64,000 bases of DNA from an uncultured virus (IMG/VR IMGVR_UViG_3300044845_000975) (taxonomy: Duplodnaviria > Heunggongvirae > Uroviricota > Caudoviricetes). Below the pieces are notes generated by a model. That model ran no database searches. It saw nothing but the letters and a program-made list of their open reading frames with translations, and had not been told where the DNA came from. Positions 1 to 64,000 of this stretch are shown piece after piece. The stretch lies in IMG/VR virus record IMGVR_UViG_3300044845_000975; one strand, written 5' to 3'. Position numbers and translations under genes: made by a program. How positions within the stretch are numbered: position 1 is the first letter of the stretch; each line of letters begins with the position of its first letter.

Positions 1-64
1 TTTTTGGCCAAAGTTTTGCGGCGATTTCTAATTCGTATTCTGCTAGCTCTTTTGTTTCGTTCAT
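1..64 (-). CDS. small hypothetical early protein, 3'-truncated by window edge (MNETKELAEYELEIAAKLLAK...)
   Basis: ATG at 64 on the minus strand, open to the window edge; preceded by TTGCTT-N16-TAAAGT-N5; N-terminus MNE like neighbours. Confidence 0.6.
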   Translation of the reverse strand, partial: MNETKELAEYELEIAAKLWPK

Positions 65-97
65 AGTTTACTTTACCACACGCCAGAAACAAAGCAA
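65..97 (-). promoter_or_regulatory. sigma70-type leaderless promoter
   Basis: TTGCTT-N16-(TGg)TAAAGT-N5-ATG. Confidence 0.6.
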
Positions 98-181
98 GCA
101 CAAAAGATTCTTTTTTTATTCTTTTTTATCTTATGGAAATTATCATGCCAAGTTTGGAATTAAAAATTTATTTTTTTTCTG

Positions 182-229
182 CTTGACACACTTTTTTCTT
201 GACACACTTTTTTCTTGACACGTTTTTTT
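182..229 (+). repeat. 3x tandem 16-bp repeat CTTGACACACTTTTTT
   Basis: copies start at 182, 198, 214 (third imperfect); about 1.5 copies recur at 934-957. Confidence 0.9.
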
Positions 230-253
230 CTAGGGCATAGGGACAGGTCTTAA

Positions 254-288
254 GGATTATACCTAACCAGGGCCCCCCTGGGTAGGTA
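254..288. repeat. 35-bp direct repeat copy 1, with internal inverted repeat
   Basis: GGATTATACCTAACCAGGGCCCCCCTGGGTAGGTA, identical to 992-1026. Confidence 0.95.
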
Positions 289-336
289 TTTCACCTACGG
301 GTTTTTTTGTCAAATTTTTTCTTTTTTTTTTTTTTT

Positions 337-570
337 TTATTTTTCCATTGACAAGTCCCAGTCTAAGCTTGCGGGACAGAAGGGAATTCCTTGTGCCTCT
401 GCATCAAGGCGCAACTTTTGGCGGTATTCTTTCAAGACTTCAATCGCCAGTTGCCTAGGCGCTGAGACGATGCGACTCCATGCGGCACGCTGATAAGGGG
501 AAAACTTTCCGCAGTCATTCCAGTTCAGGCGGGAAGCATCGTCTTGAATTTGCTTTTTTATTTCGTTCAT
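337..570 (-). CDS. small hypothetical early protein
   Basis: 77-aa ORF with own promoter TTGATA-N16-TAATAT-N7-ATG. Confidence 0.75.
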   Translation of the reverse strand: MNEIKKQIQDDASRLNWNDCGKFSPYQRAAWSRIVSAPRQLAIEVLKEYRQKLRLDAEAQGIPFCPASLDWDLSMEK

Positions 571-608
571 GGCTGGTATATTAGAGAGATTTAAGAGCTT
601 ATCAATCT

Positions 609-815
609 TTATTTGAATTTATTTTTGATGGCGGAAAGCTTGGCGAATTCGTTGCGATAGTATGTTTCACTATCATAGCCATTCTTTTGTGCCCATTCGG
701 CGGCATGGTCGCAATCTTTCATCTTGTATTCCAGCGCGTTCCATAGCGCGACTAGTTCCTCATTCGTGAGGGTGACAGTGAGAGTGACGGGAGGGAAAGA
801 AGTTGTTTCGTTCAT
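609..815 (-). CDS. small hypothetical early protein
   Basis: 68-aa ORF with own promoter TTGCGC-N16-TAATAT-N6-ATG. Confidence 0.75.
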   Translation of the reverse strand: MNETTSFPPVTLTVTLTNEELVALWNALEYKMKDCDHAAEWAQKNGYDSETYYRNEFAKLSAIKNKFK

Positions 816-991
816 GTTGTTATATTAGCACAGCACAAAGCAGGCGCAAGCATTAACGCGTTTTTTTTCTTTTGTTTTTTTACGGTATGGGAAAGCGTGC
901 CAAGTTTGCAGAAAAGTTTTTTTTATTTTTTTGCTTGACACACTTTTTCTCTTGACAAGTGTATCTTTAGTGCCCTAGATGAAAGTCCTAG

Positions 992-1026
992 GGATTATAC
1001 CTAACCAGGGCCCCCCTGGGTAGGTA
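992..1026. repeat. 35-bp direct repeat copy 2, with internal inverted repeat
   Basis: identical to 254-288. Confidence 0.95.
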
Positions 1027-1061
1027 AAAGTCTTAAGGCTCTTACTAACCCCCTAGGTATC

Positions 1062-1265
1062 TTACTTAGGGCCGAAAATTTCATTTCTCCAACTCTCGTA
1101 TTCTGCCTTGCAAAAGTCACTTAAGGCTTGCGAAGCATGTTCCTCTACTTCTTTGTAGTATGGCCTACCAGTGTTTTGATGGTTGACATTCGCCAAGCCG
1201 CATGCATGGGAAAGTGCCGTTTTAATTGCATCGAACTGTTCGTTGGTGAGGGAGATTGTCTTCAT
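1062..1265 (-). CDS. small hypothetical early protein
   Basis: 67-aa ORF with promoter TTGACA-N16-TAATAT-N9-ATG; N-terminus TISLTNEQ resembles TVTLTNEE of 609..815. Confidence 0.75.
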   Translation of the reverse strand: MKTISLTNEQFDAIKTALSHACGLANVNHQNTGRPYYKEVEEHASQALSDFCKAEYESWRNEIFGPK

Positions 1266-1303
1266 AGTAGGGTTATATTAAAGAGTTAAAAAGGCTTGTC
1301 AAA

Positions 1304-1585
1304 TTAGAATTGAATCTGAGCAGTGAAAAAACTTTTATATTTGCCGTCCGATGTCTTGAACGTAGCGTATTCCTTGCCAGTCTTTGCACTGATTGCAACG
1401 TGGCGAAAGGTAACATTTTCAACTCTAACCATGCCTTCTTCCTTTTCATAATTGAAAGAAGTCATGCTAGCGAGAATGTTTTCCAGTGGAGTTTCTTCTT
1501 TCTGGATTGTCACTTCGCGCTTTGTGCTAGCGAGAAGGGCGAGGATTTCTTCAGTGGTGGCGAGGGCGGGCAGGTTGTTTTCCAT
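1304..1585 (-). CDS. small hypothetical early protein (MENNLPALATT..., 93 aa)
   Basis: start moved from GTG 1630 to ATG 1585 because TTGCGC-N16-TACTAT-N6 sits directly upstream of it. Confidence 0.7.
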   Translation of the reverse strand: MENNLPALATTEEILALLASTKREVTIQKEETPLENILASMTSFNYEKEEGMVRVENVTFRHVAISAKTGKEYATFKTSDGKYKSFFTAQIQF

Positions 1586-1765
1586 GCATCTATAGTAGCA
1601 CTCCCCTTTAGTTGCGCAAGTGACAATCACTCTTTTTTTATTCTTTTTTTAGCTATTGAGACGAGTCGCAACAAGGCTCCCCCCCATTTCCTGGAAATTT
1701 TGACTAACGAATTTTTTGGAAAACGGCCAGGGGTGGATTTTCTCAATCTCTAACTCAATTTTCAA

Positions 1766-1845
1766 CATTATCTCCCATTATCTCCCATTATATCTTATTC
1801 TCCCCTCTTCTCTCCCATTATCTTTCCCGTTATCTTTCCTATTCT
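1766..1845 (+). repeat. degenerate pyrimidine-rich tandem repeats (TATCTCCCAT / TATCTTTCC)
   Basis: about 6 imperfect units in a non-coding, almost G-free stretch. Confidence 0.75.
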
Positions 1846-1936
1846 TTCTTTATATATTCTTTTGCTTACTCCCCCCCTTTTTCCTAAAAACGCCGCCTCT
1901 TGCCCAAATGGGCAAAAAGCTTCGCCTAGAAAAAAA

Positions 1937-2347
1937 TCAGCCCAATATCTCGTCAAACCCATTTTCGGAGTTCGAATATATTATTTTTTTATATCCTACT
2001 TGGTTTAGTATTCTTTGGCAGTTTGGGCATGGTTTGGCTATTGATGTTTTGTTGTTGTTGTCTATTCTAATGTTTACAAAAGTGTAGCGCGAGCAGTCTT
2101 CCTCGCCCAAGCGCAAGAGAGCGCTAATCTCAGAATGCAAGCAAGGATTGTATTGACTAGGGTTTTGTTTATAGCCGCAGTATTTTCCCATTTTGTGATA
2201 GGGATGTTCTTTGTTGTAGTTGTTGGTTCCAATGCTTAAAATGCGGTTCTTGTTGAAAATAAATGTAGTATGAAAGCTTTTTCCTGTTTGTTTTTTTGGT
2301 CTAAGCCCCAAAGATATTTCAATACATTTTTCCAAACGTTTGTTCAT
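1937..2347 (-). CDS. zinc-dependent cytidine/dCMP deaminase-fold protein
   Basis: HSE...PCPNC motif (HxE/PCxxC). Confidence 0.8.
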   Translation of the reverse strand: MNKRLEKCIEISLGLRPKKQTGKSFHTTFIFNKNRILSIGTNNYNKEHPYHKMGKYCGYKQNPSQYNPCLHSEISALLRLGEEDCSRYTFVNIRIDNNNKTSIAKPCPNCQRILNQVGYKKIIYSNSENGFDEILG

Positions 2348-2380
2348 GAGTGTAACTTAATTTATAACGCTTTATTGTCA

Positions 2381-3289
2381 ATGGCCAAATTCATTAAATA
2401 CACGGATGTTCCCGTTTTCGCGAACTTTAGCAGTCCAAATCAAGCTCCCGTTACTGGTGGCGGCGATACGGACTTGATGGCTGCGAATGATGTGTCAATT
2501 AATTTTGAGACTTCCCTAGAGGCGCGAAAATATTTGGGCAAAACTCCCATCAGCAATGACTATGCGCCCACTGGACCATTGCAAGCAAAAATTTCTTTTT
2601 CTTGGTTTCCTCTCATTGGGGAAAACGCGAATTCTCGTTTAATTTCACAAACTGGCGTATTAGGACTCACTGGCGAATTTGAGACGGGTTATCAGATTAG
2701 AGTTGGTAATTTCTTGTTTAAAGATTGTCACTTGAATTCCTACACTATACAAATCACTCCATATCAGCCAATTGTATTTAGCGCCGATTTTAACAGCTAT
2801 GACACAGAAACAATTGAAGGAACTGCATTCACTGGTTTGGCAGGCTCGCCAGCGCTGCTCAAGGCTGCTGGTACTGGCGCTTATTTCGATTCTTTACACG
2901 CTTTGGCGGTTGGCATAACTGGAAACCTAGAACCACTACCTCAAAGCAAACGAAGCGTGCAAATCAACGCTTCCTGTGGCCGCAGCGCGGTTTACACAAT
3001 TGGCAGCAAAACTCCAGAGCGAGTATTGCTAAACAGCGTGGAGCGCACAGTAACTATTGAGGGTGAGAACGTTGGGCAAATCATTAATTACAATGGCAGC
3101 GGCGATGGTTCCAGTGTTAGTTTTCGATTCTCTCCTTTTCGCTATTTCATTACTGGACAATCTTTTGATCCCAAAACTGACTATAAACTAGCAATTGATG
3201 TGAGCGGCAAAATTGTTAGTCAGTCTCTCACTCAGCAACCAGGAAATACTTTAAATGGCAGCGTTTCTATCAAAGAAAACATTTATTAA
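2381..3289 (+). CDS. tail tube-like virion protein
   Basis: beta-rich; shares Y-x-I and R-x3-Y-x-I-G-S patterns with the tail tube; start placed at ATG 2381 (MAKFIKY) to avoid overlap with the divergent gene. Confidence 0.55.
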   Translation: MAKFIKYTDVPVFANFSSPNQAPVTGGGDTDLMAANDVSINFETSLEARKYLGKTPISNDYAPTGPLQAKISFSWFPLIGENANSRLISQTGVLGLTGEFETGYQIRVGNFLFKDCHLNSYTIQITPYQPIVFSADFNSYDTETIEGTAFTGLAGSPALLKAAGTGAYFDSLHALAVGITGNLEPLPQSKRSVQINASCGRSAVYTIGSKTPERVLLNSVERTVTIEGENVGQIINYNGSGDGSSVSFRFSPFRYFITGQSFDPKTDYKLAIDVSGKIVSQSLTQQPGNTLNGSVSIKENIY

Positions 3290-3307
3290 AAGTGTATATA
3301 CTCTTGG

Positions 3308-4030
3308 ATGGCAAAATCTAAAAAATCATTAGACGGTTCTGTTGAGATTGGTTCAGCAGAAAGAAAAATTGACTTCAAGCAGCGCAAATTTAAATTCTCT
3401 GAAAAGCAGAAAAAACTTTTAGAAATTTGCTTAAATCCCGAAACAAAAGCAGTATTTATTACTGGCCCAGCGGGAAGCTCCAAAACCTTTATGGCGGTTT
3501 ATGCTGCCTTGAATCTTTTAACAATTAATAAAGACTGGGATATGACTTATATTCGCAGTTTAGCAGAAAGCGGCGATAGAGGCATTGGCAGCTTGCCAGG
3601 AACTGTGGATGAGAAATTTGCACCCTTCTTAATTCCCTTGGAGGATAAAATGGAGGAAATCATTTCTACACCTTCCATTATTAATCTTAAAAAAGATGGC
3701 GTTATTAATGCATTGCCAGTGAACTTTATTCGCGGCTCTAGCTGGACAAACAAGATTGTTGTTTGCGACGAGTCTCAGAATTTTTCTAAAAAAGAATTAG
3801 TTACTATAATCACTAGAATTGGTGAGAATGCTAAACTGTTTCTTTGCGGCGATTTAATGCAAAGCGACATTCGCTCCAGCGGCTTTGACCAGTTTGTTGA
3901 ACTCTTCAATGATGAAGAGAGCGCAGCCCAAGGAATTCATGTTTTCAAATTTGATAAAGACGATATTTATCGCAGCGAAATCTTGAAATTTATCGTTGGA
4001 AAATTAGAAAAATTGGGTAAAAAGGTGTAA
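3308..4030 (+). CDS. phoH: PhoH-like ATPase
   Basis: GPAGSSKT Walker A, IGSLPG, FIRG, DESQN, ITRIGE, GDLMQSD. Confidence 0.93.
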   Translation: MAKSKKSLDGSVEIGSAERKIDFKQRKFKFSEKQKKLLEICLNPETKAVFITGPAGSSKTFMAVYAALNLLTINKDWDMTYIRSLAESGDRGIGSLPGTVDEKFAPFLIPLEDKMEEIISTPSIINLKKDGVINALPVNFIRGSSWTNKIVVCDESQNFSKKELVTIITRIGENAKLFLCGDLMQSDIRSSGFDQFVELFNDEESAAQGIHVFKFDKDDIYRSEILKFIVGKLEKLGKKV

Positions 4031-4033
4031 TAT
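4025..4033 (+). promoter_or_regulatory. phage-specific promoter motif GTGTAATAT
   Basis: 14 nt upstream of ATG 4039; same motif recurs before many genes. Confidence 0.6.
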
Positions 4034-4038
4034 TTATT

Positions 4039-4317
4039 ATGCCCGAAAAATCCCTATTCTCTAAGAATTCTTTCGACTGGTTCAGCACCTTTAAAAGTGT
4101 TGCTCTTGTGATTGCGGGTATTGCTGTTTTATGGTTGAATAGTAATTATGCGTCCGTTGTCGATTTGCAGAATTTGCAAAAAGAAGTTGATAGTATTGAA
4201 GCAAAAACACAAATACTTGATCAAAGAATGCAATCTATTGTTGAATTAATCAATACTAAACTTGAATATATAAAGCGGGACACGGACGAGATTAAGAAAA
4301 AACTAGAACAAAAATAA
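4039..4317 (+). CDS. single-pass membrane protein with C-terminal coiled coil
   Basis: VALVIAGIAVLWL hydrophobic helix followed by heptads. Confidence 0.7.
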   Translation: MPEKSLFSKNSFDWFSTFKSVALVIAGIAVLWLNSNYASVVDLQNLQKEVDSIEAKTQILDQRMQSIVELINTKLEYIKRDTDEIKKKLEQK

Positions 4318-4320
4318 TAT

Positions 4321-4689
4321 ATGGCAGCTTCCTTTTGTACAAATTGTGGTCACAAAATGACCTATAGCTTTTCACCTCCAAATTTTTGTGGAAAATGTGG
4401 TACAAAATTAAACGCATCTGCGGCAAATGCTTCAGTTGCGCCTAAAGCTGTTGCTAAAAAAATGAATAATGCTGAAGAAGATGAGTGGATTGATGATGAC
4501 GGTAACGAAGAGTATTCAAACTCAGAAGACCTTCCATCTATTTCTTCTCTTGCTTATGAACTAGAAAACGATTCAACAAATCGCCAATACCAATTGGGCG
4601 AACTTTTTGGCCAAGCTAGAATTATTAATCGCAGAAATCGTGCCGTCTCTGTAGATGACTTTAAAGAACGGCATGGCAAAAAAAATTAA
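4321..4689 (+). CDS. zinc-ribbon protein with acidic region
   Basis: CTNC...CGKC. Confidence 0.75.
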   Translation: MAASFCTNCGHKMTYSFSPPNFCGKCGTKLNASAANASVAPKAVAKKMNNAEEDEWIDDDGNEEYSNSEDLPSISSLAYELENDSTNRQYQLGELFGQARIINRRNRAVSVDDFKERHGKKN

Positions 4690-5359
4690 AATACCTTTCG
4701 AGGAAAAATTATCCATCATTGAAAACGAAATCAGGAAGCGCCGAAATAAATGGCAGCTTAATGTTTTAAAGTGGCTTTCGTTTGAAGATGTGGAACAAAT
4801 TATTAAAGTCCACATTTACAAGAAGTGGGATATGTGGGATCAATCCAAGCCTTTAGAGCCTTGGGTTTCTCGCATTGTTTCCAACCAAATGAGAAACTTA
4901 ATTAGGAATAATTATACCAATTATGTTAAGCCATGCATGAATTGTCCTCATAATTTGGGAGATGATCTTTGCGCACTCTCTCCCAGAGGAGTTCAGGATT
5001 CTTTTTGTGATCTCTATTCCGTTTGGGAAAAAAGCAAGAAACATGGATACAATATTAAAATTCCATTAGAAATGGAAAACCATTCTCGCGAAGTCGAGAA
5101 CATGTCTTGCAATAATATTGATTTTGAAGAAGCTATTGTTTTGCTTAATGAGCAAATGAAAAAAGTATTATCCGATAATTACTATAAAGCTTATTGCATG
5201 TTGTATTTCGAAAAGAAAACAGACGAGGAAGTTGCTTTATTTTTAGGCTACCGATCCAGCGAAAAGAACAGAAAAATTGGATACAAACAAATCAAAAATC
5301 TTAAAAAGCTGTTTCGAGACAAGGCAATTGAGATTCTTAAAAATTCTGATATTTTATGA
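4673..5359 (+). CDS. phage RNA polymerase sigma factor-like protein
   Basis: region 2-like FEDVEQ...WDQSKPLEPWVSRIVSNQMRN; region 4-like KTDEEVALFLGY; Cys-rich insert. Confidence 0.75.
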   Translation: MAKKIKIPFEEKLSIIENEIRKRRNKWQLNVLKWLSFEDVEQIIKVHIYKKWDMWDQSKPLEPWVSRIVSNQMRNLIRNNYTNYVKPCMNCPHNLGDDLCALSPRGVQDSFCDLYSVWEKSKKHGYNIKIPLEMENHSREVENMSCNNIDFEEAIVLLNEQMKKVLSDNYYKAYCMLYFEKKTDEEVALFLGYRSSEKNRKIGYKQIKNLKKLFRDKAIEILKNSDIL

Positions 5360-6408
5360 AGGAGCTAACAGAAGAACAAAAACAATTCTTGCGCGAAAAT
5401 TTCGCCAAGACTCCAGATTTAAATGAACTCACAAGAGCCTGCTTTAATGACCCAAGTTTAGATGGGCGTAAAAAAGAAGGCCGATTAGTAAGTAAATTTT
5501 TAACTGAAAATAATTTACAATACTCTACTACTAAAAAAGTCAAGAGCGATGAGATTGAATTAACAAACGCTCAAAAAGAATTTATTATCCTACAAACTCA
5601 AGCTGGACTCTCTTCCTTAAGAATTGCTGAACTTATTTTCTCTGATCGAGAAGTAAAAAAACTAGGAATGGAGCAGCGCACTGTTTTGGATTATATTCGA
5701 TCCATTAATCCTGATTTTGTTATTGGTAGTGAAAATGCTGCTTTAACAGACTATGCTCCACCCAAAGCTTTTAGCCGTGTTCTAAAAAAAGTGAATGATG
5801 CTACAGGTTTAACTCTTGATGAAACTAAGCTATCTCGTCAATACAAGATTTGCGTGGATAGGCTCGGAATAAATTTAAACAACTCGCGTTTTGTAGCAAT
5901 CATGAACAATTATTTGTCCGTGAAAGATAGAATGCTTTTTGAGGAAGAGTTTATTCGTTTAACTTGGGACAAGCCAGACTTATCTGCTGACGAACTAAAT
6001 CTTTACATGAATGTTTGCAAGGAAATCATTAACCTTGAAGTTGTTGGTAAACATTTAAACAAATTAAATGAACAATTCGATGAAATCGAAGACCAGCAAG
6101 ACATGAGTGTTCGCTTGGCTGAAATCATCAAGGCAAAGTCTAGCGAATATCACCAGTGCGAAGGGCGAATTGAAAACCTTACCAAGAAGTTGCAGGGTGA
6201 TCGCGCTGAAAGAATGAAAAGCAGATACAAAGATAACGCTTCAATTGTTTCTCTTGTTCAAATGTTTCAAGACGAGGAAGAAAGAAAAAATATGGTTAAA
6301 ATTGCAGAAATGCAAAAACAAATCGTATCAGAAGAAGCAAACCGCTTAGAAAGCATGGGCGAATGGAAAGCTCGTATTCTTGGTTTATCTAAAGATGATG
6401 TTATTTAA
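5356..6408 (+). CDS. hypothetical protein with HTH-like and coiled-coil regions (possible terminase small subunit)
   Basis: 350-aa ORF with two LT(E/N)xQKxF helical repeats; position upstream of terminase. Confidence 0.5.
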   Translation: MKELTEEQKQFLRENFAKTPDLNELTRACFNDPSLDGRKKEGRLVSKFLTENNLQYSTTKKVKSDEIELTNAQKEFIILQTQAGLSSLRIAELIFSDREVKKLGMEQRTVLDYIRSINPDFVIGSENAALTDYAPPKAFSRVLKKVNDATGLTLDETKLSRQYKICVDRLGINLNNSRFVAIMNNYLSVKDRMLFEEEFIRLTWDKPDLSADELNLYMNVCKEIINLEVVGKHLNKLNEQFDEIEDQQDMSVRLAEIIKAKSSEYHQCEGRIENLTKKLQGDRAERMKSRYKDNASIVSLVQMFQDEEERKNMVKIAEMQKQIVSEEANRLESMGEWKARILGLSKDDVI

Positions 6409-7321
6409 ATGTTTAGAATGTCAACAATCGTTCGATAGTGAACGCAGTCTTCATGCTCATATTAAAAAGCATGATATGTTTCTTCATGATTATTATGTGA
6501 AGCATTTTCGTCGTAAAGATTTATTAACTGGCGACTTGCTGCCTTTTAAAAATAAAGAGCAGTATTTTTCTTGTTATTTTCTTAACCAAGAGAATCAAAA
6601 GATTTATTTCGACAAACAATACCCAAAAGATTTGGATGTTCAAATGATTCTTTTGGAAATGCTTTCTTCCAAAACTAAAGACTTAGTTTGTCCATCTGAA
6701 ATTATTTTAAATAGTTATGGCTTGCCAAGCATTTCTGTATATAAAAAGTTTTTTGGAACCTTCACGCACGCCTGCGCGGGCGCGGGAGGAGAACCTCTTT
6801 ACAACGGAAAAATACCACAAGATTTTGGCGAAAAAATTAACGCCAAGATTTTCATTGATACGCGAGAGCAACAACCTCTTTCGTTTCCGCAAAGCGAAGC
6901 TCTTAAGTTGGATTTGGGAGACTATGGCATTGAAAATAAATTTTTTGATTATACTTTTGTTGACAGAAAATCAGAGGGAGATTTTAAATCTACTTTGAGC
7001 CAAGACAACTACGAGCGTTTTCGCAGGGAGTTGCAAAGAGCTAGAGATCAGGATTGTTTTATCTTTGTGGTTGTAGAGAGCGACATGGGGCAGATTGAAA
7101 AAAATAACATCAAATCAAAGCATCAAGCTAACCTTGCTTACATCTATCATAATATGCGAGCTTTGCAACTAGAATTTAAAGATTGCTGTCAATTTATCAT
7201 GACTTCTAATCGAGACAACAGCATCAAACTTATACCACGTTTATTGAGGCATGGTAGAAAGCTATGGAATGTTGATTTACAATATTATATTAACGAGGGA
7301 CTTTTATATGGCTTGGATTGA
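6395..7321 (+). CDS. C2H2 zinc finger plus ERCC4 (XPF/Mus81-type) nuclease
   Basis: CLEC...HIKKH; IDTREQQP, LDLGDY, VDRKSEGDF. Confidence 0.8.
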   Translation: MMLFKCLECQQSFDSERSLHAHIKKHDMFLHDYYVKHFRRKDLLTGDLLPFKNKEQYFSCYFLNQENQKIYFDKQYPKDLDVQMILLEMLSSKTKDLVCPSEIILNSYGLPSISVYKKFFGTFTHACAGAGGEPLYNGKIPQDFGEKINAKIFIDTREQQPLSFPQSEALKLDLGDYGIENKFFDYTFVDRKSEGDFKSTLSQDNYERFRRELQRARDQDCFIFVVVESDMGQIEKNNIKSKHQANLAYIYHNMRALQLEFKDCCQFIMTSNRDNSIKLIPRLLRHGRKLWNVDLQYYINEGLLYGLD

Positions 7322-9170
7322 AGGAAATCAAAAACGTCGTAAACACTTCGACAAAATTAATGAAGAAATTCTAGCCAAAGAAGGCTACCTTGAAGAAAAG
7401 GAAGCTAAGATTTTACTTTATAAATTCCTAAAGGAAAATCCCTCATTTACCTGCGAACTCTTAACTGGCATTCGTTTGTTCCCGTTTCAACACATGGCAA
7501 TTAAATCCATGATGCTTACTGATTATTTCTTGGGCATCTGGAGTCGTGGTCAAAGCAAGAGCTTTACCACGGGTTTATTTGCAGCATTGGATGCTACACT
7601 TAATCAGGGCGTTCATATTGGCATTATTTCCAAGTCTTTTCGACAGAGCCGAATGATCTTCAATAAGATTGAGGACATTATGAAAACCCCAAAAGCCTCA
7701 ATGTTTTCCGAGGCTGTTACTCGCGTCTCTAAAAACAATGACCAATGGGTAATGGAGATTGGTCGTAGCAAAATTACTGCTCTTCCTTTGGGCGATGGTG
7801 AAAAGCTTCGCGGCTTTCGTTTCCAGCGAATGATTATTGACGAGTTTCTACTCATGCCAGAGCGAATCTATAATGAAGTTATTGTTCCTTTCCTGTCTGT
7901 TGTAGAAAACCCCACAGAAAGGCAAGAAATCCATAACCTAGAGAACCAGTTGATTGAGAAGGGAACAATGCTTGAGGAAGAAAGAACTCAATGGCCAAAC
8001 AATAAAATTATTGGTCTTTCTTCTGCCTCTTATAAATTCGAATACTTATATAAATTATACCAGCAATACGAAAACCTTATTCTCAATCCTGAGAAAAGCG
8101 ATGTAGCGCATCGTGTTATTATGCACCTTAGTTATGACTGTGCGCCAACACAGTTGTATGACCAATCCTTAATTCAGCAAGCTAAATCAACAATGAGTCA
8201 GTCTCAGTTTGATCGAGAGTTTGGCTCAATATTTACTGATGACTCTAGCGGCTATTTTAAAGTGAGTAAAATGGCAGCCTGCACCATTGAAGATGGCAGG
8301 GGCCAATGCGTTGAAATTGCTGGCGACTCACAAGCAGAATATTTGCTTTCTTTTGACCCGTCTTGGTCTGAAAGTGAAAGCTCTGACGACTTTGCTATGC
8401 AAGTCTTTAAATTAAATAAAGATAATAAACAAGGAATCTTGGTGCATAGTTACGCTATGCCAGGCACTAGCTTGAAAAGTCATATTTTTTACTTTTTATA
8501 TTTGCTTCAAAACTTTAATATTGTTTCAATCGTTGGTGACTATAACGGCGGCGTTCAGTTTCTTAATGCTTGTAATGAGAGCGAAATGTTTAAGGAGGCT
8601 GGCATTAAAATCGAATGCTTTGATGCTGACTTTGACAATCCGCAAGAATATCACAATGCCTTGAGAGATGCTCGAAATCAATACAATATCGAATCTAAGA
8701 GAATATGTTTACTACGCAGGCCAACTTCTCACTGGATTCGTAGTGCGAATGAACTTTTGCAATCAGCATTTGACCACAAACGCATTTGGTTTGCTGCATC
8801 AGCTATTGATGATGATTATCAGAGTCAAAGGTCTAAAAGAATACCTATTGACAAGATTAAATTCTTGCGCTTTGCTGATTCAGAAGAAAAAGGCGATGCT
8901 GCAAAAATGATTGACTTTATTGAACATCAGAAAGATATGATTGATCTTACAAAAGCTCAGTGTGCATTGATTCAAATTAGCACCACTGCTCAAGGCACTC
9001 AGTCTTTTGATTTACCATCTAATCTCAGGCGTCAATCTGGGCCAGACAAAGCTAGGCGAGATTCTTATTCAGCGCTGGTTCTTGGTAATTGGATGATTCA
9101 AACATATTTTGACATGATGGATTTTAAAGCAGAAGAAGTTGAAAACACATTTACGCCATTCTTGATTTAA
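7308..9170 (+). CDS. terL: terminase large subunit
   Basis: LFPFQ motif, SRGQSKS Walker A variant, LRGFRF..IIDE Walker B, SSA motif, RNase H-like SFDP...DD and DSYSAL. Confidence 0.9.
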   Translation: MAWIEGNQKRRKHFDKINEEILAKEGYLEEKEAKILLYKFLKENPSFTCELLTGIRLFPFQHMAIKSMMLTDYFLGIWSRGQSKSFTTGLFAALDATLNQGVHIGIISKSFRQSRMIFNKIEDIMKTPKASMFSEAVTRVSKNNDQWVMEIGRSKITALPLGDGEKLRGFRFQRMIIDEFLLMPERIYNEVIVPFLSVVENPTERQEIHNLENQLIEKGTMLEEERTQWPNNKIIGLSSASYKFEYLYKLYQQYENLILNPEKSDVAHRVIMHLSYDCAPTQLYDQSLIQQAKSTMSQSQFDREFGSIFTDDSSGYFKVSKMAACTIEDGRGQCVEIAGDSQAEYLLSFDPSWSESESSDDFAMQVFKLNKDNKQGILVHSYAMPGTSLKSHIFYFLYLLQNFNIVSIVGDYNGGVQFLNACNESEMFKEAGIKIECFDADFDNPQEYHNALRDARNQYNIESKRICLLRRPTSHWIRSANELLQSAFDHKRIWFAASAIDDDYQSQRSKRIPIDKIKFLRFADSEEKGDAAKMIDFIEHQKDMIDLTKAQCALIQISTTAQGTQSFDLPSNLRRQSGPDKARRDSYSALVLGNWMIQTYFDMMDFKAEEVENTFTPFLI

Positions 9171-9202
9171 GTGACTTTAAAGTTAGATTTTTGACTTTTT
9201 AA

Positions 9203-9211
9203 GTGTAATAT
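9203..9211 (+). promoter_or_regulatory. phage-specific promoter motif GTGTAATAT
   Basis: 14 nt upstream of portal ATG 9217. Confidence 0.6.
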
Positions 9212-9216
9212 AAGCG

Positions 9217-11184
9217 ATGGCTCGCTCTTACACAAAAAAATCAGAATATTGGAAAAAGTTTGATCAAAAGTCAAATTTCGACTTTACAGAACAAATTCAA
9301 GCAAGCATTGATCCTGTATTAGCAGGTGAGCCGTTTTACACTTCGGATGCTTCTGTAGAATTTAAAGTTTCTAGAGCTTCACGCGAACCACTAGGCAGAA
9401 CAGATGCTACTAGTGGAAGATTGAATCGAGCAGCAGTTGCTCCTGTTTTCGATAGATATAGCAGCATTCGTGCTGGTATGCTGCCATATAGTTTCTCCAA
9501 TGATGGAGTCTATATTCGTGAAGCGATTGAGCTTTGCCAGAAAGCTTATGCTAATGTGCCGATTTTCCGCAATGCTGTTGATTTGATGTCGGAATTTTCC
9601 AATGGTGAAATTTACCTAGAAGGCGGAACCGAAAAATCAAGAGATTTCTTTTATCGTTGGATGCGCAAGATTCGCATGTGGGATTTGAAGGATCAGTTTT
9701 TCCGCGAGTATTATCGCAGCGGTAATATTTTTATTTATCGCACCGATGGTAAGTTTGACATAGAAGATTTTAAAAAGCTTTCTACCGTATATGCCGCAGA
9801 GGGTGATGTTTCTGCAAATACTATTCCCCTAAAATATATTATGCTTAACCCGTTTGATATTGTAGCAAAACGCGCTACAACTTTTAATGCGGTTGCTTAT
9901 GAAAAGGTTTTGTCTGAGTATGATTTGGAGCGTTTGCGCCATCCTCAAACAGAGGAGGATCGCGAACTCTTAAATTCTTTTCCAGAGAATGTTCGCAAAG
10001 ACATTAATCGCGGTGGTTTTGCCAAGAATGGTTTGAAAATTAAAATTGATCCAGTTCGCCTACATTTCGCATTTTATAAAAAACAAGATTATGAACCGTT
10101 CGCTATTCCTTTCGGCTTTCCTGTACTTCAAGACATTAACGCAAAGCTTGAACTCAAGAAAATGGATCAAGCAATCACGCGAACCGTTGAGAATGTCATT
10201 CTACTTATCACAATGGGCGCTCCCCCTGACAAGGGCGGAATCAACCACAACAACCTTAGAGCCATGCAAGACTTGTTCAGAAACGAGTCTGTTGGAAGAG
10301 TTCTCATTTCAGACTACACAACAAAAGCTGACTTCGTTATTCCAGACCTTAACAAAGTTCTTGGACCATCAAAATACGAAACACTAAATAAAGACATTGA
10401 ACAAGGTCTTCAGAATATTTTCTTTGGTGATGACAAGTATGGAAACATCTCCACCAAAATTGATATGTTTATTGACCGCTTGAAAGAGAGTCGTCAAGCC
10501 TTTTTAAATGAATTTTTGCAGCCAGAAATCAAACGTATTGCTAAAGCTCTAGGATTTAGAGCTTACCCAGAAGCTCGCTTTAAGGAAATTGATTTCAAGG
10601 ACAATACGCAGCTTCTTCGTGTTACTACTCGCCTTATGGAACTTGGAGTTATTACTCCTCAACAGGGTCTTACAGTATTCAACACTGGGCGATTCCCACA
10701 AGCAGAAGAAATTGCACCTGCTCAAGAAACCTTTGTTTCCGATAGAGAAAAGGGTTACTACAATCCGATTGTTGGTGGTGTTCCAGTAACGGCTCCAGCC
10801 GAATCCGAAATAAATAAAACTCCAAAATCTGCTGGTCGCCCGCAAGGCGCAGTTACAGAAGCTAATTTTTCTCGAAAAAACATTCAAGAAGTTATCTACA
10901 AGATTGAAACTTTAGATAGCACAGTCAAAACAAAAGCTAAAGAAGTTTTGGGGGTCAAGAAGCTAAATAAACAACAAACTTCTGCTATTGACGAGCTTTG
11001 TAAAAAAGTTATTTGCGCTTACGAAATAGATAATTGGGAAACTAAAGCTTTAGAATGTGTAAATGATTTCAATCAGATCGAATCTTTGGGGCTTTTGGAA
11101 GAAGTTACAGAGATTGCCGAATCTCACCAGTTAGATTTTTATTCCGCCGCAATTCTCCACCATAGCAAAACTCATGAATCCTGA
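9217..11184 (+). CDS. portal protein
   Basis: 655 aa directly after terL; AYANVPIFRNAVDLMSEF and YYRSGNIFIY are portal-like. Confidence 0.8.
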   Translation: MARSYTKKSEYWKKFDQKSNFDFTEQIQASIDPVLAGEPFYTSDASVEFKVSRASREPLGRTDATSGRLNRAAVAPVFDRYSSIRAGMLPYSFSNDGVYIREAIELCQKAYANVPIFRNAVDLMSEFSNGEIYLEGGTEKSRDFFYRWMRKIRMWDLKDQFFREYYRSGNIFIYRTDGKFDIEDFKKLSTVYAAEGDVSANTIPLKYIMLNPFDIVAKRATTFNAVAYEKVLSEYDLERLRHPQTEEDRELLNSFPENVRKDINRGGFAKNGLKIKIDPVRLHFAFYKKQDYEPFAIPFGFPVLQDINAKLELKKMDQAITRTVENVILLITMGAPPDKGGINHNNLRAMQDLFRNESVGRVLISDYTTKADFVIPDLNKVLGPSKYETLNKDIEQGLQNIFFGDDKYGNISTKIDMFIDRLKESRQAFLNEFLQPEIKRIAKALGFRAYPEARFKEIDFKDNTQLLRVTTRLMELGVITPQQGLTVFNTGRFPQAEEIAPAQETFVSDREKGYYNPIVGGVPVTAPAESEINKTPKSAGRPQGAVTEANFSRKNIQEVIYKIETLDSTVKTKAKEVLGVKKLNKQQTSAIDELCKKVICAYEIDNWETKALECVNDFNQIESLGLLEEVTEIAESHQLDFYSAAILHHSKTHES

Positions 11185-11644
11185 ACAAGTACCCATTCCT
11201 CTTGAAAAGACAATAAAATTTATTAATGGAGCTATTGAAGTTTCTATTGCCGAAGTCAGCATGACTGATAAAGAAAAAAAAGTCTATAAAAAGTTCATGG
11301 CTAAATGTGTTAGCTCATCTTCCAAAGATAAGAAAGACGCAATGGTTGCTTGTGCTGTTGACTTCAAGAAAATGAAGGAACAACTAATGGCAGAAGACGA
11401 AGAGGAAGAAGATGTTGAAGAGGATGATGAAGAAGAAGACGAAAGCGTTAAAGAGAAATCCGAATCTGCCGCAAAAAAACAAAATAAAATGGAGTATCGC
11501 GAAAAAGTGAAAACTCCTGGTAATAGCATCAACATTATCACTATTGAGCAAATCAATAAATGGGAAAAAGCTGAGAAAAATGAAACTCAGCTTGATGAAC
11601 AAAAAGAAACCAAAACAGTTTGGAGAAATACTGTAGATTTATAA
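11174..11644 (+). CDS. acidic head-associated hypothetical protein
   Basis: 156 aa with poly-Glu/Asp tract, between portal and protease. Confidence 0.65.
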   Translation: MNPEQVPIPLEKTIKFINGAIEVSIAEVSMTDKEKKVYKKFMAKCVSSSSKDKKDAMVACAVDFKKMKEQLMAEDEEEEDVEEDDEEEDESVKEKSESAAKKQNKMEYREKVKTPGNSINIITIEQINKWEKAEKNETQLDEQKETKTVWRNTVDL

Positions 11645-13176
11645 TGAATTTTAAATACAAAACAAAGTTCGATGTATCTTTACGCCAATGCTCTATTGGC
11701 GATAATTCTTTTATCTCAAAAGCTTCACTCGAAAATTTAAAAAGCTTGCTTCCAAGTAATCAAATTGATTTAAATAAAAACATTGATTTGATGGGCGTGG
11801 CTTTTGATGCAGCAGTAATCAACCAATTCAACAAAAACGACGATGGAATCGACTCAGAAACCGCTGTTAACATCGCGCCATATTTTATTCACAAACCAAC
11901 CAATATTGAACATAACAAGCAAAAAATTGTGGGTCATATTGTTTCTGCTGGTTTTAATTCTTGGGGAGACAATTTGCCACTAAGCAATGAAGAAGTTCTT
12001 GGTTCAAATGGTTTAATTAATTTAGCTTTAGGAGCAGTAGTTTACAAACTTGTTGACTCAAAATTCACTGACTTGGTTTATAAATCAACCAGCGAAGGAA
12101 ATGACTTGTTTAACTCTGTTTCCGCAAGCTGGGAGCTTGGTTTTAGCGAGTATGTTTTAGCTGTTGGAAGCAGTAATTTAAAGGAAGCTGAAATCATTTC
12201 CAACCCAAAACACATTCAAGAACTTAAGGCGAAATTAAGAGCTTATGGTGGCAATGGTAAAATGGAAGATGGCTCTAAAATTTATCGCTTAGTTAAGGGT
12301 AATGTTTTCCCACTTGGTATTGGATTCACTTCAACACCAGCCGCTAATGTTAAAGGTCTTCTTCTCGATAACATTGAAACAGAAGAAGAAGTAACTTTCA
12401 AAGACAAAAGGGATAAAAAAGTTTTCGCATTTGCTGAAAATAAAATTTCCCAATTTAAAATAAATACTGTAAACAACAAAAAATCTATGGATTTAGAAAC
12501 ATTTCTTTCAGAATTAAAGGCTTCTCTACAAGAGAAGAAATTCTCCGAAGAAGCAATTGCTGGGATGACCAGTACTTTTGCTGATGCTATTCGTCAAAAA
12601 GACGAAGAATATCGCGCTGCAAAGCAGGAGAAAGAAGCTTCCGAAACAAAAGCCAAGGAACTCCTTGCTTCTGTTGAAGGTCTTCAAAAAGAACTTTCAG
12701 ACACTAAAGTACGCATTCAAGAAATTGAAGCCGCTCAAGAAGCTGAAAAAGCTCTAGCTCATTTCAACGCTCGCATGGAGCAAGTTGACAATATTTATGC
12801 TTTGGAAGATGAGGATCGCAAGATTCTTGCTTCTGAACTTAAGTCACTTGATCTAACCGATGAAGCTTTTGCTTCTTATCAGGAGAAACTAGCAATTGTT
12901 TGGAAACATAAAAACAAAGAACATATTGCTCGTCTCACTGAAGAAGCTGAAGCTAAAATCACTGCTGAAGTTGAAAAGCGTCTCGCTGAACTTAATAAGT
13001 CAAACGCTTCTGTTGATAAAACACCAGAAGAATTGGCAGAAGAAGCTCTTGAGAAAGCTAAGGCTTCTGAAAAAGAAGCTCTCCCAAACAACAACGGTGA
13101 ATCTAGCAAAGAAACTAAAAGCTTCAAAGAAAGATTTGCTGCTGCTTTTTCTCGCGAAAATATCTCTATTTCCTAA
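11644..13176 (+). CDS. prohead protease fused to coiled-coil scaffold
   Basis: NKNDD, NIEH, SASWE, PAA protease motifs; Glu/Lys/Ala-rich C-terminal half. Confidence 0.8.
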   Translation: MNFKYKTKFDVSLRQCSIGDNSFISKASLENLKSLLPSNQIDLNKNIDLMGVAFDAAVINQFNKNDDGIDSETAVNIAPYFIHKPTNIEHNKQKIVGHIVSAGFNSWGDNLPLSNEEVLGSNGLINLALGAVVYKLVDSKFTDLVYKSTSEGNDLFNSVSASWELGFSEYVLAVGSSNLKEAEIISNPKHIQELKAKLRAYGGNGKMEDGSKIYRLVKGNVFPLGIGFTSTPAANVKGLLLDNIETEEEVTFKDKRDKKVFAFAENKISQFKINTVNNKKSMDLETFLSELKASLQEKKFSEEAIAGMTSTFADAIRQKDEEYRAAKQEKEASETKAKELLASVEGLQKELSDTKVRIQEIEAAQEAEKALAHFNARMEQVDNIYALEDEDRKILASELKSLDLTDEAFASYQEKLAIVWKHKNKEHIARLTEEAEAKITAEVEKRLAELNKSNASVDKTPEELAEEALEKAKASEKEALPNNNGESSKETKSFKERFAAAFSRENISIS

Positions 13177-13195
13177 CTCTATTAATTAATCATTT

Positions 13196-13831
13196 ATGGC
13201 TACAAGACTACTCCCATTCCGTCAATATGATGACAACGATGTTGTCAACATGTATGCACTAGTAGATGCTGCAATCAACGACAGTGTTACTGGCGTTGGT
13301 TCTGGTGACGCTGGTGTTTTCGTTAAAGTTTCCGCTGGAAACTTCGACCTCGATCCTGTTTCTTACGCTACCAACAGCTACCTCGGCAAAACCGACTATC
13401 CTTTTGTTGGCGCTAACCAGTATCCTTCCGTCAACCTAAAAGTTACTCCTGCCGCTTCTGGCGACACTACTAACTGCCTAGGTCTTACCCTCCGTCAGAC
13501 TGCTAAGACTGATGAAAACGGTGAGAAGCTTCTCTACTATCGTCAAAAGGCTGAAGAACTCATGTGCGTTCTTCCTGGTCAAGCTGTTCCTGTCGCTACT
13601 CGCGGTATTTTCTCCCTTGGAGCAAATTCTTTCGGCGGCGGTACACTTACTGGCAACAACCTCTTTGTTGGCAGCGGTATTAAGCTTTCCGCTACTCAAG
13701 GCAACATCACTGGATGCCTCATGAGCGACGCTGGCAAGATCGGTACTATTCTTGGTACTGGTACCCGCACTTCCCAGACCACCACCGACCAATTCGCAGG
13801 CGATTTCGTCGTAATCGGTCTTCGCATGTAA
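13196..13831 (+). CDS. capsid decoration/cement protein
   Basis: Gly-rich beta protein between scaffold and capsid genes; high-expression codon bias. Confidence 0.6.
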   Translation: MATRLLPFRQYDDNDVVNMYALVDAAINDSVTGVGSGDAGVFVKVSAGNFDLDPVSYATNSYLGKTDYPFVGANQYPSVNLKVTPAASGDTTNCLGLTLRQTAKTDENGEKLLYYRQKAEELMCVLPGQAVPVATRGIFSLGANSFGGGTLTGNNLFVGSGIKLSATQGNITGCLMSDAGKIGTILGTGTRTSQTTTDQFAGDFVVIGLRM

Positions 13832-13859
13832 TTTTAACCAAGGAGGAAACAATTTAAAT

Positions 13860-14972
13860 ATGAAAATCACTCTTAAAAGAACTCCAGAACAGGTCGAACT
13901 AATCAAGGCCATGGCTTCACGCAACCGTCAGGTCGCTTACGAAGCTCAAGTTGCCCTTGCTGAATTCATTGGCCCAGTTCTCGCTGAAGTCATCAATAAC
14001 GCTCCTACGCTCAGTAATCTCTTTACTCAGCTTCAGTTCAACGCTGATGATAATCCATCCATCCCTCTTGACCTATACTATGATATTTCCGATGAGGACT
14101 ATATCACTGTGTATAGCCAAAGCGCTGCTGGTGGTCTTCCACAGAACCAAGTCCTTCCGACTGTTTCTGAAATGAAGATTGCTACCTACACCCTCGACTC
14201 TGCTCTTAGCTTTGATCGTCGCTATGCTGCCAAAAGCCGCATGGATGTAATTAGCAAGACCTTCACTCGTATGGCTCAAGAAATCCTTCTTAAGCAGGAG
14301 CGCACCAGCGCCAACCTTCTTATGAGCGCTCTTGCTAACGCCACCACTAATGGTCTTTCCCACATTCTTAGCGCCACTACTGCTGGCTCTTTCCTTTTGC
14401 AAGACTTCAACAACCTAATCACCCGCGCTCGCCGCATCAACACTTCCTTCTCTAAGGGTACTCCAGAAGGCGCTGCTAATGCTCGCGGTATTACTGATCT
14501 CATTATCTCTCCTGAGCTTGAGAACAGCTTACGCGCAATGGCTTATAACCCAATCAACACCAAAGGTGCTGGTGGTGCTGCCCTAGTTGGCACACAGCCT
14601 AACTCTAACGGTATTGCTGCTCCTGATGAAATGCGTATGGCTCTATACAACTCCGCTGGTCTTCCAGAGTTTTATGGTGTTTCCATCATGGTCATCAATG
14701 AGCTTGGCACAGCCCAGAAGTATAACACTATCTTTGATGCTGTTTACGGTGGTAGCTTCAACCCAGCTACTCAAGAAATTGCAGTTGGCCTAGATCGTGG
14801 TCGCGAATCTCTTATTCGCGCTACTGCAATCGACAGCGATAGCGGTTCTGAGTTCGCTCTCATTGCTGACGACCAGTACAGCATCCGTCAGAACAAGATC
14901 GGTTACTTCGGTTCACTCGAAGAAGGCCGTATGGTTCTCGACAACCGTGCTCTACTAGGCGTGATCGTCTAA
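13860..14972 (+). CDS. major capsid protein
   Basis: 370 aa, AGGAGG RBS, strong codon bias, followed by a strong terminator; position in head module. Confidence 0.8.
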   Translation: MKITLKRTPEQVELIKAMASRNRQVAYEAQVALAEFIGPVLAEVINNAPTLSNLFTQLQFNADDNPSIPLDLYYDISDEDYITVYSQSAAGGLPQNQVLPTVSEMKIATYTLDSALSFDRRYAAKSRMDVISKTFTRMAQEILLKQERTSANLLMSALANATTNGLSHILSATTAGSFLLQDFNNLITRARRINTSFSKGTPEGAANARGITDLIISPELENSLRAMAYNPINTKGAGGAALVGTQPNSNGIAAPDEMRMALYNSAGLPEFYGVSIMVINELGTAQKYNTIFDAVYGGSFNPATQEIAVGLDRGRESLIRATAIDSDSGSEFALIADDQYSIRQNKIGYFGSLEEGRMVLDNRALLGVIV

Positions 14973-14986
14973 TAGGAATAAACTTG

Positions 14987-15019
14987 GGGGACTGCTCGAA
15001 AGGGCAGTCCCCTTTTTTT
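14987..15019 (+). terminator. intrinsic terminator
   Basis: GGGGACTGCTC-GAAA-GGGCAGTCCCC then T7. Confidence 0.92.
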
Positions 15020-15053
15020 GTTTACTTTTTAAAGTTTGAATGTAATATAATAT

Positions 15054-15419
15054 ATGAATCCAAAAGATGAATTAAATAATATCGAGCATATCAATGGCAA
15101 GGAATTCAAGGAAAAAATTATTGAATTAGAAAAAATCCTTGGTGTGCAAGAAGTTAACCCCTTTAAAACAACTAATGCTCAAGTATTCGAGGATCGCTTG
15201 GCTGAAATGAATTACTCTGAGATGCAGTCTCTAGCTATGCGCGTGGGCCTTAGCCCATACTTGCAAAAGCCGCAAATTAAAAAAGCTCTCATGAAGGAAT
15301 TTAAAAGCTATAATTTAAATGCTACTGGCAAACTTTTGCCTCTAACAACTAAATCAATTCAGCTTGACCCAAATAATCCCCAACATCAAAAAACCCTCAA
15401 AATCTTAGGAGAATTTTAA
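15054..15419 (+). CDS. hypothetical protein
   Basis: 121-aa ORF with ATGTAATAT motif 14 nt upstream. Confidence 0.7.
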   Translation: MNPKDELNNIEHINGKEFKEKIIELEKILGVQEVNPFKTTNAQVFEDRLAEMNYSEMQSLAMRVGLSPYLQKPQIKKALMKEFKSYNLNATGKLLPLTTKSIQLDPNNPQHQKTLKILGEF

Positions 15420-15922
15420 TGAGCGCATATTCAGGTTTAGCACATGAAATTTTTAGTGTAGAGTTTGGTTCGGACTCTAGTGAGACTACGTTTAGTCAGA
15501 TTAGCGGCTGGTTTTCTACAAATTTAGGAATGCTAAATACTCTTTTGTACACCAATTTTACTGGCCAAAATCCTGATCTTGGTATTGAAGAGAAGGCTAT
15601 TTTTAAAGAGCTTTATTTAAGCAATTTTTACACCAAGCAGGCTCGCAAAGCTTTGCGTGGTATTTTAGCTTCAACCAATAATGGTGATAATATTCTCTCT
15701 GTTTCTGATGGAGATAACTCTATTACCTTTGTTAACCGCAATGAAGTGAGCAAAGTTTATCGCGGTTTAGCTCAAGACTCTCAGACTCGTCTTAAGGATT
15801 TGGTTTATGCTTATAGTAGTTATAAGGCTGAACCTCGTCAGCTTGGCGGTATCGAAGCTGGTTATGCGAGTGGCAGTGGAGGTTATTATCCATACTCTTA
15901 TTATCCTGGCGGTTATCTGTAA
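15419..15922 (+). CDS. putative head-tail adaptor
   Basis: helical protein with LSVSDGDNSITF hairpin; position after capsid gene. Confidence 0.55.
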   Translation: MSAYSGLAHEIFSVEFGSDSSETTFSQISGWFSTNLGMLNTLLYTNFTGQNPDLGIEEKAIFKELYLSNFYTKQARKALRGILASTNNGDNILSVSDGDNSITFVNRNEVSKVYRGLAQDSQTRLKDLVYAYSSYKAEPRQLGGIEAGYASGSGGYYPYSYYPGGYL

Positions 15923-15934
15923 CAACTAATATAT

Positions 15935-15973
15935 AAAAAAAGAACCCCATCCTTTTCAGGATGGGGTTTTTTT
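15935..15973. terminator. bidirectional intrinsic terminator
   Basis: A-run, AACCCCATCCT-TTTC-AGGATGGGGTT, T-run, between convergent genes. Confidence 0.9.
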
Positions 15974-15982
15974 ATTTACTTA

Positions 15983-17122
15983 TTAAACGTATAGGACACC
16001 TGTATTAGCGCCTGACATGAAGATACCGTGAACGGAATCGTTAGGACCACCAATCTGAGTTGAGAAGGTAATATCCACACTCTTGTTAGAGCCAATGTCA
16101 GATGAATAGCTTTCGCTGTCAAGACGAGCAGCTTTGAACACATAACGAACAGCTTCTTCGGAAGAGCCAGGCTTTTTAATAGCGAGAGTAATATCTCTTT
16201 CAGCACCATCGTCAATCATGTTTGCTAGGTTGCGAGCTTGCACTTCGTTAACAAGAGCATTAACGCTCATTGTTGCAGTAACAGGGAAGTCTGTTACACG
16301 GGCGAAGGCGAAGCGGCTTCCAAGACGTTCGATTGGCGTACGGCTCATTGGGAGACTTAAGCTAACGCTCTGAATGTTGATTGCGTTATTGCTTCCATCA
16401 ACTGTTGATGTAGGAGTGCCACCAGAACCAGTGAATGAGCCGAAGCTGAGAGTAATATCACCAGGGCGAAGAGCGGTTACACCGTCACCAGTTCCAGGGA
16501 CTGGAAGTTGAACGCTTAGCCCAACTGATGTACCAGATTCAGGATTAATAGCTGGGCTTGGTACTCCAGTTACACCTGCGCCAGAAGAGTAAGTAGCAGC
16601 ATTAAAGCCAAGACCTTCAACTGAAACTGAGATGGTAGGAAGATCGCCCACAGCAGCATTAAGAGTATAGTCAGTGATGAAACCATTGCCAACACCAATA
16701 ACACCTTTACCGCTTAAACCATTGGTAGCAGTAGTGCCAGAAGCGTTGTCAAAGTTAAGGTCAATACCTTCGGCTGAGGTTACAATGTAGAAATTGCGAC
16801 CTTCGGAGCTGATCATTTGACCAGATGCAAAGTTAACGCCGCCTCCGATAGCGCCAGTTTGAACGGCGAAACCCAAAGCTCTTTCATTGAAACCATCTGC
16901 TAGGTAGTAGGAGAGATCAAGGCTTACAGTGGGTGACTGAAGCACAAGAGCGTCGATACGCGCTAGCTGACCGAATTGGTTAACGTCTTGACGAGTGATT
17001 TCAAAACTATAGTTTGCACTCTGTACACGTTTTAGTTGTAAGTGTGCGCCTGTGCCCGTAGCATAGATTCCGCTGCTTGAGAACAGCCCTTCTGATTGAT
17101 AAATTACGCGATTTCTTGCCAT
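15983..17122 (-). CDS. major tail tube protein
   Basis: 379-aa beta-rich protein, high-expression codon bias, RVQSANYSF...DVNQFGQ motif, ends at terminator. Confidence 0.7.
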   Translation of the reverse strand: MARNRVIYQSEGLFSSSGIYATGTGAHLQLKRVQSANYSFEITRQDVNQFGQLARIDALVLQSPTVSLDLSYYLADGFNERALGFAVQTGAIGGGVNFASGQMISSEGRNFYIVTSAEGIDLNFDNASGTTATNGLSGKGVIGVGNGFITDYTLNAAVGDLPTISVSVEGLGFNAATYSSGAGVTGVPSPAINPESGTSVGLSVQLPVPGTGDGVTALRPGDITLSFGSFTGSGGTPTSTVDGSNNAINIQSVSLSLPMSRTPIERLGSRFAFARVTDFPVTATMSVNALVNEVQARNLANMIDDGAERDITLAIKKPGSSEEAVRYVFKAARLDSESYSSDIGSNKSVDITFSTQIGGPNDSVHGIFMSGANTGVLYV

Positions 17123-17168
17123 AAAAAGAAAGTTTGACTTATTTACATTTAAATTTGTGAATTGAGAA

Positions 17169-18041
17169 CTAAATTCTTGGGTATCTCATCATTGAGACAT
17201 CGAAATCAATAAAGCCAACATACAAATCATTAACTAGTGACTTGCGAGGTTTGTCATTCATTTTTGATACAGTCACTTTGTCGATAAAGTATTTATTATT
17301 ATTAATATATTGATTTTTTAAATCTTGATAGTTATAATATCCACTTTTTAAATCTCCATATTCTGTATATGGATAATCATTAAATGGAATATCAACAATC
17401 ACCTCGTTAAAGGAGTCTGCAAAAATAGACAAGATGCCATCTAATTGATAAGGATTTTCAGCAATAACCACAGCATTCAAATTTGTCATTGTTTGATTCA
17501 TTCCGCCAAAAGCAAACGGCTTGTTTTGAAAAGCTGCGTTACAAATGTAAACGGCTGGAACTACTTGGTCATAAGGTTTGACATAACTTACATCTTCATC
17601 GGTTCCAATGCGGCGATTCAGAATAAATTTCTTCTCAACAATCAAATCTTCTTCAGTATCGTTTGAATAATACACGTTAAAATCTTTAACTGCAAAAGAC
17701 CCTGTAACTATTGATCCAGTAGCTAAACCACTAATTAAAGTGCGGCCATTATCAAAGTCTAAAATTCTTTGAGCAGTATCATTACTAGCTCCAGTAGCTC
17801 GACCATAGAAATTATTTCCAACATAAACTCCAGAAGGAATCGTTGCTCCAGAAATTGAGGAGTCGCTTACCCATTGTTTATATTGGCTGCCAAAAGCATT
17901 ATAAGTATTTGGTAGTCTTTCGTCAGAGTAATAGAAAAATTGACCAGTTGAATTGGTGTATGCTTGCCCCTTGGTCAACAAATAATTGTCGAACCATAGC
18001 ATGAAAGATGAGGCTAATTGGTGTTGATATTGGGGGATCAT
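17169..18041 (-). CDS. putative tail terminator/neck protein
   Basis: position next to tail tube; PAVYI...FAFGG. Confidence 0.5.
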   Translation of the reverse strand: MIPQYQHQLASSFMLWFDNYLLTKGQAYTNSTGQFFYYSDERLPNTYNAFGSQYKQWVSDSSISGATIPSGVYVGNNFYGRATGASNDTAQRILDFDNGRTLISGLATGSIVTGSFAVKDFNVYYSNDTEEDLIVEKKFILNRRIGTDEDVSYVKPYDQVVPAVYICNAAFQNKPFAFGGMNQTMTNLNAVVIAENPYQLDGILSIFADSFNEVIVDIPFNDYPYTEYGDLKSGYYNYQDLKNQYINNNKYFIDKVTVSKMNDKPRKSLVNDLYVGFIDFDVSMMRYPRI

Positions 18042-18661
18042 AATATTTTAGAGATAACGATTACTTTATCAAGTTGTTCAAATTTCTTTTTATACTTATT
18101 AAGTAGTGCGGATATATAAGACGTATTTGAAAACTTGCCTTTTCTAACTTGAGTTTCAATTTGGATACCTGTGCCTGAATTACTTTTTAATGCTTCCGTG
18201 TTTAAATATTTACCAAATCCAGAGATTCCTCTTTCAATACCTTCTGCCCAGCTTCTTCCTGTAGCCCACTTTAACGGAGTTTCTGCAAAAATTTGTTCTC
18301 TCGAAGGCATGTAAATTTTCATTAAAAACCCTTCTTGAGTTTCTCTTGAGTATTCTATTTTAGACAAGCTTAAAAGTCCTTCAATAACATCAGTTGGATT
18401 ATCTCCTTCATCGAAACCAATAAAAGAAAAAAGATTACCGTAGCCATCTAAAGTTCCACTAGTATTTTCTGCGTATGGTCCAGCCTTTATTTCAACAGTT
18501 ACTGGATGATTGCGAAATTCCTCAATCATTTCTCTTTTAATTTTATTAAAAGCAGTTTCGATTCTTTCTATAAAAGTTTTACTATAAACTTTTACAATTT
18601 CTTGTCTCAGAGCAGTTTGAAGCTGTCTTTGAAGATCTCGTTGTGTAATTTTTTTAGCCAT
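18038..18661 (-). CDS. putative neck/tail completion protein
   Basis: 207-aa ORF coupled to neighbours in the neck block. Confidence 0.5.
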   Translation of the reverse strand: MAKKITQRDLQRQLQTALRQEIVKVYSKTFIERIETAFNKIKREMIEEFRNHPVTVEIKAGPYAENTSGTLDGYGNLFSFIGFDEGDNPTDVIEGLLSLSKIEYSRETQEGFLMKIYMPSREQIFAETPLKWATGRSWAEGIERGISGFGKYLNTEALKSNSGTGIQIETQVRKGKFSNTSYISALLNKYKKKFEQLDKVIVISKIL

Positions 18662-19125
18662 TATTCATCTATTGGCGTTAAAACAAATTCATAATATTGA
18701 GGGCCAAACATTCCAAGAGGTTTGCCATCGCTTTTAATTGCAAAACGGCGACCATCAAGCTCAACTCTTTTAGCCTCTTTCACATAATTAAAGCCTTCAA
18801 GATTAACTTTAATTTTAACCGTTCCAGTGGGAAGGATAATTTTATCTTGACCTCCTCCTGATTGACCTCCTCCTGAGCGAGAATTTTGAAGAAATTCTTC
18901 TCCCATATCTACATATTTAATTCTAGCTTGAAAAGTTTGAGATACTTCTACTGTTGCAGTATTGACAGATTGTTGACGATATAAGGCATTGTATGATGGT
19001 GAAGAAGCTATAACGGTTCTTTGGCCGATTTTAAATACAGTAATTTCACGCGCAAAGGTATCGTGGATTTGGTCAATGATTGACTTAATGTTATTTTTTT
19101 GGTTTTCTGATAAAAATCCAGCCAT
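18661..19125 (-). CDS. putative head closure (stopper) protein
   Basis: beta-rich, RVELDGRRFAI pattern; GTGTAA motif upstream. Confidence 0.55.
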   Translation of the reverse strand: MAGFLSENQKNNIKSIIDQIHDTFAREITVFKIGQRTVIASSPSYNALYRQQSVNTATVEVSQTFQARIKYVDMGEEFLQNSRSGGGQSGGGQDKIILPTGTVKIKVNLEGFNYVKEAKRVELDGRRFAIKSDGKPLGMFGPQYYEFVLTPIDE

Positions 19126-19173
19126 ATTATTTATTTTTACACTTTTTCTTTTATTATAATAAAGGTATAAGGT

Positions 19174-19464
19174 ATGAACGCCAAAAAAATTTTATCACGC
19201 AGGCAGTGCGAAAGCACTACCTTTCTATTTAAGCAGTTTCTAAAAATCATTGAAGATTTAAAGCGAGAACACGATGTAGCTTATAAAAAGCTTTATGAAA
19301 ATCTTCCAGTAGAATACTCTCCTATTTTAAATGTAGCTAATTATTTTGACTTAGATAAAGTGAGTCACTTGCGCAAAAGAATATTGGATTTAGGAAATGA
19401 AGCTATGCGTTCAAACGATACGGAATTAGATAATTTTACTATAAGTTTTGTTTTTAAAGATTAA
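19174..19464 (+). CDS. hypothetical protein
   Basis: 96-aa ORF with SD-like AAGGT upstream. Confidence 0.7.
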   Translation: MNAKKILSRRQCESTTFLFKQFLKIIEDLKREHDVAYKKLYENLPVEYSPILNVANYFDLDKVSHLRKRILDLGNEAMRSNDTELDNFTISFVFKD

Positions 19465-19484
19465 TATAATTACCACCAAGGAAT

Positions 19485-20315
19485 ATGGAACTCAAAGAAA
19501 TTTACAACTTTACAATCTACGAAGAAAAAGAAATCCCTGTAGAAACTGTGTCGAAAGATACAGAGGGTAACGAAGTCAAAGTCACTAAAAAGGAGAAAGT
19601 AAAAACTCCAGTTAAAGTTATTTTGAAAAAGCCTTCTCGCCGCCAAATCGAAGAAGCTGATTTGGAATACAGTGTAGAAATGTCTCGCTGTGTTAAGAAA
19701 GGTATTTTAACCAAGGCAATGCTCGTTAAGAAATATTCTGATACTGGCGGTCTTATGAGTGAAACTGAAGCTAAAGGTCTTTATCAGATGTATCAACGCC
19801 TAATGGAACTTCAGCGCGAATACACTGAAAACGAAACAGTTAATAAAGGCGAAGCTAATCGTCAAAAAAAGACTGAAGAATTAATCTTTGAAATGGCAAA
19901 GGTTCGCGATCAAATTGTTAAGACTGAAATGGCTTATCAATCACTTTTCGATCATACCGCCGACATGAAGGCTCAAAATCGCTTGCTTCTCTGGTACATC
20001 ATTAATCTTACTTTCATTCAGCGCGAAAATGAAGATAAGCCTTCTCCTTATTTCAAGGGCGAAGATTTTGAAGATAAGCTTGAAGATTACTATGTTAAAG
20101 AAGAGAGCGAAGAGATTCAGTATTTTGAAATCGCTCGCAAGATTTCTAGAATTGCTGCATTCTGGTTCTATAACCAAGGCGCAACTACTCAAGATTACGA
20201 AGCTCTTATGGAAGACAAGAGTGAAGAAGCTGAACCAGTGGAAACTCCTGAAGTTGCCGTTGAAGCTGAAGCTGAAAAATCCTCCCCTAAAAAGAAAACT
20301 AAGAAGGCATCTTGA
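19485..20315 (+). CDS. putative tail assembly chaperone
   Basis: charged helical protein two genes upstream of the tape measure. Confidence 0.5.
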   Translation: MELKEIYNFTIYEEKEIPVETVSKDTEGNEVKVTKKEKVKTPVKVILKKPSRRQIEEADLEYSVEMSRCVKKGILTKAMLVKKYSDTGGLMSETEAKGLYQMYQRLMELQREYTENETVNKGEANRQKKTEELIFEMAKVRDQIVKTEMAYQSLFDHTADMKAQNRLLLWYIINLTFIQRENEDKPSPYFKGEDFEDKLEDYYVKEESEEIQYFEIARKISRIAAFWFYNQGATTQDYEALMEDKSEEAEPVETPEVAVEAEAEKSSPKKKTKKAS

Positions 20316-21292
20316 AAGACAATTTCTACATAGAAATTATTAACGAGATTTTCGAAGGATACACACGGTTTGATTTTTATGGTCAAACCGTGTTTTTGCG
20401 TCATTTTAATCTCAAAGACCAAAAACTACTTAACGACGTTTTTGAAAAGCATCGTTCAATTGCTTTAAAAAGAGGAATCCAAGATGAAAAAGAAATTCTT
20501 GAACAACTTAAAAAAGACGGAACTTGGACTCAAGAAGATGAACTAAAGATTAAGGAACTTGAAACCTACGTTGACAATTTGGAAAAAACTAAAGCCAAGA
20601 TTGTTATTCCTTCCCAGAAGCAAGCTCATCAAAAAAATATTGATGAGGAAAAAATTAAACTATTCATGCTAAAGACTGAAAGAAAAAATCTTGTTGGCAA
20701 AACTGCTACTGAATACGCTAACAATCGAGCAAATGAAGAGTTTTTGCAAAATTTGTTATTTAAAGATCGGTTGTTAACAAATCCTTTTTTTACTGATTTT
20801 GAGTTCTCAGAATTAGACGATTTGGAACTTGCTCGTCTCATGAATTCTTATTATGAGATTATTTCCAAGTATAATGATGATCATATTCAACACGCAGTTT
20901 TGCAAGACTCCTTTAGTCTCTACTTAACTCACTGCGAAAAGCCTTATGATTTTTTTGCCATGCCAATTACCAAGTTTTCTATTTATCAATTAAAATTACT
21001 TGCTTACGGAAGAATGTTCTTAAACATTTTCCAAAATGTAGATAAGATTCCTGACTCTATTCGCAAAGACCCTGATGCTCTTGTTAGTTTTGCTGAAAGC
21101 AGTCGCAATAAAGAAAAGTTAACAGCAAAAATGAAGGATAACTCTGCTACCGCTGTTTTCGACGCTACGCAGGAAGATTTAGATTTTGTTGACCCAGAAG
21201 CTAAGAAAATGTCTTTCCAAGATTTGCTGAAGGAAAACAATGGACAATTAAATATGGAACAAATGATGAAAATTATGGGAGAAAAGGTGTAA
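20312..21292 (+). CDS. putative tail assembly chaperone (second)
   Basis: TTG start overlapping the upstream stop; directly precedes tape measure. Confidence 0.5.
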   Translation: MKDNFYIEIINEIFEGYTRFDFYGQTVFLRHFNLKDQKLLNDVFEKHRSIALKRGIQDEKEILEQLKKDGTWTQEDELKIKELETYVDNLEKTKAKIVIPSQKQAHQKNIDEEKIKLFMLKTERKNLVGKTATEYANNRANEEFLQNLLFKDRLLTNPFFTDFEFSELDDLELARLMNSYYEIISKYNDDHIQHAVLQDSFSLYLTHCEKPYDFFAMPITKFSIYQLKLLAYGRMFLNIFQNVDKIPDSIRKDPDALVSFAESSRNKEKLTAKMKDNSATAVFDATQEDLDFVDPEAKKMSFQDLLKENNGQLNMEQMMKIMGEKV

Positions 21293-21313
21293 TAAAGTTT
21301 TAAGGAATAAGGT

Positions 21314-24300
21314 ATGGCCGCACCAATTAATCTCCAAGCAAATGTACAAATTCAGAATCTATCTCAAATGCAGAGAGAGATTCAACAAGCTACTCAAAAC
21401 TTGAAGATTAATATGGGTGGCGGTAATGCTGCTCGTTCTCTTAGTGCTTTGTCTCAGCCCTTGGGTCGTTTAACTGGTCAAGCAGATGAGTTCTCAAAGT
21501 CTCTTGATGCTGCTAACGCCCGTGTTTTAGCGTTCGGAGCTTCTGTTGGTATTGTTAATACTCTTTCTAATGCTTTTAAAAGTCTTGTCAATTCTACTAT
21601 TGAAGTGGAAAAAGCAATTACAGCTATTTCTGTTGTTGGTGAGCAATTCGCTGGCAAAAGTAAACAACTAAGCCAAGGTTTATTTAGTATTGCCAAGGCG
21701 ACTGGTCAAAGCTTTGAGGAAGTTTCCAAGGCTGCTCTAGAGTTTTCTCGTCAAGGTTTGCAACTTGAAGATACTCTTCAAAGAACTCAAGATGCTCTTA
21801 TTCTTACTCGCTTGACTGGCTTAGACGCTTCTAAATCTGTTGATGGTCTTACAGCTTCCGTTAATGCTTTCGCTAAAGCTGGTCTTTCCACTACTCAAAT
21901 TCTTAATAAACTTGCAGCAGTTGACCAAGCTTTCGCCGTATCATCTGCCGATCTTATTGAAGGTTTCAATCGAAGCGCGGCTGTCGCTCAAAATGCTGGT
22001 GTTACATTTGATGAGCTTGCTGGTATTATTACCACACTCCAGCAAGAAACTTCTCGCGGTGGTGCTGTTATTGGTAACGCCCTTAAAACAATTTTTACTC
22101 GTTTACAAGATACTAGCACCCTTAATCAATTACAAAAATTAGGCGTAGCAGTACAAGACTTAGAAGGCAACCTTTTACCAGCCAGACAAATTTTACAAAA
22201 CCTCGCTACTGATGTTGAAGGTCTTGGTCAAATTACTAGAGCAGGTATTTTTAAAGATGTTGCTGGCACTTTCCAGATTAACCAGTTGATTTCTTTGGTT
22301 GGCGATTTAGGTAAAGCTAATAGCGTGACTGCTAAAGCAACTCAAGTTTCTGCTGGTGCAACTAATGAAGCTTTCACTGCTAATCAAAAACTTAATCAAT
22401 CTCTCGACGCAATCATTAACAAAGTTTCACTTACTGGTAAGCAACTTGGTGCGCTTTTGGGTGAGATTGGCTTGGGAGATAATTTAAAAGGAATCTTAGA
22501 TGGCATTAATTCCTTCTTGGAGGGAGCATCTAACCTTCTCCAAGGCGACGATCTTGGTTCACGCTTTGCAAAAGGAATTGTAAAAGGTATTGGTTCTGTT
22601 TTGAGCGGCCCTGGTATTGGATTATTTTTAGCCATTATTGCAAAACTAAGTTTTGATTTGGCCAAATTCGGCGTTCAAAGCTTAAAAACTTTCTTTAATA
22701 TTGGTCAATCCGCCAAAGAGCAGCAGCAGGTTCAAGAATCTATTGTTCAGACTCTTATACGCAATAAAACTGTTTTAAGTCAAATTTTAAATACTCAAGG
22801 AGGTCAAAATGCGCAAGCATCTGCTTTCTTAAATATCTTAAAACAAGAAGAACAAGTATTGCAAAATATTAGAACTCTTGCTGGTGGTATTGCAGCGCCA
22901 GTTATTGCTCAAGGTTATCGCTCTGGTTCTCAAGGATTAACTCGTCTTTCTGCTGGTGGTTATTTACCTGCGCAAGAAGCCTCAGACGTTCGCCGTGGAG
23001 TAGGTGGCGCATCACCAAGCTCTAAAGTTGTATCTATTCCTAATTTCGCATTTGGCGGCGGTAAGCGCGGCACAATGATTGCTAACACTAGCGAATATAT
23101 TGTTCCTAATTATGCTGGTGGCGGTTCCGCTATCTTTAATCAAGATATGGTGAAAACCATGGGCTTGCCAGCAGGGGCAAAAAAGATTACGGCATCTGGT
23201 GGGTTTATCCCAAATTTTTCTGGAGGTACAAAAGATAATCCTCTTGATGTTCATCAAAAATATGCATTGCTTGTTAATGATCTTAATTCTCCAAGACTAA
23301 ATCAGTTAGTTTCTTATAAACCAAGAAATGAAGATAAAGTTTATTATAAAGCAAATGTTTATGGTATTGGTGAAACTGAAAACTTACAAGGTATAGGGCA
23401 AATAGATAGATTTAAATCTCAATTTAGTACAAAATTTTTAGAAGAAAAATATAAAAATTTAGCTTTAGAAGATATAGAAAAATATGCTAATGCAGTTATA
23501 GGTCAACCTATATCTCCAGTAGCACAAGTTAAATTAGCTAATAAAGGTTCTGTACCAAGTCTAATCGGTTCTATTTTTGAATCAGCGATTATTTCTGCTC
23601 TTAAAGACCCTGATTTAATAGAAGCTCAATTAAACCGCGATGATAATGCTCCTTTTGATTTTAAAGGTGTAGCTAAATCACAATTTAATAAATTTTTCGG
23701 AATTGATGAAAATATTAATTTTGTTGAAGCTAAATATGCTGATAATGATGCCACAAGACAAAGTTTTGCATCTAAGATTTATAGATTGGAATCTGGAAAA
23801 TATATTGACAAACCAAAAACTGAAATAAGTACAGACCTTAAAGGTAGATGGCTTAGCTATAATAATTTATCAAGCAAGAAGTCAATTGAAGCAAAAGAGA
23901 TGTACAAATCAATTGCTCAAGATTTAGGACTAGATCCAATAAGAGATAGAACACAAATTAATGCATTAATGAACAAAGCAACTGGAAGAAGTTCTTCTGG
24001 TTATATTCCTAATTTTGCTAGCGATGCTCTTCAAGCTGCCATCTCTCGCGAGAGAAGCGCAGGAATTTCAGCTTCACAAATTTATGTTGATCAAAGTCCT
24101 GCGCTCAAGTCTGCTGCTAACCCAATGGGGTTAATGGTGGCTAATCGCAGGGATGAGCCTGCTGGTGGTTTTCAAGGCGTCTCTCGCGCACGCAGAGAAG
24201 GCGTGAATCCAAAGACCTATGGTGCTGCTAATGGATTTGTGCCTAATTTTGCACCAGTAGTTAGTGATACAGATCAAGTTAAAGCCAGTAAAGGTTTTGG

Positions 24301-27300
24301 CGATTTAGCTGGTAAGTTCTTTGTTTTACAAGGCGCTCTGTCCTTTTTTGAAGGTGGTTTTATTCAGGCTGGAAGCGCAGCACAAAAAGTGAATGATGCT
24401 TTGCAGACTTTAACTACTGCTTTATTTGCGTTTCAAGCTGTACAACAATTAAGCGCAAAAACTGAAACAAAAAATATTACAATAGCCACAAATAATATAT
24501 CAAAATTTAGTCAAGTTATAAAAGACGCTAAAGATAAAGTACAAAAATGGCAAAAAGAATTTGTTGCAGGTGGTGGGTCTAGAGCCTCAATAGTATCTCG
24601 CGGAGGTCGGTTGCCATCTAATACTTCTTTTGCTACACGATTAAGTTCTAGTTTAGGTACTAGTAAATTAGCTGGCAGTCTTCGTAATTTTGTTGGCAAT
24701 CCATTGGAAACAATATCTTCAACATTCAAATCTTTTACTGGAGTTGCGTTAGCTGCTACAGTTGCTCTTAAAGGATTTAATGATATTGCTGCTTTATTTT
24801 ATACAAGAGGAGATAAGCTTGATTCTTCTTTAGAATTATTATCATCTTCTGCATCAAAAGCCTCATCTTCTTTAAGTGATATTGATAAAGCTGTATTAAA
24901 AAGCATAAATACTAGCTTAGGAGATATTGGAATTGGAGGAACAATAACTAAATTGTTTTCCAGCTTAAGTCCGATGAATTTGGGGCGCGAAACTGTTGCT
25001 TATAATTCTGGCGGACAAACTCAAATTACAAATCTTAAGGGAGGCCAAACAGATCAAGATTTTGCAAAAGTTCAACAAGAATTGAGTTCTTTAATTTTTA
25101 GTAGCTTAAGAGCTTCTCTTCCAAAAGCGCCAGAAGTTGCTATTGCAAATGATACAAAAGCTAAAATAAGCGAATTATTACAAGCTTCTACAGAAAATGG
25201 TATTCTTGATTTGCAAAAAGTTATTAATTCTGATTATGTTGAGAGTTTAAGAAAAGTTTCTAATGAAACTGCTAAAAAAATTGAAATTATAACTGCTAAT
25301 GCTGAATTTAATAAACCAGTTGAGCAATTTAAAAAAATAATTGAAAAAATTATTTCAGATGGAGCTTTAGTTGTAGAAAATTCATCAAAGACATTAGAAC
25401 GTGAATCTCAATTAATAAGCTCAATTACCTCTAGTAAAGCTTTCGCTTCCTTATCTGATAGTTCAAAAATTATTTTTGAAATTAATTCTTCATCTACTCA
25501 ACTAAAAAAAGATATAGAAAATAGAATATCTAAATTCGCTAGCGATGCTCAATCTAGTTTATTAGAATTTATACCTGAATTGGGATTAAACCCCGAAACA
25601 GCACAAAATCTTAAAGATAGCATTGGAGGATTGGGTAAATCTACAACTGAAGAAGAATTTGTTAAAAATTTACAATCTTTTAACGAAGCTCTTGAAAAGT
25701 CTGGTCAAATAGCTGATCAATCTAAGCTTCAAGCTTTAGATAAAAAAATTAGTGAAACAACTAATAGTTTTAAAAACTTACAAAAACAAGTTGAAAATGA
25801 ACAAGCTATTTTAGCTTTTAATAATTCAGAAAAATTATTAGAAGCTCGCGCCTATGATACTTATAAGAATAAGTTAGCTAGTTTTGTCAATTCAATGGTA
25901 GAAGGAGAAAAAAAACTAATTCAACTTCGTGGCGAAATCGAAAGAATTGATATTCAAAAACAAGGCAATATTGATATTTTATCTGCCCAAGCTAAAACTA
26001 GCAGAGATGCTATTTCAATTCGTAGAGAAGAAGAGTTAAAAGCTTTTAATGCTAAAAATCCAAAAGAAAAAGACGCAGCGCTTACTGAAAAGACGTTAGC
26101 AATAAAAAGAGAATTTTTCACAAAAGAAAATATTGCTGGATTAAATAGAAATACTGATGCTCTTAATGCTTTAACAAAACTTTTAGCAGCCGATTTCATA
26201 GCAAAAATTGATTCTGCTATTAGCGCTCTTCAAAATGGTAGTAATGAATTAGACAATACATTAATGTCAAATGTAGATAAGATTCAATTGCCAGAAGAGA
26301 TGAAACGTCAAGATGCCTTAAAATATTTAACAGATTTAAGAGGAGTCTATTCTCCTTCTGCAACTTTACCAATGAAGTCAGGAGGAAATTTAAAAACTGC
26401 TGAAGGATTTATAGATCAAATTACAGGATTTATTCAAAGCGGTCAAGGTTTTGCAGATATACAAAGTAATATTGAACAGTTTCAAGCTCCTCAAGATATG
26501 AGGGATAGATTGATAGAAGTATCTAAAGACTTGTATGAATCATATCAAAAAGAAGGCGCTGTTTCAAGTCAAACTCTAGAAACATTAAAAAAGAGATTTG
26601 ATATAGAGCTTGAAACTTACGATGCAGTTAATAGTTATTCTAGCAAATTAGAAGCTCAAACTAGAGCATTAAGAGATTCATTAAGTGATCCTCAAACTGT
26701 TGGAGAATTTGTTTTTAAACAAAGAGAGATAGCGAGAAATGAAAGAGAACAAGCTAAGGGATCACCTGATGAACAAAGAGCGTATCGTTCTTCTTTTGGA
26801 TATGGTTTATCTCAAGGATTTGATGAAGTAGAAAAAAGAACTTTTGATTTTAAGAATGAGTTGGGTAAAGAAATTCCACAACTTTTCTCATCTAATCTTA
26901 CCCAAGGATTGAATGATGCAATCAGTGGTGCAAAATCCCTCAAAGATGCTCTGCGCGATGCAGCAACAAGCTTTTTCCAAGCTATTACTCAAAAGAATAT
27001 TGAAAATATCGCTAACCTTGTCACGGGCGGTGTCGGCAATGTCGCACAATCTTTCTTCGCTTCTGGTGGTCAAGTTAATGGCGGTTCTGGTGTTAAAGAC
27101 GACGTTCCAGCAATGCTCATGGGCGGAGAATATGTCATTAAAAAATCATCTGTTCAGAAATATGGTTCTAAATTCCTTGACTCCTTAAATAGAGGCAGTA
27201 TAAAAGGCTTCGCGAGTGGTGGCGGTGTTCAAAGTGGCTCTGGTGGATTCTACGCCCCTGGAGAATATGGAACTGGTGGCATTCGCGGTAAAAGAGAGCT

Positions 27301-28414
27301 TTTAAGTTTTGCTACTCAAAGCTTTAGCAGCGGTCAATATGATACCATGGGCGGTTTTGGAATGAGCGGAGCATCTGTTTCTTTAGAGGCAGAAAGCGGC
27401 AGACTTTCTCAATTTGGTCGCCAGAATAATCCAATGTTCGAGCGCGTTCAAGAAAGCAAGCAGCAAGCTTTTGATGTTTATCTTCAACAATTAAAGCAAG
27501 AAGAACAATATCAAGAGCAGCTTAAAGAAATGGAAGCGAGAGAAAAGGAGCGTCAAAAACAATTAGTCACTTCTATCGTTAGTGCGGTAGTTAGTTCTGT
27601 TGTTTCTGTTGCTGGTGCTAGAGCTAAAATAGGAGCAGAGAATCAATCAGCGTTAAATCAATTATCTGGACAACCATCTGGATTACTTTCGAGCTTAAAG
27701 GGTGCTGGTAAAGGCTTATTTACTTCATTTGGTAATTCTTTGTCAGGCGAAGCATTAACGCTTAGAGCTATAACAAATCCTGCATTACAAAACGCTTCTA
27801 TTATTGGATCAGGAAGAGGAGTTTCACAAGCTGGGTCTGCCTTATTAATGTCAGGTTCAAATACATATAGTAAAGGAATTATTCAAACTGGAGGAAATTC
27901 ACTAATTGATTCTGATTCAAATGTTGATTTATCTAAATTGAATCTGCAAGATTATGGTAGCGATGGTTCTTATAATCCTTATAATCCGTTACTTCCTCCT
28001 CCTAATGGCTGGACAAAAAGAGCTTCTGGAGGTTTAATTTCTGGCGGTTCAGGAATGCGTGATGACGTTCCAGCAATGCTCTCTGGTGGCGAGTTTGTTC
28101 TCAATAATCGCGCTACTCGCAAACTGGGAGTTCAGAATCTTAATCGTCTCAATGCTGGCGAAACTAACACTGGAGAAGGCGACTCAAGCGCAGTTACAGA
28201 ATCTCTAATTTCTAAGCTAGACGAATTAATTCAAGCAACCCGCGAATCTGCTGGAGATAATGTTGTAGTTAATGTTTCTTCAAATGAAGCTCAAGCAAAA
28301 ACAGAAAATACCAACGGTAACGAAAAAGAACTTCAGCGCAAAATCAAACAAGCAGTACTAGATGTTATTGCTCAAGAGAAACGCCTCGGAGGTTCACTAA
28401 CTAAAGGAAAATAA
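21314..28414 (+). CDS. tail tape measure protein (TP901-type core) with inserted cargo domains
   Basis: 2366 aa; EFSRQG, SSADL..G..R, GGAVIGNALKTIFTRL core; C-terminal ASGG/DDVPAML.GGE(Y/F)V modules. Confidence 0.92.
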   Translation: MAAPINLQANVQIQNLSQMQREIQQATQNLKINMGGGNAARSLSALSQPLGRLTGQADEFSKSLDAANARVLAFGASVGIVNTLSNAFKSLVNSTIEVEKAITAISVVGEQFAGKSKQLSQGLFSIAKATGQSFEEVSKAALEFSRQGLQLEDTLQRTQDALILTRLTGLDASKSVDGLTASVNAFAKAGLSTTQILNKLAAVDQAFAVSSADLIEGFNRSAAVAQNAGVTFDELAGIITTLQQETSRGGAVIGNALKTIFTRLQDTSTLNQLQKLGVAVQDLEGNLLPARQILQNLATDVEGLGQITRAGIFKDVAGTFQINQLISLVGDLGKANSVTAKATQVSAGATNEAFTANQKLNQSLDAIINKVSLTGKQLGALLGEIGLGDNLKGILDGINSFLEGASNLLQGDDLGSRFAKGIVKGIGSVLSGPGIGLFLAIIAKLSFDLAKFGVQSLKTFFNIGQSAKEQQQVQESIVQTLIRNKTVLSQILNTQGGQNAQASAFLNILKQEEQVLQNIRTLAGGIAAPVIAQGYRSGSQGLTRLSAGGYLPAQEASDVRRGVGGASPSSKVVSIPNFAFGGGKRGTMIANTSEYIVPNYAGGGSAIFNQDMVKTMGLPAGAKKITASGGFIPNFSGGTKDNPLDVHQKYALLVNDLNSPRLNQLVSYKPRNEDKVYYKANVYGIGETENLQGIGQIDRFKSQFSTKFLEEKYKNLALEDIEKYANAVIGQPISPVAQVKLANKGSVPSLIGSIFESAIISALKDPDLIEAQLNRDDNAPFDFKGVAKSQFNKFFGIDENINFVEAKYADNDATRQSFASKIYRLESGKYIDKPKTEISTDLKGRWLSYNNLSSKKSIEAKEMYKSIAQDLGLDPIRDRTQINALMNKATGRSSSGYIPNFASDALQAAISRERSAGISASQIYVDQSPALKSAANPMGLMVANRRDEPAGGFQGVSRARREGVNPKTYGAANGFVPNFAPVVSDTDQVKASKGFGDLAGKFFVLQGALSFFEGGFIQAGSAAQKVNDALQTLTTALFAFQAVQQLSAKTETKNITIATNNISKFSQVIKDAKDKVQKWQKEFVAGGGSRASIVSRGGRLPSNTSFATRLSSSLGTSKLAGSLRNFVGNPLETISSTFKSFTGVALAATVALKGFNDIAALFYTRGDKLDSSLELLSSSASKASSSLSDIDKAVLKSINTSLGDIGIGGTITKLFSSLSPMNLGRETVAYNSGGQTQITNLKGGQTDQDFAKVQQELSSLIFSSLRASLPKAPEVAIANDTKAKISELLQASTENGILDLQKVINSDYVESLRKVSNETAKKIEIITANAEFNKPVEQFKKIIEKIISDGALVVENSSKTLERESQLISSITSSKAFASLSDSSKIIFEINSSSTQLKKDIENRISKFASDAQSSLLEFIPELGLNPETAQNLKDSIGGLGKSTTEEEFVKNLQSFNEALEKSGQIADQSKLQALDKKISETTNSFKNLQKQVENEQAILAFNNSEKLLEARAYDTYKNKLASFVNSMVEGEKKLIQLRGEIERIDIQKQGNIDILSAQAKTSRDAISIRREEELKAFNAKNPKEKDAALTEKTLAIKREFFTKENIAGLNRNTDALNALTKLLAADFIAKIDSAISALQNGSNELDNTLMSNVDKIQLPEEMKRQDALKYLTDLRGVYSPSATLPMKSGGNLKTAEGFIDQITGFIQSGQGFADIQSNIEQFQAPQDMRDRLIEVSKDLYESYQKEGAVSSQTLETLKKRFDIELETYDAVNSYSSKLEAQTRALRDSLSDPQTVGEFVFKQREIARNEREQAKGSPDEQRAYRSSFGYGLSQGFDEVEKRTFDFKNELGKEIPQLFSSNLTQGLNDAISGAKSLKDALRDAATSFFQAITQKNIENIANLVTGGVGNVAQSFFASGGQVNGGSGVKDDVPAMLMGGEYVIKKSSVQKYGSKFLDSLNRGSIKGFASGGGVQSGSGGFYAPGEYGTGGIRGKRELLSFATQSFSSGQYDTMGGFGMSGASVSLEAESGRLSQFGRQNNPMFERVQESKQQAFDVYLQQLKQEEQYQEQLKEMEAREKERQKQLVTSIVSAVVSSVVSVAGARAKIGAENQSALNQLSGQPSGLLSSLKGAGKGLFTSFGNSLSGEALTLRAITNPALQNASIIGSGRGVSQAGSALLMSGSNTYSKGIIQTGGNSLIDSDSNVDLSKLNLQDYGSDGSYNPYNPLLPPPNGWTKRASGGLISGGSGMRDDVPAMLSGGEFVLNNRATRKLGVQNLNRLNAGETNTGEGDSSAVTESLISKLDELIQATRESAGDNVVVNVSSNEAQAKTENTNGNEKELQRKIKQAVLDVIAQEKRLGGSLTKGK

Positions 28415-29217
28415 TGAGCATTGATCGTTCCAATTCAGTTCTACAATATGACCAATCTTTTGTGGTTAATGGTTATCAATTGTCTGGAATTAATTCAGTG
28501 AGTGTCTCATATTCCGTGCCGCTAGAGAATTCTTTGGTTTTGGGTACTAATTTTGGATACAATCTAAACAATCCAATGCAAGCGGAAATTTCAATTAATA
28601 GGAACCTGCTTTATGCAGACCCTATTTTGAATTTCACAGGGGATTCTAGCTTCTCAGGCAGCTTTCGCTACAACGGTAATACATACGGCTTTTCAAGCGG
28701 TTTCCTGACGCGCTACGGGGTTTCTTGTAGTGTTGGCGATATTCCTTCTGTTGCTTGCTCAATTAGCGTATATGGCAAATTAGAACCTTCCTACGAGGTG
28801 TTGCCAGAAGAGACTCATCCGCCTATTTATATTCCAAGCCCAAGGTCTATTGAAGTATCAGGAAATAACACTGAAACAAACAGGGTAAAATCATTTTCTT
28901 ACGAATTAAATATCAATCGTCAAGCAATATTTTCTCTCGACAGTTATAAAGATATTGATGAAGTAGTTTTTCTACCACCAATCAATATTACATCTTCCGT
29001 TGTTTTTGATGCAGTGAATATGGTTCCAAGTAATTACGAATCATTTTTAACTGGTGTCGCAAATAAATTTTTAAATATTAAAATTAAAGATAGAAATTCA
29101 TCGAATCAACTTGTAAATCTTATTGTGCCAAATATTCAAGAAGTGTCTCAAGAACTTTCTGCAAATTCTGATGACCAACTAACAATCACTAACAATTATA
29201 TTGGCTATTTAGAATGA
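28414..29217 (+). CDS. tail tube-like tail-tip protein
   Basis: GFLTRYGVSCSVGDIPS aligns with tail tube GFITDYTLNAAVGDLPT. Confidence 0.6.
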   Translation: MSIDRSNSVLQYDQSFVVNGYQLSGINSVSVSYSVPLENSLVLGTNFGYNLNNPMQAEISINRNLLYADPILNFTGDSSFSGSFRYNGNTYGFSSGFLTRYGVSCSVGDIPSVACSISVYGKLEPSYEVLPEETHPPIYIPSPRSIEVSGNNTETNRVKSFSYELNINRQAIFSLDSYKDIDEVVFLPPINITSSVVFDAVNMVPSNYESFLTGVANKFLNIKIKDRNSSNQLVNLIVPNIQEVSQELSANSDDQLTITNNYIGYLE

Positions 29218-31472
29218 GCTTATTTTACAACAGAGATAGAAACATAGAGGGGGTCGCTTTATTACCTTCGTTCAACTTTAGTCCTAACTATGGTTCATCT
29301 ATTGCTTTTACTTGTAAAAATAACAAACTAAATTATTCTAACAATACTTACTCTTTGTTGCCTTCAACAGCAAACAATATTATTGCCAAGTGTTCTTTCA
29401 ATTTTTCAGTCAACGAACCTGATGCTGAAAAAATAATGAACTTTTTCGAAAGTCAAAGCGGAACTGGAGCTTTTGCCATTTCTGACGAATCCAATATTTA
29501 CCGAAACTTAACTGGTTATGCGGATTCATTTTCAGTTCAAATGGCTCAAAATAATCTTTACAATATTGCTTTAGATTTTTCAGTAGAGAGAAATTCCAGC
29601 TTTTTAAATTGGAGCGGAAAGTCTTTTGTTAATTACGATTTTGAAAACTGGACAACTGGGCAGTTTTATCAAAAATACCAACCAGTTTATTTTGAAATTC
29701 AAGGAGACAATAAGTTAAGCAACTTCTATTATGCTGTTCAAGATCATACTGGGTTTTTAGATACTGCTCCAACTAATACTGGATATTGGACTCAAAATTT
29801 ATTTTACTCAAACGATATTGGATTGTCGGTAGATAGTGCTCCCACAATTAATAATTTGCAGTTCAAAAACTCTTTCGCAATCAGAATCAAAGAGCAAGAC
29901 AATATTCATTATTTCCAAAATGTTCGCCTCTCATATAAGAACATAACTGATTTTGAGCTAAAATCTATTTTGCATTTTCTTGAAAATAATTTGGGATACA
30001 AAAGGTTTCAATTCGATTGTCCCAAAATTTATAACCGTCCAAAAATTTATTTTGCAGACTCTTGGACGCACTCTTGGAATTACCAAAACTCTAATAATTT
30101 AGAAGTCACTTTGATTGAAGACCCTCTTGGAATTAAAAATCCAAATGATGTTCCAGCTATACTTTTCGGGCAAGGCGTTGAAGCCGCTTCTTTTGCAGCC
30201 GCCTCTTCACCTAAAGATTTAGTTTCTATTTTTAATGCTTCTGGATTAAATGAACTTGTATCTGGTGGAACTTATTCTGTAAATTGGCCCGCTAATATTA
30301 ATAAAAATATTAAAGCTTATAGAGGCTTCGAGTCTCTAACATGCAATGAGCAGCAGTTAAATAAAGTAACTTTTTACTCAAGTGCTGATGTTGTTGATTT
30401 AAACTTAAATAAGAATTTTATTAATCAAGTGGTATTCAAGGATGCTAAAAAAATTAACAACTTGTATTTATCTCAAAACAACTTGTCCTCATTTAATTGC
30501 GCAGGCTCAACTGGGTTGAAAAATTTAGACCTATCTTATAATTCTTTAACATCTGTTAATATTAGTGGTTGTAATAATTTAACTGGCATTAATTTAAACT
30601 ATAATGGAATATCTGATTCTGTCTTGTCAACCACGCTAGATAGTTTGTCAAAAGGTTCTGGAGAATCTGGATCAATATCTCTAATTGGCGATAGTAGTTT
30701 TATTTTAACTAATGCCACGCCCAAATCTGGTTTTGATTATTCATGTATTTGCAACTTAGATTATCGTAATTGGACTCAACTTTACAAAGACTTAACCTTG
30801 CCAATATCACCTACAGGTTTTGTAAATGCTGGAACCTCATGCATTTGGTTAAATAATATTAAGACGCGAGAAACTGGTAGCGAATATTTCTTGAATTGGA
30901 ACTCTAGTTTTAATAATTATACCGTTAATCAAGCTTATTTGCCATTTCCTTCCACTTGGTTAACGCCAATTAAAAATGAAATTTTTACTCGTTCAGCTTT
31001 TCGCTTTAATGAAACATTAATCACTGGTTCTGGTATTAATAATACTGGAGATTATTTATCAGCTTTTGTAGTAGCGAAAACTTCGTCAAGCAATGAGATG
31101 TGTTTATTAAACTTCTCCGACTCTATAAATTATGGCTTATTCCTAAGCGGTGGACAGTTTCAATTCAGAAATAATTCTGAGATTTTCACTATTGCTTCTA
31201 ACGTTTCATTAGAAGAATATTATAATGTGGGCTTCGTCAGAAATGCTACTCACATTACTGGATACATTAATGGAGAAGTTTTCAATACAGGGTTGATCAG
31301 CAATAGCAATCTTCCATCAATCAAAGTTTCAGTAGGTTCTCAAGTGTCTTCCTCTAAATATTGGCAAGGCAATATTGCTGAAGTTTTAATTTACACAAAA
31401 AATTCAGCTTTTGATTTGAACTCTAGTTTTCATAAACCATATAATGCGCGTTTTGGAGTATTTGTGCCATGA
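29214..31472 (+). CDS. minor tail protein: duplicated distal-tail-like domains, leucine-rich repeats and LamG-like domain
   Basis: IMNFFESQSG and ILHFLENNLG repeats; LxLxxNxL repeats; C-terminal WQGNIAEVLIY. Confidence 0.65.
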   Translation: MSLFYNRDRNIEGVALLPSFNFSPNYGSSIAFTCKNNKLNYSNNTYSLLPSTANNIIAKCSFNFSVNEPDAEKIMNFFESQSGTGAFAISDESNIYRNLTGYADSFSVQMAQNNLYNIALDFSVERNSSFLNWSGKSFVNYDFENWTTGQFYQKYQPVYFEIQGDNKLSNFYYAVQDHTGFLDTAPTNTGYWTQNLFYSNDIGLSVDSAPTINNLQFKNSFAIRIKEQDNIHYFQNVRLSYKNITDFELKSILHFLENNLGYKRFQFDCPKIYNRPKIYFADSWTHSWNYQNSNNLEVTLIEDPLGIKNPNDVPAILFGQGVEAASFAAASSPKDLVSIFNASGLNELVSGGTYSVNWPANINKNIKAYRGFESLTCNEQQLNKVTFYSSADVVDLNLNKNFINQVVFKDAKKINNLYLSQNNLSSFNCAGSTGLKNLDLSYNSLTSVNISGCNNLTGINLNYNGISDSVLSTTLDSLSKGSGESGSISLIGDSSFILTNATPKSGFDYSCICNLDYRNWTQLYKDLTLPISPTGFVNAGTSCIWLNNIKTRETGSEYFLNWNSSFNNYTVNQAYLPFPSTWLTPIKNEIFTRSAFRFNETLITGSGINNTGDYLSAFVVAKTSSSNEMCLLNFSDSINYGLFLSGGQFQFRNNSEIFTIASNVSLEEYYNVGFVRNATHITGYINGEVFNTGLISNSNLPSIKVSVGSQVSSSKYWQGNIAEVLIYTKNSAFDLNSSFHKPYNARFGVFVP

Positions 31473-32854
31473 TTATCAAAAGCAATTCCATTATCCTAGC
31501 CTCTGATTTAAGCCCAGCTTTTCAGCAGCCTCAAGACTTTTTACCTCGCAAAAGAGGTTTATTCCCAATTGCATTTGTCAATAATTTGGCGTTTGAAATA
31601 CAGGGCAATAGATCACAAGCAAAACAAGTTGGCTCTGCTGATTTTGCCGTTAATAATTTATCATTCTCTCCTACTGTTGCAGTTTCTTTTGACTTCATTT
31701 CGTCAAAAACTTTTCAGAATGAAAACTTGCTTGGTATATTTTTTAAGCCATTTGGCGACTATGCCTCATGCTTTGGAGGTAGCAACAATCATTCAATTAA
31801 TTTGTTTTTTATTATTAGTGATTTATTTGGCCCCGATTTAATTCAGTCAATTAAGGATCGCAATAATTTAAATGGTTTGCAGGTTTTAAGTTTTGGTAAT
31901 TGTGTTCTACAGAATTACAGTTTGTCAATGGAAGTCAATACTCTCCCTTCTATCTCAATGCAGATGGAAGCTGTAAACATGGAAGCGTCAACAATAAGCT
32001 CAAATCTTTTGGACCTTCCAGCAATCAACTTGGGAGTTGGCGATAAAAACAACATCGCTCAGTTGGAAATTAATAATGCAGCTTTTATTGCCAATCTTAA
32101 CCAGTTGAACACTTCAATCACTGGCTTGCCTATTTTACCAATTTATGATTCAACAGTATTTAAAATAGGGGCAGAAAACTTGCAATCTCCTTCTGTTGTT
32201 TTAGCTCCATGGGGCGAAGCTGCTATTTCGTCAATTAAATTTTCAACGTCAGTTGATAGGCAAAATGCTTATGGATTTGGTAGTGATTTTGTTTACGACA
32301 GAAAAATTAAATTTCCAATTTTAGGAGACTTAAGCATTTCTGCTGTTTCTCTCGATATTCACACTGGAGAAGCCACTATCACTGGAGTCATGAAAAACGA
32401 GGAGTCTTACGACTTGACTCTTCAATTTATTGATCCGCAAGAATTAACTTACAGCGGTAAAAGCATTCAAACCCTTTCTGGGTTAGCTAATCAAAACTAT
32501 TCTGGATTCTTAACTAATAATAAAACTTTAAGAATCAATAACGCTAAATTAAACTCTCAAAGCTACTCAATCAATTACGAAGGAATCTTTAGCACGGAAT
32601 TAAATTTCTCTTTTGCTTGCAATGAGAAGGATGGTTTAAGTATGCAATGGGGTCAGCGTTCAGAAAAAGAAGGAGGTCAACTCTTTACAAGCGACCTCCT
32701 TCGTTTACGGAGTAGTGATGGTGAAGATATTGGATTAAATAATTATCTTTATTTTAAAGATACAGTTAGTCCAATTGAACCTGATTTAGATGCTAGCGTA
32801 GCTCTCTCATCGGATGGTTTTCTTCTCTTAACAAGAGATAATACAACTAGTTAA
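31469..32854 (+). CDS. tail tube-like tail-tip protein
   Basis: GNCVLQNYSLSMEVNTLPSIS, PAIN and RQNAYGFGSDFVYDRKIKFP align with the tail tube. Confidence 0.65.
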   Translation: MIIKSNSIILASDLSPAFQQPQDFLPRKRGLFPIAFVNNLAFEIQGNRSQAKQVGSADFAVNNLSFSPTVAVSFDFISSKTFQNENLLGIFFKPFGDYASCFGGSNNHSINLFFIISDLFGPDLIQSIKDRNNLNGLQVLSFGNCVLQNYSLSMEVNTLPSISMQMEAVNMEASTISSNLLDLPAINLGVGDKNNIAQLEINNAAFIANLNQLNTSITGLPILPIYDSTVFKIGAENLQSPSVVLAPWGEAAISSIKFSTSVDRQNAYGFGSDFVYDRKIKFPILGDLSISAVSLDIHTGEATITGVMKNEESYDLTLQFIDPQELTYSGKSIQTLSGLANQNYSGFLTNNKTLRINNAKLNSQSYSINYEGIFSTELNFSFACNEKDGLSMQWGQRSEKEGGQLFTSDLLRLRSSDGEDIGLNNYLYFKDTVSPIEPDLDASVALSSDGFLLLTRDNTTS

Positions 32855-33059
32855 GAAAAGGTTTAAACACAAGATAGTCTGGCTGATTGTCTTTCTCTTT
32901 AAACTTATTCTTAAAGATTACAACGTTCTGAGTTACCTTAGAGCCATTAACATCTAAGGTAATCTTGCCAGATAAAAACTTACCCTTCTGACTCTCCTTC
33001 AGCCACAGGCTTCCGATGTTGTTTTGCGACCACTTGTTCGTAGAGTTCTGAGAGTCCAT
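32847..33059 (-). CDS. small DUF736-like nucleic-acid-binding protein
   Basis: IGSLW..ESQKGKFLSG...KDNQPDY. Confidence 0.55.
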   Translation of the reverse strand: MDSQNSTNKWSQNNIGSLWLKESQKGKFLSGKITLDVNGSKVTQNVVIFKNKFKEKDNQPDYLVFKPFLN

Positions 33060-33192
33060 TGATATAATCTTGCTTGGCGTTTGCTGGCAGTCTATTATAC
33101 TGCTTCTTTGCGCGTCTGTAAACTCTTTTATTCACAGAACTTTCAGTTGGTTTAATAATAGCTCGTAGTTTTTTAGATACAGTTTTTCTCAT
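32980..33192 (-). CDS. small basic hypothetical protein
   Basis: 70-aa ORF coupled to neighbours. Confidence 0.5.
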   Translation of the reverse strand: MRKTVSKKLRAIIKPTESSVNKRVYRRAKKQYNRLPANAKQDYINGLSELYEQVVAKQHRKPVAEGESEG

Positions 33193-33647
33193 AGTTTTTT
33201 AATGTACGTTTCAGAATCTTTAATATACCCTAGTCTTTGATATACTTTTTTTAACTTGCTTGAAGTTGGATAGTTTTCGACGCAACTCATAGATATTAAT
33301 CTAATTTTTTTATTCTTTGCAAATTTTTCAGCTTGTCGAAAAAGCTGGAAAGAAATGCGCGGATTATTCGAAATCCAAAAAAATTCATTAAACATTTTCT
33401 CTCCGAAGATGGTGTTCATATTTTCGAGAAACATTATAACGCCATCAGCTTTATCATTGTTAATACTAGCCCATGTATGCATTGTATTTGTTAGCAGGCT
33501 AGTATGACCCCAACTATTAATTACTGACTGTGCAGAAATTTTTGAAAATGCATGTCCATATAATTCGTTTTCGCGAAAAAAATGTTTATCTAAATCCTGC
33601 CAAACTTTTGCGAATTCTTCAGGATTAGTTATTTTTTTAATTGACAT
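33189..33647 (-). CDS. GNAT-fold acetyltransferase-like protein
   Basis: AEKFAK...KVYQRLGY C-terminal GNAT pattern. Confidence 0.6.
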   Translation of the reverse strand: MSIKKITNPEEFAKVWQDLDKHFFRENELYGHAFSKISAQSVINSWGHTSLLTNTMHTWASINNDKADGVIMFLENMNTIFGEKMFNEFFWISNNPRISFQLFRQAEKFAKNKKIRLISMSCVENYPTSSKLKKVYQRLGYIKDSETYIKKL

Positions 33648-34375
33648 GCGTTTACGAGAGTTAGCAGCTTGCGACACTCTTTAACTGGAATATCTTCAAA
33701 AGATTTCCAATCCTTTGCATTTTCATTCTTATAAGTTTCGTCTTTCCAGAATTGGCGCAGCAATTTCAAGAAGTCTTCAAAATCTGGGTGGCCTGCTTGT
33801 TTACAAGCATTATGAAGAGCGCCATGTGGAGTAAGAGTTTGAACAATTGATTCACTCTCTTCGTAGGCAACTTTATTTTTTGACTTGTCGATTTCATCAT
33901 CGCCAACAATGTGAATATTTAGATAATTGCGAACAGCACGAACAAAGGCGCGATTCTCAGCAATTGGTTCCAAAAACTTAACGCCAAATCCAGAACAATT
34001 CTCAGAAGTTGCGTTTGCTGTGCTAGTAAATGTTTGAGCGTTACCATCGCTTTCATAATTTGGCATCCAACTAATGCAGCAAACTGCTGTGGCATAATGG
34101 GAAGAGATTGTTTCAATTTTAAATTGAACGTCAAGGAAGCCCCTGAGTCTTGCTAGTTCTTTGATGCCAGCAAGCTTAACAAGAAGCTGGTGATCGCTAA
34201 GACCTTCAATAGAGTCTGGCACTTGAAGTTTGCGAGTTTCAAACCAATCCTTATTAGGATATAAATGCTCTGGCTTAATCATGGCTCGCCAGTTAATTGA
34301 GCCGTCTTCATTAAATTTATATTCAACGCCTTCAATAAGGCCAAGTTCGTTTCTCTTATAATTTGAAGGATTCAT
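33629..34375 (-). CDS. putative ssDNA annealing protein (Rad52/Sak-like)
   Basis: LAGIKELA...AENRAFVRAVRNYLNI...DE. Confidence 0.55.
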   Translation of the reverse strand: MNPSNYKRNELGLIEGVEYKFNEDGSINWRAMIKPEHLYPNKDWFETRKLQVPDSIEGLSDHQLLVKLAGIKELARLRGFLDVQFKIETISSHYATAVCCISWMPNYESDGNAQTFTSTANATSENCSGFGVKFLEPIAENRAFVRAVRNYLNIHIVGDDEIDKSKNKVAYEESESIVQTLTPHGALHNACKQAGHPDFEDFLKLLRQFWKDETYKNENAKDWKSFEDIPVKECRKLLTLVNACQLKK

Positions 34376-35528
34376 AGATATAGTAGTGGTCTAAATCCCC
34401 CCAGAAGGAGGGTTGGTTAATTACGCTGCCCCACTTGTCGCTTGCAACAATACCTGCATCAACATGGGCTTTAGAGTAATAACGCTTTCCATTTGATAAT
34501 ATATCCTTCTTTGTTAAGAATCTTAAATTTTGTTTATCATGAAGCTCATTAATTATTTTTTCATTAATTTTAGCTTCTGGTTCAATTAAAAAGTCAAAGT
34601 AATATTCTCTAACTTCACTAATAGCTTTTTGATTAGAACATTCTCCAATCATAACGATTCCTAAATTTTTAACAAACTGCAAATATTCTAGCGAGAATTT
34701 GTTTGTTTCATTAATGAGGAAAGTTATTTCTTTGATATTGTTGCGACAACGCTTTAATACTTCTGGATGAATAGGTTGATCAGAAACGATATGGATATTG
34801 TATTCTGATGCCCATTGCATCAAGCATTCTTCATTAAAGAAGTAATCCATGCGAATATTTAAAATTTGATTTTTCAACTCAGCCGCTTCCCCAAAGAAGT
34901 TCGGGATAATTTCAATACAAGGTTTTGAATATTGTTCTCCAATATGCAAAGTGTTCATTGAAAGAGTTGAATTCAACCCAAGCAATTCACATGCATTTTT
35001 TACAATTTCTTCTGGCTTGATTGTATTAATGCTTTTTGGGCTTTCTTGATAACTGTAACTTGGTTTTTTACCTTTTCTATCAGCCTCAAGAATTCTTACT
35101 TTTTCTTTTGTGCTCCAGTATGGGTATGCGTGTTGAGGATAAATATGAGAATAAAGACCAATAATAGGAATATCATAAACGCTGGCTAAGTGAATTGGAA
35201 AACTATCAATACCAAAATGCAGACTGGAATTTTTCACAATATAGGCTGTCTGCTTTCTAGAAAAACCTAAATAAGATTTGTCAGCCTCTCTCAACATTGG
35301 GTCATCTGCACCACCAATTTGATAAATTTTATAACCAAGGGGTGATAAAATATTCTTCAACAAGTCTAAGGTTTCTGGAAAGAATTCATAATACTTGGAA
35401 TCAATTTTATTATCAACATGAACAGTAATATATTTCTCATCTGTTACTGGCATGTAGTGAGGTTCAAAAATTGGCTTACCAATTTTGACTCCTAAATTTT
35501 TGGCGTATTCTTCGATTAAATGACTCAT
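34356..35528 (-). CDS. glycosyltransferase family 9-like (heptosyltransferase fold)
   Basis: IYQIGG, LHFGIDSFPIHLAS...IGLY. Confidence 0.8.
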   Translation of the reverse strand: MSHLIEEYAKNLGVKIGKPIFEPHYMPVTDEKYITVHVDNKIDSKYYEFFPETLDLLKNILSPLGYKIYQIGGADDPMLREADKSYLGFSRKQTAYIVKNSSLHFGIDSFPIHLASVYDIPIIGLYSHIYPQHAYPYWSTKEKVRILEADRKGKKPSYSYQESPKSINTIKPEEIVKNACELLGLNSTLSMNTLHIGEQYSKPCIEIIPNFFGEAAELKNQILNIRMDYFFNEECLMQWASEYNIHIVSDQPIHPEVLKRCRNNIKEITFLINETNKFSLEYLQFVKNLGIVMIGECSNQKAISEVREYYFDFLIEPEAKINEKIINELHDKQNLRFLTKKDILSNGKRYYSKAHVDAGIVASDKWGSVINQPSFWGDLDHYYIYESFKL

Positions 35529-35529
35529 G

Positions 35530-35922
35530 TTAGTCTCCTTTTTCTACGCGAATAGAATCTTCATCTTCGTGGTGAGTTGAAAATTCCATAATTTCAGAAT
35601 CTTCCAAGGCTAATAGTCTATGCCGAAGACCAGTTGGCACATGAAAAACATCACCAGCAGAAAGTTCTTGAATAATGGCGCATTTAATATCATCACTGTA
35701 GCCATAGTATAGAACTACTCGACCCTTATTAATGTAAAAGGTTTCCGTTTTCTTTTCATGATAGTGCCAAGAAAGCTTCTTGTCTTTGTTCATGAATAAT
35801 AGTTTACCGCAGTAATCATCGCGATTAACAATCCATTTTTCGTAACCCCAACCTTTAGGGACGAAATGAGAAGTTTTCCAACCTTCTTTACTGAAGTTGG
35901 ATTTGAGTTCGATCTTTTCCAT
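35530..35922 (-). CDS. cupin, sugar-phosphate isomerase-like
   Basis: KGWGYE, SWHYH..KTETF, GD.FHVP.G.RHR. Confidence 0.8.
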   Translation of the reverse strand: MEKIELKSNFSKEGWKTSHFVPKGWGYEKWIVNRDDYCGKLLFMNKDKKLSWHYHEKKTETFYINKGRVVLYYGYSDDIKCAIIQELSAGDVFHVPTGLRHRLLALEDSEIMEFSTHHEDEDSIRVEKGD

Positions 35923-37777
35923 TATGATGATATGTAAAATGTTTTTGAGTTGTTACGAAGGGCAAGAAAGCAATTTCAAAATAACCCTTATGAGAACCTT
36001 GTCCCTCTAAGAATAGAAGGTTATCAAAGATTGGAGAATACGGAAGAATTTTATGAACTGCTGGGTGCTCATTAACAATTTCAAAAAATTGAGGTAACGT
36101 AATAAAATAAATATTATATTCTGGATATAATTCTTTCAAATTTGATAAAAGAGAATTAACCATTAAAACATCTCCAGCAGATTGCGGCATCACTACAGCA
36201 ATTCTTCTTCCAGCGTCATCTTTATCCAGAACATCTTGAATATCAACTTCTTTCTGTTCTTTCTGAGAGGCTGCTTGACGAAAATGGTTATAAATTCCTT
36301 CTCTATTTAAATCTGATTTTAGTCTGCCAACCCAATGCACGCAAGCTTGGCTGTTTTTATCTATTGTTTCAGCAAGCATATTTTTATACAAGTCAATAAT
36401 CCATTCAGCATCGTCTTGGATAGATGGGTTCGGGTAGTTTGGATTTTTCTCTTTTGAGGGAATGTTCCAATCTTCAATAAGAGGAGCATTATCAAAGAAT
36501 TCTTCCAATTGCTTGCAAACGTTTTCGATAGAACAATTATCAATAACAAACTGTCTTGCAATCTCACCCATCTTTTGCCTCTTCTCAGGTTTCATATTAT
36601 AAACCTTTGAAAGTTGTTTTGCAATGCTTGAAGGAAGCGTTGAAGCTTTAATGAATTGAGTTCCAGGCTCTCTGTATTCGGCCCAAGACAAAGGCATTCC
36701 TCCGCTATCCTCTTGGCAGTAATCTTCGCCACATGAATAGTCAGTAACCAAAGTAATAAGCTTTGTTAATTTAGCTTCTTGAACAGGAATCTCTTGACCA
36801 CCGCTAGTGAATGGGTGACAATAAACATCCATGATGTTGTAGATTTCATTCAACTGACTTTCATTAACTCCATTAGTTATATTGGTTGTTGAGACTGATT
36901 TTGCCGAGCCGCAATATTTACAATTTAAATCCTGACCTGTAAATGGACGAATTTCATACTGTTTGCAGTTCTTGCAGAAGTAAGTTGTGCATACATCTTC
37001 TGGCATGATGTTTTTTTCGCGTATTAGGCGCGGAATATCCCATCCTTCAGACCAGTGAGTATGAAGAAGCAGTTTTGGTTTTGCCTGCGGATTTTGACGC
37101 TTAAATTCAAGAAAGCCATCAAGCATGTTTGGAACGCTTTTTCTAAGCTGATTTCTAAATACAAAACCAACGACAAAATTATTTTGCAGATTGAATTTTT
37201 GTTTTAATTTCTTTTTATCAAGCTCTGACAAAGCGTAAAACTGATTTGTATCAAGAGTTCCCCTGACTGTTTTAACATTATCGTAACCAATTTCTTTTAA
37301 ACCTTTTTCTGCAAAGGAGGCCCAAACAAAGTAGTTCTTAACTTTTGCAGCAGCGTCAACCGCATCAGGAAGAATTGGCATAGAATCCAAAGTAGTCCAA
37401 ATTGCAGAAGTAATATGATTCCACCAAGGCTTATCCCAAAAACCATTGAAAGCCCAAACATCTTCAATACCCAAATAAACATCAGGCTTGATTTCATTAA
37501 TTGCTCGATCAATGCCAAAAGCTCCGTAGCTAGCAGCGCGTTCTTTGTTACCATCTCCCTTGATGGAAGCAGCAACATGTGGCAGCGGCATTGAGCCATG
37601 ACACTGCCAAGGCTGACGTTTGCAATCAGGCGCATCCCAAGGCAAGCCGTTTGCTAATTCAATTACTTCGTATTTGCCAGTCTTGTGAAGATGGCGCAAA
37701 ATATTTTTAGCATTTTTCCCAAAACCCGTGAAGAGTCTTGAAAAATTGGTATGGATTAGGATACGCTTTTTTCTCAT
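35888..37777 (-). CDS. GT4-like glycosyltransferase with zinc-ribbon insert and C-terminal GT9-like domain
   Basis: TGFGK, RNQLRK, GGQEIPVQEAK; CKNC...CKYC; SAGDVL. Confidence 0.8.
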   Translation of the reverse strand: MRKKRILIHTNFSRLFTGFGKNAKNILRHLHKTGKYEVIELANGLPWDAPDCKRQPWQCHGSMPLPHVAASIKGDGNKERAASYGAFGIDRAINEIKPDVYLGIEDVWAFNGFWDKPWWNHITSAIWTTLDSMPILPDAVDAAAKVKNYFVWASFAEKGLKEIGYDNVKTVRGTLDTNQFYALSELDKKKLKQKFNLQNNFVVGFVFRNQLRKSVPNMLDGFLEFKRQNPQAKPKLLLHTHWSEGWDIPRLIREKNIMPEDVCTTYFCKNCKQYEIRPFTGQDLNCKYCGSAKSVSTTNITNGVNESQLNEIYNIMDVYCHPFTSGGQEIPVQEAKLTKLITLVTDYSCGEDYCQEDSGGMPLSWAEYREPGTQFIKASTLPSSIAKQLSKVYNMKPEKRQKMGEIARQFVIDNCSIENVCKQLEEFFDNAPLIEDWNIPSKEKNPNYPNPSIQDDAEWIIDLYKNMLAETIDKNSQACVHWVGRLKSDLNREGIYNHFRQAASQKEQKEVDIQDVLDKDDAGRRIAVVMPQSAGDVLMVNSLLSNLKELYPEYNIYFITLPQFFEIVNEHPAVHKILPYSPIFDNLLFLEGQGSHKGYFEIAFLPFVTTQKHFTYHHNGKDRTQIQLQ

Positions 37778-37778
37778 A

Positions 37779-38069
37779 TTATTCAGCAGGCTCGTAAGTC
37801 GAGTTAAAAATATCAATTTTGCACGGATAAATTTCTCCTTTAACTCCTTCAATCAGCATATCCTGTTTGCTCATCTTCATAATTCCTTCTAGAGTTGGAA
37901 TTAAATAGCATTCGTCATTTTCATGAGTAATGGAATGTCCTTTATATTCAAAACTCCACGGCATTTTGTTCGGACCATGTACACTTTGCGGATTTGCATT
38001 TCTTCCGTGTTCCACCAATTCATCAAATGAAATGGCTTCAATAACTACTGGCTTTTTTCTATATTTCAT
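37779..38069 (-). CDS. conserved small phage protein (YRKKPVVIEA family)
   Basis: MKYRKKPVVIEA...IPTLEG...GVKGEIYPCK.DIF..TYE. Confidence 0.8.
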   Translation of the reverse strand: MKYRKKPVVIEAISFDELVEHGRNANPQSVHGPNKMPWSFEYKGHSITHENDECYLIPTLEGIMKMSKQDMLIEGVKGEIYPCKIDIFNSTYEPAE

Positions 38070-38073
38070 AAAA

Positions 38074-38535
38074 TTACTGTTCGGAATTTTGAACCTTCGA
38101 TTCTAAAATTTTAACTAGTGAACTTTCTAGAAAGACTCGAAGAGTTTCCGCTTCTGATAGTTCTACGCCCATGCCAAATTTTTGATTTCCATTGCGAGAA
38201 ATGCTGAATGAGAAAGCTTGGCCGCCATCCTTTTTAGTGTAGCGAGTCCAAGAGATTTGAGTCTTGTTTTCTTGAAATGTGTGGAAGGCTTTCCAGTCGC
38301 CATAAGTGCGAATAGCGTGAATGAGTCCACCGATTTCAATTTCGTTTAGTTTGATGGCGATTGTCTTTTCTGGATTATCTTTATTACCTGAGAAAGAACC
38401 GTTTTTTGTTTGCTCGTTCCAAGAAAATTGCTGGATACCATTGACGTAAACTGTGGGAGCGCCCTTGGTAGAAAGCTGAAAGGAGAATGCGCAACCTAGG
38501 TTTTTGCTATTGGGTTTATAGAAGGCTAAATTCAT
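38074..38535 (-). CDS. hypothetical protein, possible PC4/Whirly-like ssDNA binding
   Basis: 153 aa with duplicated beta-beta-beta-alpha pattern. Confidence 0.5.
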   Translation of the reverse strand: MNLAFYKPNSKNLGCAFSFQLSTKGAPTVYVNGIQQFSWNEQTKNGSFSGNKDNPEKTIAIKLNEIEIGGLIHAIRTYGDWKAFHTFQENKTQISWTRYTKKDGGQAFSFSISRNGNQKFGMGVELSEAETLRVFLESSLVKILESKVQNSEQ

Positions 38536-38586
38536 ATAGGATAGTAATTTTTTTATAAAATGTTTCTAGTATTAGTATAATTAAAT

Positions 38587-39549
38587 ATGGAAGAAAAAGT
38601 TTTATGTTTATTAACAGATTACGTTTTAAATAGTCCTATTTTTAACGCATGGGAAAAATTCTTAATTGAAAAAAAAATAGGAGTTCGTAAAGTTTCCGTT
38701 ACTGGTGGATGTAAAGATTATTTAAAATTATTTCAAGAATATCCTAATATAATTACATGGAATTGTAGGACGAAGCATTCTTGGATAGAGGCTCAAAATA
38801 AAAATGTTTTATTTATTGACAATTCTTTATTAATTCAAAATTCTGGAATTTATTTAGACAATAAAGGTTTTTTTTCTGACTCTAACTTGAGAAAAAGATT
38901 TGATCAAATAGAGGATATTCAAAATTGTCGTATTGAAACAATAAATAAAACTATTTTCAATAAATTCAAATATAAATGGTTTTCTCATGAAACTCAAAAT
39001 AATAAAGTATTAGTTGCTCTTCAACATCATTTAGATTCTAATATTAATTTTCAATTCCCTTTTGGAGAAAAATTTACAGATAAAGTTGAAGCCACTTTAT
39101 GTTTTATTAAAACATATTTGCCTGATTCTTATGAAGTTACTATAAGACCACATCCAAGATTTTTAGATCATTGGAATGAAAATATTGAAAAATATAAAAA
39201 ATCTTTTTGGAACCCTCAATGGAATATTGATTTATCTAAAAGTGCTTATAGCCAACTTCAAGAATATAATTATCTCATATCTGTTAATTCTACTTTAGTT
39301 CAAGAAGCTATCTGTTTAGGTATTCCAGTAGCGACTTTGGGAGTAGGTACATTTTCTGATCATGAAGTTACATTAGAATGCGCAACAAATTTTAATAATC
39401 TGTCTAAATTAAATTATTATAAACCTTCTCAACAGAAATGCCTACAATATATTAACAAAGTATTAAAATATAATATTCTTCATCATAAAGACTCTTTTGA
39501 AGATGTCATTAATAATGAAGAATGGTTAAAATTTTATCAAAAAATTTAA
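38587..39549 (+). CDS. capsular polysaccharide biosynthesis (KpsS/KpsC-like) GT-B protein
   Basis: LVALQ...D, IRPHP, SVNST...EA...GIPV. Confidence 0.65.
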   Translation: MEEKVLCLLTDYVLNSPIFNAWEKFLIEKKIGVRKVSVTGGCKDYLKLFQEYPNIITWNCRTKHSWIEAQNKNVLFIDNSLLIQNSGIYLDNKGFFSDSNLRKRFDQIEDIQNCRIETINKTIFNKFKYKWFSHETQNNKVLVALQHHLDSNINFQFPFGEKFTDKVEATLCFIKTYLPDSYEVTIRPHPRFLDHWNENIEKYKKSFWNPQWNIDLSKSAYSQLQEYNYLISVNSTLVQEAICLGIPVATLGVGTFSDHEVTLECATNFNNLSKLNYYKPSQQKCLQYINKVLKYNILHHKDSFEDVINNEEWLKFYQKI

Positions 39550-40133
39550 AGTAATTTAATTAAAACCTGTTCATGGTTTAGGTTCGAAGCTTCTATATTA
39601 AAATCTAAATTATTTTCATTAATCCAGTTCAAGAAAGATTTAAATTCATGCTCTTCATACCCTCTATAATTAAACATCTCATCAAATAAAAGCATAGGCT
39701 TTTGTTCAATAATTAATTGAGATAAATTATTTAATATAGTATTTGTTGAACTACCAATATCACAATCTATATGAATACCTTTTATTGGTTCTTTAATATT
39801 TTTTACTTTTGAAATTGTTTCTTCAAACCACCCTTTATAAATAAAGACATTTGATTTAAATTTTAACTTACTAAAATCTGTAGCGAAAATACCTTTTGAG
39901 TGACTCTCTTTCCAATCTTCAGGTAATCCTTCAAATGAATCGAAACCGTGAAAGAAGCAATCTGGTCTAACAAGAGCCATGTAATTAATTGATCTACCTT
40001 GCCAAACTCCAAATTCTAAAAATGCAGAATTTGAATAATGTTCTTTTAAGTATAAATGCCAAATTTGCTCTCTTGTTTGACACCTAATTTTAGGATTTAA
40101 AATTTTTTCATACAATTCGTTAGTATTCATCAT
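39546..40133 (-). CDS. class I SAM methyltransferase (TylF/MycF-like)
   Basis: LEFGVWQG.S, GFDSFEGLPE.W, KGWF, HIDCD, FDE. Confidence 0.85.
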   Translation of the reverse strand: MMNTNELYEKILNPKIRCQTREQIWHLYLKEHYSNSAFLEFGVWQGRSINYMALVRPDCFFHGFDSFEGLPEDWKESHSKGIFATDFSKLKFKSNVFIYKGWFEETISKVKNIKEPIKGIHIDCDIGSSTNTILNNLSQLIIEQKPMLLFDEMFNYRGYEEHEFKSFLNWINENNLDFNIEASNLNHEQVLIKLL

Positions 40134-40513
40134 AGTTCAATTTTAAAATTTTTATTTTCAATAGTTTTGGGCTTATCTGCCATGTGTTTTGCGCCTTTTC
40201 TTTCTTTGGAATAGTCTTCAAAGAATTTCTTCTTAACTGGGTCAACTCCACCAGCTTGTTCCGCACGCTTTGCGCTCATTTCCGCGCTGTAATCAAGCAT
40301 GTCTCCCATTGTGCCTTTTTTCGAAGCAGTGCGTTCTACGAACTTCTGTGCGCTAAATGCGTCTGTTTTAGTATCAATACTAGCGTTGGGAGAGAAGAAT
40401 ACTCTATCCCATTTAAGACCAGAAGAGTCAACGAATTCATGAACATCATTCATTCCTTGAATGATCTCTACTTCTTCTCCAGTTTCAGGATTGCGATAAC
40501 AGTATAAAGGCAT
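40130..40513 (-). CDS. FmdB-like regulatory protein
   Basis: MPLYCYRNPETGEEVE start at ATG 40513; longer ORF would cross a terminator. Confidence 0.65.
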   Translation of the reverse strand: MPLYCYRNPETGEEVEIIQGMNDVHEFVDSSGLKWDRVFFSPNASIDTKTDAFSAQKFVERTASKKGTMGDMLDYSAEMSAKRAEQAGGVDPVKKKFFEDYSKERKGAKHMADKPKTIENKNFKIEL

Positions 40514-40522
40514 ACGGATACT

Positions 40523-40554
40523 AAAAAAAAAGAGGGGTTTTTCAACCCCTCTTT
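40523..40554 (-). terminator. intrinsic terminator
   Basis: minus strand AAAGAGGGGTT-GAAA-AACCCCTCTTT plus T-run. Confidence 0.85.
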
Positions 40555-40568
40555 CTGTTAGATTTTTA

Positions 40569-40916
40569 TTATAGCGGTTTTGCAGTTCCGACTGTTTCTC
40601 CAGCAACAATATATTCTTCATGAATACACCAATCGCTTTCCAAGCAGTCGCTTGGGCTTGCCAACCATCCATATACGTTATTGTCTGGATAAACAATAGC
40701 CATCTGATTTTGATAGCGAAGAGGAAGACCTCGAACGCAAACCTTATCCTTGACAGCTTGTGGAAGACTTGTCATTTTAGGAATAATTTCGATAGGAACT
40801 TCAGAAGGCACTTGCATGAATACAAACATGCCTTTACCATTCCAACCTTCCCTGCTAACAATCTTTCCTTGCTTCATGGCTTCAAGAGCCTGACCGAATG
40901 TTTGATTTTTAATCAT
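40569..40916 (-). CDS. DUF2829 / Tad2-like anti-Thoeris sponge protein
   Basis: TFGQALEAMKQGK.V.R.GWNGKGMFV...GW.AS.SD.L..DW. Confidence 0.8.
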   Translation of the reverse strand: MIKNQTFGQALEAMKQGKIVSREGWNGKGMFVFMQVPSEVPIEIIPKMTSLPQAVKDKVCVRGLPLRYQNQMAIVYPDNNVYGWLASPSDCLESDWCIHEEYIVAGETVGTAKPL

Positions 40917-41977
40917 AGTTTTGAGATAATTTGATTTAGGGTTTTTTGATACGTCATTTCTCTTCCAAGAGAGATGCCGTTTTCATTTAAAATTTTAGCT
41001 TTTGATTCAGCCGTTTCCATGGCAGCAATAACATCTTCTTCATTCCAATCAAAAAAGACTCCTTGGTTGAATTGAGAACCTGGCGTAAAGAATACTCCAT
41101 CACTTGCTGGAATTGTACCTTGTGGTTGCACAAGAATAGAATTCTCAGCATTAGCCCAATCTTTATGAGATGTAGCATCAAGCACAACTGACCACTTTCC
41201 TAAACAGGTTGCATTAAAAGCTGGCAAGTTCCAACCTTCTGCTCCCGAAAGACCAGTAAGATCAATATCAATAGCGTTCAAGAAATCATTCACTTCCGCA
41301 TTTGTTTTTAAGTAAGGAATGAAATTAATGTTGCTGTATTGTTTTCCTTCAAGAGTTTGAGCAAGAATTTGTTGCATCTGCTCAGGCTTAAAGAAAGGAT
41401 TAGTTACACAGCAAGAAAGTAGGTAGTTTGGATTATTACCATACTTCTTAAGCCAAGTTTTAATGATTTTAGCAGTATGCTTGCGATACTCAAACTTACC
41501 CATTAAACCAAAGTGAATTCGATTTGGAAGATAAGTTTTTCCCGTCTTATGAAAAGACTGGTCAAATCCAAGAGTGAAAAGCTCGGTATTGTCGCAATTA
41601 CTAAATTTATCTAAAGAATAGCTAGAAGAGAAAAATGTCTTATCTTGCAATTTGACAAGAGTTTGTTCTTCAGCGGTAGGCTCGGAACACTCGTAAAATG
41701 TAACTAAATACTGACTCTTTGTTTTGCGATTATCGCTTCCATTTAAATGCCAAAGTTTAATTGAAGGCACGTCTTTCTTTAGAAAAGAAAACCTATTCTG
41801 TACAGAATTTTCCAACCATTGAGCAAACTCAGGCTCAACGGAGTGTGCTGAAACATCGGGGTTTCCAACTGGAAACAAACCAACATCATGTCCAGCTTTC
41901 CACATCTCCCTTAGCAAGTTGACAGCAACATTACCAAAGGAGAGTGAATTGAGGGGAGCTTCAAAAATAAATTGCAT
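40913..41977 (-). CDS. GT4-like glycosyltransferase
   Basis: NSLSFGNV, GKFEYRK, AEGWNLPAFNA. Confidence 0.8.
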   Translation of the reverse strand: MQFIFEAPLNSLSFGNVAVNLLREMWKAGHDVGLFPVGNPDVSAHSVEPEFAQWLENSVQNRFSFLKKDVPSIKLWHLNGSDNRKTKSQYLVTFYECSEPTAEEQTLVKLQDKTFFSSSYSLDKFSNCDNTELFTLGFDQSFHKTGKTYLPNRIHFGLMGKFEYRKHTAKIIKTWLKKYGNNPNYLLSCCVTNPFFKPEQMQQILAQTLEGKQYSNINFIPYLKTNAEVNDFLNAIDIDLTGLSGAEGWNLPAFNATCLGKWSVVLDATSHKDWANAENSILVQPQGTIPASDGVFFTPGSQFNQGVFFDWNEEDVIAAMETAESKAKILNENGISLGREMTYQKTLNQIISKL

Positions 41978-41980
41978 ATC

Positions 41981-42421
41981 TTAAAAAGGAATATCGTCTT
42001 CGTCGCCAACTGCGCCAGCCGACTCAACTTCATCATTCTGAGATTTGTTTTCAACGGGTTTAGACTCTGGCTTGCTGGCTTTAGAAGATTCTGAATTCGA
42101 TGTTAATTTTTCAAATTTAGGAACGAAGTTTACTCTATCAGCCACGATAAAAGTTTTCATAACCTTCTTGCCTTCTTTGTCAGTATAGGAGTCTGCTTTT
42201 AAGCGACCCTCAACAATAACTCCAGAACCTTTCTTGAGAATCTTACCACAAGTTTCACCTTGCTTGTCCCAAACATCAACGCTCATATACAGAGTTTCCT
42301 GATCTTTGGAGCTTGCTTCATTGTAAGCGATTCGCATATTAGCGATAGCTTTGCCTGTTTTTGTGTAGCGAACTTCTGGATCAGCTACTAGATTTCCGAA
42401 TAGGATTGTTCTATTGATCAT
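41981..42421 (-). CDS. ssb: single-stranded DNA-binding protein
   Basis: NR.IL.GNL.ADPEVRYT, VEGRL, C-terminal DDIPF. Confidence 0.95.
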   Translation of the reverse strand: MINRTILFGNLVADPEVRYTKTGKAIANMRIAYNEASSKDQETLYMSVDVWDKQGETCGKILKKGSGVIVEGRLKADSYTDKEGKKVMKTFIVADRVNFVPKFEKLTSNSESSKASKPESKPVENKSQNDEVESAGAVGDEDDIPF

Positions 42422-42980
42422 AATTTACTTCTTTTTTTATTTCTTTAATAAATCTATTGTGAATATTAATGCATCCTTGAATTGATAATTTCAATTTGTT
42501 AGCAATTTTCTCCCAAGGGGTTAATTTATTCCTGAACCCATCTTTATAACGCATTTGAATAATCTTTCTTACTCTATGGTCTTCGCTTTTTTCTGCTTTC
42601 TCAAAAATTAAATCTACAACCTCTTTTTCTGAGGATTCTGAAAAATAATCTTTATCAATTAAATGCTCTTCTTGACTTCCCACATCGCAGTATTCATACT
42701 TTTTAGCTCGGTTATGAATATTCAAACACTTCCAACGAATTTCATTTCCTAAATAAGTGCTGAATTTTATGTTGCGATTTGGATCGTATTTTAAAGCTTT
42801 TTCGTAGATAAACAAGTCTTTTTCATCTATAATGTCTGACTTGCAAACATTAGATTGATCAGAGATTGTTTGATTAACTATTTGTAAATAAATACCAGAA
42901 TGACGAGAGATTAGTTCTTTTAAACAGTCTTCATCTTGGTCTTTTTTGATTTTTTGGATAAGGGATAAGTCGTCTGCCAT
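42411..42980 (-). CDS. second sigma factor-like protein
   Basis: KYDPNRNIKFSTYL (region 2); WEKIANKLKLS (region 4). Confidence 0.8.
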   Translation of the reverse strand: MADDLSLIQKIKKDQDEDCLKELISRHSGIYLQIVNQTISDQSNVCKSDIIDEKDLFIYEKALKYDPNRNIKFSTYLGNEIRWKCLNIHNRAKKYEYCDVGSQEEHLIDKDYFSESSEKEVVDLIFEKAEKSEDHRVRKIIQMRYKDGFRNKLTPWEKIANKLKLSIQGCINIHNRFIKEIKKEVNYDQ

Positions 42981-43546
42981 TTTTCTATGACCTCCGAACT
43001 AAAGCTGCTTTGAAAAAAAGCATAACAATAGTCAGTTAAGAGTTTTACGTCTTGATCGCCAAAAGTTTTCCAAATAAAAGAAATATTTGATTTTTCAATC
43101 AAAAGAGGATCATTGATTCTCTCTTCTTCATTTGGTGGTTCAATTAGTTTCCCATTTTCGTTAACGCGACCAATATGAATTAAAAATCCATTATTAGATT
43201 TAATCCAATCTGCCTCATTCTGATAACGCACATCAGAGATGATAGTTAGAGTATCTTTTTTCATGTTTTTCTCTACTACATCAATCCAACAATTTTCATT
43301 CAAAGCTCTGCGCACATGAGTTCCATAAGCAACTAAAAATGGACGAATAATTTTCTTCTCTTCGTCATTGACATTGAAAGGGTCAATACCAACGTGCTTT
43401 TTTAGAAATGGTTTAACTTCTTTCTTAAGTTGATCAGCTAAAGCGATTCTTTCAGCTTTAACTCCAAGCTCTTTGAGAATTTGAACGAATCCATTTGCGA
43501 GAGTATCTTTGCCGCTGCGTGCGACTCCTGAAATTCCTATAATCAT
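42920..43546 (-). CDS. deoxynucleoside monophosphate kinase
   Basis: IIGISGVARSGKDT, LADQLK, ISDVRY.NE. Confidence 0.88.
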   Translation of the reverse strand: MIIGISGVARSGKDTLANGFVQILKELGVKAERIALADQLKKEVKPFLKKHVGIDPFNVNDEEKKIIRPFLVAYGTHVRRALNENCWIDVVEKNMKKDTLTIISDVRYQNEADWIKSNNGFLIHIGRVNENGKLIEPPNEEERINDPLLIEKSNISFIWKTFGDQDVKLLTDYCYAFFQSSFSSEVIEKWQTTYPLSKKSKKTKMKTV

Positions 43547-43555
43547 AATTTTATT

Positions 43556-44242
43556 TTATAAATTCCATTTTATACTTTTTAATTTTTCGAAAAACTCTTC
43601 TGTAGTTAAATTTTGTTTAAACGAATTTACTGCGAAACAGCACCAAACAACATTTCCTTTAACGTATCCAAGAGAAGGCGTCTTTCTATCTAAAGACGGC
43701 GTTTGCCATCCTTGAAAGCCTTTAATTTTACCTTCAGCTTTCATTGGTAATGAAGAATAATAACAGATTCCATTTTGACTATTCCATAAGTCTAATAAGA
43801 ATTTTTCATCAAGATTAAATTCTATCCCGTTTTTTTTACAATTGCTTTTTATAGAAGAATTTCTTTGCCTCAAATATAATGAAAAATTGTTTTCAAATGA
43901 AAATTTTAATCGAGTCTTCCTGTTAGCTTCGCATCTCTTTACAGAATCAAGTTTATGATAACATTCTCTACAAATTTTAGATACTCCACCAGATAAATTT
44001 TTACTTTTATTAAAAAAAGATAAATCTTTCCATTCTTTACATTTGAAGCATTTTTTATTATTTCCAACTACAATAGGACATTGATGTTTTCTAAAAATAT
44101 TCCTAAATTCCCTCTCCATCACTTGATGACAATTATCACATTCTACAAAAACACATTTTCTTGATTGAGGTTCTAAAGAACTAGATTTGTAGCGATATTT
44201 ACTATAAGTTAAATCTTCGTGGACATGTACAGTATTAAACAT
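43556..44242 (-). CDS. HNH-like (His-Me) homing-type endonuclease with zinc fingers
   Basis: CxxC repeats; SLDR...GY.KGNV.WCC..VN..K. Confidence 0.7.
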   Translation of the reverse strand: MFNTVHVHEDLTYSKYRYKSSSLEPQSRKCVFVECDNCHQVMEREFRNIFRKHQCPIVVGNNKKCFKCKEWKDLSFFNKSKNLSGGVSKICRECYHKLDSVKRCEANRKTRLKFSFENNFSLYLRQRNSSIKSNCKKNGIEFNLDEKFLLDLWNSQNGICYYSSLPMKAEGKIKGFQGWQTPSLDRKTPSLGYVKGNVVWCCFAVNSFKQNLTTEEFFEKLKSIKWNL

Positions 44243-44278
44243 AATAATTATTACACGAGGATTTGGAAATTGTGAAAT

Positions 44279-44809
44279 TTAAAACCCCGTTGATCCAAAG
44301 CCTCCTTCTTGACGTTCCGAATCTTCTAGTTCATCAACAACTTCAATTGTTGGGTGAAAGTGAGGTTGAAAAACTAATTGGCAAACCTTGTCTCCTTTTT
44401 TGTAAATCTTTTCAAGATTTACATATCCAATAATATTTCCAAACGCATTCACTATCAAATCTTCTGGTTGAAAGATGTATTTGAATCTTACTTTAACATT
44501 ACCTCTATAGCCTGAATCAACTACTCCTACTGAATTAGCAAGTGTAAGATTATAATTACTAATACTTGAGCGAGGAAAGATTAGAGTAAAAACATCTTGG
44601 CTTCTAGCCACAAATGGCTGCAAGCCATCAAGCTTAATTCCCAAGTCATATTCAATGTAATCAACTGAATACCATAAACCGCTGCTGTAATCTTGCTTGC
44701 CAACAATTTTTGGTTCTGAAACAGATTTAGCATCATATCCAACATCACCTTCCTTTGCTGGAAGGCTTAGTTCGCCATTAATTTCTTCAATGTAAATAAA
44801 AGAGTTCAT
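44279..44809 (-). CDS. dut: trimeric dUTPase
   Basis: GYD, PRSS, NSVGVVDSGYRG, QL, R.EGGFGSTG. Confidence 0.93.
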   Translation of the reverse strand: MNSFIYIEEINGELSLPAKEGDVGYDAKSVSEPKIVGKQDYSSGLWYSVDYIEYDLGIKLDGLQPFVARSQDVFTLIFPRSSISNYNLTLANSVGVVDSGYRGNVKVRFKYIFQPEDLIVNAFGNIIGYVNLEKIYKKGDKVCQLVFQPHFHPTIEVVDELEDSERQEGGFGSTGF

Positions 44810-44810
44810 C

Positions 44811-45098
44811 TTATTCGTTTATTGGTTCTAAATCTTTAGCTAAATCATGAAAACCAGCATTCGCCAAAATAGCTGATGAGCTAAAGAAATGAGCATTCTC
44901 CAAATCCTCAGTAATCTCTTGGCACATGATTGCAGTACCAACCACAAAATTAGCTTGATCAGTTGAAGCAAAATGTATTAAGGCTTCTGTCATTGCTTGA
45001 GTAACGGCTTCTGTAGCATCTTCTGCATTAATAACTGACTGCCATCCTCCGCTTTTGCAGAAGTAAAGTTTTTTGATTGAATTCTGTGGATAAAACAT
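44811..45098 (-). CDS. hypothetical protein
   Basis: 95-aa ORF with its own promoter. Confidence 0.7.
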   Translation of the reverse strand: MFYPQNSIKKLYFCKSGGWQSVINAEDATEAVTQAMTEALIHFASTDQANFVVGTAIMCQEITEDLENAHFFSSSAILANAGFHDLAKDLEPINE

Positions 45099-45103
45099 GA
45101 TTA

Positions 45104-45132
45104 AGTTTATAACAAGGAAAATGTTCTGTCAA
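45104..45132 (-). promoter_or_regulatory. sigma70-type leaderless promoter
   Basis: TTGACA-N17-TAAACT-N5-ATG. Confidence 0.75.
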
Positions 45133-45340
45133 GAACTTTTCCTATTTTTATGAGAGTAAATTTTATATAACTTTAATAAAAATTAAATTCTATATTAATT
45201 CTACGTCTCGTATAATGTTAACGTTAGGGGGTACGAGGGGGAGGAGACTAATATTTCAACCTTTTTTCGAAAATCTTTGCAGAGTTATGAAATTATTGTT
45301 TTTTCTGCTTAACGAAATAACACATTTTTCATGAAAACCC

Positions 45341-45369
45341 TTGACTAAAGTAGCTTTGTCGTGTAATAT
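45341..45369 (+). promoter_or_regulatory. sigma70-type promoter overlapping a GTGTAA motif
   Basis: TTGACT-N17-TAATAT-N6-ATG; GTGTAATAT at 45361. Confidence 0.75.
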
Positions 45370-45375
45370 ATCGGT

Positions 45376-46371
45376 ATGACAAATTCAGAATCTACCAAGA
45401 CAATCTTTGATGAACAAATTGCTCGAAAACCAGATAAATATCCTTGGGCGCAAGAATTTATTGCTGTCATGCATGAAGGCTTTTGGACACACAAGGAATT
45501 TAGCTTTTCAAGTGATGTTCAAGACTTTAAAGTGAATCTCTCCGATGAGGAAAGGGAAATTGTTATTCGCACTCTTTCAGCAATTGGTCAAATTGAGGTT
45601 GCTGTTAAAAAGTTTTGGGCAAAGCTTGGTGATAATCTACCACATCCCACATTGACTGATTTGGGATACGTTATGGCGGGCGTTGAGGTTATTCATAACA
45701 ACGCATACCAGAGGCTTTTAGAAGTTCTTGGAATGGAAGATATTTTTGAGCAAAATCTCAAGCTTGATGTTGTTTCTGGACGAGTCAACTATCTCAGAAA
45801 GTACAATCATAAATTCTATAAAGATTCTCGTAAACAGTATGTTTATGCATTGATTTTGTTTACTCTATTCATTGAGAATGTTTCTTTGTTTTCTCAGTTT
45901 TACATTATTCTTTGGTTCGGAAGATTCAAGAATGTGCTTAAAGACACTACTCAGCAAGTTACTTATACCAAGAACGAAGAACTTATTCATGGTAAAGTTG
46001 GCATGAAGCTTGTGAATACCATTCGTAAAGAGTGTCCAGAACTCTTTGATGAAGAGCTTGAGCAGAAAATCCTTCATGAAGCTGGTGAGGCTTTCAAGGC
46101 TGAAAGCAAGATTATTGATTGGATTATTGGCGATTGGCAAGACAAGAGAATTTCCTCTGATATTTTGAAAGAATATATTAAGAGCAGAATTAATGATTCT
46201 TTGAAAGAAATTGGCTTCAGTAAGTTATTTGATATTGACCATTCAAAAGCTAGAGATTATGAATGGATGGATGAAGAAGTGTTGGCGAATAATGCTGTTG
46301 ATTTCTTTTATCAACGCCCAACAGACTACGCAAAGGCAAACAAAACTTTCGAACTAGACGACTTAGTTTAA
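45376..46371 (+). CDS. nrdB: ribonucleotide reductase beta subunit (class Id-like)
   Basis: QIEVAVK, EVIH..AY, IENVSLFSQF, EELIH, DFF. Confidence 0.92.
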   Translation: MTNSESTKTIFDEQIARKPDKYPWAQEFIAVMHEGFWTHKEFSFSSDVQDFKVNLSDEEREIVIRTLSAIGQIEVAVKKFWAKLGDNLPHPTLTDLGYVMAGVEVIHNNAYQRLLEVLGMEDIFEQNLKLDVVSGRVNYLRKYNHKFYKDSRKQYVYALILFTLFIENVSLFSQFYIILWFGRFKNVLKDTTQQVTYTKNEELIHGKVGMKLVNTIRKECPELFDEELEQKILHEAGEAFKAESKIIDWIIGDWQDKRISSDILKEYIKSRINDSLKEIGFSKLFDIDHSKARDYEWMDEEVLANNAVDFFYQRPTDYAKANKTFELDDLV

Positions 46372-46380
46372 TTTTTAATC

Positions 46381-48027
46381 ATGAGTAAATACTACTGGCT
46401 TAATGAAAAGTCCCGCGAATTCTTGTCTCGCGGATATGTCAAGGAAGGTCAAACCGCAGAGCAAAGAGTTCGTGAAATTGCTGAGGCTGCTGAAAAATAC
46501 TTGGGCATCGCAGGTTTTGCTGACAAGTTTGAAGATTACATGTCTCGCGGCTGGTTCAGCTTATCTTCTCCTGTTTGGGCTAATTACGGCTTGGAAAGAG
46601 GTTTGCCTTGTTCTTGTAATGGTTCTTTTATTGATGATACAATGGAAAGCATTCTGTACAAGAATGCAGAAATTGGAATGATGACAAAAAATGCTGCTGG
46701 AACTTCCGCTTACTTTGGCAAGCTTCGTTCTCGCGGAGCGCCTATTTCTTCAGGTGGAACTTCTAGTGGGGCTGTGCATTTTATGGAGCTTTTTGATAAA
46801 GTCTCTAATGTCGTTTCTCAGTCTAGCGTTCGTCGCGGTTCAATGGCTGCATATCTAGATATTGATCATCCAGATGTTGAAGAATTCCTCCGCATCAAGG
46901 GAGAGGGCCATCCTATTCAAGACTTGAGTATTGGTGTTTGCATCTCTGATGAATGGATGGAAGGACTACTCAATAAAGACAAGGAAAAGTTAAAGATTTG
47001 GGGCGAAGTAATTAAAAAGCGTTTTGAAAGTGGTTATCCATATTTACATTTCACTGGCAATGCAAATAAAAATGCTCCAAAGGTTTATCAAGATAAAAAT
47101 ATCAAAATTTACGCCTCCAATCTCTGCAATGAAATTCAACTTTCTTCTGACGCTGAAACATCTTTTGTCTGTGTGCTTTCTAGCATTAATCTCCTTCATT
47201 ATGAAGAGTGGAAGGATACTGACGCAGTTGAACTTTTAACTTATTTCTTGGACACTGTTACTGAAGAGTATATTCAGAAAACAAAAGATATGCCATTTAT
47301 GGCGGCTCCAAATAAGTTTGCTAGAGAACAGAGAGCTATTGGTCTTGGAGTTCTTGGTTGGCACTCTTTCCTTCAAAGCAAAATGATTGCTTTTGAAAGC
47401 ATGGAAGCTAAAATGCTCAATGCTCAAATCTTTAAACTCTTGGACGATAAGAGCTTAAAGGCAAGCAAAGAGCTTGCTGAAAAATATGGTGAGCCAGAAC
47501 TTCTAAAAGGTTATGGAGAAAGAATGGTAACAAGAATTGCAATCGCTCCAACGACTTCTTCTTCATTTATTCTTGGTCAAGTTTCTCAAGGAATCGAGCC
47601 TCAAAACTCAAACTACTATGTTAAGAAACTCGCAAAAGGCTCCTTTACTTATAAAAATCCATACCTAAAAGAACTCTTGCAACAAAAAGAACAAGATACC
47701 CAAGATGTTTGGAAAAGCATTCTTGAAAAAGGCGGTTCTGTTCAGCATTTGGATTTTCTTTCCCAAGATGAGAAAGATGTTTTTAAAACTTTTGGAGAAC
47801 TATCTCAAAAAGAAATTGTTATCCAAGCATCACAAAGACAAAAGAGAATCGACCAAGGACAAAGCTTGAATTTAATGATTCCTCCATCCGCATCAATTGG
47901 AGAAGTTAGCAAGCTTCTCATCTTTGGTTGGCAGCAAGGAATTAAAGGATTTTATTACCAGCGTTCAAGCAATCCAAGTCAGCTTCTTGCCCGATCATTA
48001 AACGAATGCAAATCATGTGAGGCTTAA
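46381..48027 (+). CDS. nrdA: ribonucleotide reductase alpha subunit, no ATP cone
   Basis: SSPVW.N, SC, RRG, SNLCNE, IAPT.SSS, DQGQS, YY, C-terminal CKSC. Confidence 0.95.
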   Translation: MSKYYWLNEKSREFLSRGYVKEGQTAEQRVREIAEAAEKYLGIAGFADKFEDYMSRGWFSLSSPVWANYGLERGLPCSCNGSFIDDTMESILYKNAEIGMMTKNAAGTSAYFGKLRSRGAPISSGGTSSGAVHFMELFDKVSNVVSQSSVRRGSMAAYLDIDHPDVEEFLRIKGEGHPIQDLSIGVCISDEWMEGLLNKDKEKLKIWGEVIKKRFESGYPYLHFTGNANKNAPKVYQDKNIKIYASNLCNEIQLSSDAETSFVCVLSSINLLHYEEWKDTDAVELLTYFLDTVTEEYIQKTKDMPFMAAPNKFAREQRAIGLGVLGWHSFLQSKMIAFESMEAKMLNAQIFKLLDDKSLKASKELAEKYGEPELLKGYGERMVTRIAIAPTTSSSFILGQVSQGIEPQNSNYYVKKLAKGSFTYKNPYLKELLQQKEQDTQDVWKSILEKGGSVQHLDFLSQDEKDVFKTFGELSQKEIVIQASQRQKRIDQGQSLNLMIPPSASIGEVSKLLIFGWQQGIKGFYYQRSSNPSQLLARSLNECKSCEA

Positions 48028-48071
48028 CAATTTACTAGATATTTTTTAATTTTTAAGTGTAAAAATAAATC

Positions 48072-49115
48072 ATGGAAGTAGATTTCTCTCAACAAATTTC
48101 TGAAAGCAAAAAAAGAGCAGGACCAAAAAGTTCTGCTCAGTCACCAGCACAAGAAGAAGAAAAGAAAAAAGGTTCAAAAACTAATGAACCTGGCTCTGCT
48201 GGCACCAAACCAGATGCGAAAGAACGTGCAGAAAAAGCACTTGAGAGAGATGACGAAAAAGAACTCGTTAAAGCTGAAATTACATTTAATGACAAAATCA
48301 TTAATTCTTTAAAAAAGAAGGCTGAAGAGCATAACTCCAAGCATGACAAAAAAGTAAGCGTTTCTCAATTAAAGAAAGTGTATCGTCGCGGTCTTGGAGC
48401 TTTTAGTTCAAGTCATCGCCCTGGCAAAAGCCGTCAGCAATGGGCAATGGCTCGCGTTAATACATTTCTCAAAATGATGCGCGGAGAAAAAGTCAAGGAT
48501 GCTTATAGAGCCGCTGATGGCGATATTGCTAAAGGCTCTGAAGCTTTTGATCATGATCATTTGTATGATGCTTATGAAGATGTTGAGCTTCAATTAGCTC
48601 ATATTCATTTGGTTGAAGCTGGCGTTTCATTTGACGAAATGAATATTTTCAATGACGACATTGATTATACAGAAGCAGAGAAGAAAACATTAAATAAACC
48701 ATTTAGACTACCTTCTGGCTCCAATAAGAAATTTGGAGTTTACGTTAAAAACGATAAAGGTAATACTGTGATGGTTAAGTTTGGTGATCCCAACATGGAA
48801 ATCAAAAGAGATGACCCAGAAAGGCGTAAAAATTTCCGCGCTCGTCATCAATGCGATACTAATGTTGGCCCAAAATGGAAGGCTAGATATTGGTCATGCC
48901 GCTTTTGGAGTAAGAGTCCAGTGTCAAAAATGACAGCAGAAGAACTTGCAGAACTAGACCCAATCGAAGCTTTTTATATTAAACAGGAAGAAAGAACTTC
49001 TTCTCTAGAAGAGAGCGGTTTTGATGAAAACGAAATTCCTACACAGGAAGAAGTTTTGGCATTAAATCCTCTTTTTGATAATGTTTATTATATTGAGGAA
49101 GAAGCAGGAATTTAA
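48072..49115 (+). CDS. multi-domain putative internal head protein
   Basis: LKKVYRRG.GA..SSHRP...QWAMARVN and VKFGDP...RKNFRARH.C...ARYWSC basic modules; GTGTAA motif upstream. Confidence 0.55.
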   Translation: MEVDFSQQISESKKRAGPKSSAQSPAQEEEKKKGSKTNEPGSAGTKPDAKERAEKALERDDEKELVKAEITFNDKIINSLKKKAEEHNSKHDKKVSVSQLKKVYRRGLGAFSSSHRPGKSRQQWAMARVNTFLKMMRGEKVKDAYRAADGDIAKGSEAFDHDHLYDAYEDVELQLAHIHLVEAGVSFDEMNIFNDDIDYTEAEKKTLNKPFRLPSGSNKKFGVYVKNDKGNTVMVKFGDPNMEIKRDDPERRKNFRARHQCDTNVGPKWKARYWSCRFWSKSPVSKMTAEELAELDPIEAFYIKQEERTSSLEESGFDENEIPTQEEVLALNPLFDNVYYIEEEAGI

Positions 49116-49167
49116 GCTAGAATTACTAATTAGGTAACGTATCATCTTATATAGATCATGCGTTACC

Positions 49168-49938
49168 ATGTTTAGTATTTATCATTCCGCTTTTAACCTA
49201 ATTAAGCATGGCTTCGTTGGTTGGCAACAAAGCGTTCAAAATTCTTGTCAATTTGCAGACGAAGTAATTATCGCTGTAAATACATCTGTTGATGGCACTA
49301 AAGAAGCTATCGAAGAAACTCTTAAAGACTTCAGTAATTGGAAAATTATTGAAACCAATTTTAGTTACCAAGACCCTTGGCTTGACGGTAAAATTAAGAA
49401 CGAAGCTTTACAAGCTTGCACGCAAGATTTTAAGATTCAACTCGATCTTGACGAATATATCCCATTGTGGCAAAAGCCCATTTGGGAAAATATGGCAATG
49501 CAGTTGCAATTTCATCCGTGCCAATGCGCAGCAGTAGCATCAGTCAATCTTTATAAGGATTGGGATCATTTATCTTCTGTTACCAATAAACAATACTTCC
49601 ATAGAGGACAAGCTTATAGAGCGCCTTGTATAGCTGCAAGAAAGCAAGATGGAACTATTAATACTAAAATGAGCGATGGCTGTGACTTGGTAGATTCGCA
49701 AGGCAGCTTTATTTCCACAATCGGAACTCCAAGTGATCAAAGCATTCTTGAACAAAATATTGTTCCATTTGTTGTGCATTTTGGATATGTTGATCTTAAT
49801 TCTCGACTCAAGCGCAATCATGAATTCTGGCATGAGCATTGGTATGTTGAAGGCGGTGGACAAGACCCCGCCCATGTTATTCACATGAAGCACGAAGATT
49901 TTGAATACCCTTATATTCAACATAAATTAAAACTATGA
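49168..49938 (+). CDS. GT2/GT-A glycosyltransferase
   Basis: ADEVII...S.DGT, KNEALQAC, LDLDE (DxD), HFGY. Confidence 0.8.
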   Translation: MFSIYHSAFNLIKHGFVGWQQSVQNSCQFADEVIIAVNTSVDGTKEAIEETLKDFSNWKIIETNFSYQDPWLDGKIKNEALQACTQDFKIQLDLDEYIPLWQKPIWENMAMQLQFHPCQCAAVASVNLYKDWDHLSSVTNKQYFHRGQAYRAPCIAARKQDGTINTKMSDGCDLVDSQGSFISTIGTPSDQSILEQNIVPFVVHFGYVDLNSRLKRNHEFWHEHWYVEGGGQDPAHVIHMKHEDFEYPYIQHKLKL

Positions 49939-51089
49939 ATCACATATACCAAAACATAGAAGGTTGGTTCGATTTTCCAAATCTATATTCATTTATTGTA
50001 GAGCAGTCTCCAAATGATGCTAAATTTGTTGAGGTAGGAAGTTGGCTTGGTAAAAGCTCTTCTTACATGGCTGTCGAAATTGCTAATTCGAAAAAGAATA
50101 TCTCTTTTTATTGTGTCGATACTTGGCAGGGCAGTGAAGAGCACTCATCTAATGATTTAATCGTTAAAAATGAACTCTATAATTCTTTCTTAAGGAATAT
50201 ATCGCCTGTCCAAAATTATATTACCCCACTTAGACTTTCTTCAAAAGAAGCTTCTGAAAAATTTGAAGATGAATCTTTAGACTTTATTTTTATTGATGCA
50301 GGACACTCTTACGAAGACGTTTCTGAAGATTTGAAATGCTGGTTTCCGAAATTAAAAAAAGGAGGATACTTTGCTGGGCATGATTATAGTCCTGCTTGGC
50401 CAGGAGTGATAAAGGCAGTAGTTGAATGGTCAGTCGAAAACAACTACACTATCTCATTTGTAGAGGAAAGTTGCTGGTTAATGAAAAAACCAGTAGAATC
50501 TAAGGAAGTAGCTGTTATTTCTTCTCATTACAAAGAAGACTTAAATTGGGTTAACTTTATTAAGTATCCAGTGAAAGTTTATTCAAAAACTTTAAAAAAT
50601 AAAAATTTTATTAATTTTAATAAAGTTCAAGAAGCGCCAGCATATTTAAAATATATTATCGAAAACTATAATAACTTGCCAGAATACAGTATTTTTATTC
50701 ATGGTCATTTAATGTCAGAGCATCAGAGCGATAATATTATTAATATTGTTAATAGTATTGATTTCACCAAAGATATTATTAATTTGAATCGCGAAGATTG
50801 GGTTCAAACAATTTCTAGGGGCGACGAGTTTGAAGATAGAAAGTTTTCGTGGATTGAAGAAAATTGGAAAGATTTAATTGGAGATTATTTACCATTACCT
50901 GATTCATTATCTTTTCCTTCTTGCGCTCAATTTTCAATACATAAGTCAAAAATAACTCAATATCCAATTGAGTTTTGGCAACATCTTTTTAATTGGTGCG
51001 AAAAAACAGAATTAGATAATTTTATTTCTAGTAGGATTTTTGAATATATTTGGTACTATATCTTTTCAAAACAAAATTTTTTTAAATGA
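49935..51089 (+). CDS. SAM methyltransferase fused to DUF3431-like GT-A domain
   Basis: VEVGSWLGKS, FIDAGHSYE, GHDY; HYKEDLNW, EAPAYL.YII.NY..LP...FIHGH, CAQF, FEY.W. Confidence 0.8.
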   Translation: MNHIYQNIEGWFDFPNLYSFIVEQSPNDAKFVEVGSWLGKSSSYMAVEIANSKKNISFYCVDTWQGSEEHSSNDLIVKNELYNSFLRNISPVQNYITPLRLSSKEASEKFEDESLDFIFIDAGHSYEDVSEDLKCWFPKLKKGGYFAGHDYSPAWPGVIKAVVEWSVENNYTISFVEESCWLMKKPVESKEVAVISSHYKEDLNWVNFIKYPVKVYSKTLKNKNFINFNKVQEAPAYLKYIIENYNNLPEYSIFIHGHLMSEHQSDNIINIVNSIDFTKDIINLNREDWVQTISRGDEFEDRKFSWIEENWKDLIGDYLPLPDSLSFPSCAQFSIHKSKITQYPIEFWQHLFNWCEKTELDNFISSRIFEYIWYYIFSKQNFFK

Positions 51090-52126
51090 AAACAGTTATT
51101 ATTACAGGTGTCACTGGTCAAGATGGTTCGCTAATGGCAGACTATCTATTAAAAAATACAAATTACTTTGTGCTCGGCGCTCATCGTCGTCTTAGCGTTC
51201 CTAATCACGACAATATTGAACACCTTAAAAATCATCCAAGATTTTCAACAATTGAACTAGACATTACTGATCCAGAAAATATCAACCAAGTAATTCGCGA
51301 TAAAAAGCCAGATTATTTTATTAATTTTGCAGCTAATTCTTTTGTTGGTAATAGTTGGAAAATGCCAGTGAATCACATGCAAACAAATTGTATGGGAGTT
51401 CTCTTTTGCTTGGAGGCTATTAGAAACTATTCTCCACAAACACGATTCTATAATGCTGGCAGCAGTGAGCAGTTTGGCGATGTCATTTACTCTCCGCAAG
51501 ACATTAATCATCCATTCCGTCCAAGATCACCGTATGGCGCTGCTAAATGCGCTGCTCATCATCTTGTGAAGGTCTATAGAGACTCTTATAATATTTACGC
51601 TGTTCAAGGTATTCTTTTTAATCATGAAGGAGTGCGCCGAGGAGAAGAATTCGTCACCCGTAAAATTTCAAAGAATGTCGCCAGAATCTACGAAGCAATT
51701 CATTATTCAGGCAAATCATTTTTACCTATTGAACTGGGTAATTTAGATGCTAAGAGAGATTGGAGTGATGCTGAAGATTTCATTAGAGGAATCTGGTCTA
51801 TGATGAACCAAGAAGCCCCCAAAGACTATGTATTGTCTTCTAATGAAACTCATACTGTTCGCGAGTTTGTGGAGCTAGCATTTAAAGCAGCTTTCATCGA
51901 AGGCGAATGGATTGGCAATGGCATTGATGAAATCTTTGTTGAGAAAAAAACAAAACAAATCTTAGTCCAGATTAATCCTCAATTTTATCGCCCAGCAGAA
52001 GTCGATCTTCTCTGGGGAGATTCAACTCCAGCTAGAGAGTGTTTAAATTGGCAACCAGAAACATCTTTTCCTAAATTAGTTGAGAAAATGGTTGCAAATG
52101 ATTTAGATTGGCCGTATGGTAGTTGA
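51086..52126 (+). CDS. gmd: GDP-mannose 4,6-dehydratase
   Basis: ITGVTGQDGS, PRSPYGAAK, GILFNHE, FVTRKI, LGNLDAKRDW, YRPAEVD.L.GD. Confidence 0.95.
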   Translation: MKTVIITGVTGQDGSLMADYLLKNTNYFVLGAHRRLSVPNHDNIEHLKNHPRFSTIELDITDPENINQVIRDKKPDYFINFAANSFVGNSWKMPVNHMQTNCMGVLFCLEAIRNYSPQTRFYNAGSSEQFGDVIYSPQDINHPFRPRSPYGAAKCAAHHLVKVYRDSYNIYAVQGILFNHEGVRRGEEFVTRKISKNVARIYEAIHYSGKSFLPIELGNLDAKRDWSDAEDFIRGIWSMMNQEAPKDYVLSSNETHTVREFVELAFKAAFIEGEWIGNGIDEIFVEKKTKQILVQINPQFYRPAEVDLLWGDSTPARECLNWQPETSFPKLVEKMVANDLDWPYGS

Positions 52127-52476
52127 TGGCTCCTAAGAAACCAAATAAAAAGTCTCTCGTTGCCAAGTTTGTCGAGGTTCCACAAAAATCTAAAAGAGAA
52201 TTTTGGCAGCGAGAGTATGTGCTTCTCAATCGTTTGATTGAGAGGTATAGTATTGAGTTCTTAAAAGATACAACTTTCACCTTTAAAGGTGAGAGTTTAG
52301 CTATTCTTTTTGCAGATAAGATTCTAAAAGATTTAGATTCTAGATTCAGAATCTATAAATCTGATTTGCAATCAAAGCCAGAAATCATCGTACTTAAAGA
52401 TGATCCTAATGTAGAGAAAAGGCATATCGCCAGAAAACCCAAAACAATCAAAGACTTTTTAAATGGCCAAGACTAA
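52126..52476 (+). CDS. hypothetical protein
   Basis: 116-aa ORF coupled to gmd and recA. Confidence 0.7.
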   Translation: MAPKKPNKKSLVAKFVEVPQKSKREFWQREYVLLNRLIERYSIEFLKDTTFTFKGESLAILFADKILKDLDSRFRIYKSDLQSKPEIIVLKDDPNVEKRHIARKPKTIKDFLNGQD

Positions 52477-53599
52477 AACACCCGAAGAAAAAAAGATTAC
52501 TTCTACAGAAGTTCTAAGCACCTTCCTAAAGCAGAACTCAGAAGATCATTACAATTTTGAAGAAACAGTTGACTACAAGGTGTCAAGTGGTTCTTTACAA
52601 CTCGATTTGCAGCTTGGCGGAGGCTTTGGCCCTGGCTTGCATCGTTTCGTAGGAATGAATGAAGGCGGCAAAACAAGTGAAGCTCTGGAAGTTATGAAGA
52701 ACTTCTTGAATGAAATTGAAAACTCTAAGGGCTTTTATATTAAAGCTGAAGGTCGCCTTTCACCCGAAATGCAAAAGCGTTCAGGTGTTAAATTCGTGTT
52801 TACTGCTGAGGAATGGGTTGCTGGCACTTGCTTTGTTTTTGAAAGTAATATTTACGAAACAGTTGTGGATGCAATGCGTCAACTAGTTTCAAAAAATGAA
52901 GAAAAGACAAAATTTTGTTTCTTGCTTGACGCTGTGGATGGATTGATTGCAAAGAACGATATGGATAAGTCTTTTGAAGAGAGCGCAAAGGTTGCTGGTG
53001 GTGCAGTTATTGCTGCGACATTTATGAAAAAGCTTTCCATCGCTCTCGCAAAGCGTGGGCACATGGCAATCTTCATCTCTCAGGTTCGGGCAGACATTAA
53101 GCTAGACCCTTATTCTAAAGCTCCTGTTCGTCAAACGTCTGCAACAGGTGGCAATGCTTTACTACACTTTGCTAACTGGATTCTAGAGTTTGAACCACGC
53201 TTCAAAGGCGATCTTATTCTTAAGACATCAGCAGATAAGATTGATTTGGAAAAAAATCCCCCAATTGGACATTGGGCAAAAGTTACCGTTAAAAAGTCGC
53301 CCAATGAAAAGACTAACCTAACAATCCCATATCCAATTCGCTATGGCAGAACAGGCGGTAAGTCTGTTTGGATCGAGAAAGAAATTGTTGATTTGTTACT
53401 AGCTTGGGAGCTAGTTGCAAAAAGTGGCGCTTGGTTTGCTCCTACTGAAGACTTTATTCAACTTCTTACAGAAAACAATTTGACATTTCCAGAAAAAATT
53501 CATGGCGAAGCTTCTCTTTTTAAAGCTGTAGAAGAAGACCCAGAGCTTTGCAAATTTTTAATCAGCTATTTCAGGAGTTTAATTTCCAATGAAGTTTAA
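52463..53599 (+). CDS. recA: RecA/UvsX-like recombinase
   Basis: SSGS..LD..LGGG, G.NEGGKT, ISQVR, TGGNAL, KSGAWF. Confidence 0.88.
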   Translation: MAKTKTPEEKKITSTEVLSTFLKQNSEDHYNFEETVDYKVSSGSLQLDLQLGGGFGPGLHRFVGMNEGGKTSEALEVMKNFLNEIENSKGFYIKAEGRLSPEMQKRSGVKFVFTAEEWVAGTCFVFESNIYETVVDAMRQLVSKNEEKTKFCFLLDAVDGLIAKNDMDKSFEESAKVAGGAVIAATFMKKLSIALAKRGHMAIFISQVRADIKLDPYSKAPVRQTSATGGNALLHFANWILEFEPRFKGDLILKTSADKIDLEKNPPIGHWAKVTVKKSPNEKTNLTIPYPIRYGRTGGKSVWIEKEIVDLLLAWELVAKSGAWFAPTEDFIQLLTENNLTFPEKIHGEASLFKAVEEDPELCKFLISYFRSLISNEV

Positions 53600-53996
53600 A
53601 ACTCTTTACGGCAAAGAAAAGACTTTAAAGAATGCTCGTCAATATTTAATTGATTGGCAAAAGAAAACTCGTAGCAAGTTCCAAGATGAAGTTAAACGTT
53701 TTCTTTTCCAGTATTGGAAAGATGACGTTACCTTTGAGGAATTAAGAATGGTAGAAACGAGATTAACTTTTGACTTCTTTAATGCAAACAAGAAGATCGC
53801 TATTGAAGTTCAAGGGAGACAGCATACTAAATTTGTTCCATTCTTTCACGGAAGCAGAGCAAAATTTCTTCAACAACTAAAAAGAGATTCTAAAAAGTTT
53901 GATTTTTGCCAAATCAACGGAATAACCTTGATAGAGATTTATGATGTTTCAGAATTAAATAAAGATTTTTTTGAATCACAAGGAGTTTTTCTGTAA
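53589..53996 (+). CDS. Vsr/DUF559-like endonuclease
   Basis: FDFF....IAIEVQG.QH...RD..K. Confidence 0.75.
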   Translation: MKFKTLYGKEKTLKNARQYLIDWQKKTRSKFQDEVKRFLFQYWKDDVTFEELRMVETRLTFDFFNANKKIAIEVQGRQHTKFVPFFHGSRAKFLQQLKRDSKKFDFCQINGITLIEIYDVSELNKDFFESQGVFL

Positions 53997-54005
53997 AATA
54001 ATTAT

Positions 54006-54290
54006 ATGAATAAAAAAAATTTCACTAAAGAAATGTCCAAGTTTCAGATGCCGCCAAATTTAATTGACCAACTTTATGAACTAAGTGGTAATGCTGACAA
54101 ATACAAAGCTATTGTTCTTGGTTATATTTCAGAAGATGGAGTTCCTTTGATTTATGCTAAATATGATTCTCAAGTTGTTGAATTTGGCATGAGAAAAGCA
54201 ATAGAAAAATATTTAGAAAATGCTGATTCTAATGAATTTATGTTTGGTGGTGAAAATTTAGATGAAGATTTTCTTGACGAAGAAGAGTAA
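54006..54290 (+). CDS. hypothetical protein with acidic tail
   Basis: 94-aa ORF. Confidence 0.7.
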   Translation: MNKKNFTKEMSKFQMPPNLIDQLYELSGNADKYKAIVLGYISEDGVPLIYAKYDSQVVEFGMRKAIEKYLENADSNEFMFGGENLDEDFLDEEE

Positions 54291-54311
54291 GTGCTGTAGC
54301 GTATTGCTAGC

Positions 54312-55829
54312 ATGATTTACTCTTACGAACTTGAAAAACAGCTACTAGCTGGCCTAATTAAAAATCCCGAATCATATTTTGACATTTCCGCTTTTGTTAG
54401 CGAACGTGATTTTTATAGTGAAGATAATTCCCTAAATAAAACAATCTTCACAATCGTCAAGCAAGCTCTAGAAGCTCACGAAGATATTGACGATGTAATT
54501 ATTGCACAAAGAGTTCAGAGCTTAGGCATCTCATTTGATGATGTTATTAATGTCGCTGAGTATGTTAAATCTCTTGGCATGAGAAAAGTCTCGGAAGGCA
54601 GTTTAATTAAGACCGCTAAAGAACTCAAGAAATATACAATCCGCAGAGAGATTCATGAATCTTCGCAATCAATCGCGAAGAAGATGAGAACGATTTCACC
54701 AGAAAGTAGTTATGGTGAAATTATTTCTATTGCTGATAAAGAATATAATAATCGTATTAATCAATACGAAGTTGGAAACGACTCTCCAGAAAACATCTAT
54801 GATGAAATGGAAGCTCTAATTGAAGAGCGTGGAGCTAACCCTGTTGAAGAGTTTGGCATGATGGGGCCACACACCAAAATCAACGAAATCTATGGTTCAT
54901 TACTTCGCCCTGGAAATATTACTGTTGTAGTTGCGCGAAGCGGTGTTGGTAAGACTCAATTTTGCATGGATTACAGCACCAAGGTTAGTTTGCTATACAA
55001 TGTCGCAGTGCTTCATTTTGACAACGGTGAAATGAGCAAGGAAGAGCTTATTATGCGCCAGTGTTCAGCTTTGAGCGGAGTTCCCATGCACTTGATTGAA
55101 AGTGGTCAGTGGCTACGAGCAGGAAAAGAGACTGTTGATAAGGTTCGTTCTGTTTGGAGCAAAGTTAAAAAATTGCAATTTTACTATTATAATGTTGGTG
55201 GCATGGATGTTGATTCCATGATTAACACTCTTAAGCGTTTTTATTATTCAAAGGTTGGTCGAGGCAATAAGATGATTTTCAGCTTTGACTATATTAAAAC
55301 AACCTCTGAAAGCTCATCTGGTAATAAAAATGAATGGCAACTTGTTGGCGAAATGGTTGACAAGTTCAAACGCTGCGTCCAAAAAGATATTTTGTACAAT
55401 AATGCGCCCATTATTCCCATGATTACTTCCGTTCAGTCAAACCGAAGCGGTATCACAAACAATCGTAATTCCCAAAACATTGTTGATGACGAAAGCATCG
55501 TGTCATTGTCTGACCGAATTACTCAGTTTTGTTCACACATGTTTATTCTGCGAAATAAGACTGCTGACGAGATTCTGAATGAGGGAACAAGGTTTGGTAC
55601 CCACAAGCTCATTAATGTCAAAGCAAGACACTTAGGACGCGATGTAATGGGCGCTGTTGAACCAGTGCGAGTTGGAGATACCCTGCGCAAGAATTTTATT
55701 AATCTTGAGTTCAAGAACTTCTGCATTACTGAGCGCGGAGACTTAAGAGATATTGTTTCATTTAACGGATTAGATGAGGAGGTAGAACAAAATGGAAGAA
55801 ACACAGCACCAGATTTTGATGAACTCTGA
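54312..55829 (+). CDS. dnaB: replicative helicase
   Basis: ARSGVGKT, EMS.EEL..R, FDYIK, QSNR, KAR. Confidence 0.92.
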   Translation: MIYSYELEKQLLAGLIKNPESYFDISAFVSERDFYSEDNSLNKTIFTIVKQALEAHEDIDDVIIAQRVQSLGISFDDVINVAEYVKSLGMRKVSEGSLIKTAKELKKYTIRREIHESSQSIAKKMRTISPESSYGEIISIADKEYNNRINQYEVGNDSPENIYDEMEALIEERGANPVEEFGMMGPHTKINEIYGSLLRPGNITVVVARSGVGKTQFCMDYSTKVSLLYNVAVLHFDNGEMSKEELIMRQCSALSGVPMHLIESGQWLRAGKETVDKVRSVWSKVKKLQFYYYNVGGMDVDSMINTLKRFYYSKVGRGNKMIFSFDYIKTTSESSSGNKNEWQLVGEMVDKFKRCVQKDILYNNAPIIPMITSVQSNRSGITNNRNSQNIVDDESIVSLSDRITQFCSHMFILRNKTADEILNEGTRFGTHKLINVKARHLGRDVMGAVEPVRVGDTLRKNFINLEFKNFCITERGDLRDIVSFNGLDEEVEQNGRNTAPDFDEL

Positions 55830-56862
55830 TGAAATCAAAAATTCTTTAGAGAGAATGGGATATTCCCTAAAGGATTTTGGAAATCACTGGAGAACTAAAG
55901 CAATTTATCGCGGAGGCGATAACCCTAGCGCTTTAAAAGTGTATAAGAATACAGGGGTTTGGCAAGACTATGTTCAAGGAAACGGCTCAATGCCATTTCA
56001 AAAACTAGTAGAACTAACACTCAAAACCAAAGACCCTAAAGTAATTAAAGAATATGTTGGCAGTGTCAATAGTTCTGAAATTCAATATGTAGTAAAAGAA
56101 AAAGTCGAAATGGATAAAGTTTACCCAGAAGAATGTCTCAAGAGACTATTTCCCAATTATTCTTTTTATAAGAAGCGGGAAATCTCTGAGCAGACTCAAG
56201 AGAAATATAAATGCGGTTTAGCATCTGCTGGTCAAATGTATCAGAGAATGGTTTTCCCCATTTATAATGATTTGCAACAAGTTATTGGATTTAGTGGTAG
56301 AAAAATTAATGATTCTAATAATGCTCCAAAATGGAAGCATATTGGAACAAAAACTCGTTGGATTTATCCAGCCTTCGTTCCTCAAGAAAAAACTGTTGAT
56401 AAATTAATTGAAGAAAAGCGCGAAGTAATTTTGGTTGAAAGTGTTGGTGATAGTTTAGCTTTAACAGAAGAGGGTTATGCGAATAACTTAGTTACTTTTG
56501 GGTTAGACTGCTCACCTTCCTTGTTAAATTATCTATGCTCTAAAAGCTTAGATAAGATCATTATTGCCACAAACAATGATAATGAAAAACAAAAGAACTA
56601 TGGTAAAATTTCAGCGTTAAAAAATTACATGAAGTTGAGTCAGTTTTTTGACTTTAATCAACTTTCAATTCAGCTTCCTTGGGCTAATGACTTTGGCGAA
56701 ATGAGGCAGCAAGAAATATCCTTTGCTGATTGGTATAATGCTCCGCAAGCTTCACAGGAACAAAAACTACATGACTATAAAGAATTCTGCTTACTCAACC
56801 GTAGTTCTTTCCAAGACAAAAAACTTAAGAAATTTTTAAATAAAATCGAAGATTATGAATGA
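55819..56862 (+). CDS. dnaG: DNA primase (TOPRIM)
   Basis: RMVFPI....VIGFSGR, PKW, LVES.GD, NND, NDFGE. Confidence 0.85.
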   Translation: MNSDEIKNSLERMGYSLKDFGNHWRTKAIYRGGDNPSALKVYKNTGVWQDYVQGNGSMPFQKLVELTLKTKDPKVIKEYVGSVNSSEIQYVVKEKVEMDKVYPEECLKRLFPNYSFYKKREISEQTQEKYKCGLASAGQMYQRMVFPIYNDLQQVIGFSGRKINDSNNAPKWKHIGTKTRWIYPAFVPQEKTVDKLIEEKREVILVESVGDSLALTEEGYANNLVTFGLDCSPSLLNYLCSKSLDKIIIATNNDNEKQKNYGKISALKNYMKLSQFFDFNQLSIQLPWANDFGEMRQQEISFADWYNAPQASQEQKLHDYKEFCLLNRSSFQDKKLKKFLNKIEDYE

Positions 56863-57091
56863 TTCATTAAATGAAACAAATCAGCACAATAGAATGTTTT
56901 TCGGCCAACCAATTAGAGAAGATACAACTGCTGAATGCTATCCAACAAAAATGTCTGTAGATGAATTTTGCGAAGCAATTCTTAATAATAAAGAAGCTTT
57001 TGCAGAAAACATGAAAAAGCTTTGTCCTAATGATGAAAGATTCGTAGAAGATTGGTTTGAAACTTTTGCTGCATGGTCTGAAATCGAATAA
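56855..57091 (+). CDS. hypothetical protein
   Basis: 78-aa ORF coupled to primase. Confidence 0.6.
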   Translation: MNDSLNETNQHNRMFFGQPIREDTTAECYPTKMSVDEFCEAILNNKEAFAENMKKLCPNDERFVEDWFETFAAWSEIE

Positions 57092-57163
57092 ATTTTACTA
57101 TAAAAATTTTGGAATCTAAAAATAAATGGAGCAAAAAGAGGGTGTTTAAGTGTAATATATTGC

Positions 57164-57922
57164 ATGTATTTATATTTAATAACCAACTTATTGAATAATA
57201 AGCAGTATGTTGGAATCACTACGCAGAAAAATCCACATAGGAGATGGATTGAACACAAATCAAAAGCATTAAAAGGCAAAAATAAAAACCCAATTCATTC
57301 TGCTATTAAAAAATATGGACATGAAAATTTTAAATTTGAAATCTTCAAGGAGTTAAATAATTCTTGTATTAATCAGCTTTTAAAAGAAGAAACAAAATTG
57401 ATTTTAAAGCTTAAAACCCTAGCTCCTAATGGATATAATCTAAAATTAAAAAGTTCTTTCCGTATCGCAAGTCCAGAATTATCTTACAAATTATCGTGTG
57501 GAAATCAAGGAGTAAGTAAATTAAAAAATTCATCATCTCATTTTATTGGAGTTTATAAGAATCAAAAAAGCTCATCATTTTCGTGCGAAATAGCTTTTCA
57601 AAAGAAAAAATATAAAAAAGTTTTTTTACTAGAAGAAGAGGCTGCGAAAACGTACGATATGATGGCTATATATTTTTATGGTCGAGAGAGTAAAACAAAT
57701 TTTCATCAATCTTTATATTCTGATGAACAGGTAAATAAATGTTTCAATTCTTTTTATGAAAGATCGAGTGATTTTTATACCTCTAAATATAAAGGAGTTT
57801 ATTTTTCTAAAGAAAGAAATTGCTACCGCATCAGATATAAAAACAAACATGTAGGACAAGCTTCAACAGAAGAAGAGGCATATAAAAAATTACAAGAATA
57901 TTTAAAAAATAATGTCACATAA
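57164..57922 (+). CDS. GIY-YIG homing endonuclease with AP2-like domains
   Basis: YLY.ITN..N.KQYVGIT, R...H, AIKKYG..NF, GYN; SSHFIGV...EEEAA.TYD; SKYKGV. Confidence 0.85.
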   Translation: MYLYLITNLLNNKQYVGITTQKNPHRRWIEHKSKALKGKNKNPIHSAIKKYGHENFKFEIFKELNNSCINQLLKEETKLILKLKTLAPNGYNLKLKSSFRIASPELSYKLSCGNQGVSKLKNSSSHFIGVYKNQKSSSFSCEIAFQKKKYKKVFLLEEEAAKTYDMMAIYFYGRESKTNFHQSLYSDEQVNKCFNSFYERSSDFYTSKYKGVYFSKERNCYRIRYKNKHVGQASTEEEAYKKLQEYLKNNVT

Positions 57923-58940
57923 AGCCAAGACTCCATTATCTGCTAGTAGAATTAAAACTGCACAAAGTTGCAGTTGGTTATACTGGTGCAAATACCATTT
58001 AAAATTGCCAGATAAAGGTAATGAAGGAAGCTCCAGGGGGTCAATTTGCCACTTGGTTTTTGAATGCCTAGGAGAAAAGCGCCACAAAAAACACTACGAT
58101 CTTATCATCAAGAAGCAGGATATTTTTGCGAGCAAAGCTATTGAGAGAATGGTAATGAAGCACGCTCGCAGAGACAGTGTAGATTCAGAAGACAATATCC
58201 AGCAAATTAAGACAATGACGTTGGCTGGACTAGAATACGATTTCTTTGGCAATGCTGAGGGCAAACCTACTCAAGCTTTGAGCGAAGAAGATTTTGATTT
58301 CAATTACCAAGACAATGAAGTAAGCTACAAAATCAAAGGTTTTATTGACAAACTCTTTCTATATAAGAAGAAGGGTTTAGCAATTATCCGCGACTTTAAA
58401 AGCAGCAAAGAACCATTTAAAGGAAAAGAGATTGAAAATAATCTTCAAGACCTCATGTATGCATTAGCAGTGAGAAAGAAATTTCCTGAGTATAAATTGA
58501 CTCGCTCTGAATTTTTATTCTTGAAGTTTTTGCCAGAACCAAAAGGAGTCATTCAAATGGACGAATTGACGGATGAAGAATTGCGCGGCTTTGAATTAGA
58601 ATTAACTCAAATCCAAAAGTATCTTGATAATTTTTCGATTAAAGACGCCTTCTCTGATCTTGCGGCTCGCAGAGACTATCCAAAAGATAATTCCTTTGGT
58701 GGTCCATTACAATGCGGAAGAGCCACTCATAAAGGACAGTTGAAAAAAGATGGTAGCGTAATGTACCATTGTCCATATAAGTTTGATTTTTATTATTATA
58801 AAATTAACGATATGCAAGGCAATATGGTAGCTTCTTGCTTCTTAGAAGACTTTGACGAATACACTAAAAAATATCCAGAAGATCAGTTCTTGTATCAGAC
58901 TGTTTATTATTCGGGTTGCCCTGGCCATCAAAAACGGTAA
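57912..58940 (+). CDS. PD-(D/E)XK exonuclease (RecB/Cas4-like)
   Basis: LSASRI....C, GS.CH, GFIDKL, DFKS, Q..MY, C-terminal Cys residues. Confidence 0.85.
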   Translation: MSHKAKTPLSASRIKTAQSCSWLYWCKYHLKLPDKGNEGSSRGSICHLVFECLGEKRHKKHYDLIIKKQDIFASKAIERMVMKHARRDSVDSEDNIQQIKTMTLAGLEYDFFGNAEGKPTQALSEEDFDFNYQDNEVSYKIKGFIDKLFLYKKKGLAIIRDFKSSKEPFKGKEIENNLQDLMYALAVRKKFPEYKLTRSEFLFLKFLPEPKGVIQMDELTDEELRGFELELTQIQKYLDNFSIKDAFSDLAARRDYPKDNSFGGPLQCGRATHKGQLKKDGSVMYHCPYKFDFYYYKINDMQGNMVASCFLEDFDEYTKKYPEDQFLYQTVYYSGCPGHQKR

Positions 58941-58946
58941 AAGTTC

Positions 58947-58975
58947 TTGACTTGAGCAACGTACTATGCTATAAT
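58947..58975 (+). promoter_or_regulatory. sigma70-type leaderless promoter
   Basis: TTGACT-N17-(TGc)TATAAT-N5-ATG. Confidence 0.85.
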
Positions 58976-58980
58976 TTAGC

Positions 58981-59739
58981 ATGATTCCGCTGTTCAAAAC
59001 AACTTATAGTATTGGTAAGTCAATACTAACACTACAAGACCCAAGTAAAACAAAAGCTGGCGGTCCCGATAGTGTCATCTCTATTGCAAAAGAAAACAAT
59101 CTAAAGTCGGTCTTCCTAGTAGAAGACTCAATGATTGGGTTCATTGACGCGCATCAACGATGTAAAGAAAATGATATTCAGCTAATCTTTGGCCTAAGAT
59201 TGAACTGCTGCAATGACCGAAATAATGAACAGTCTCGGAAAGAAAGCCTTCATAAAATAATCATTATGGCAAAAAATGATGAAGGTGTAAAACATTTAAC
59301 TCAAATCTATTCTATCGCTAATCAAGAATCAGCGGGATTTGTTGATAGCGAACTTTTGAACAAGTATTGGCATGAGGATTCACTTAAATTATGCATCCCA
59401 TTTTATGATTCATTTATTTACATGAATCACTTTATTGGCTCAAAGTGCGTGCCTGATTTCAAGTTTACTAAAGCGACTCTATTCATTGAAGATAACGATT
59501 TGCCTTTCGATGAGATTTTAACAGAAAAAATTGTTGTCTTTTCGGAAAAAGAAGTTCTAAAAATAGAACAAGTCAAATCAATCTATTATAAAGATAGGAA
59601 AGATTTCGAAGCTTGGCAAACTTACAAATGTCTCTGCAATCGCAGTTTCGGAAAACAACAGTCACTATCAAACCCTAACCTTAACCATTGCGGCAGCGAT
59701 TCTTTTTGCTGGCAAGCCTTCCAAGAATATGAAAGATAA
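58981..59739 (+). CDS. stand-alone PHP domain of DNA polymerase III alpha
   Basis: T.YSIGKS, LVEDSMIG, IFG, AKN.EG...L..I.S. Confidence 0.8.
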   Translation: MIPLFKTTYSIGKSILTLQDPSKTKAGGPDSVISIAKENNLKSVFLVEDSMIGFIDAHQRCKENDIQLIFGLRLNCCNDRNNEQSRKESLHKIIIMAKNDEGVKHLTQIYSIANQESAGFVDSELLNKYWHEDSLKLCIPFYDSFIYMNHFIGSKCVPDFKFTKATLFIEDNDLPFDEILTEKIVVFSEKEVLKIEQVKSIYYKDRKDFEAWQTYKCLCNRSFGKQQSLSNPNLNHCGSDSFCWQAFQEYER

Positions 59740-60364
59740 TTTGCTTCGTTTTAATTTTAATCAAAAGTATGTTGTTCTCGACACAGAGACAGAAGGACTT
59801 AATCTTTTGCGTTCTCGTCCTTGGCAATTAGCTTGGATTGAAGCTGTAGGTAAAAAAATTATTGCCAGACACGAAAGATACATCTGGTGGCCTGACTTAA
59901 AAGTTTCAGAAGAAGCCGCAAGAATCACTGGATTTGATTACGGTAAATACAAGAGACTAGCAGTGAGTCCAGAAGAAGTAATCAGTGAATTCTGGCCAAT
60001 CTTAGAAAATAAAGAGAATAAAATTATCGGCCAGAATATTCTTGGTTTTGATGTTTACATGCTTAATTCTTTGAGAAAGTCTTGTGGACAAGAAGCGTGC
60101 TTCAGCTATATTCGTAGAGTATTAGATACGAAAGCTTTGGCCATGTCAATTGCTAAAGAAGTTAAAACTGTTGAGTCTGATGATTTAATTTCTTGGCAGT
60201 ATCGTTGGCTCAACTATCGCGAAAAAGGAATAAAAACTAGCCAAGCTCACTTGCTTAAACATTACGAGATTCCTCATGATGCAAGCAAACTGCATGACGC
60301 TCTTTACGATATTGAAATGACTTTTCAAATTTTCCAAAAGCAAATTTACGACATTGAAATCTAA
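59729..60364 (+). CDS. DnaQ-like 3'-5' exonuclease (DEDDh)
   Basis: DTETEG, GQN..GFD, DT, HDALYD. Confidence 0.9.
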   Translation: MKDNLLRFNFNQKYVVLDTETEGLNLLRSRPWQLAWIEAVGKKIIARHERYIWWPDLKVSEEAARITGFDYGKYKRLAVSPEEVISEFWPILENKENKIIGQNILGFDVYMLNSLRKSCGQEACFSYIRRVLDTKALAMSIAKEVKTVESDDLISWQYRWLNYREKGIKTSQAHLLKHYEIPHDASKLHDALYDIEMTFQIFQKQIYDIEI

Positions 60365-60365
60365 C

Positions 60366-62921
60366 ATGATTAACGAATTCCAAAAATATGAAAACCCCAC
60401 TCTTCCAGGGGTTAAACTCCCAGAGATTATCATTGACCAAAAATACTATGATTTACTTGAGATTCCCAATTCATCTTCTAATTATCAATTTCTTCGTAAA
60501 CTTTGTCACAAAGGTGTTCTAGATAAACAAATTGATAAAAAAGAAAACGCTCAAGTTTATTATGACCGAGTTAAGACTGAGCTTTCTCTTTTCGAAGAAC
60601 TAGGGTTTATTGATTATGTTCTATTGAATTGGGACATTCTTAATTTCTGCCACGAAAACAAAATCCCAACAGGCCCAGGGCGAGGCTCTGCTGCTGGTTC
60701 TCTTGTTCTTTATTTGATTGGGGTGACTAAGGTTGACCCGATTGAGTATGAGCTTTATTTTGAGCGATTTGTTTCAAAGAGCCGTGCAAGAAAGATTGAA
60801 GTGAACGGCGAAGTATTTCTTGATGGTTCACTTCTAGCAGACGTTGATAACGACATCGCTTACGAACGTCGTCAAGAAGTTATTAAATTCATTGAAAACA
60901 AGTACGCTGGTAAGACATGTAAAATTCTCACTCTCAATACATTAAGTAGCAAACTATGCATTAAAGAGTGCGGTAAAATTGTTGGAGAACTGCCAGAAAC
61001 ATCCGTGAATGAAGTTAGCGATTTAATTCCCAAAAAGTTCGGGAAAGTAGCTTCTCTTAAAAACTCTTGCGAAGAAAGTGAAAAGTTTAAGGAGTGGGCA
61101 GATGCTAATCCAAAGATTTTCTCTGTTGCTCAAAAACTAGAAGGCTTAGTCAAGAACACTGGTGTTCACCCATCTGGCATTGCAATTAGCCATTACAAGC
61201 TCGAAGAAATCATGCCTCTACAAAAGACGGGAGAAGGTGATTTGGTATCAGGTTACGACATGAATAATGTTGCTAGTTTGTGTGTTAAGTTTGATATTCT
61301 TGGCCTTCGCACTCTGTCAGTTATTCAAGATGTTTGTCAACAAGTTGGGCTTGATATTTTATCAGTTAATCTTAGGGACGAAGAGATTTATTCTAACCTT
61401 CAAAACTTAATTGCTCCACAAGGACTATTCCAGATTGAAGCTGATACAAACTTCCGAGTAGCTCAAAAAGTAAAACCAAAGAATCTAGAGCAGCTTTCTG
61501 CCGTGGTTGCTATTGCTCGCCCTGGAGCTTTGGATTTCTTGGACAGATATTCTCGGTATGTAGAGACTGGAGCTTTCCAAAGCGTTCACCCATTCTTCGA
61601 TGATATTCTAGAATATACTGGTGGCATTCCTTTGTATCAAGAGCAGCTTATGAGAATGGCTGTTAAGGTTGGGTTTACCCTAGATGAAGCTGAACAACTT
61701 CGCCGCATCGTAGGCAAGAAGAAGGTTGATCAGATGGCAGCTTGGCAAGACAAGATCAAGCAGAAGATTGAGGAAAATAAGCTAGACCCTGTTATTTCAG
61801 AAGTCTTGTGGAAAGTCGCAGAAGATAGTGCAAACTATTCATTCAACAAGTCGCACTCAATCTCATACGCTATTCTTGCTGCTTGGACGGTTTATTTGAA
61901 ATTTAAATATCCTCAGAACTTTTTCTTGAGTTTGTTGAAAATGAGTCAGTTCGAACCAGATTCTTTTGCAGAAATTAATAAGATTACTCAGGAGCTTCAA
62001 CTCTTTAATATCAAGCTTTTGCCGCCTGATTTGAGTAAGTCTAAAAATGATTTCGCCATTGAAGGTAGGAATATTCGATATGGATTAAATAGCATTAAAG
62101 GAATCTCTGACAATACTCTTGATTCTCTTATGGAGTTTTGCCAAGCAGACTTGAAAACTAAATACGATGTATTCATTGCAGCTAAACAAGTTGGGCTAAA
62201 CATTGGTAATCTATCCGCATTGATTCAGGCTGGCGCACTTAATAGCTTTTCAGAAGATCGTTGCCGTTTAGTTTTAGAGGCTCAAGCCTTTAACATCTTA
62301 ACCGAAAGAGAAAAGAGGCTATTCATGTCTTTGGGTGAGAAATATAATTACGATATTTTAAACACAATCCATGATTGCGTTAAAAATAAACAAGTTGGGG
62401 ACGATAACAAGCCAATCATGAATGAAAAGAGATTTGATACATTCAAGGGTAAGTATGCTGGCTATCGTGAAATTTACGACAAGAATAGCAAAAGTCCTAA
62501 ATTTGCTAACTGGTATTTTGAAAGCAAATTACTTGGTTACTCTTATTCTTATAAGATCAAGGATATTTTTTCGGAAGAAAGTTCAGAACGATACACTGAT
62601 TGTCTAACATTCAATTCCCTTGACATTAACGAGTCCGTGCGTATGGTAGGAGTGGTGAAAGACTGCTTTAAGAAGAAAAGCGCCAATGGAAATAAATATG
62701 CTAAACTCGAAATCTCTGATGAGAATGGCAAAATTAGAGCTATGCTTCTTGATTCTGCTAGACAAGCTAAACTTACCGAATATTTGGACAATGGCAACAA
62801 ATTACCAAAAGAAGAAAACATTGTAATCCTTTCTGGACGTAAAGGAGAAGATATTCTTTTTATTGATAAAATGGCTATTTTAGATGAAAAGATTTATATG
62901 AAACTATCTGAGATTAAATAA
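60366..62921 (+). CDS. dnaE: DNA polymerase III alpha catalytic core
   Basis: GPGRGSAAGSL, FERF, DVDND, KFDILGL, YQEQ, FNKSH. Confidence 0.95.
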   Translation: MINEFQKYENPTLPGVKLPEIIIDQKYYDLLEIPNSSSNYQFLRKLCHKGVLDKQIDKKENAQVYYDRVKTELSLFEELGFIDYVLLNWDILNFCHENKIPTGPGRGSAAGSLVLYLIGVTKVDPIEYELYFERFVSKSRARKIEVNGEVFLDGSLLADVDNDIAYERRQEVIKFIENKYAGKTCKILTLNTLSSKLCIKECGKIVGELPETSVNEVSDLIPKKFGKVASLKNSCEESEKFKEWADANPKIFSVAQKLEGLVKNTGVHPSGIAISHYKLEEIMPLQKTGEGDLVSGYDMNNVASLCVKFDILGLRTLSVIQDVCQQVGLDILSVNLRDEEIYSNLQNLIAPQGLFQIEADTNFRVAQKVKPKNLEQLSAVVAIARPGALDFLDRYSRYVETGAFQSVHPFFDDILEYTGGIPLYQEQLMRMAVKVGFTLDEAEQLRRIVGKKKVDQMAAWQDKIKQKIEENKLDPVISEVLWKVAEDSANYSFNKSHSISYAILAAWTVYLKFKYPQNFFLSLLKMSQFEPDSFAEINKITQELQLFNIKLLPPDLSKSKNDFAIEGRNIRYGLNSIKGISDNTLDSLMEFCQADLKTKYDVFIAAKQVGLNIGNLSALIQAGALNSFSEDRCRLVLEAQAFNILTEREKRLFMSLGEKYNYDILNTIHDCVKNKQVGDDNKPIMNEKRFDTFKGKYAGYREIYDKNSKSPKFANWYFESKLLGYSYSYKIKDIFSEESSERYTDCLTFNSLDINESVRMVGVVKDCFKKKSANGNKYAKLEISDENGKIRAMLLDSARQAKLTEYLDNGNKLPKEENIVILSGRKGEDILFIDKMAILDEKIYMKLSEIK

Positions 62922-62937
62922 GTGTAAAAATATGAGG

Positions 62938-64000
62938 ATGAAAAATTTTAATTTGACCCCGCGAGTCAAAAAAGCAATTCAACAAGCACAAAATGTCGCT
63001 AAAGAATTGGGGCATGAGAGAGTTAATTGTGCCCACATATTCAAAACGATTCTTGAATTGGATTATCCATTATTTAATAATCTTTTTCGTCCTTACTTAG
63101 TTAACCGATATGACTTAGCTTCTGAAGTTATTCCTTTTGTTTTAGAGAATCACCCATCTTTCTTTAAGAAAAGAGTCAATCAAAAAACTTGGCACAACGA
63201 AGTTGAAGAAATTTTAAAATTCTCTAATGAGACTGGTATGCAATTAAATCAGGAATACATTGGCGTTGAACACGTTCTGTATTCATTAGTTATGACTTCT
63301 CCTACTGTCAGGGGATTCTTAGCTGCAAAAAAATTTCCAGTAGATCGTTTTGCAAATACTCTTATTGAGTCAATGAGTCCTCAAAAGATGATGTCTCAAG
63401 AAGAACCAGTTGTCACAGAAGAGGCTGTAGATATTGAGAGTGAAAAAGCGGAAGATGTAAAATATATTCGCAAGTATTGTGTTGATTTAAATAAACTAGC
63501 TTTAGAGAATAAACTCAACAACGTTTATGGGCGAGAAAAAGAAATCGACGCTTTGGCTGAAATTTTATTGAGAAAAAACAAGAGCAATGCAGTTCTTATT
63601 GGAGATCCTGGCGTTGGTAAAACAGCAATCGTTGAAGGATTAGCTCACAAAATTACTCATGGAGAAACTACTGATCTTCTATCAGGCAAGATTATTCTAT
63701 CTCTTAACTTAGGTTCTCTTGTTGCTGGAACAAAATATAGAGGCCAATTCGAAGAGAGATTTCAAGGTCTTTTAGAAAATCTTAAAAAAGATCGTCGCTA
63801 TATTCTTTTTATTGATGAAATTCATACAGTGATTGGCGCTGGTAGTGGAGAAGGTTCTCTCGATGCGGCGAACATGATTAAACCAGCCCTAGCTCGCGGA
63901 GAAATCACTTGTATTGGCGCTACAACACATGCTGAGTACAAGAAGGTCTTTGAGAAAGACTCTGCGTTAAAACGCCGTTTTGAGTCTGTTTCTATTGATG
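62938..64000 (+). CDS. ClpA/B/C-family AAA+ ATPase, 3'-truncated by window edge
   Basis: Clp N-domain (LTPRVKKAI..A...A..LGH; YIGVEH), GREKEI, GDPGVGKT, AGTKYRGQFEER, FIDEIH, KPALARG, GATT; absent from the ORF track because it has no stop in the window. Confidence 0.93.
   Translation, partial: MKNFNLTPRVKKAIQQAQNVAKELGHERVNCAHIFKTILELDYPLFNNLFRPYLVNRYDLASEVIPFVLENHPSFFKKRVNQKTWHNEVEEILKFSNETGMQLNQEYIGVEHVLYSLVMTSPTVRGFLAAKKFPVDRFANTLIESMSPQKMMSQEEPVVTEEAVDIESEKAEDVKYIRKYCVDLNKLALENKLNNVYGREKEIDALAEILLRKNKSNAVLIGDPGVGKTAIVEGLAHKITHGETTDLLSGKIILSLNLGSLVAGTKYRGQFEERFQGLLENLKKDRRYILFIDEIHTVIGAGSGEGSLDAANMIKPALARGEITCIGATTHAEYKKVFEKDSALKRRFESVSID

Follow-up and report, generated by a model that had tools for sequence, protein, structure and literature searches.

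The middle of the tape measure protein (TMP) of this uncultured virus and its relatives is a cargo bay with at least one self-contained module, and a consensus peptide motif fences each module present. These modules are exchanged by recombination at the motif-coding DNA or within the conserved flanks, and the slot almost always includes one PD-(D/E)XK-type module whose catalytic set is intact. Since the nuclease-like module is fenced by peptide, and relatives swap and stack modules at the same place, the tail probably serves as a vehicle for ready-made enzymes that enter the host cell. To our knowledge, the cargo of other TMPs is a single enzyme, directed at the cell wall or, in one case, an RNA polymerase. 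With an array whose modules are exchanged around a constant nuclease, the tail lumen would become a general entry route for early effectors as well as a place where phage and host come into conflict, and the fence motif would provide a testable recognition sequence for TMP processing. The family offers a natural design for loading proteins into phage tails and more than 140 divergent nuclease domains with an intact predicted catalytic set, possibly with new specificities.

The tape measure protein and its fence motifs

The window, i.e. the whole stretch of 64,000 nucleotides that was analysed, encodes a TMP of 2,366 amino acids (21314..28414, + strand). As originally predicted, the ORF that contains the cassette is a TMP, based on a PF10145 match at residues 127-318 (E 4e-28) and on matches to PHROG TMP families. 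The PF10145 core, the length of the gene and its position in a tail module are those of a TP901-type TMP, and its neighbours are the terminase and tail genes. The phage also codes for PolIII alpha, DnaB, primase, RecA and ribonucleotide reductase. An unusual feature of the structural module is an inverted block of four opposite-strand genes between the head and TMP genes (15983-19125, -), which had no Pfam or PHROG matches and appear by eye to include a tail-tube-like 379 amino acid protein and head-tail joining proteins.

Upstream of the slot, a Kyte-Doolittle scan revealed a hydrophobic, membrane-like stretch (TMP residues 422-454; 22577..22675, +). The slot itself is preceded by a conserved 5' block (22940..23200, +; 72-100% identity in the 80 kept loci), which includes two PN[FY] copies at 23039 and 23105 and gave no match in a Pfam scan. 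The first fence motif, GFIPNF, occupies 23201..23218 (+), and the preceding ASG opens at 23192, exactly where ASGGFIPNFS had been placed. The cassette follows at 23219..23998 (+; TMP residues 636-895) and comprises 260 rather than about 255 amino acids, lying between the motifs as proposed. It ends at the second fence motif, GYIPNF (23999..24016, +), which is followed by a conserved 3' block (24017..24232, +; AI.RE ... NP.GL.V.N.RDEP, mean column identity of 69% in alignment A2) that is closed by the third motif, GFVPNF (24233..24250, +). A six-frame count of G[FY][IV]PNF bore out both the bounding repeats and the third copy: these three motifs all lie in the TMP ORF, where about 1e-4 copies are expected by chance, and none was found elsewhere in the window.

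Across relatives, the fence consensus reads [RN]-A-A-x-G-[FY]-[IV]-P-N-F-A, with G, P and N at 298 of 298 distinct junctions tallied, a constancy that is partly built into the search pattern. The motif is invariant as protein and its synonymous codons vary freely, indicating that selection acts on the peptide; the motif-coding DNA is in addition a short homology for exchange. In phage T5, the TMP pb2 is cleaved after R1127 (PMC10038345). The pb2 sequence at this site is S-F-V-P-R↓A-E-G-G (arrow, cut), which contains the only [FY][IV]P in its 1,219 residues and can be aligned with the fence consensus either by R↓A-x-G-G or by F-V-P. The T5 cut site and the fence motif thus share a likeness at the level of sequence. 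Further downstream, the TMP's C-terminal part contains two copies (27053-27229 and 28019-28183) of a 60 amino acid ASGG...DDVPAML.GGE[YF]V domain (hhalign 99.9%), the second of which opens with R-A-S-G-G, closely matching R↓A-E-G-G at the cut site of T5.

The likeness to a mapped cut site and the constancy of G, P and N, with the reservation given above, argue against the view that the motif is an uncut structural connector and recombination handle, with an ejected nuclease that acts at the entry point while tethered to the membrane-anchored TMP. We consider this view quite unlikely, although the motif is also found around small blocks without enzymatic character and in closely spaced tandem copies, e.g. 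as the IPRFAKG repeats of P0014. It is also in line with the RNA polymerase fused to the TMP of Thermus phage P23-45 (PMC10770324) and with the uncut transfer of some polyvalent proteins (PMC5512222).

Exchange and stacking of modules in the slot

Of the 139 viral loci that searches with the 5' flank yielded, 80 were retained and 76 parsed into 54 distinct slots; the other four either lacked the 3' block (two) or had variant motifs (two). With 3' flank searches added, 254 loci were obtained, including 216 ORFs with both flanks. Four of these were dropped because of variant motifs, and the 212 parsed ORFs yielded 127 distinct slots with 212 cassettes. One cassette is present in 72 slots, two in 34, three in 13, four in seven and five in one. 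Among ORFs in which just the 3' block was detected, 22 of 35 were parsed, with up to seven segments.

Identical flanks can enclose different slots. L003 shares 92% identity with the window upstream and 100% downstream of the slot, but 15% within it; upstream of their unrelated slots, L077 and L078 are 100% identical. The DNA identity between L003 and the window ends at 23221 and resumes, with 94.6% over 260 nucleotides, at 23999, the first base of the second motif, which is therefore a recombination boundary. Over all pairs, which are not independent, 21 of 40 internal ends of shared DNA tracts lie within 15 nucleotides of an inner motif, compared with a mean of 1.4 and a maximum of 6 in 2,000 random draws. 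Exchange almost certainly takes place at the motif, as the proposed swappability implied; 12 of the other 19 tract ends fall into single-cassette slots, which indicates that exchange also occurs within cassettes. Different domains occupy the slot in homologous TMPs, and an invariant helical slot was not observed.

Where the original prediction envisaged one nuclease, which holds for the single module of the window TMP, the slot of relatives is an array with many enzyme types. Companion modules include a GNAT acetyltransferase (Pfam, E 4e-8), P-loop modules (AAA_30, E 6e-4) and a nucleotidyltransferase-like domain (E 0.003). Protein-kinase-like, HAD phosphatase, HExxH zincin, ADP-ribosyltransferase (ART)-like and further nuclease types were assigned by motif alone, and most companion modules had no Pfam match. 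This includes the HExxH module, which occurs in a cluster of five cassettes. Of the hallmark domains of polyvalent proteins (MPTase, ArdC-N, LPD), none was found by the Pfam scan of the window TMP. Nine of the 22 long arrays gave no match to the window-type profile. Six- to seven-module arrays (GNAT, HExxH zincin, kinase-like, HAD, ART-like and unknown) are seen in L111:2920-5700, L156:985-6000 and L253:3504-8000, where the TMPs span 2,700 to more than 4,700 amino acids. A 487 amino acid cassette (L093:3595-5055) joins a P-loop to a HIGH-type nucleotidyltransferase-like domain, a combination that we take to resemble NadR-type NAD enzymes.

The sharp swap boundaries would also be expected if the cassette were a selfish homing endonuclease, inserted in frame, that invades a conserved site in an essential gene and whose presence the TMP tolerates. 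Differing alleles could be converted through the action of a nuclease, and TMP genes are interrupted by homing endonuclease genes, as introns, in ICP1 (bioRxiv 10.1101/2023.03.23.533998). The slot is moreover AT-richer than both flanks in 122 of 125 cases. In the window, the cassette has a GC content of 0.29 and a GC3 of 0.10, versus 0.47-0.48 and 0.30-0.31 in the two flanking blocks, which agrees with the claimed AT-richness but does not make it distinctive: the region 24257-26899 is equally AT-rich (GC 0.32, GC3 0.13) and has 10.9% AGA/ATA/TTA codons, versus 10.8% in the cassette. The contrast is partly due to the GC-rich flanks and is alone no evidence of foreign origin. The same region, located after the third motif, shows just 16-41% identity in most relatives and represents a second variable region. 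Homing is improbable for several reasons. Fixed homing genes are expected to decay, but none of 145 cassettes has a decayed catalytic set; an intron is absent, as are, by eye, intein junction residues. No empty allele was found among 127 slots, the shortest of which is 204 amino acids long, and the same fence holds kinase, GNAT, HAD and zincin modules, which are incapable of homing.

The predicted nuclease module

The cassette very probably has a nuclease fold. Its predicted catalytic residues are E756 (23579), D782 (23657), E805 (23726) and K807 (23732). The first lies in IFESA, which starts at 23573, and the last two in FVEAKY, which starts at 23720 as claimed; APFDF is also present, although the position given for it (23651) is that of its P and the motif starts at 23648. 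The announced E...PD...(D/E)xK arrangement is recovered, except that its second motif reads P-F-D instead of P-D. The set is retained in 47 of 47 aligned sequences despite a mean column identity of 17%, and its order, with E in a helix and D and (D/E)xK in strands, is found in 130 of 130 strong profile matches and, by eye, in 15 weaker ones. In the window cassette, the secondary-structure context of the set is a helix (111-127) and strands (147-148 and 168-172). The median dN/dS of the cassette is 0.275 (16 pairs).

The structure model of a related cassette (L215; pLDDT 89) was compared with 50 structural matches. Fold scores were weak, and at least 44 of the 50 are presumably PD-(D/E)XK nucleases. 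In a structure atlas, the neighbours of the window core belong to Hjc, PDDEXK_14, Mrr_cat, ThaI and HinfI clusters, with scores of 0.80-0.85 that serve as leads only. These neighbours and the residues conserved in relatives support the original prediction of fold and catalytic set. The weak fold scores could point to a nuclease fold without catalysis, e.g. a pilot that binds DNA or protein, or a decoy presented to host defences, which is highly improbable because near-invariant columns are confined to the four predicted catalytic positions and a neighbouring G-x-x-F. Furthermore, the third acid is E in 67 and D in 63 of the strong matches, an alternation that is also found in active PD-(D/E)XK enzymes.

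The window module is predicted to be a compact domain that forms a symmetric dimer via the E756 helix, like type II restriction enzymes. The predicted homodimer score is 0.87, compared with 0.00 for the best of three controls, and the runs agree in at least 98% of contacts with a pLDDT of at least 88; the predicted interface is helical and includes the catalytic-glutamate helix. The mark used for this score is reached by 20 of 30 solved homodimers and one of 23 single chains, counts that apply only roughly here, and the score may owe part of its value to likeness with solved restriction-enzyme dimers. Other nucleases of the window are an ERCC4-type protein beside the terminase (6380-7321) and endonuclease VII/HNH-like, GIY-YIG and PDDEXK_1 proteins at the remaining loci (43556-44242, 57164-57922 and 57912-58940).

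Proposed delivery and self-protection, and relation to known systems

On balance, we favour a mechanism in which the cassette is cut out, packed in the tail lumen, ejected, folded and dimerised, and cleaves nucleic acid early in infection. By analogy to the look-alike sequence of T5 pb2, the motif would be cleaved during tail assembly or upon ejection. The released pieces would ride in the lumen, leave it before the DNA, and fold, dimerise and cut within the first minutes of infection. It is unlikely that the TMP is instead a late polyprotein, whose modules are excised as the tail assembles and function within the cell that produces the virions, in host DNA breakdown, packaging or late counter-defence, without being ejected into the next host. 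A folded two-fold dimer, as predicted, fits poorly into a lumen filled by a three-stranded coiled coil (PMC10713586), and slot length varies from 204 to 1,077 amino acids with no compensating shortening of the remainder (Spearman +0.30, n = 75), which would favour this alternative. However, late roles require no TMP fusion, yet the 10 matches obtained from 1.84 billion representatives are without exception TMPs or pieces of TMPs, the searches yielded no free-standing copy, and the cleaved T5 piece stays in the tail (PMC10038345).

If the nuclease is delivered, a tentative first candidate for its target is the DNA of competing phages, plasmids or prophages at unmethylated sites, and methylated host DNA is a possible second; RNA is rather unlikely and non-specific DNA still less likely. 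Self-protection would rely on site specificity or methylation dependence instead of an immunity gene. The gene directly upstream of the TMP is a conserved tail gene in all 106 testable loci, and the same holds for the gene directly downstream in 79 of 94 loci (15 without tblastn match). As judged from these abutting genes, which leave no space for it, no adjacent immunity gene is present at the TMP loci. DNA methyltransferases were not detected in related genomes (PF00145/PF01555, six of six; PF02086, five of five) or among the 58 scanned ORFs of the window, which is part of a genome. The window contains no CCGG (31 expected) and lacks GATATC, CTGCAG, ATCGAT, CAGCTG, GAGCTC, CATATG, GGCGCC, GAGACC and GTAGAC. 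Its purged words are common to the related genomes G001 and G002; 13-31 restriction-type words are purged in the window and related genomes (15-31 in six relatives), and close relatives share the same set regardless of their cassette. This purging points to hosts rich in restriction systems rather than to a particular site of the enzyme, and it may allow a nuclease to be carried without self-damage if it is site-specific or methyl-dependent. Together with the failure to detect a methyltransferase, it suggests that no immunity gene is needed if the enzyme is of this kind.

More speculatively, the TMP of a large aquatic phage family may be a programmable injection magazine, in which a cleavable peptide fences exchangeable host-takeover enzymes and a near-obligatory, restriction-like dimeric nuclease distinguishes self from non-self through methylation or the absence of sites. 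Because the phage would have purged its host's restriction sites, the injected enzyme could cut host DNA that is methylated or competitor DNA that carries the sites, while the phage would be spared with no need for an immunity protein. The window also encodes a Tad2-like Thoeris anti-defence protein (40569-40916, -; PF11195, E 2.5e-18), which an ORF at 37779-38069 (-) resembles by eye. The region 33189-52126 contains glycosyltransferases (35888-37852 and 40913-41977), methyltransferases, a GDP-mannose dehydratase and an acetyltransferase, which could act on virion, host surface or DNA and bear on self-protection.

In the full-text literature searched, to which most subscription journals do not belong, we found neither a motif-fenced array nor a TMP-internal nuclease described. 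T5 pb2 is likewise a TMP with an enzyme domain split off by proteolysis at a site resembling the fence motif, but it releases one C-terminal muralytic piece for the periplasm, in contrast to internal, repeated and exchangeable modules with predicted cytoplasmic targets. The P23-45 protein gp96, a TMP-fused virion RNA polymerase, also acts on nucleic acid early in infection, but it is a single N-terminal enzyme and no repeat-fenced swappable array is described in the parts of PMC10770324 seen. A mycobacteriophage TMP contains an Rpf domain (PMC1084345). Compared with the type II restriction endonucleases PspGI, Cfr10I, Bse634I and SgrAI, which are the best structural neighbours and which its predicted helical dimer interface resembles, the cassette is embedded in a virion protein, has no cognate methyltransferase that we could find, and shows an apparently permuted strand order.

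Polymorphic toxins with Tox-REase domains (Zhang et al. 2012, PMC3482391) and the MuF toxins of temperate phages (PMC5576092) share the variable, recombining enzyme on a constant carrier. The Tox-REase toxins also share the E, D, ExK signature, and the structures nearest to the L215 model include the CdiA-CT DNase and TseT, while Tox-REase gave no Pfam match in the cassette. The proposed comparison with polymorphic toxins is therefore apt for the mode of variation but not for membership: the domains are internal instead of C-terminal and stand in series, an adjacent immunity gene is missing, and the three genomes searched, two of them rated complete, contain no orphan cassette, each having a single profile match that lies within the TMP. 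The polyvalent proteins that phages and conjugative elements encode (Iyer et al. 2017, PMC5512222) combine disparate enzymes in one virion-associated polypeptide, for which proteolytic processing was proposed. Such a combination is found in the TMPs of relatives, whose GNAT (by Pfam), kinase, ART and zincin (by motif) modules match the kinase, GNAT, ADP-ribosyltransferase and zincin classes listed there; the window TMP has one module. The main text of PMC5512222, online supplements aside, mentions neither 'tape measure' nor 'REase'. Here, by contrast, the carrier is the TMP, every module is peptide-fenced and the nuclease is the constant member. In its operation, the system thus resembles both polymorphic toxins and polyvalent proteins.
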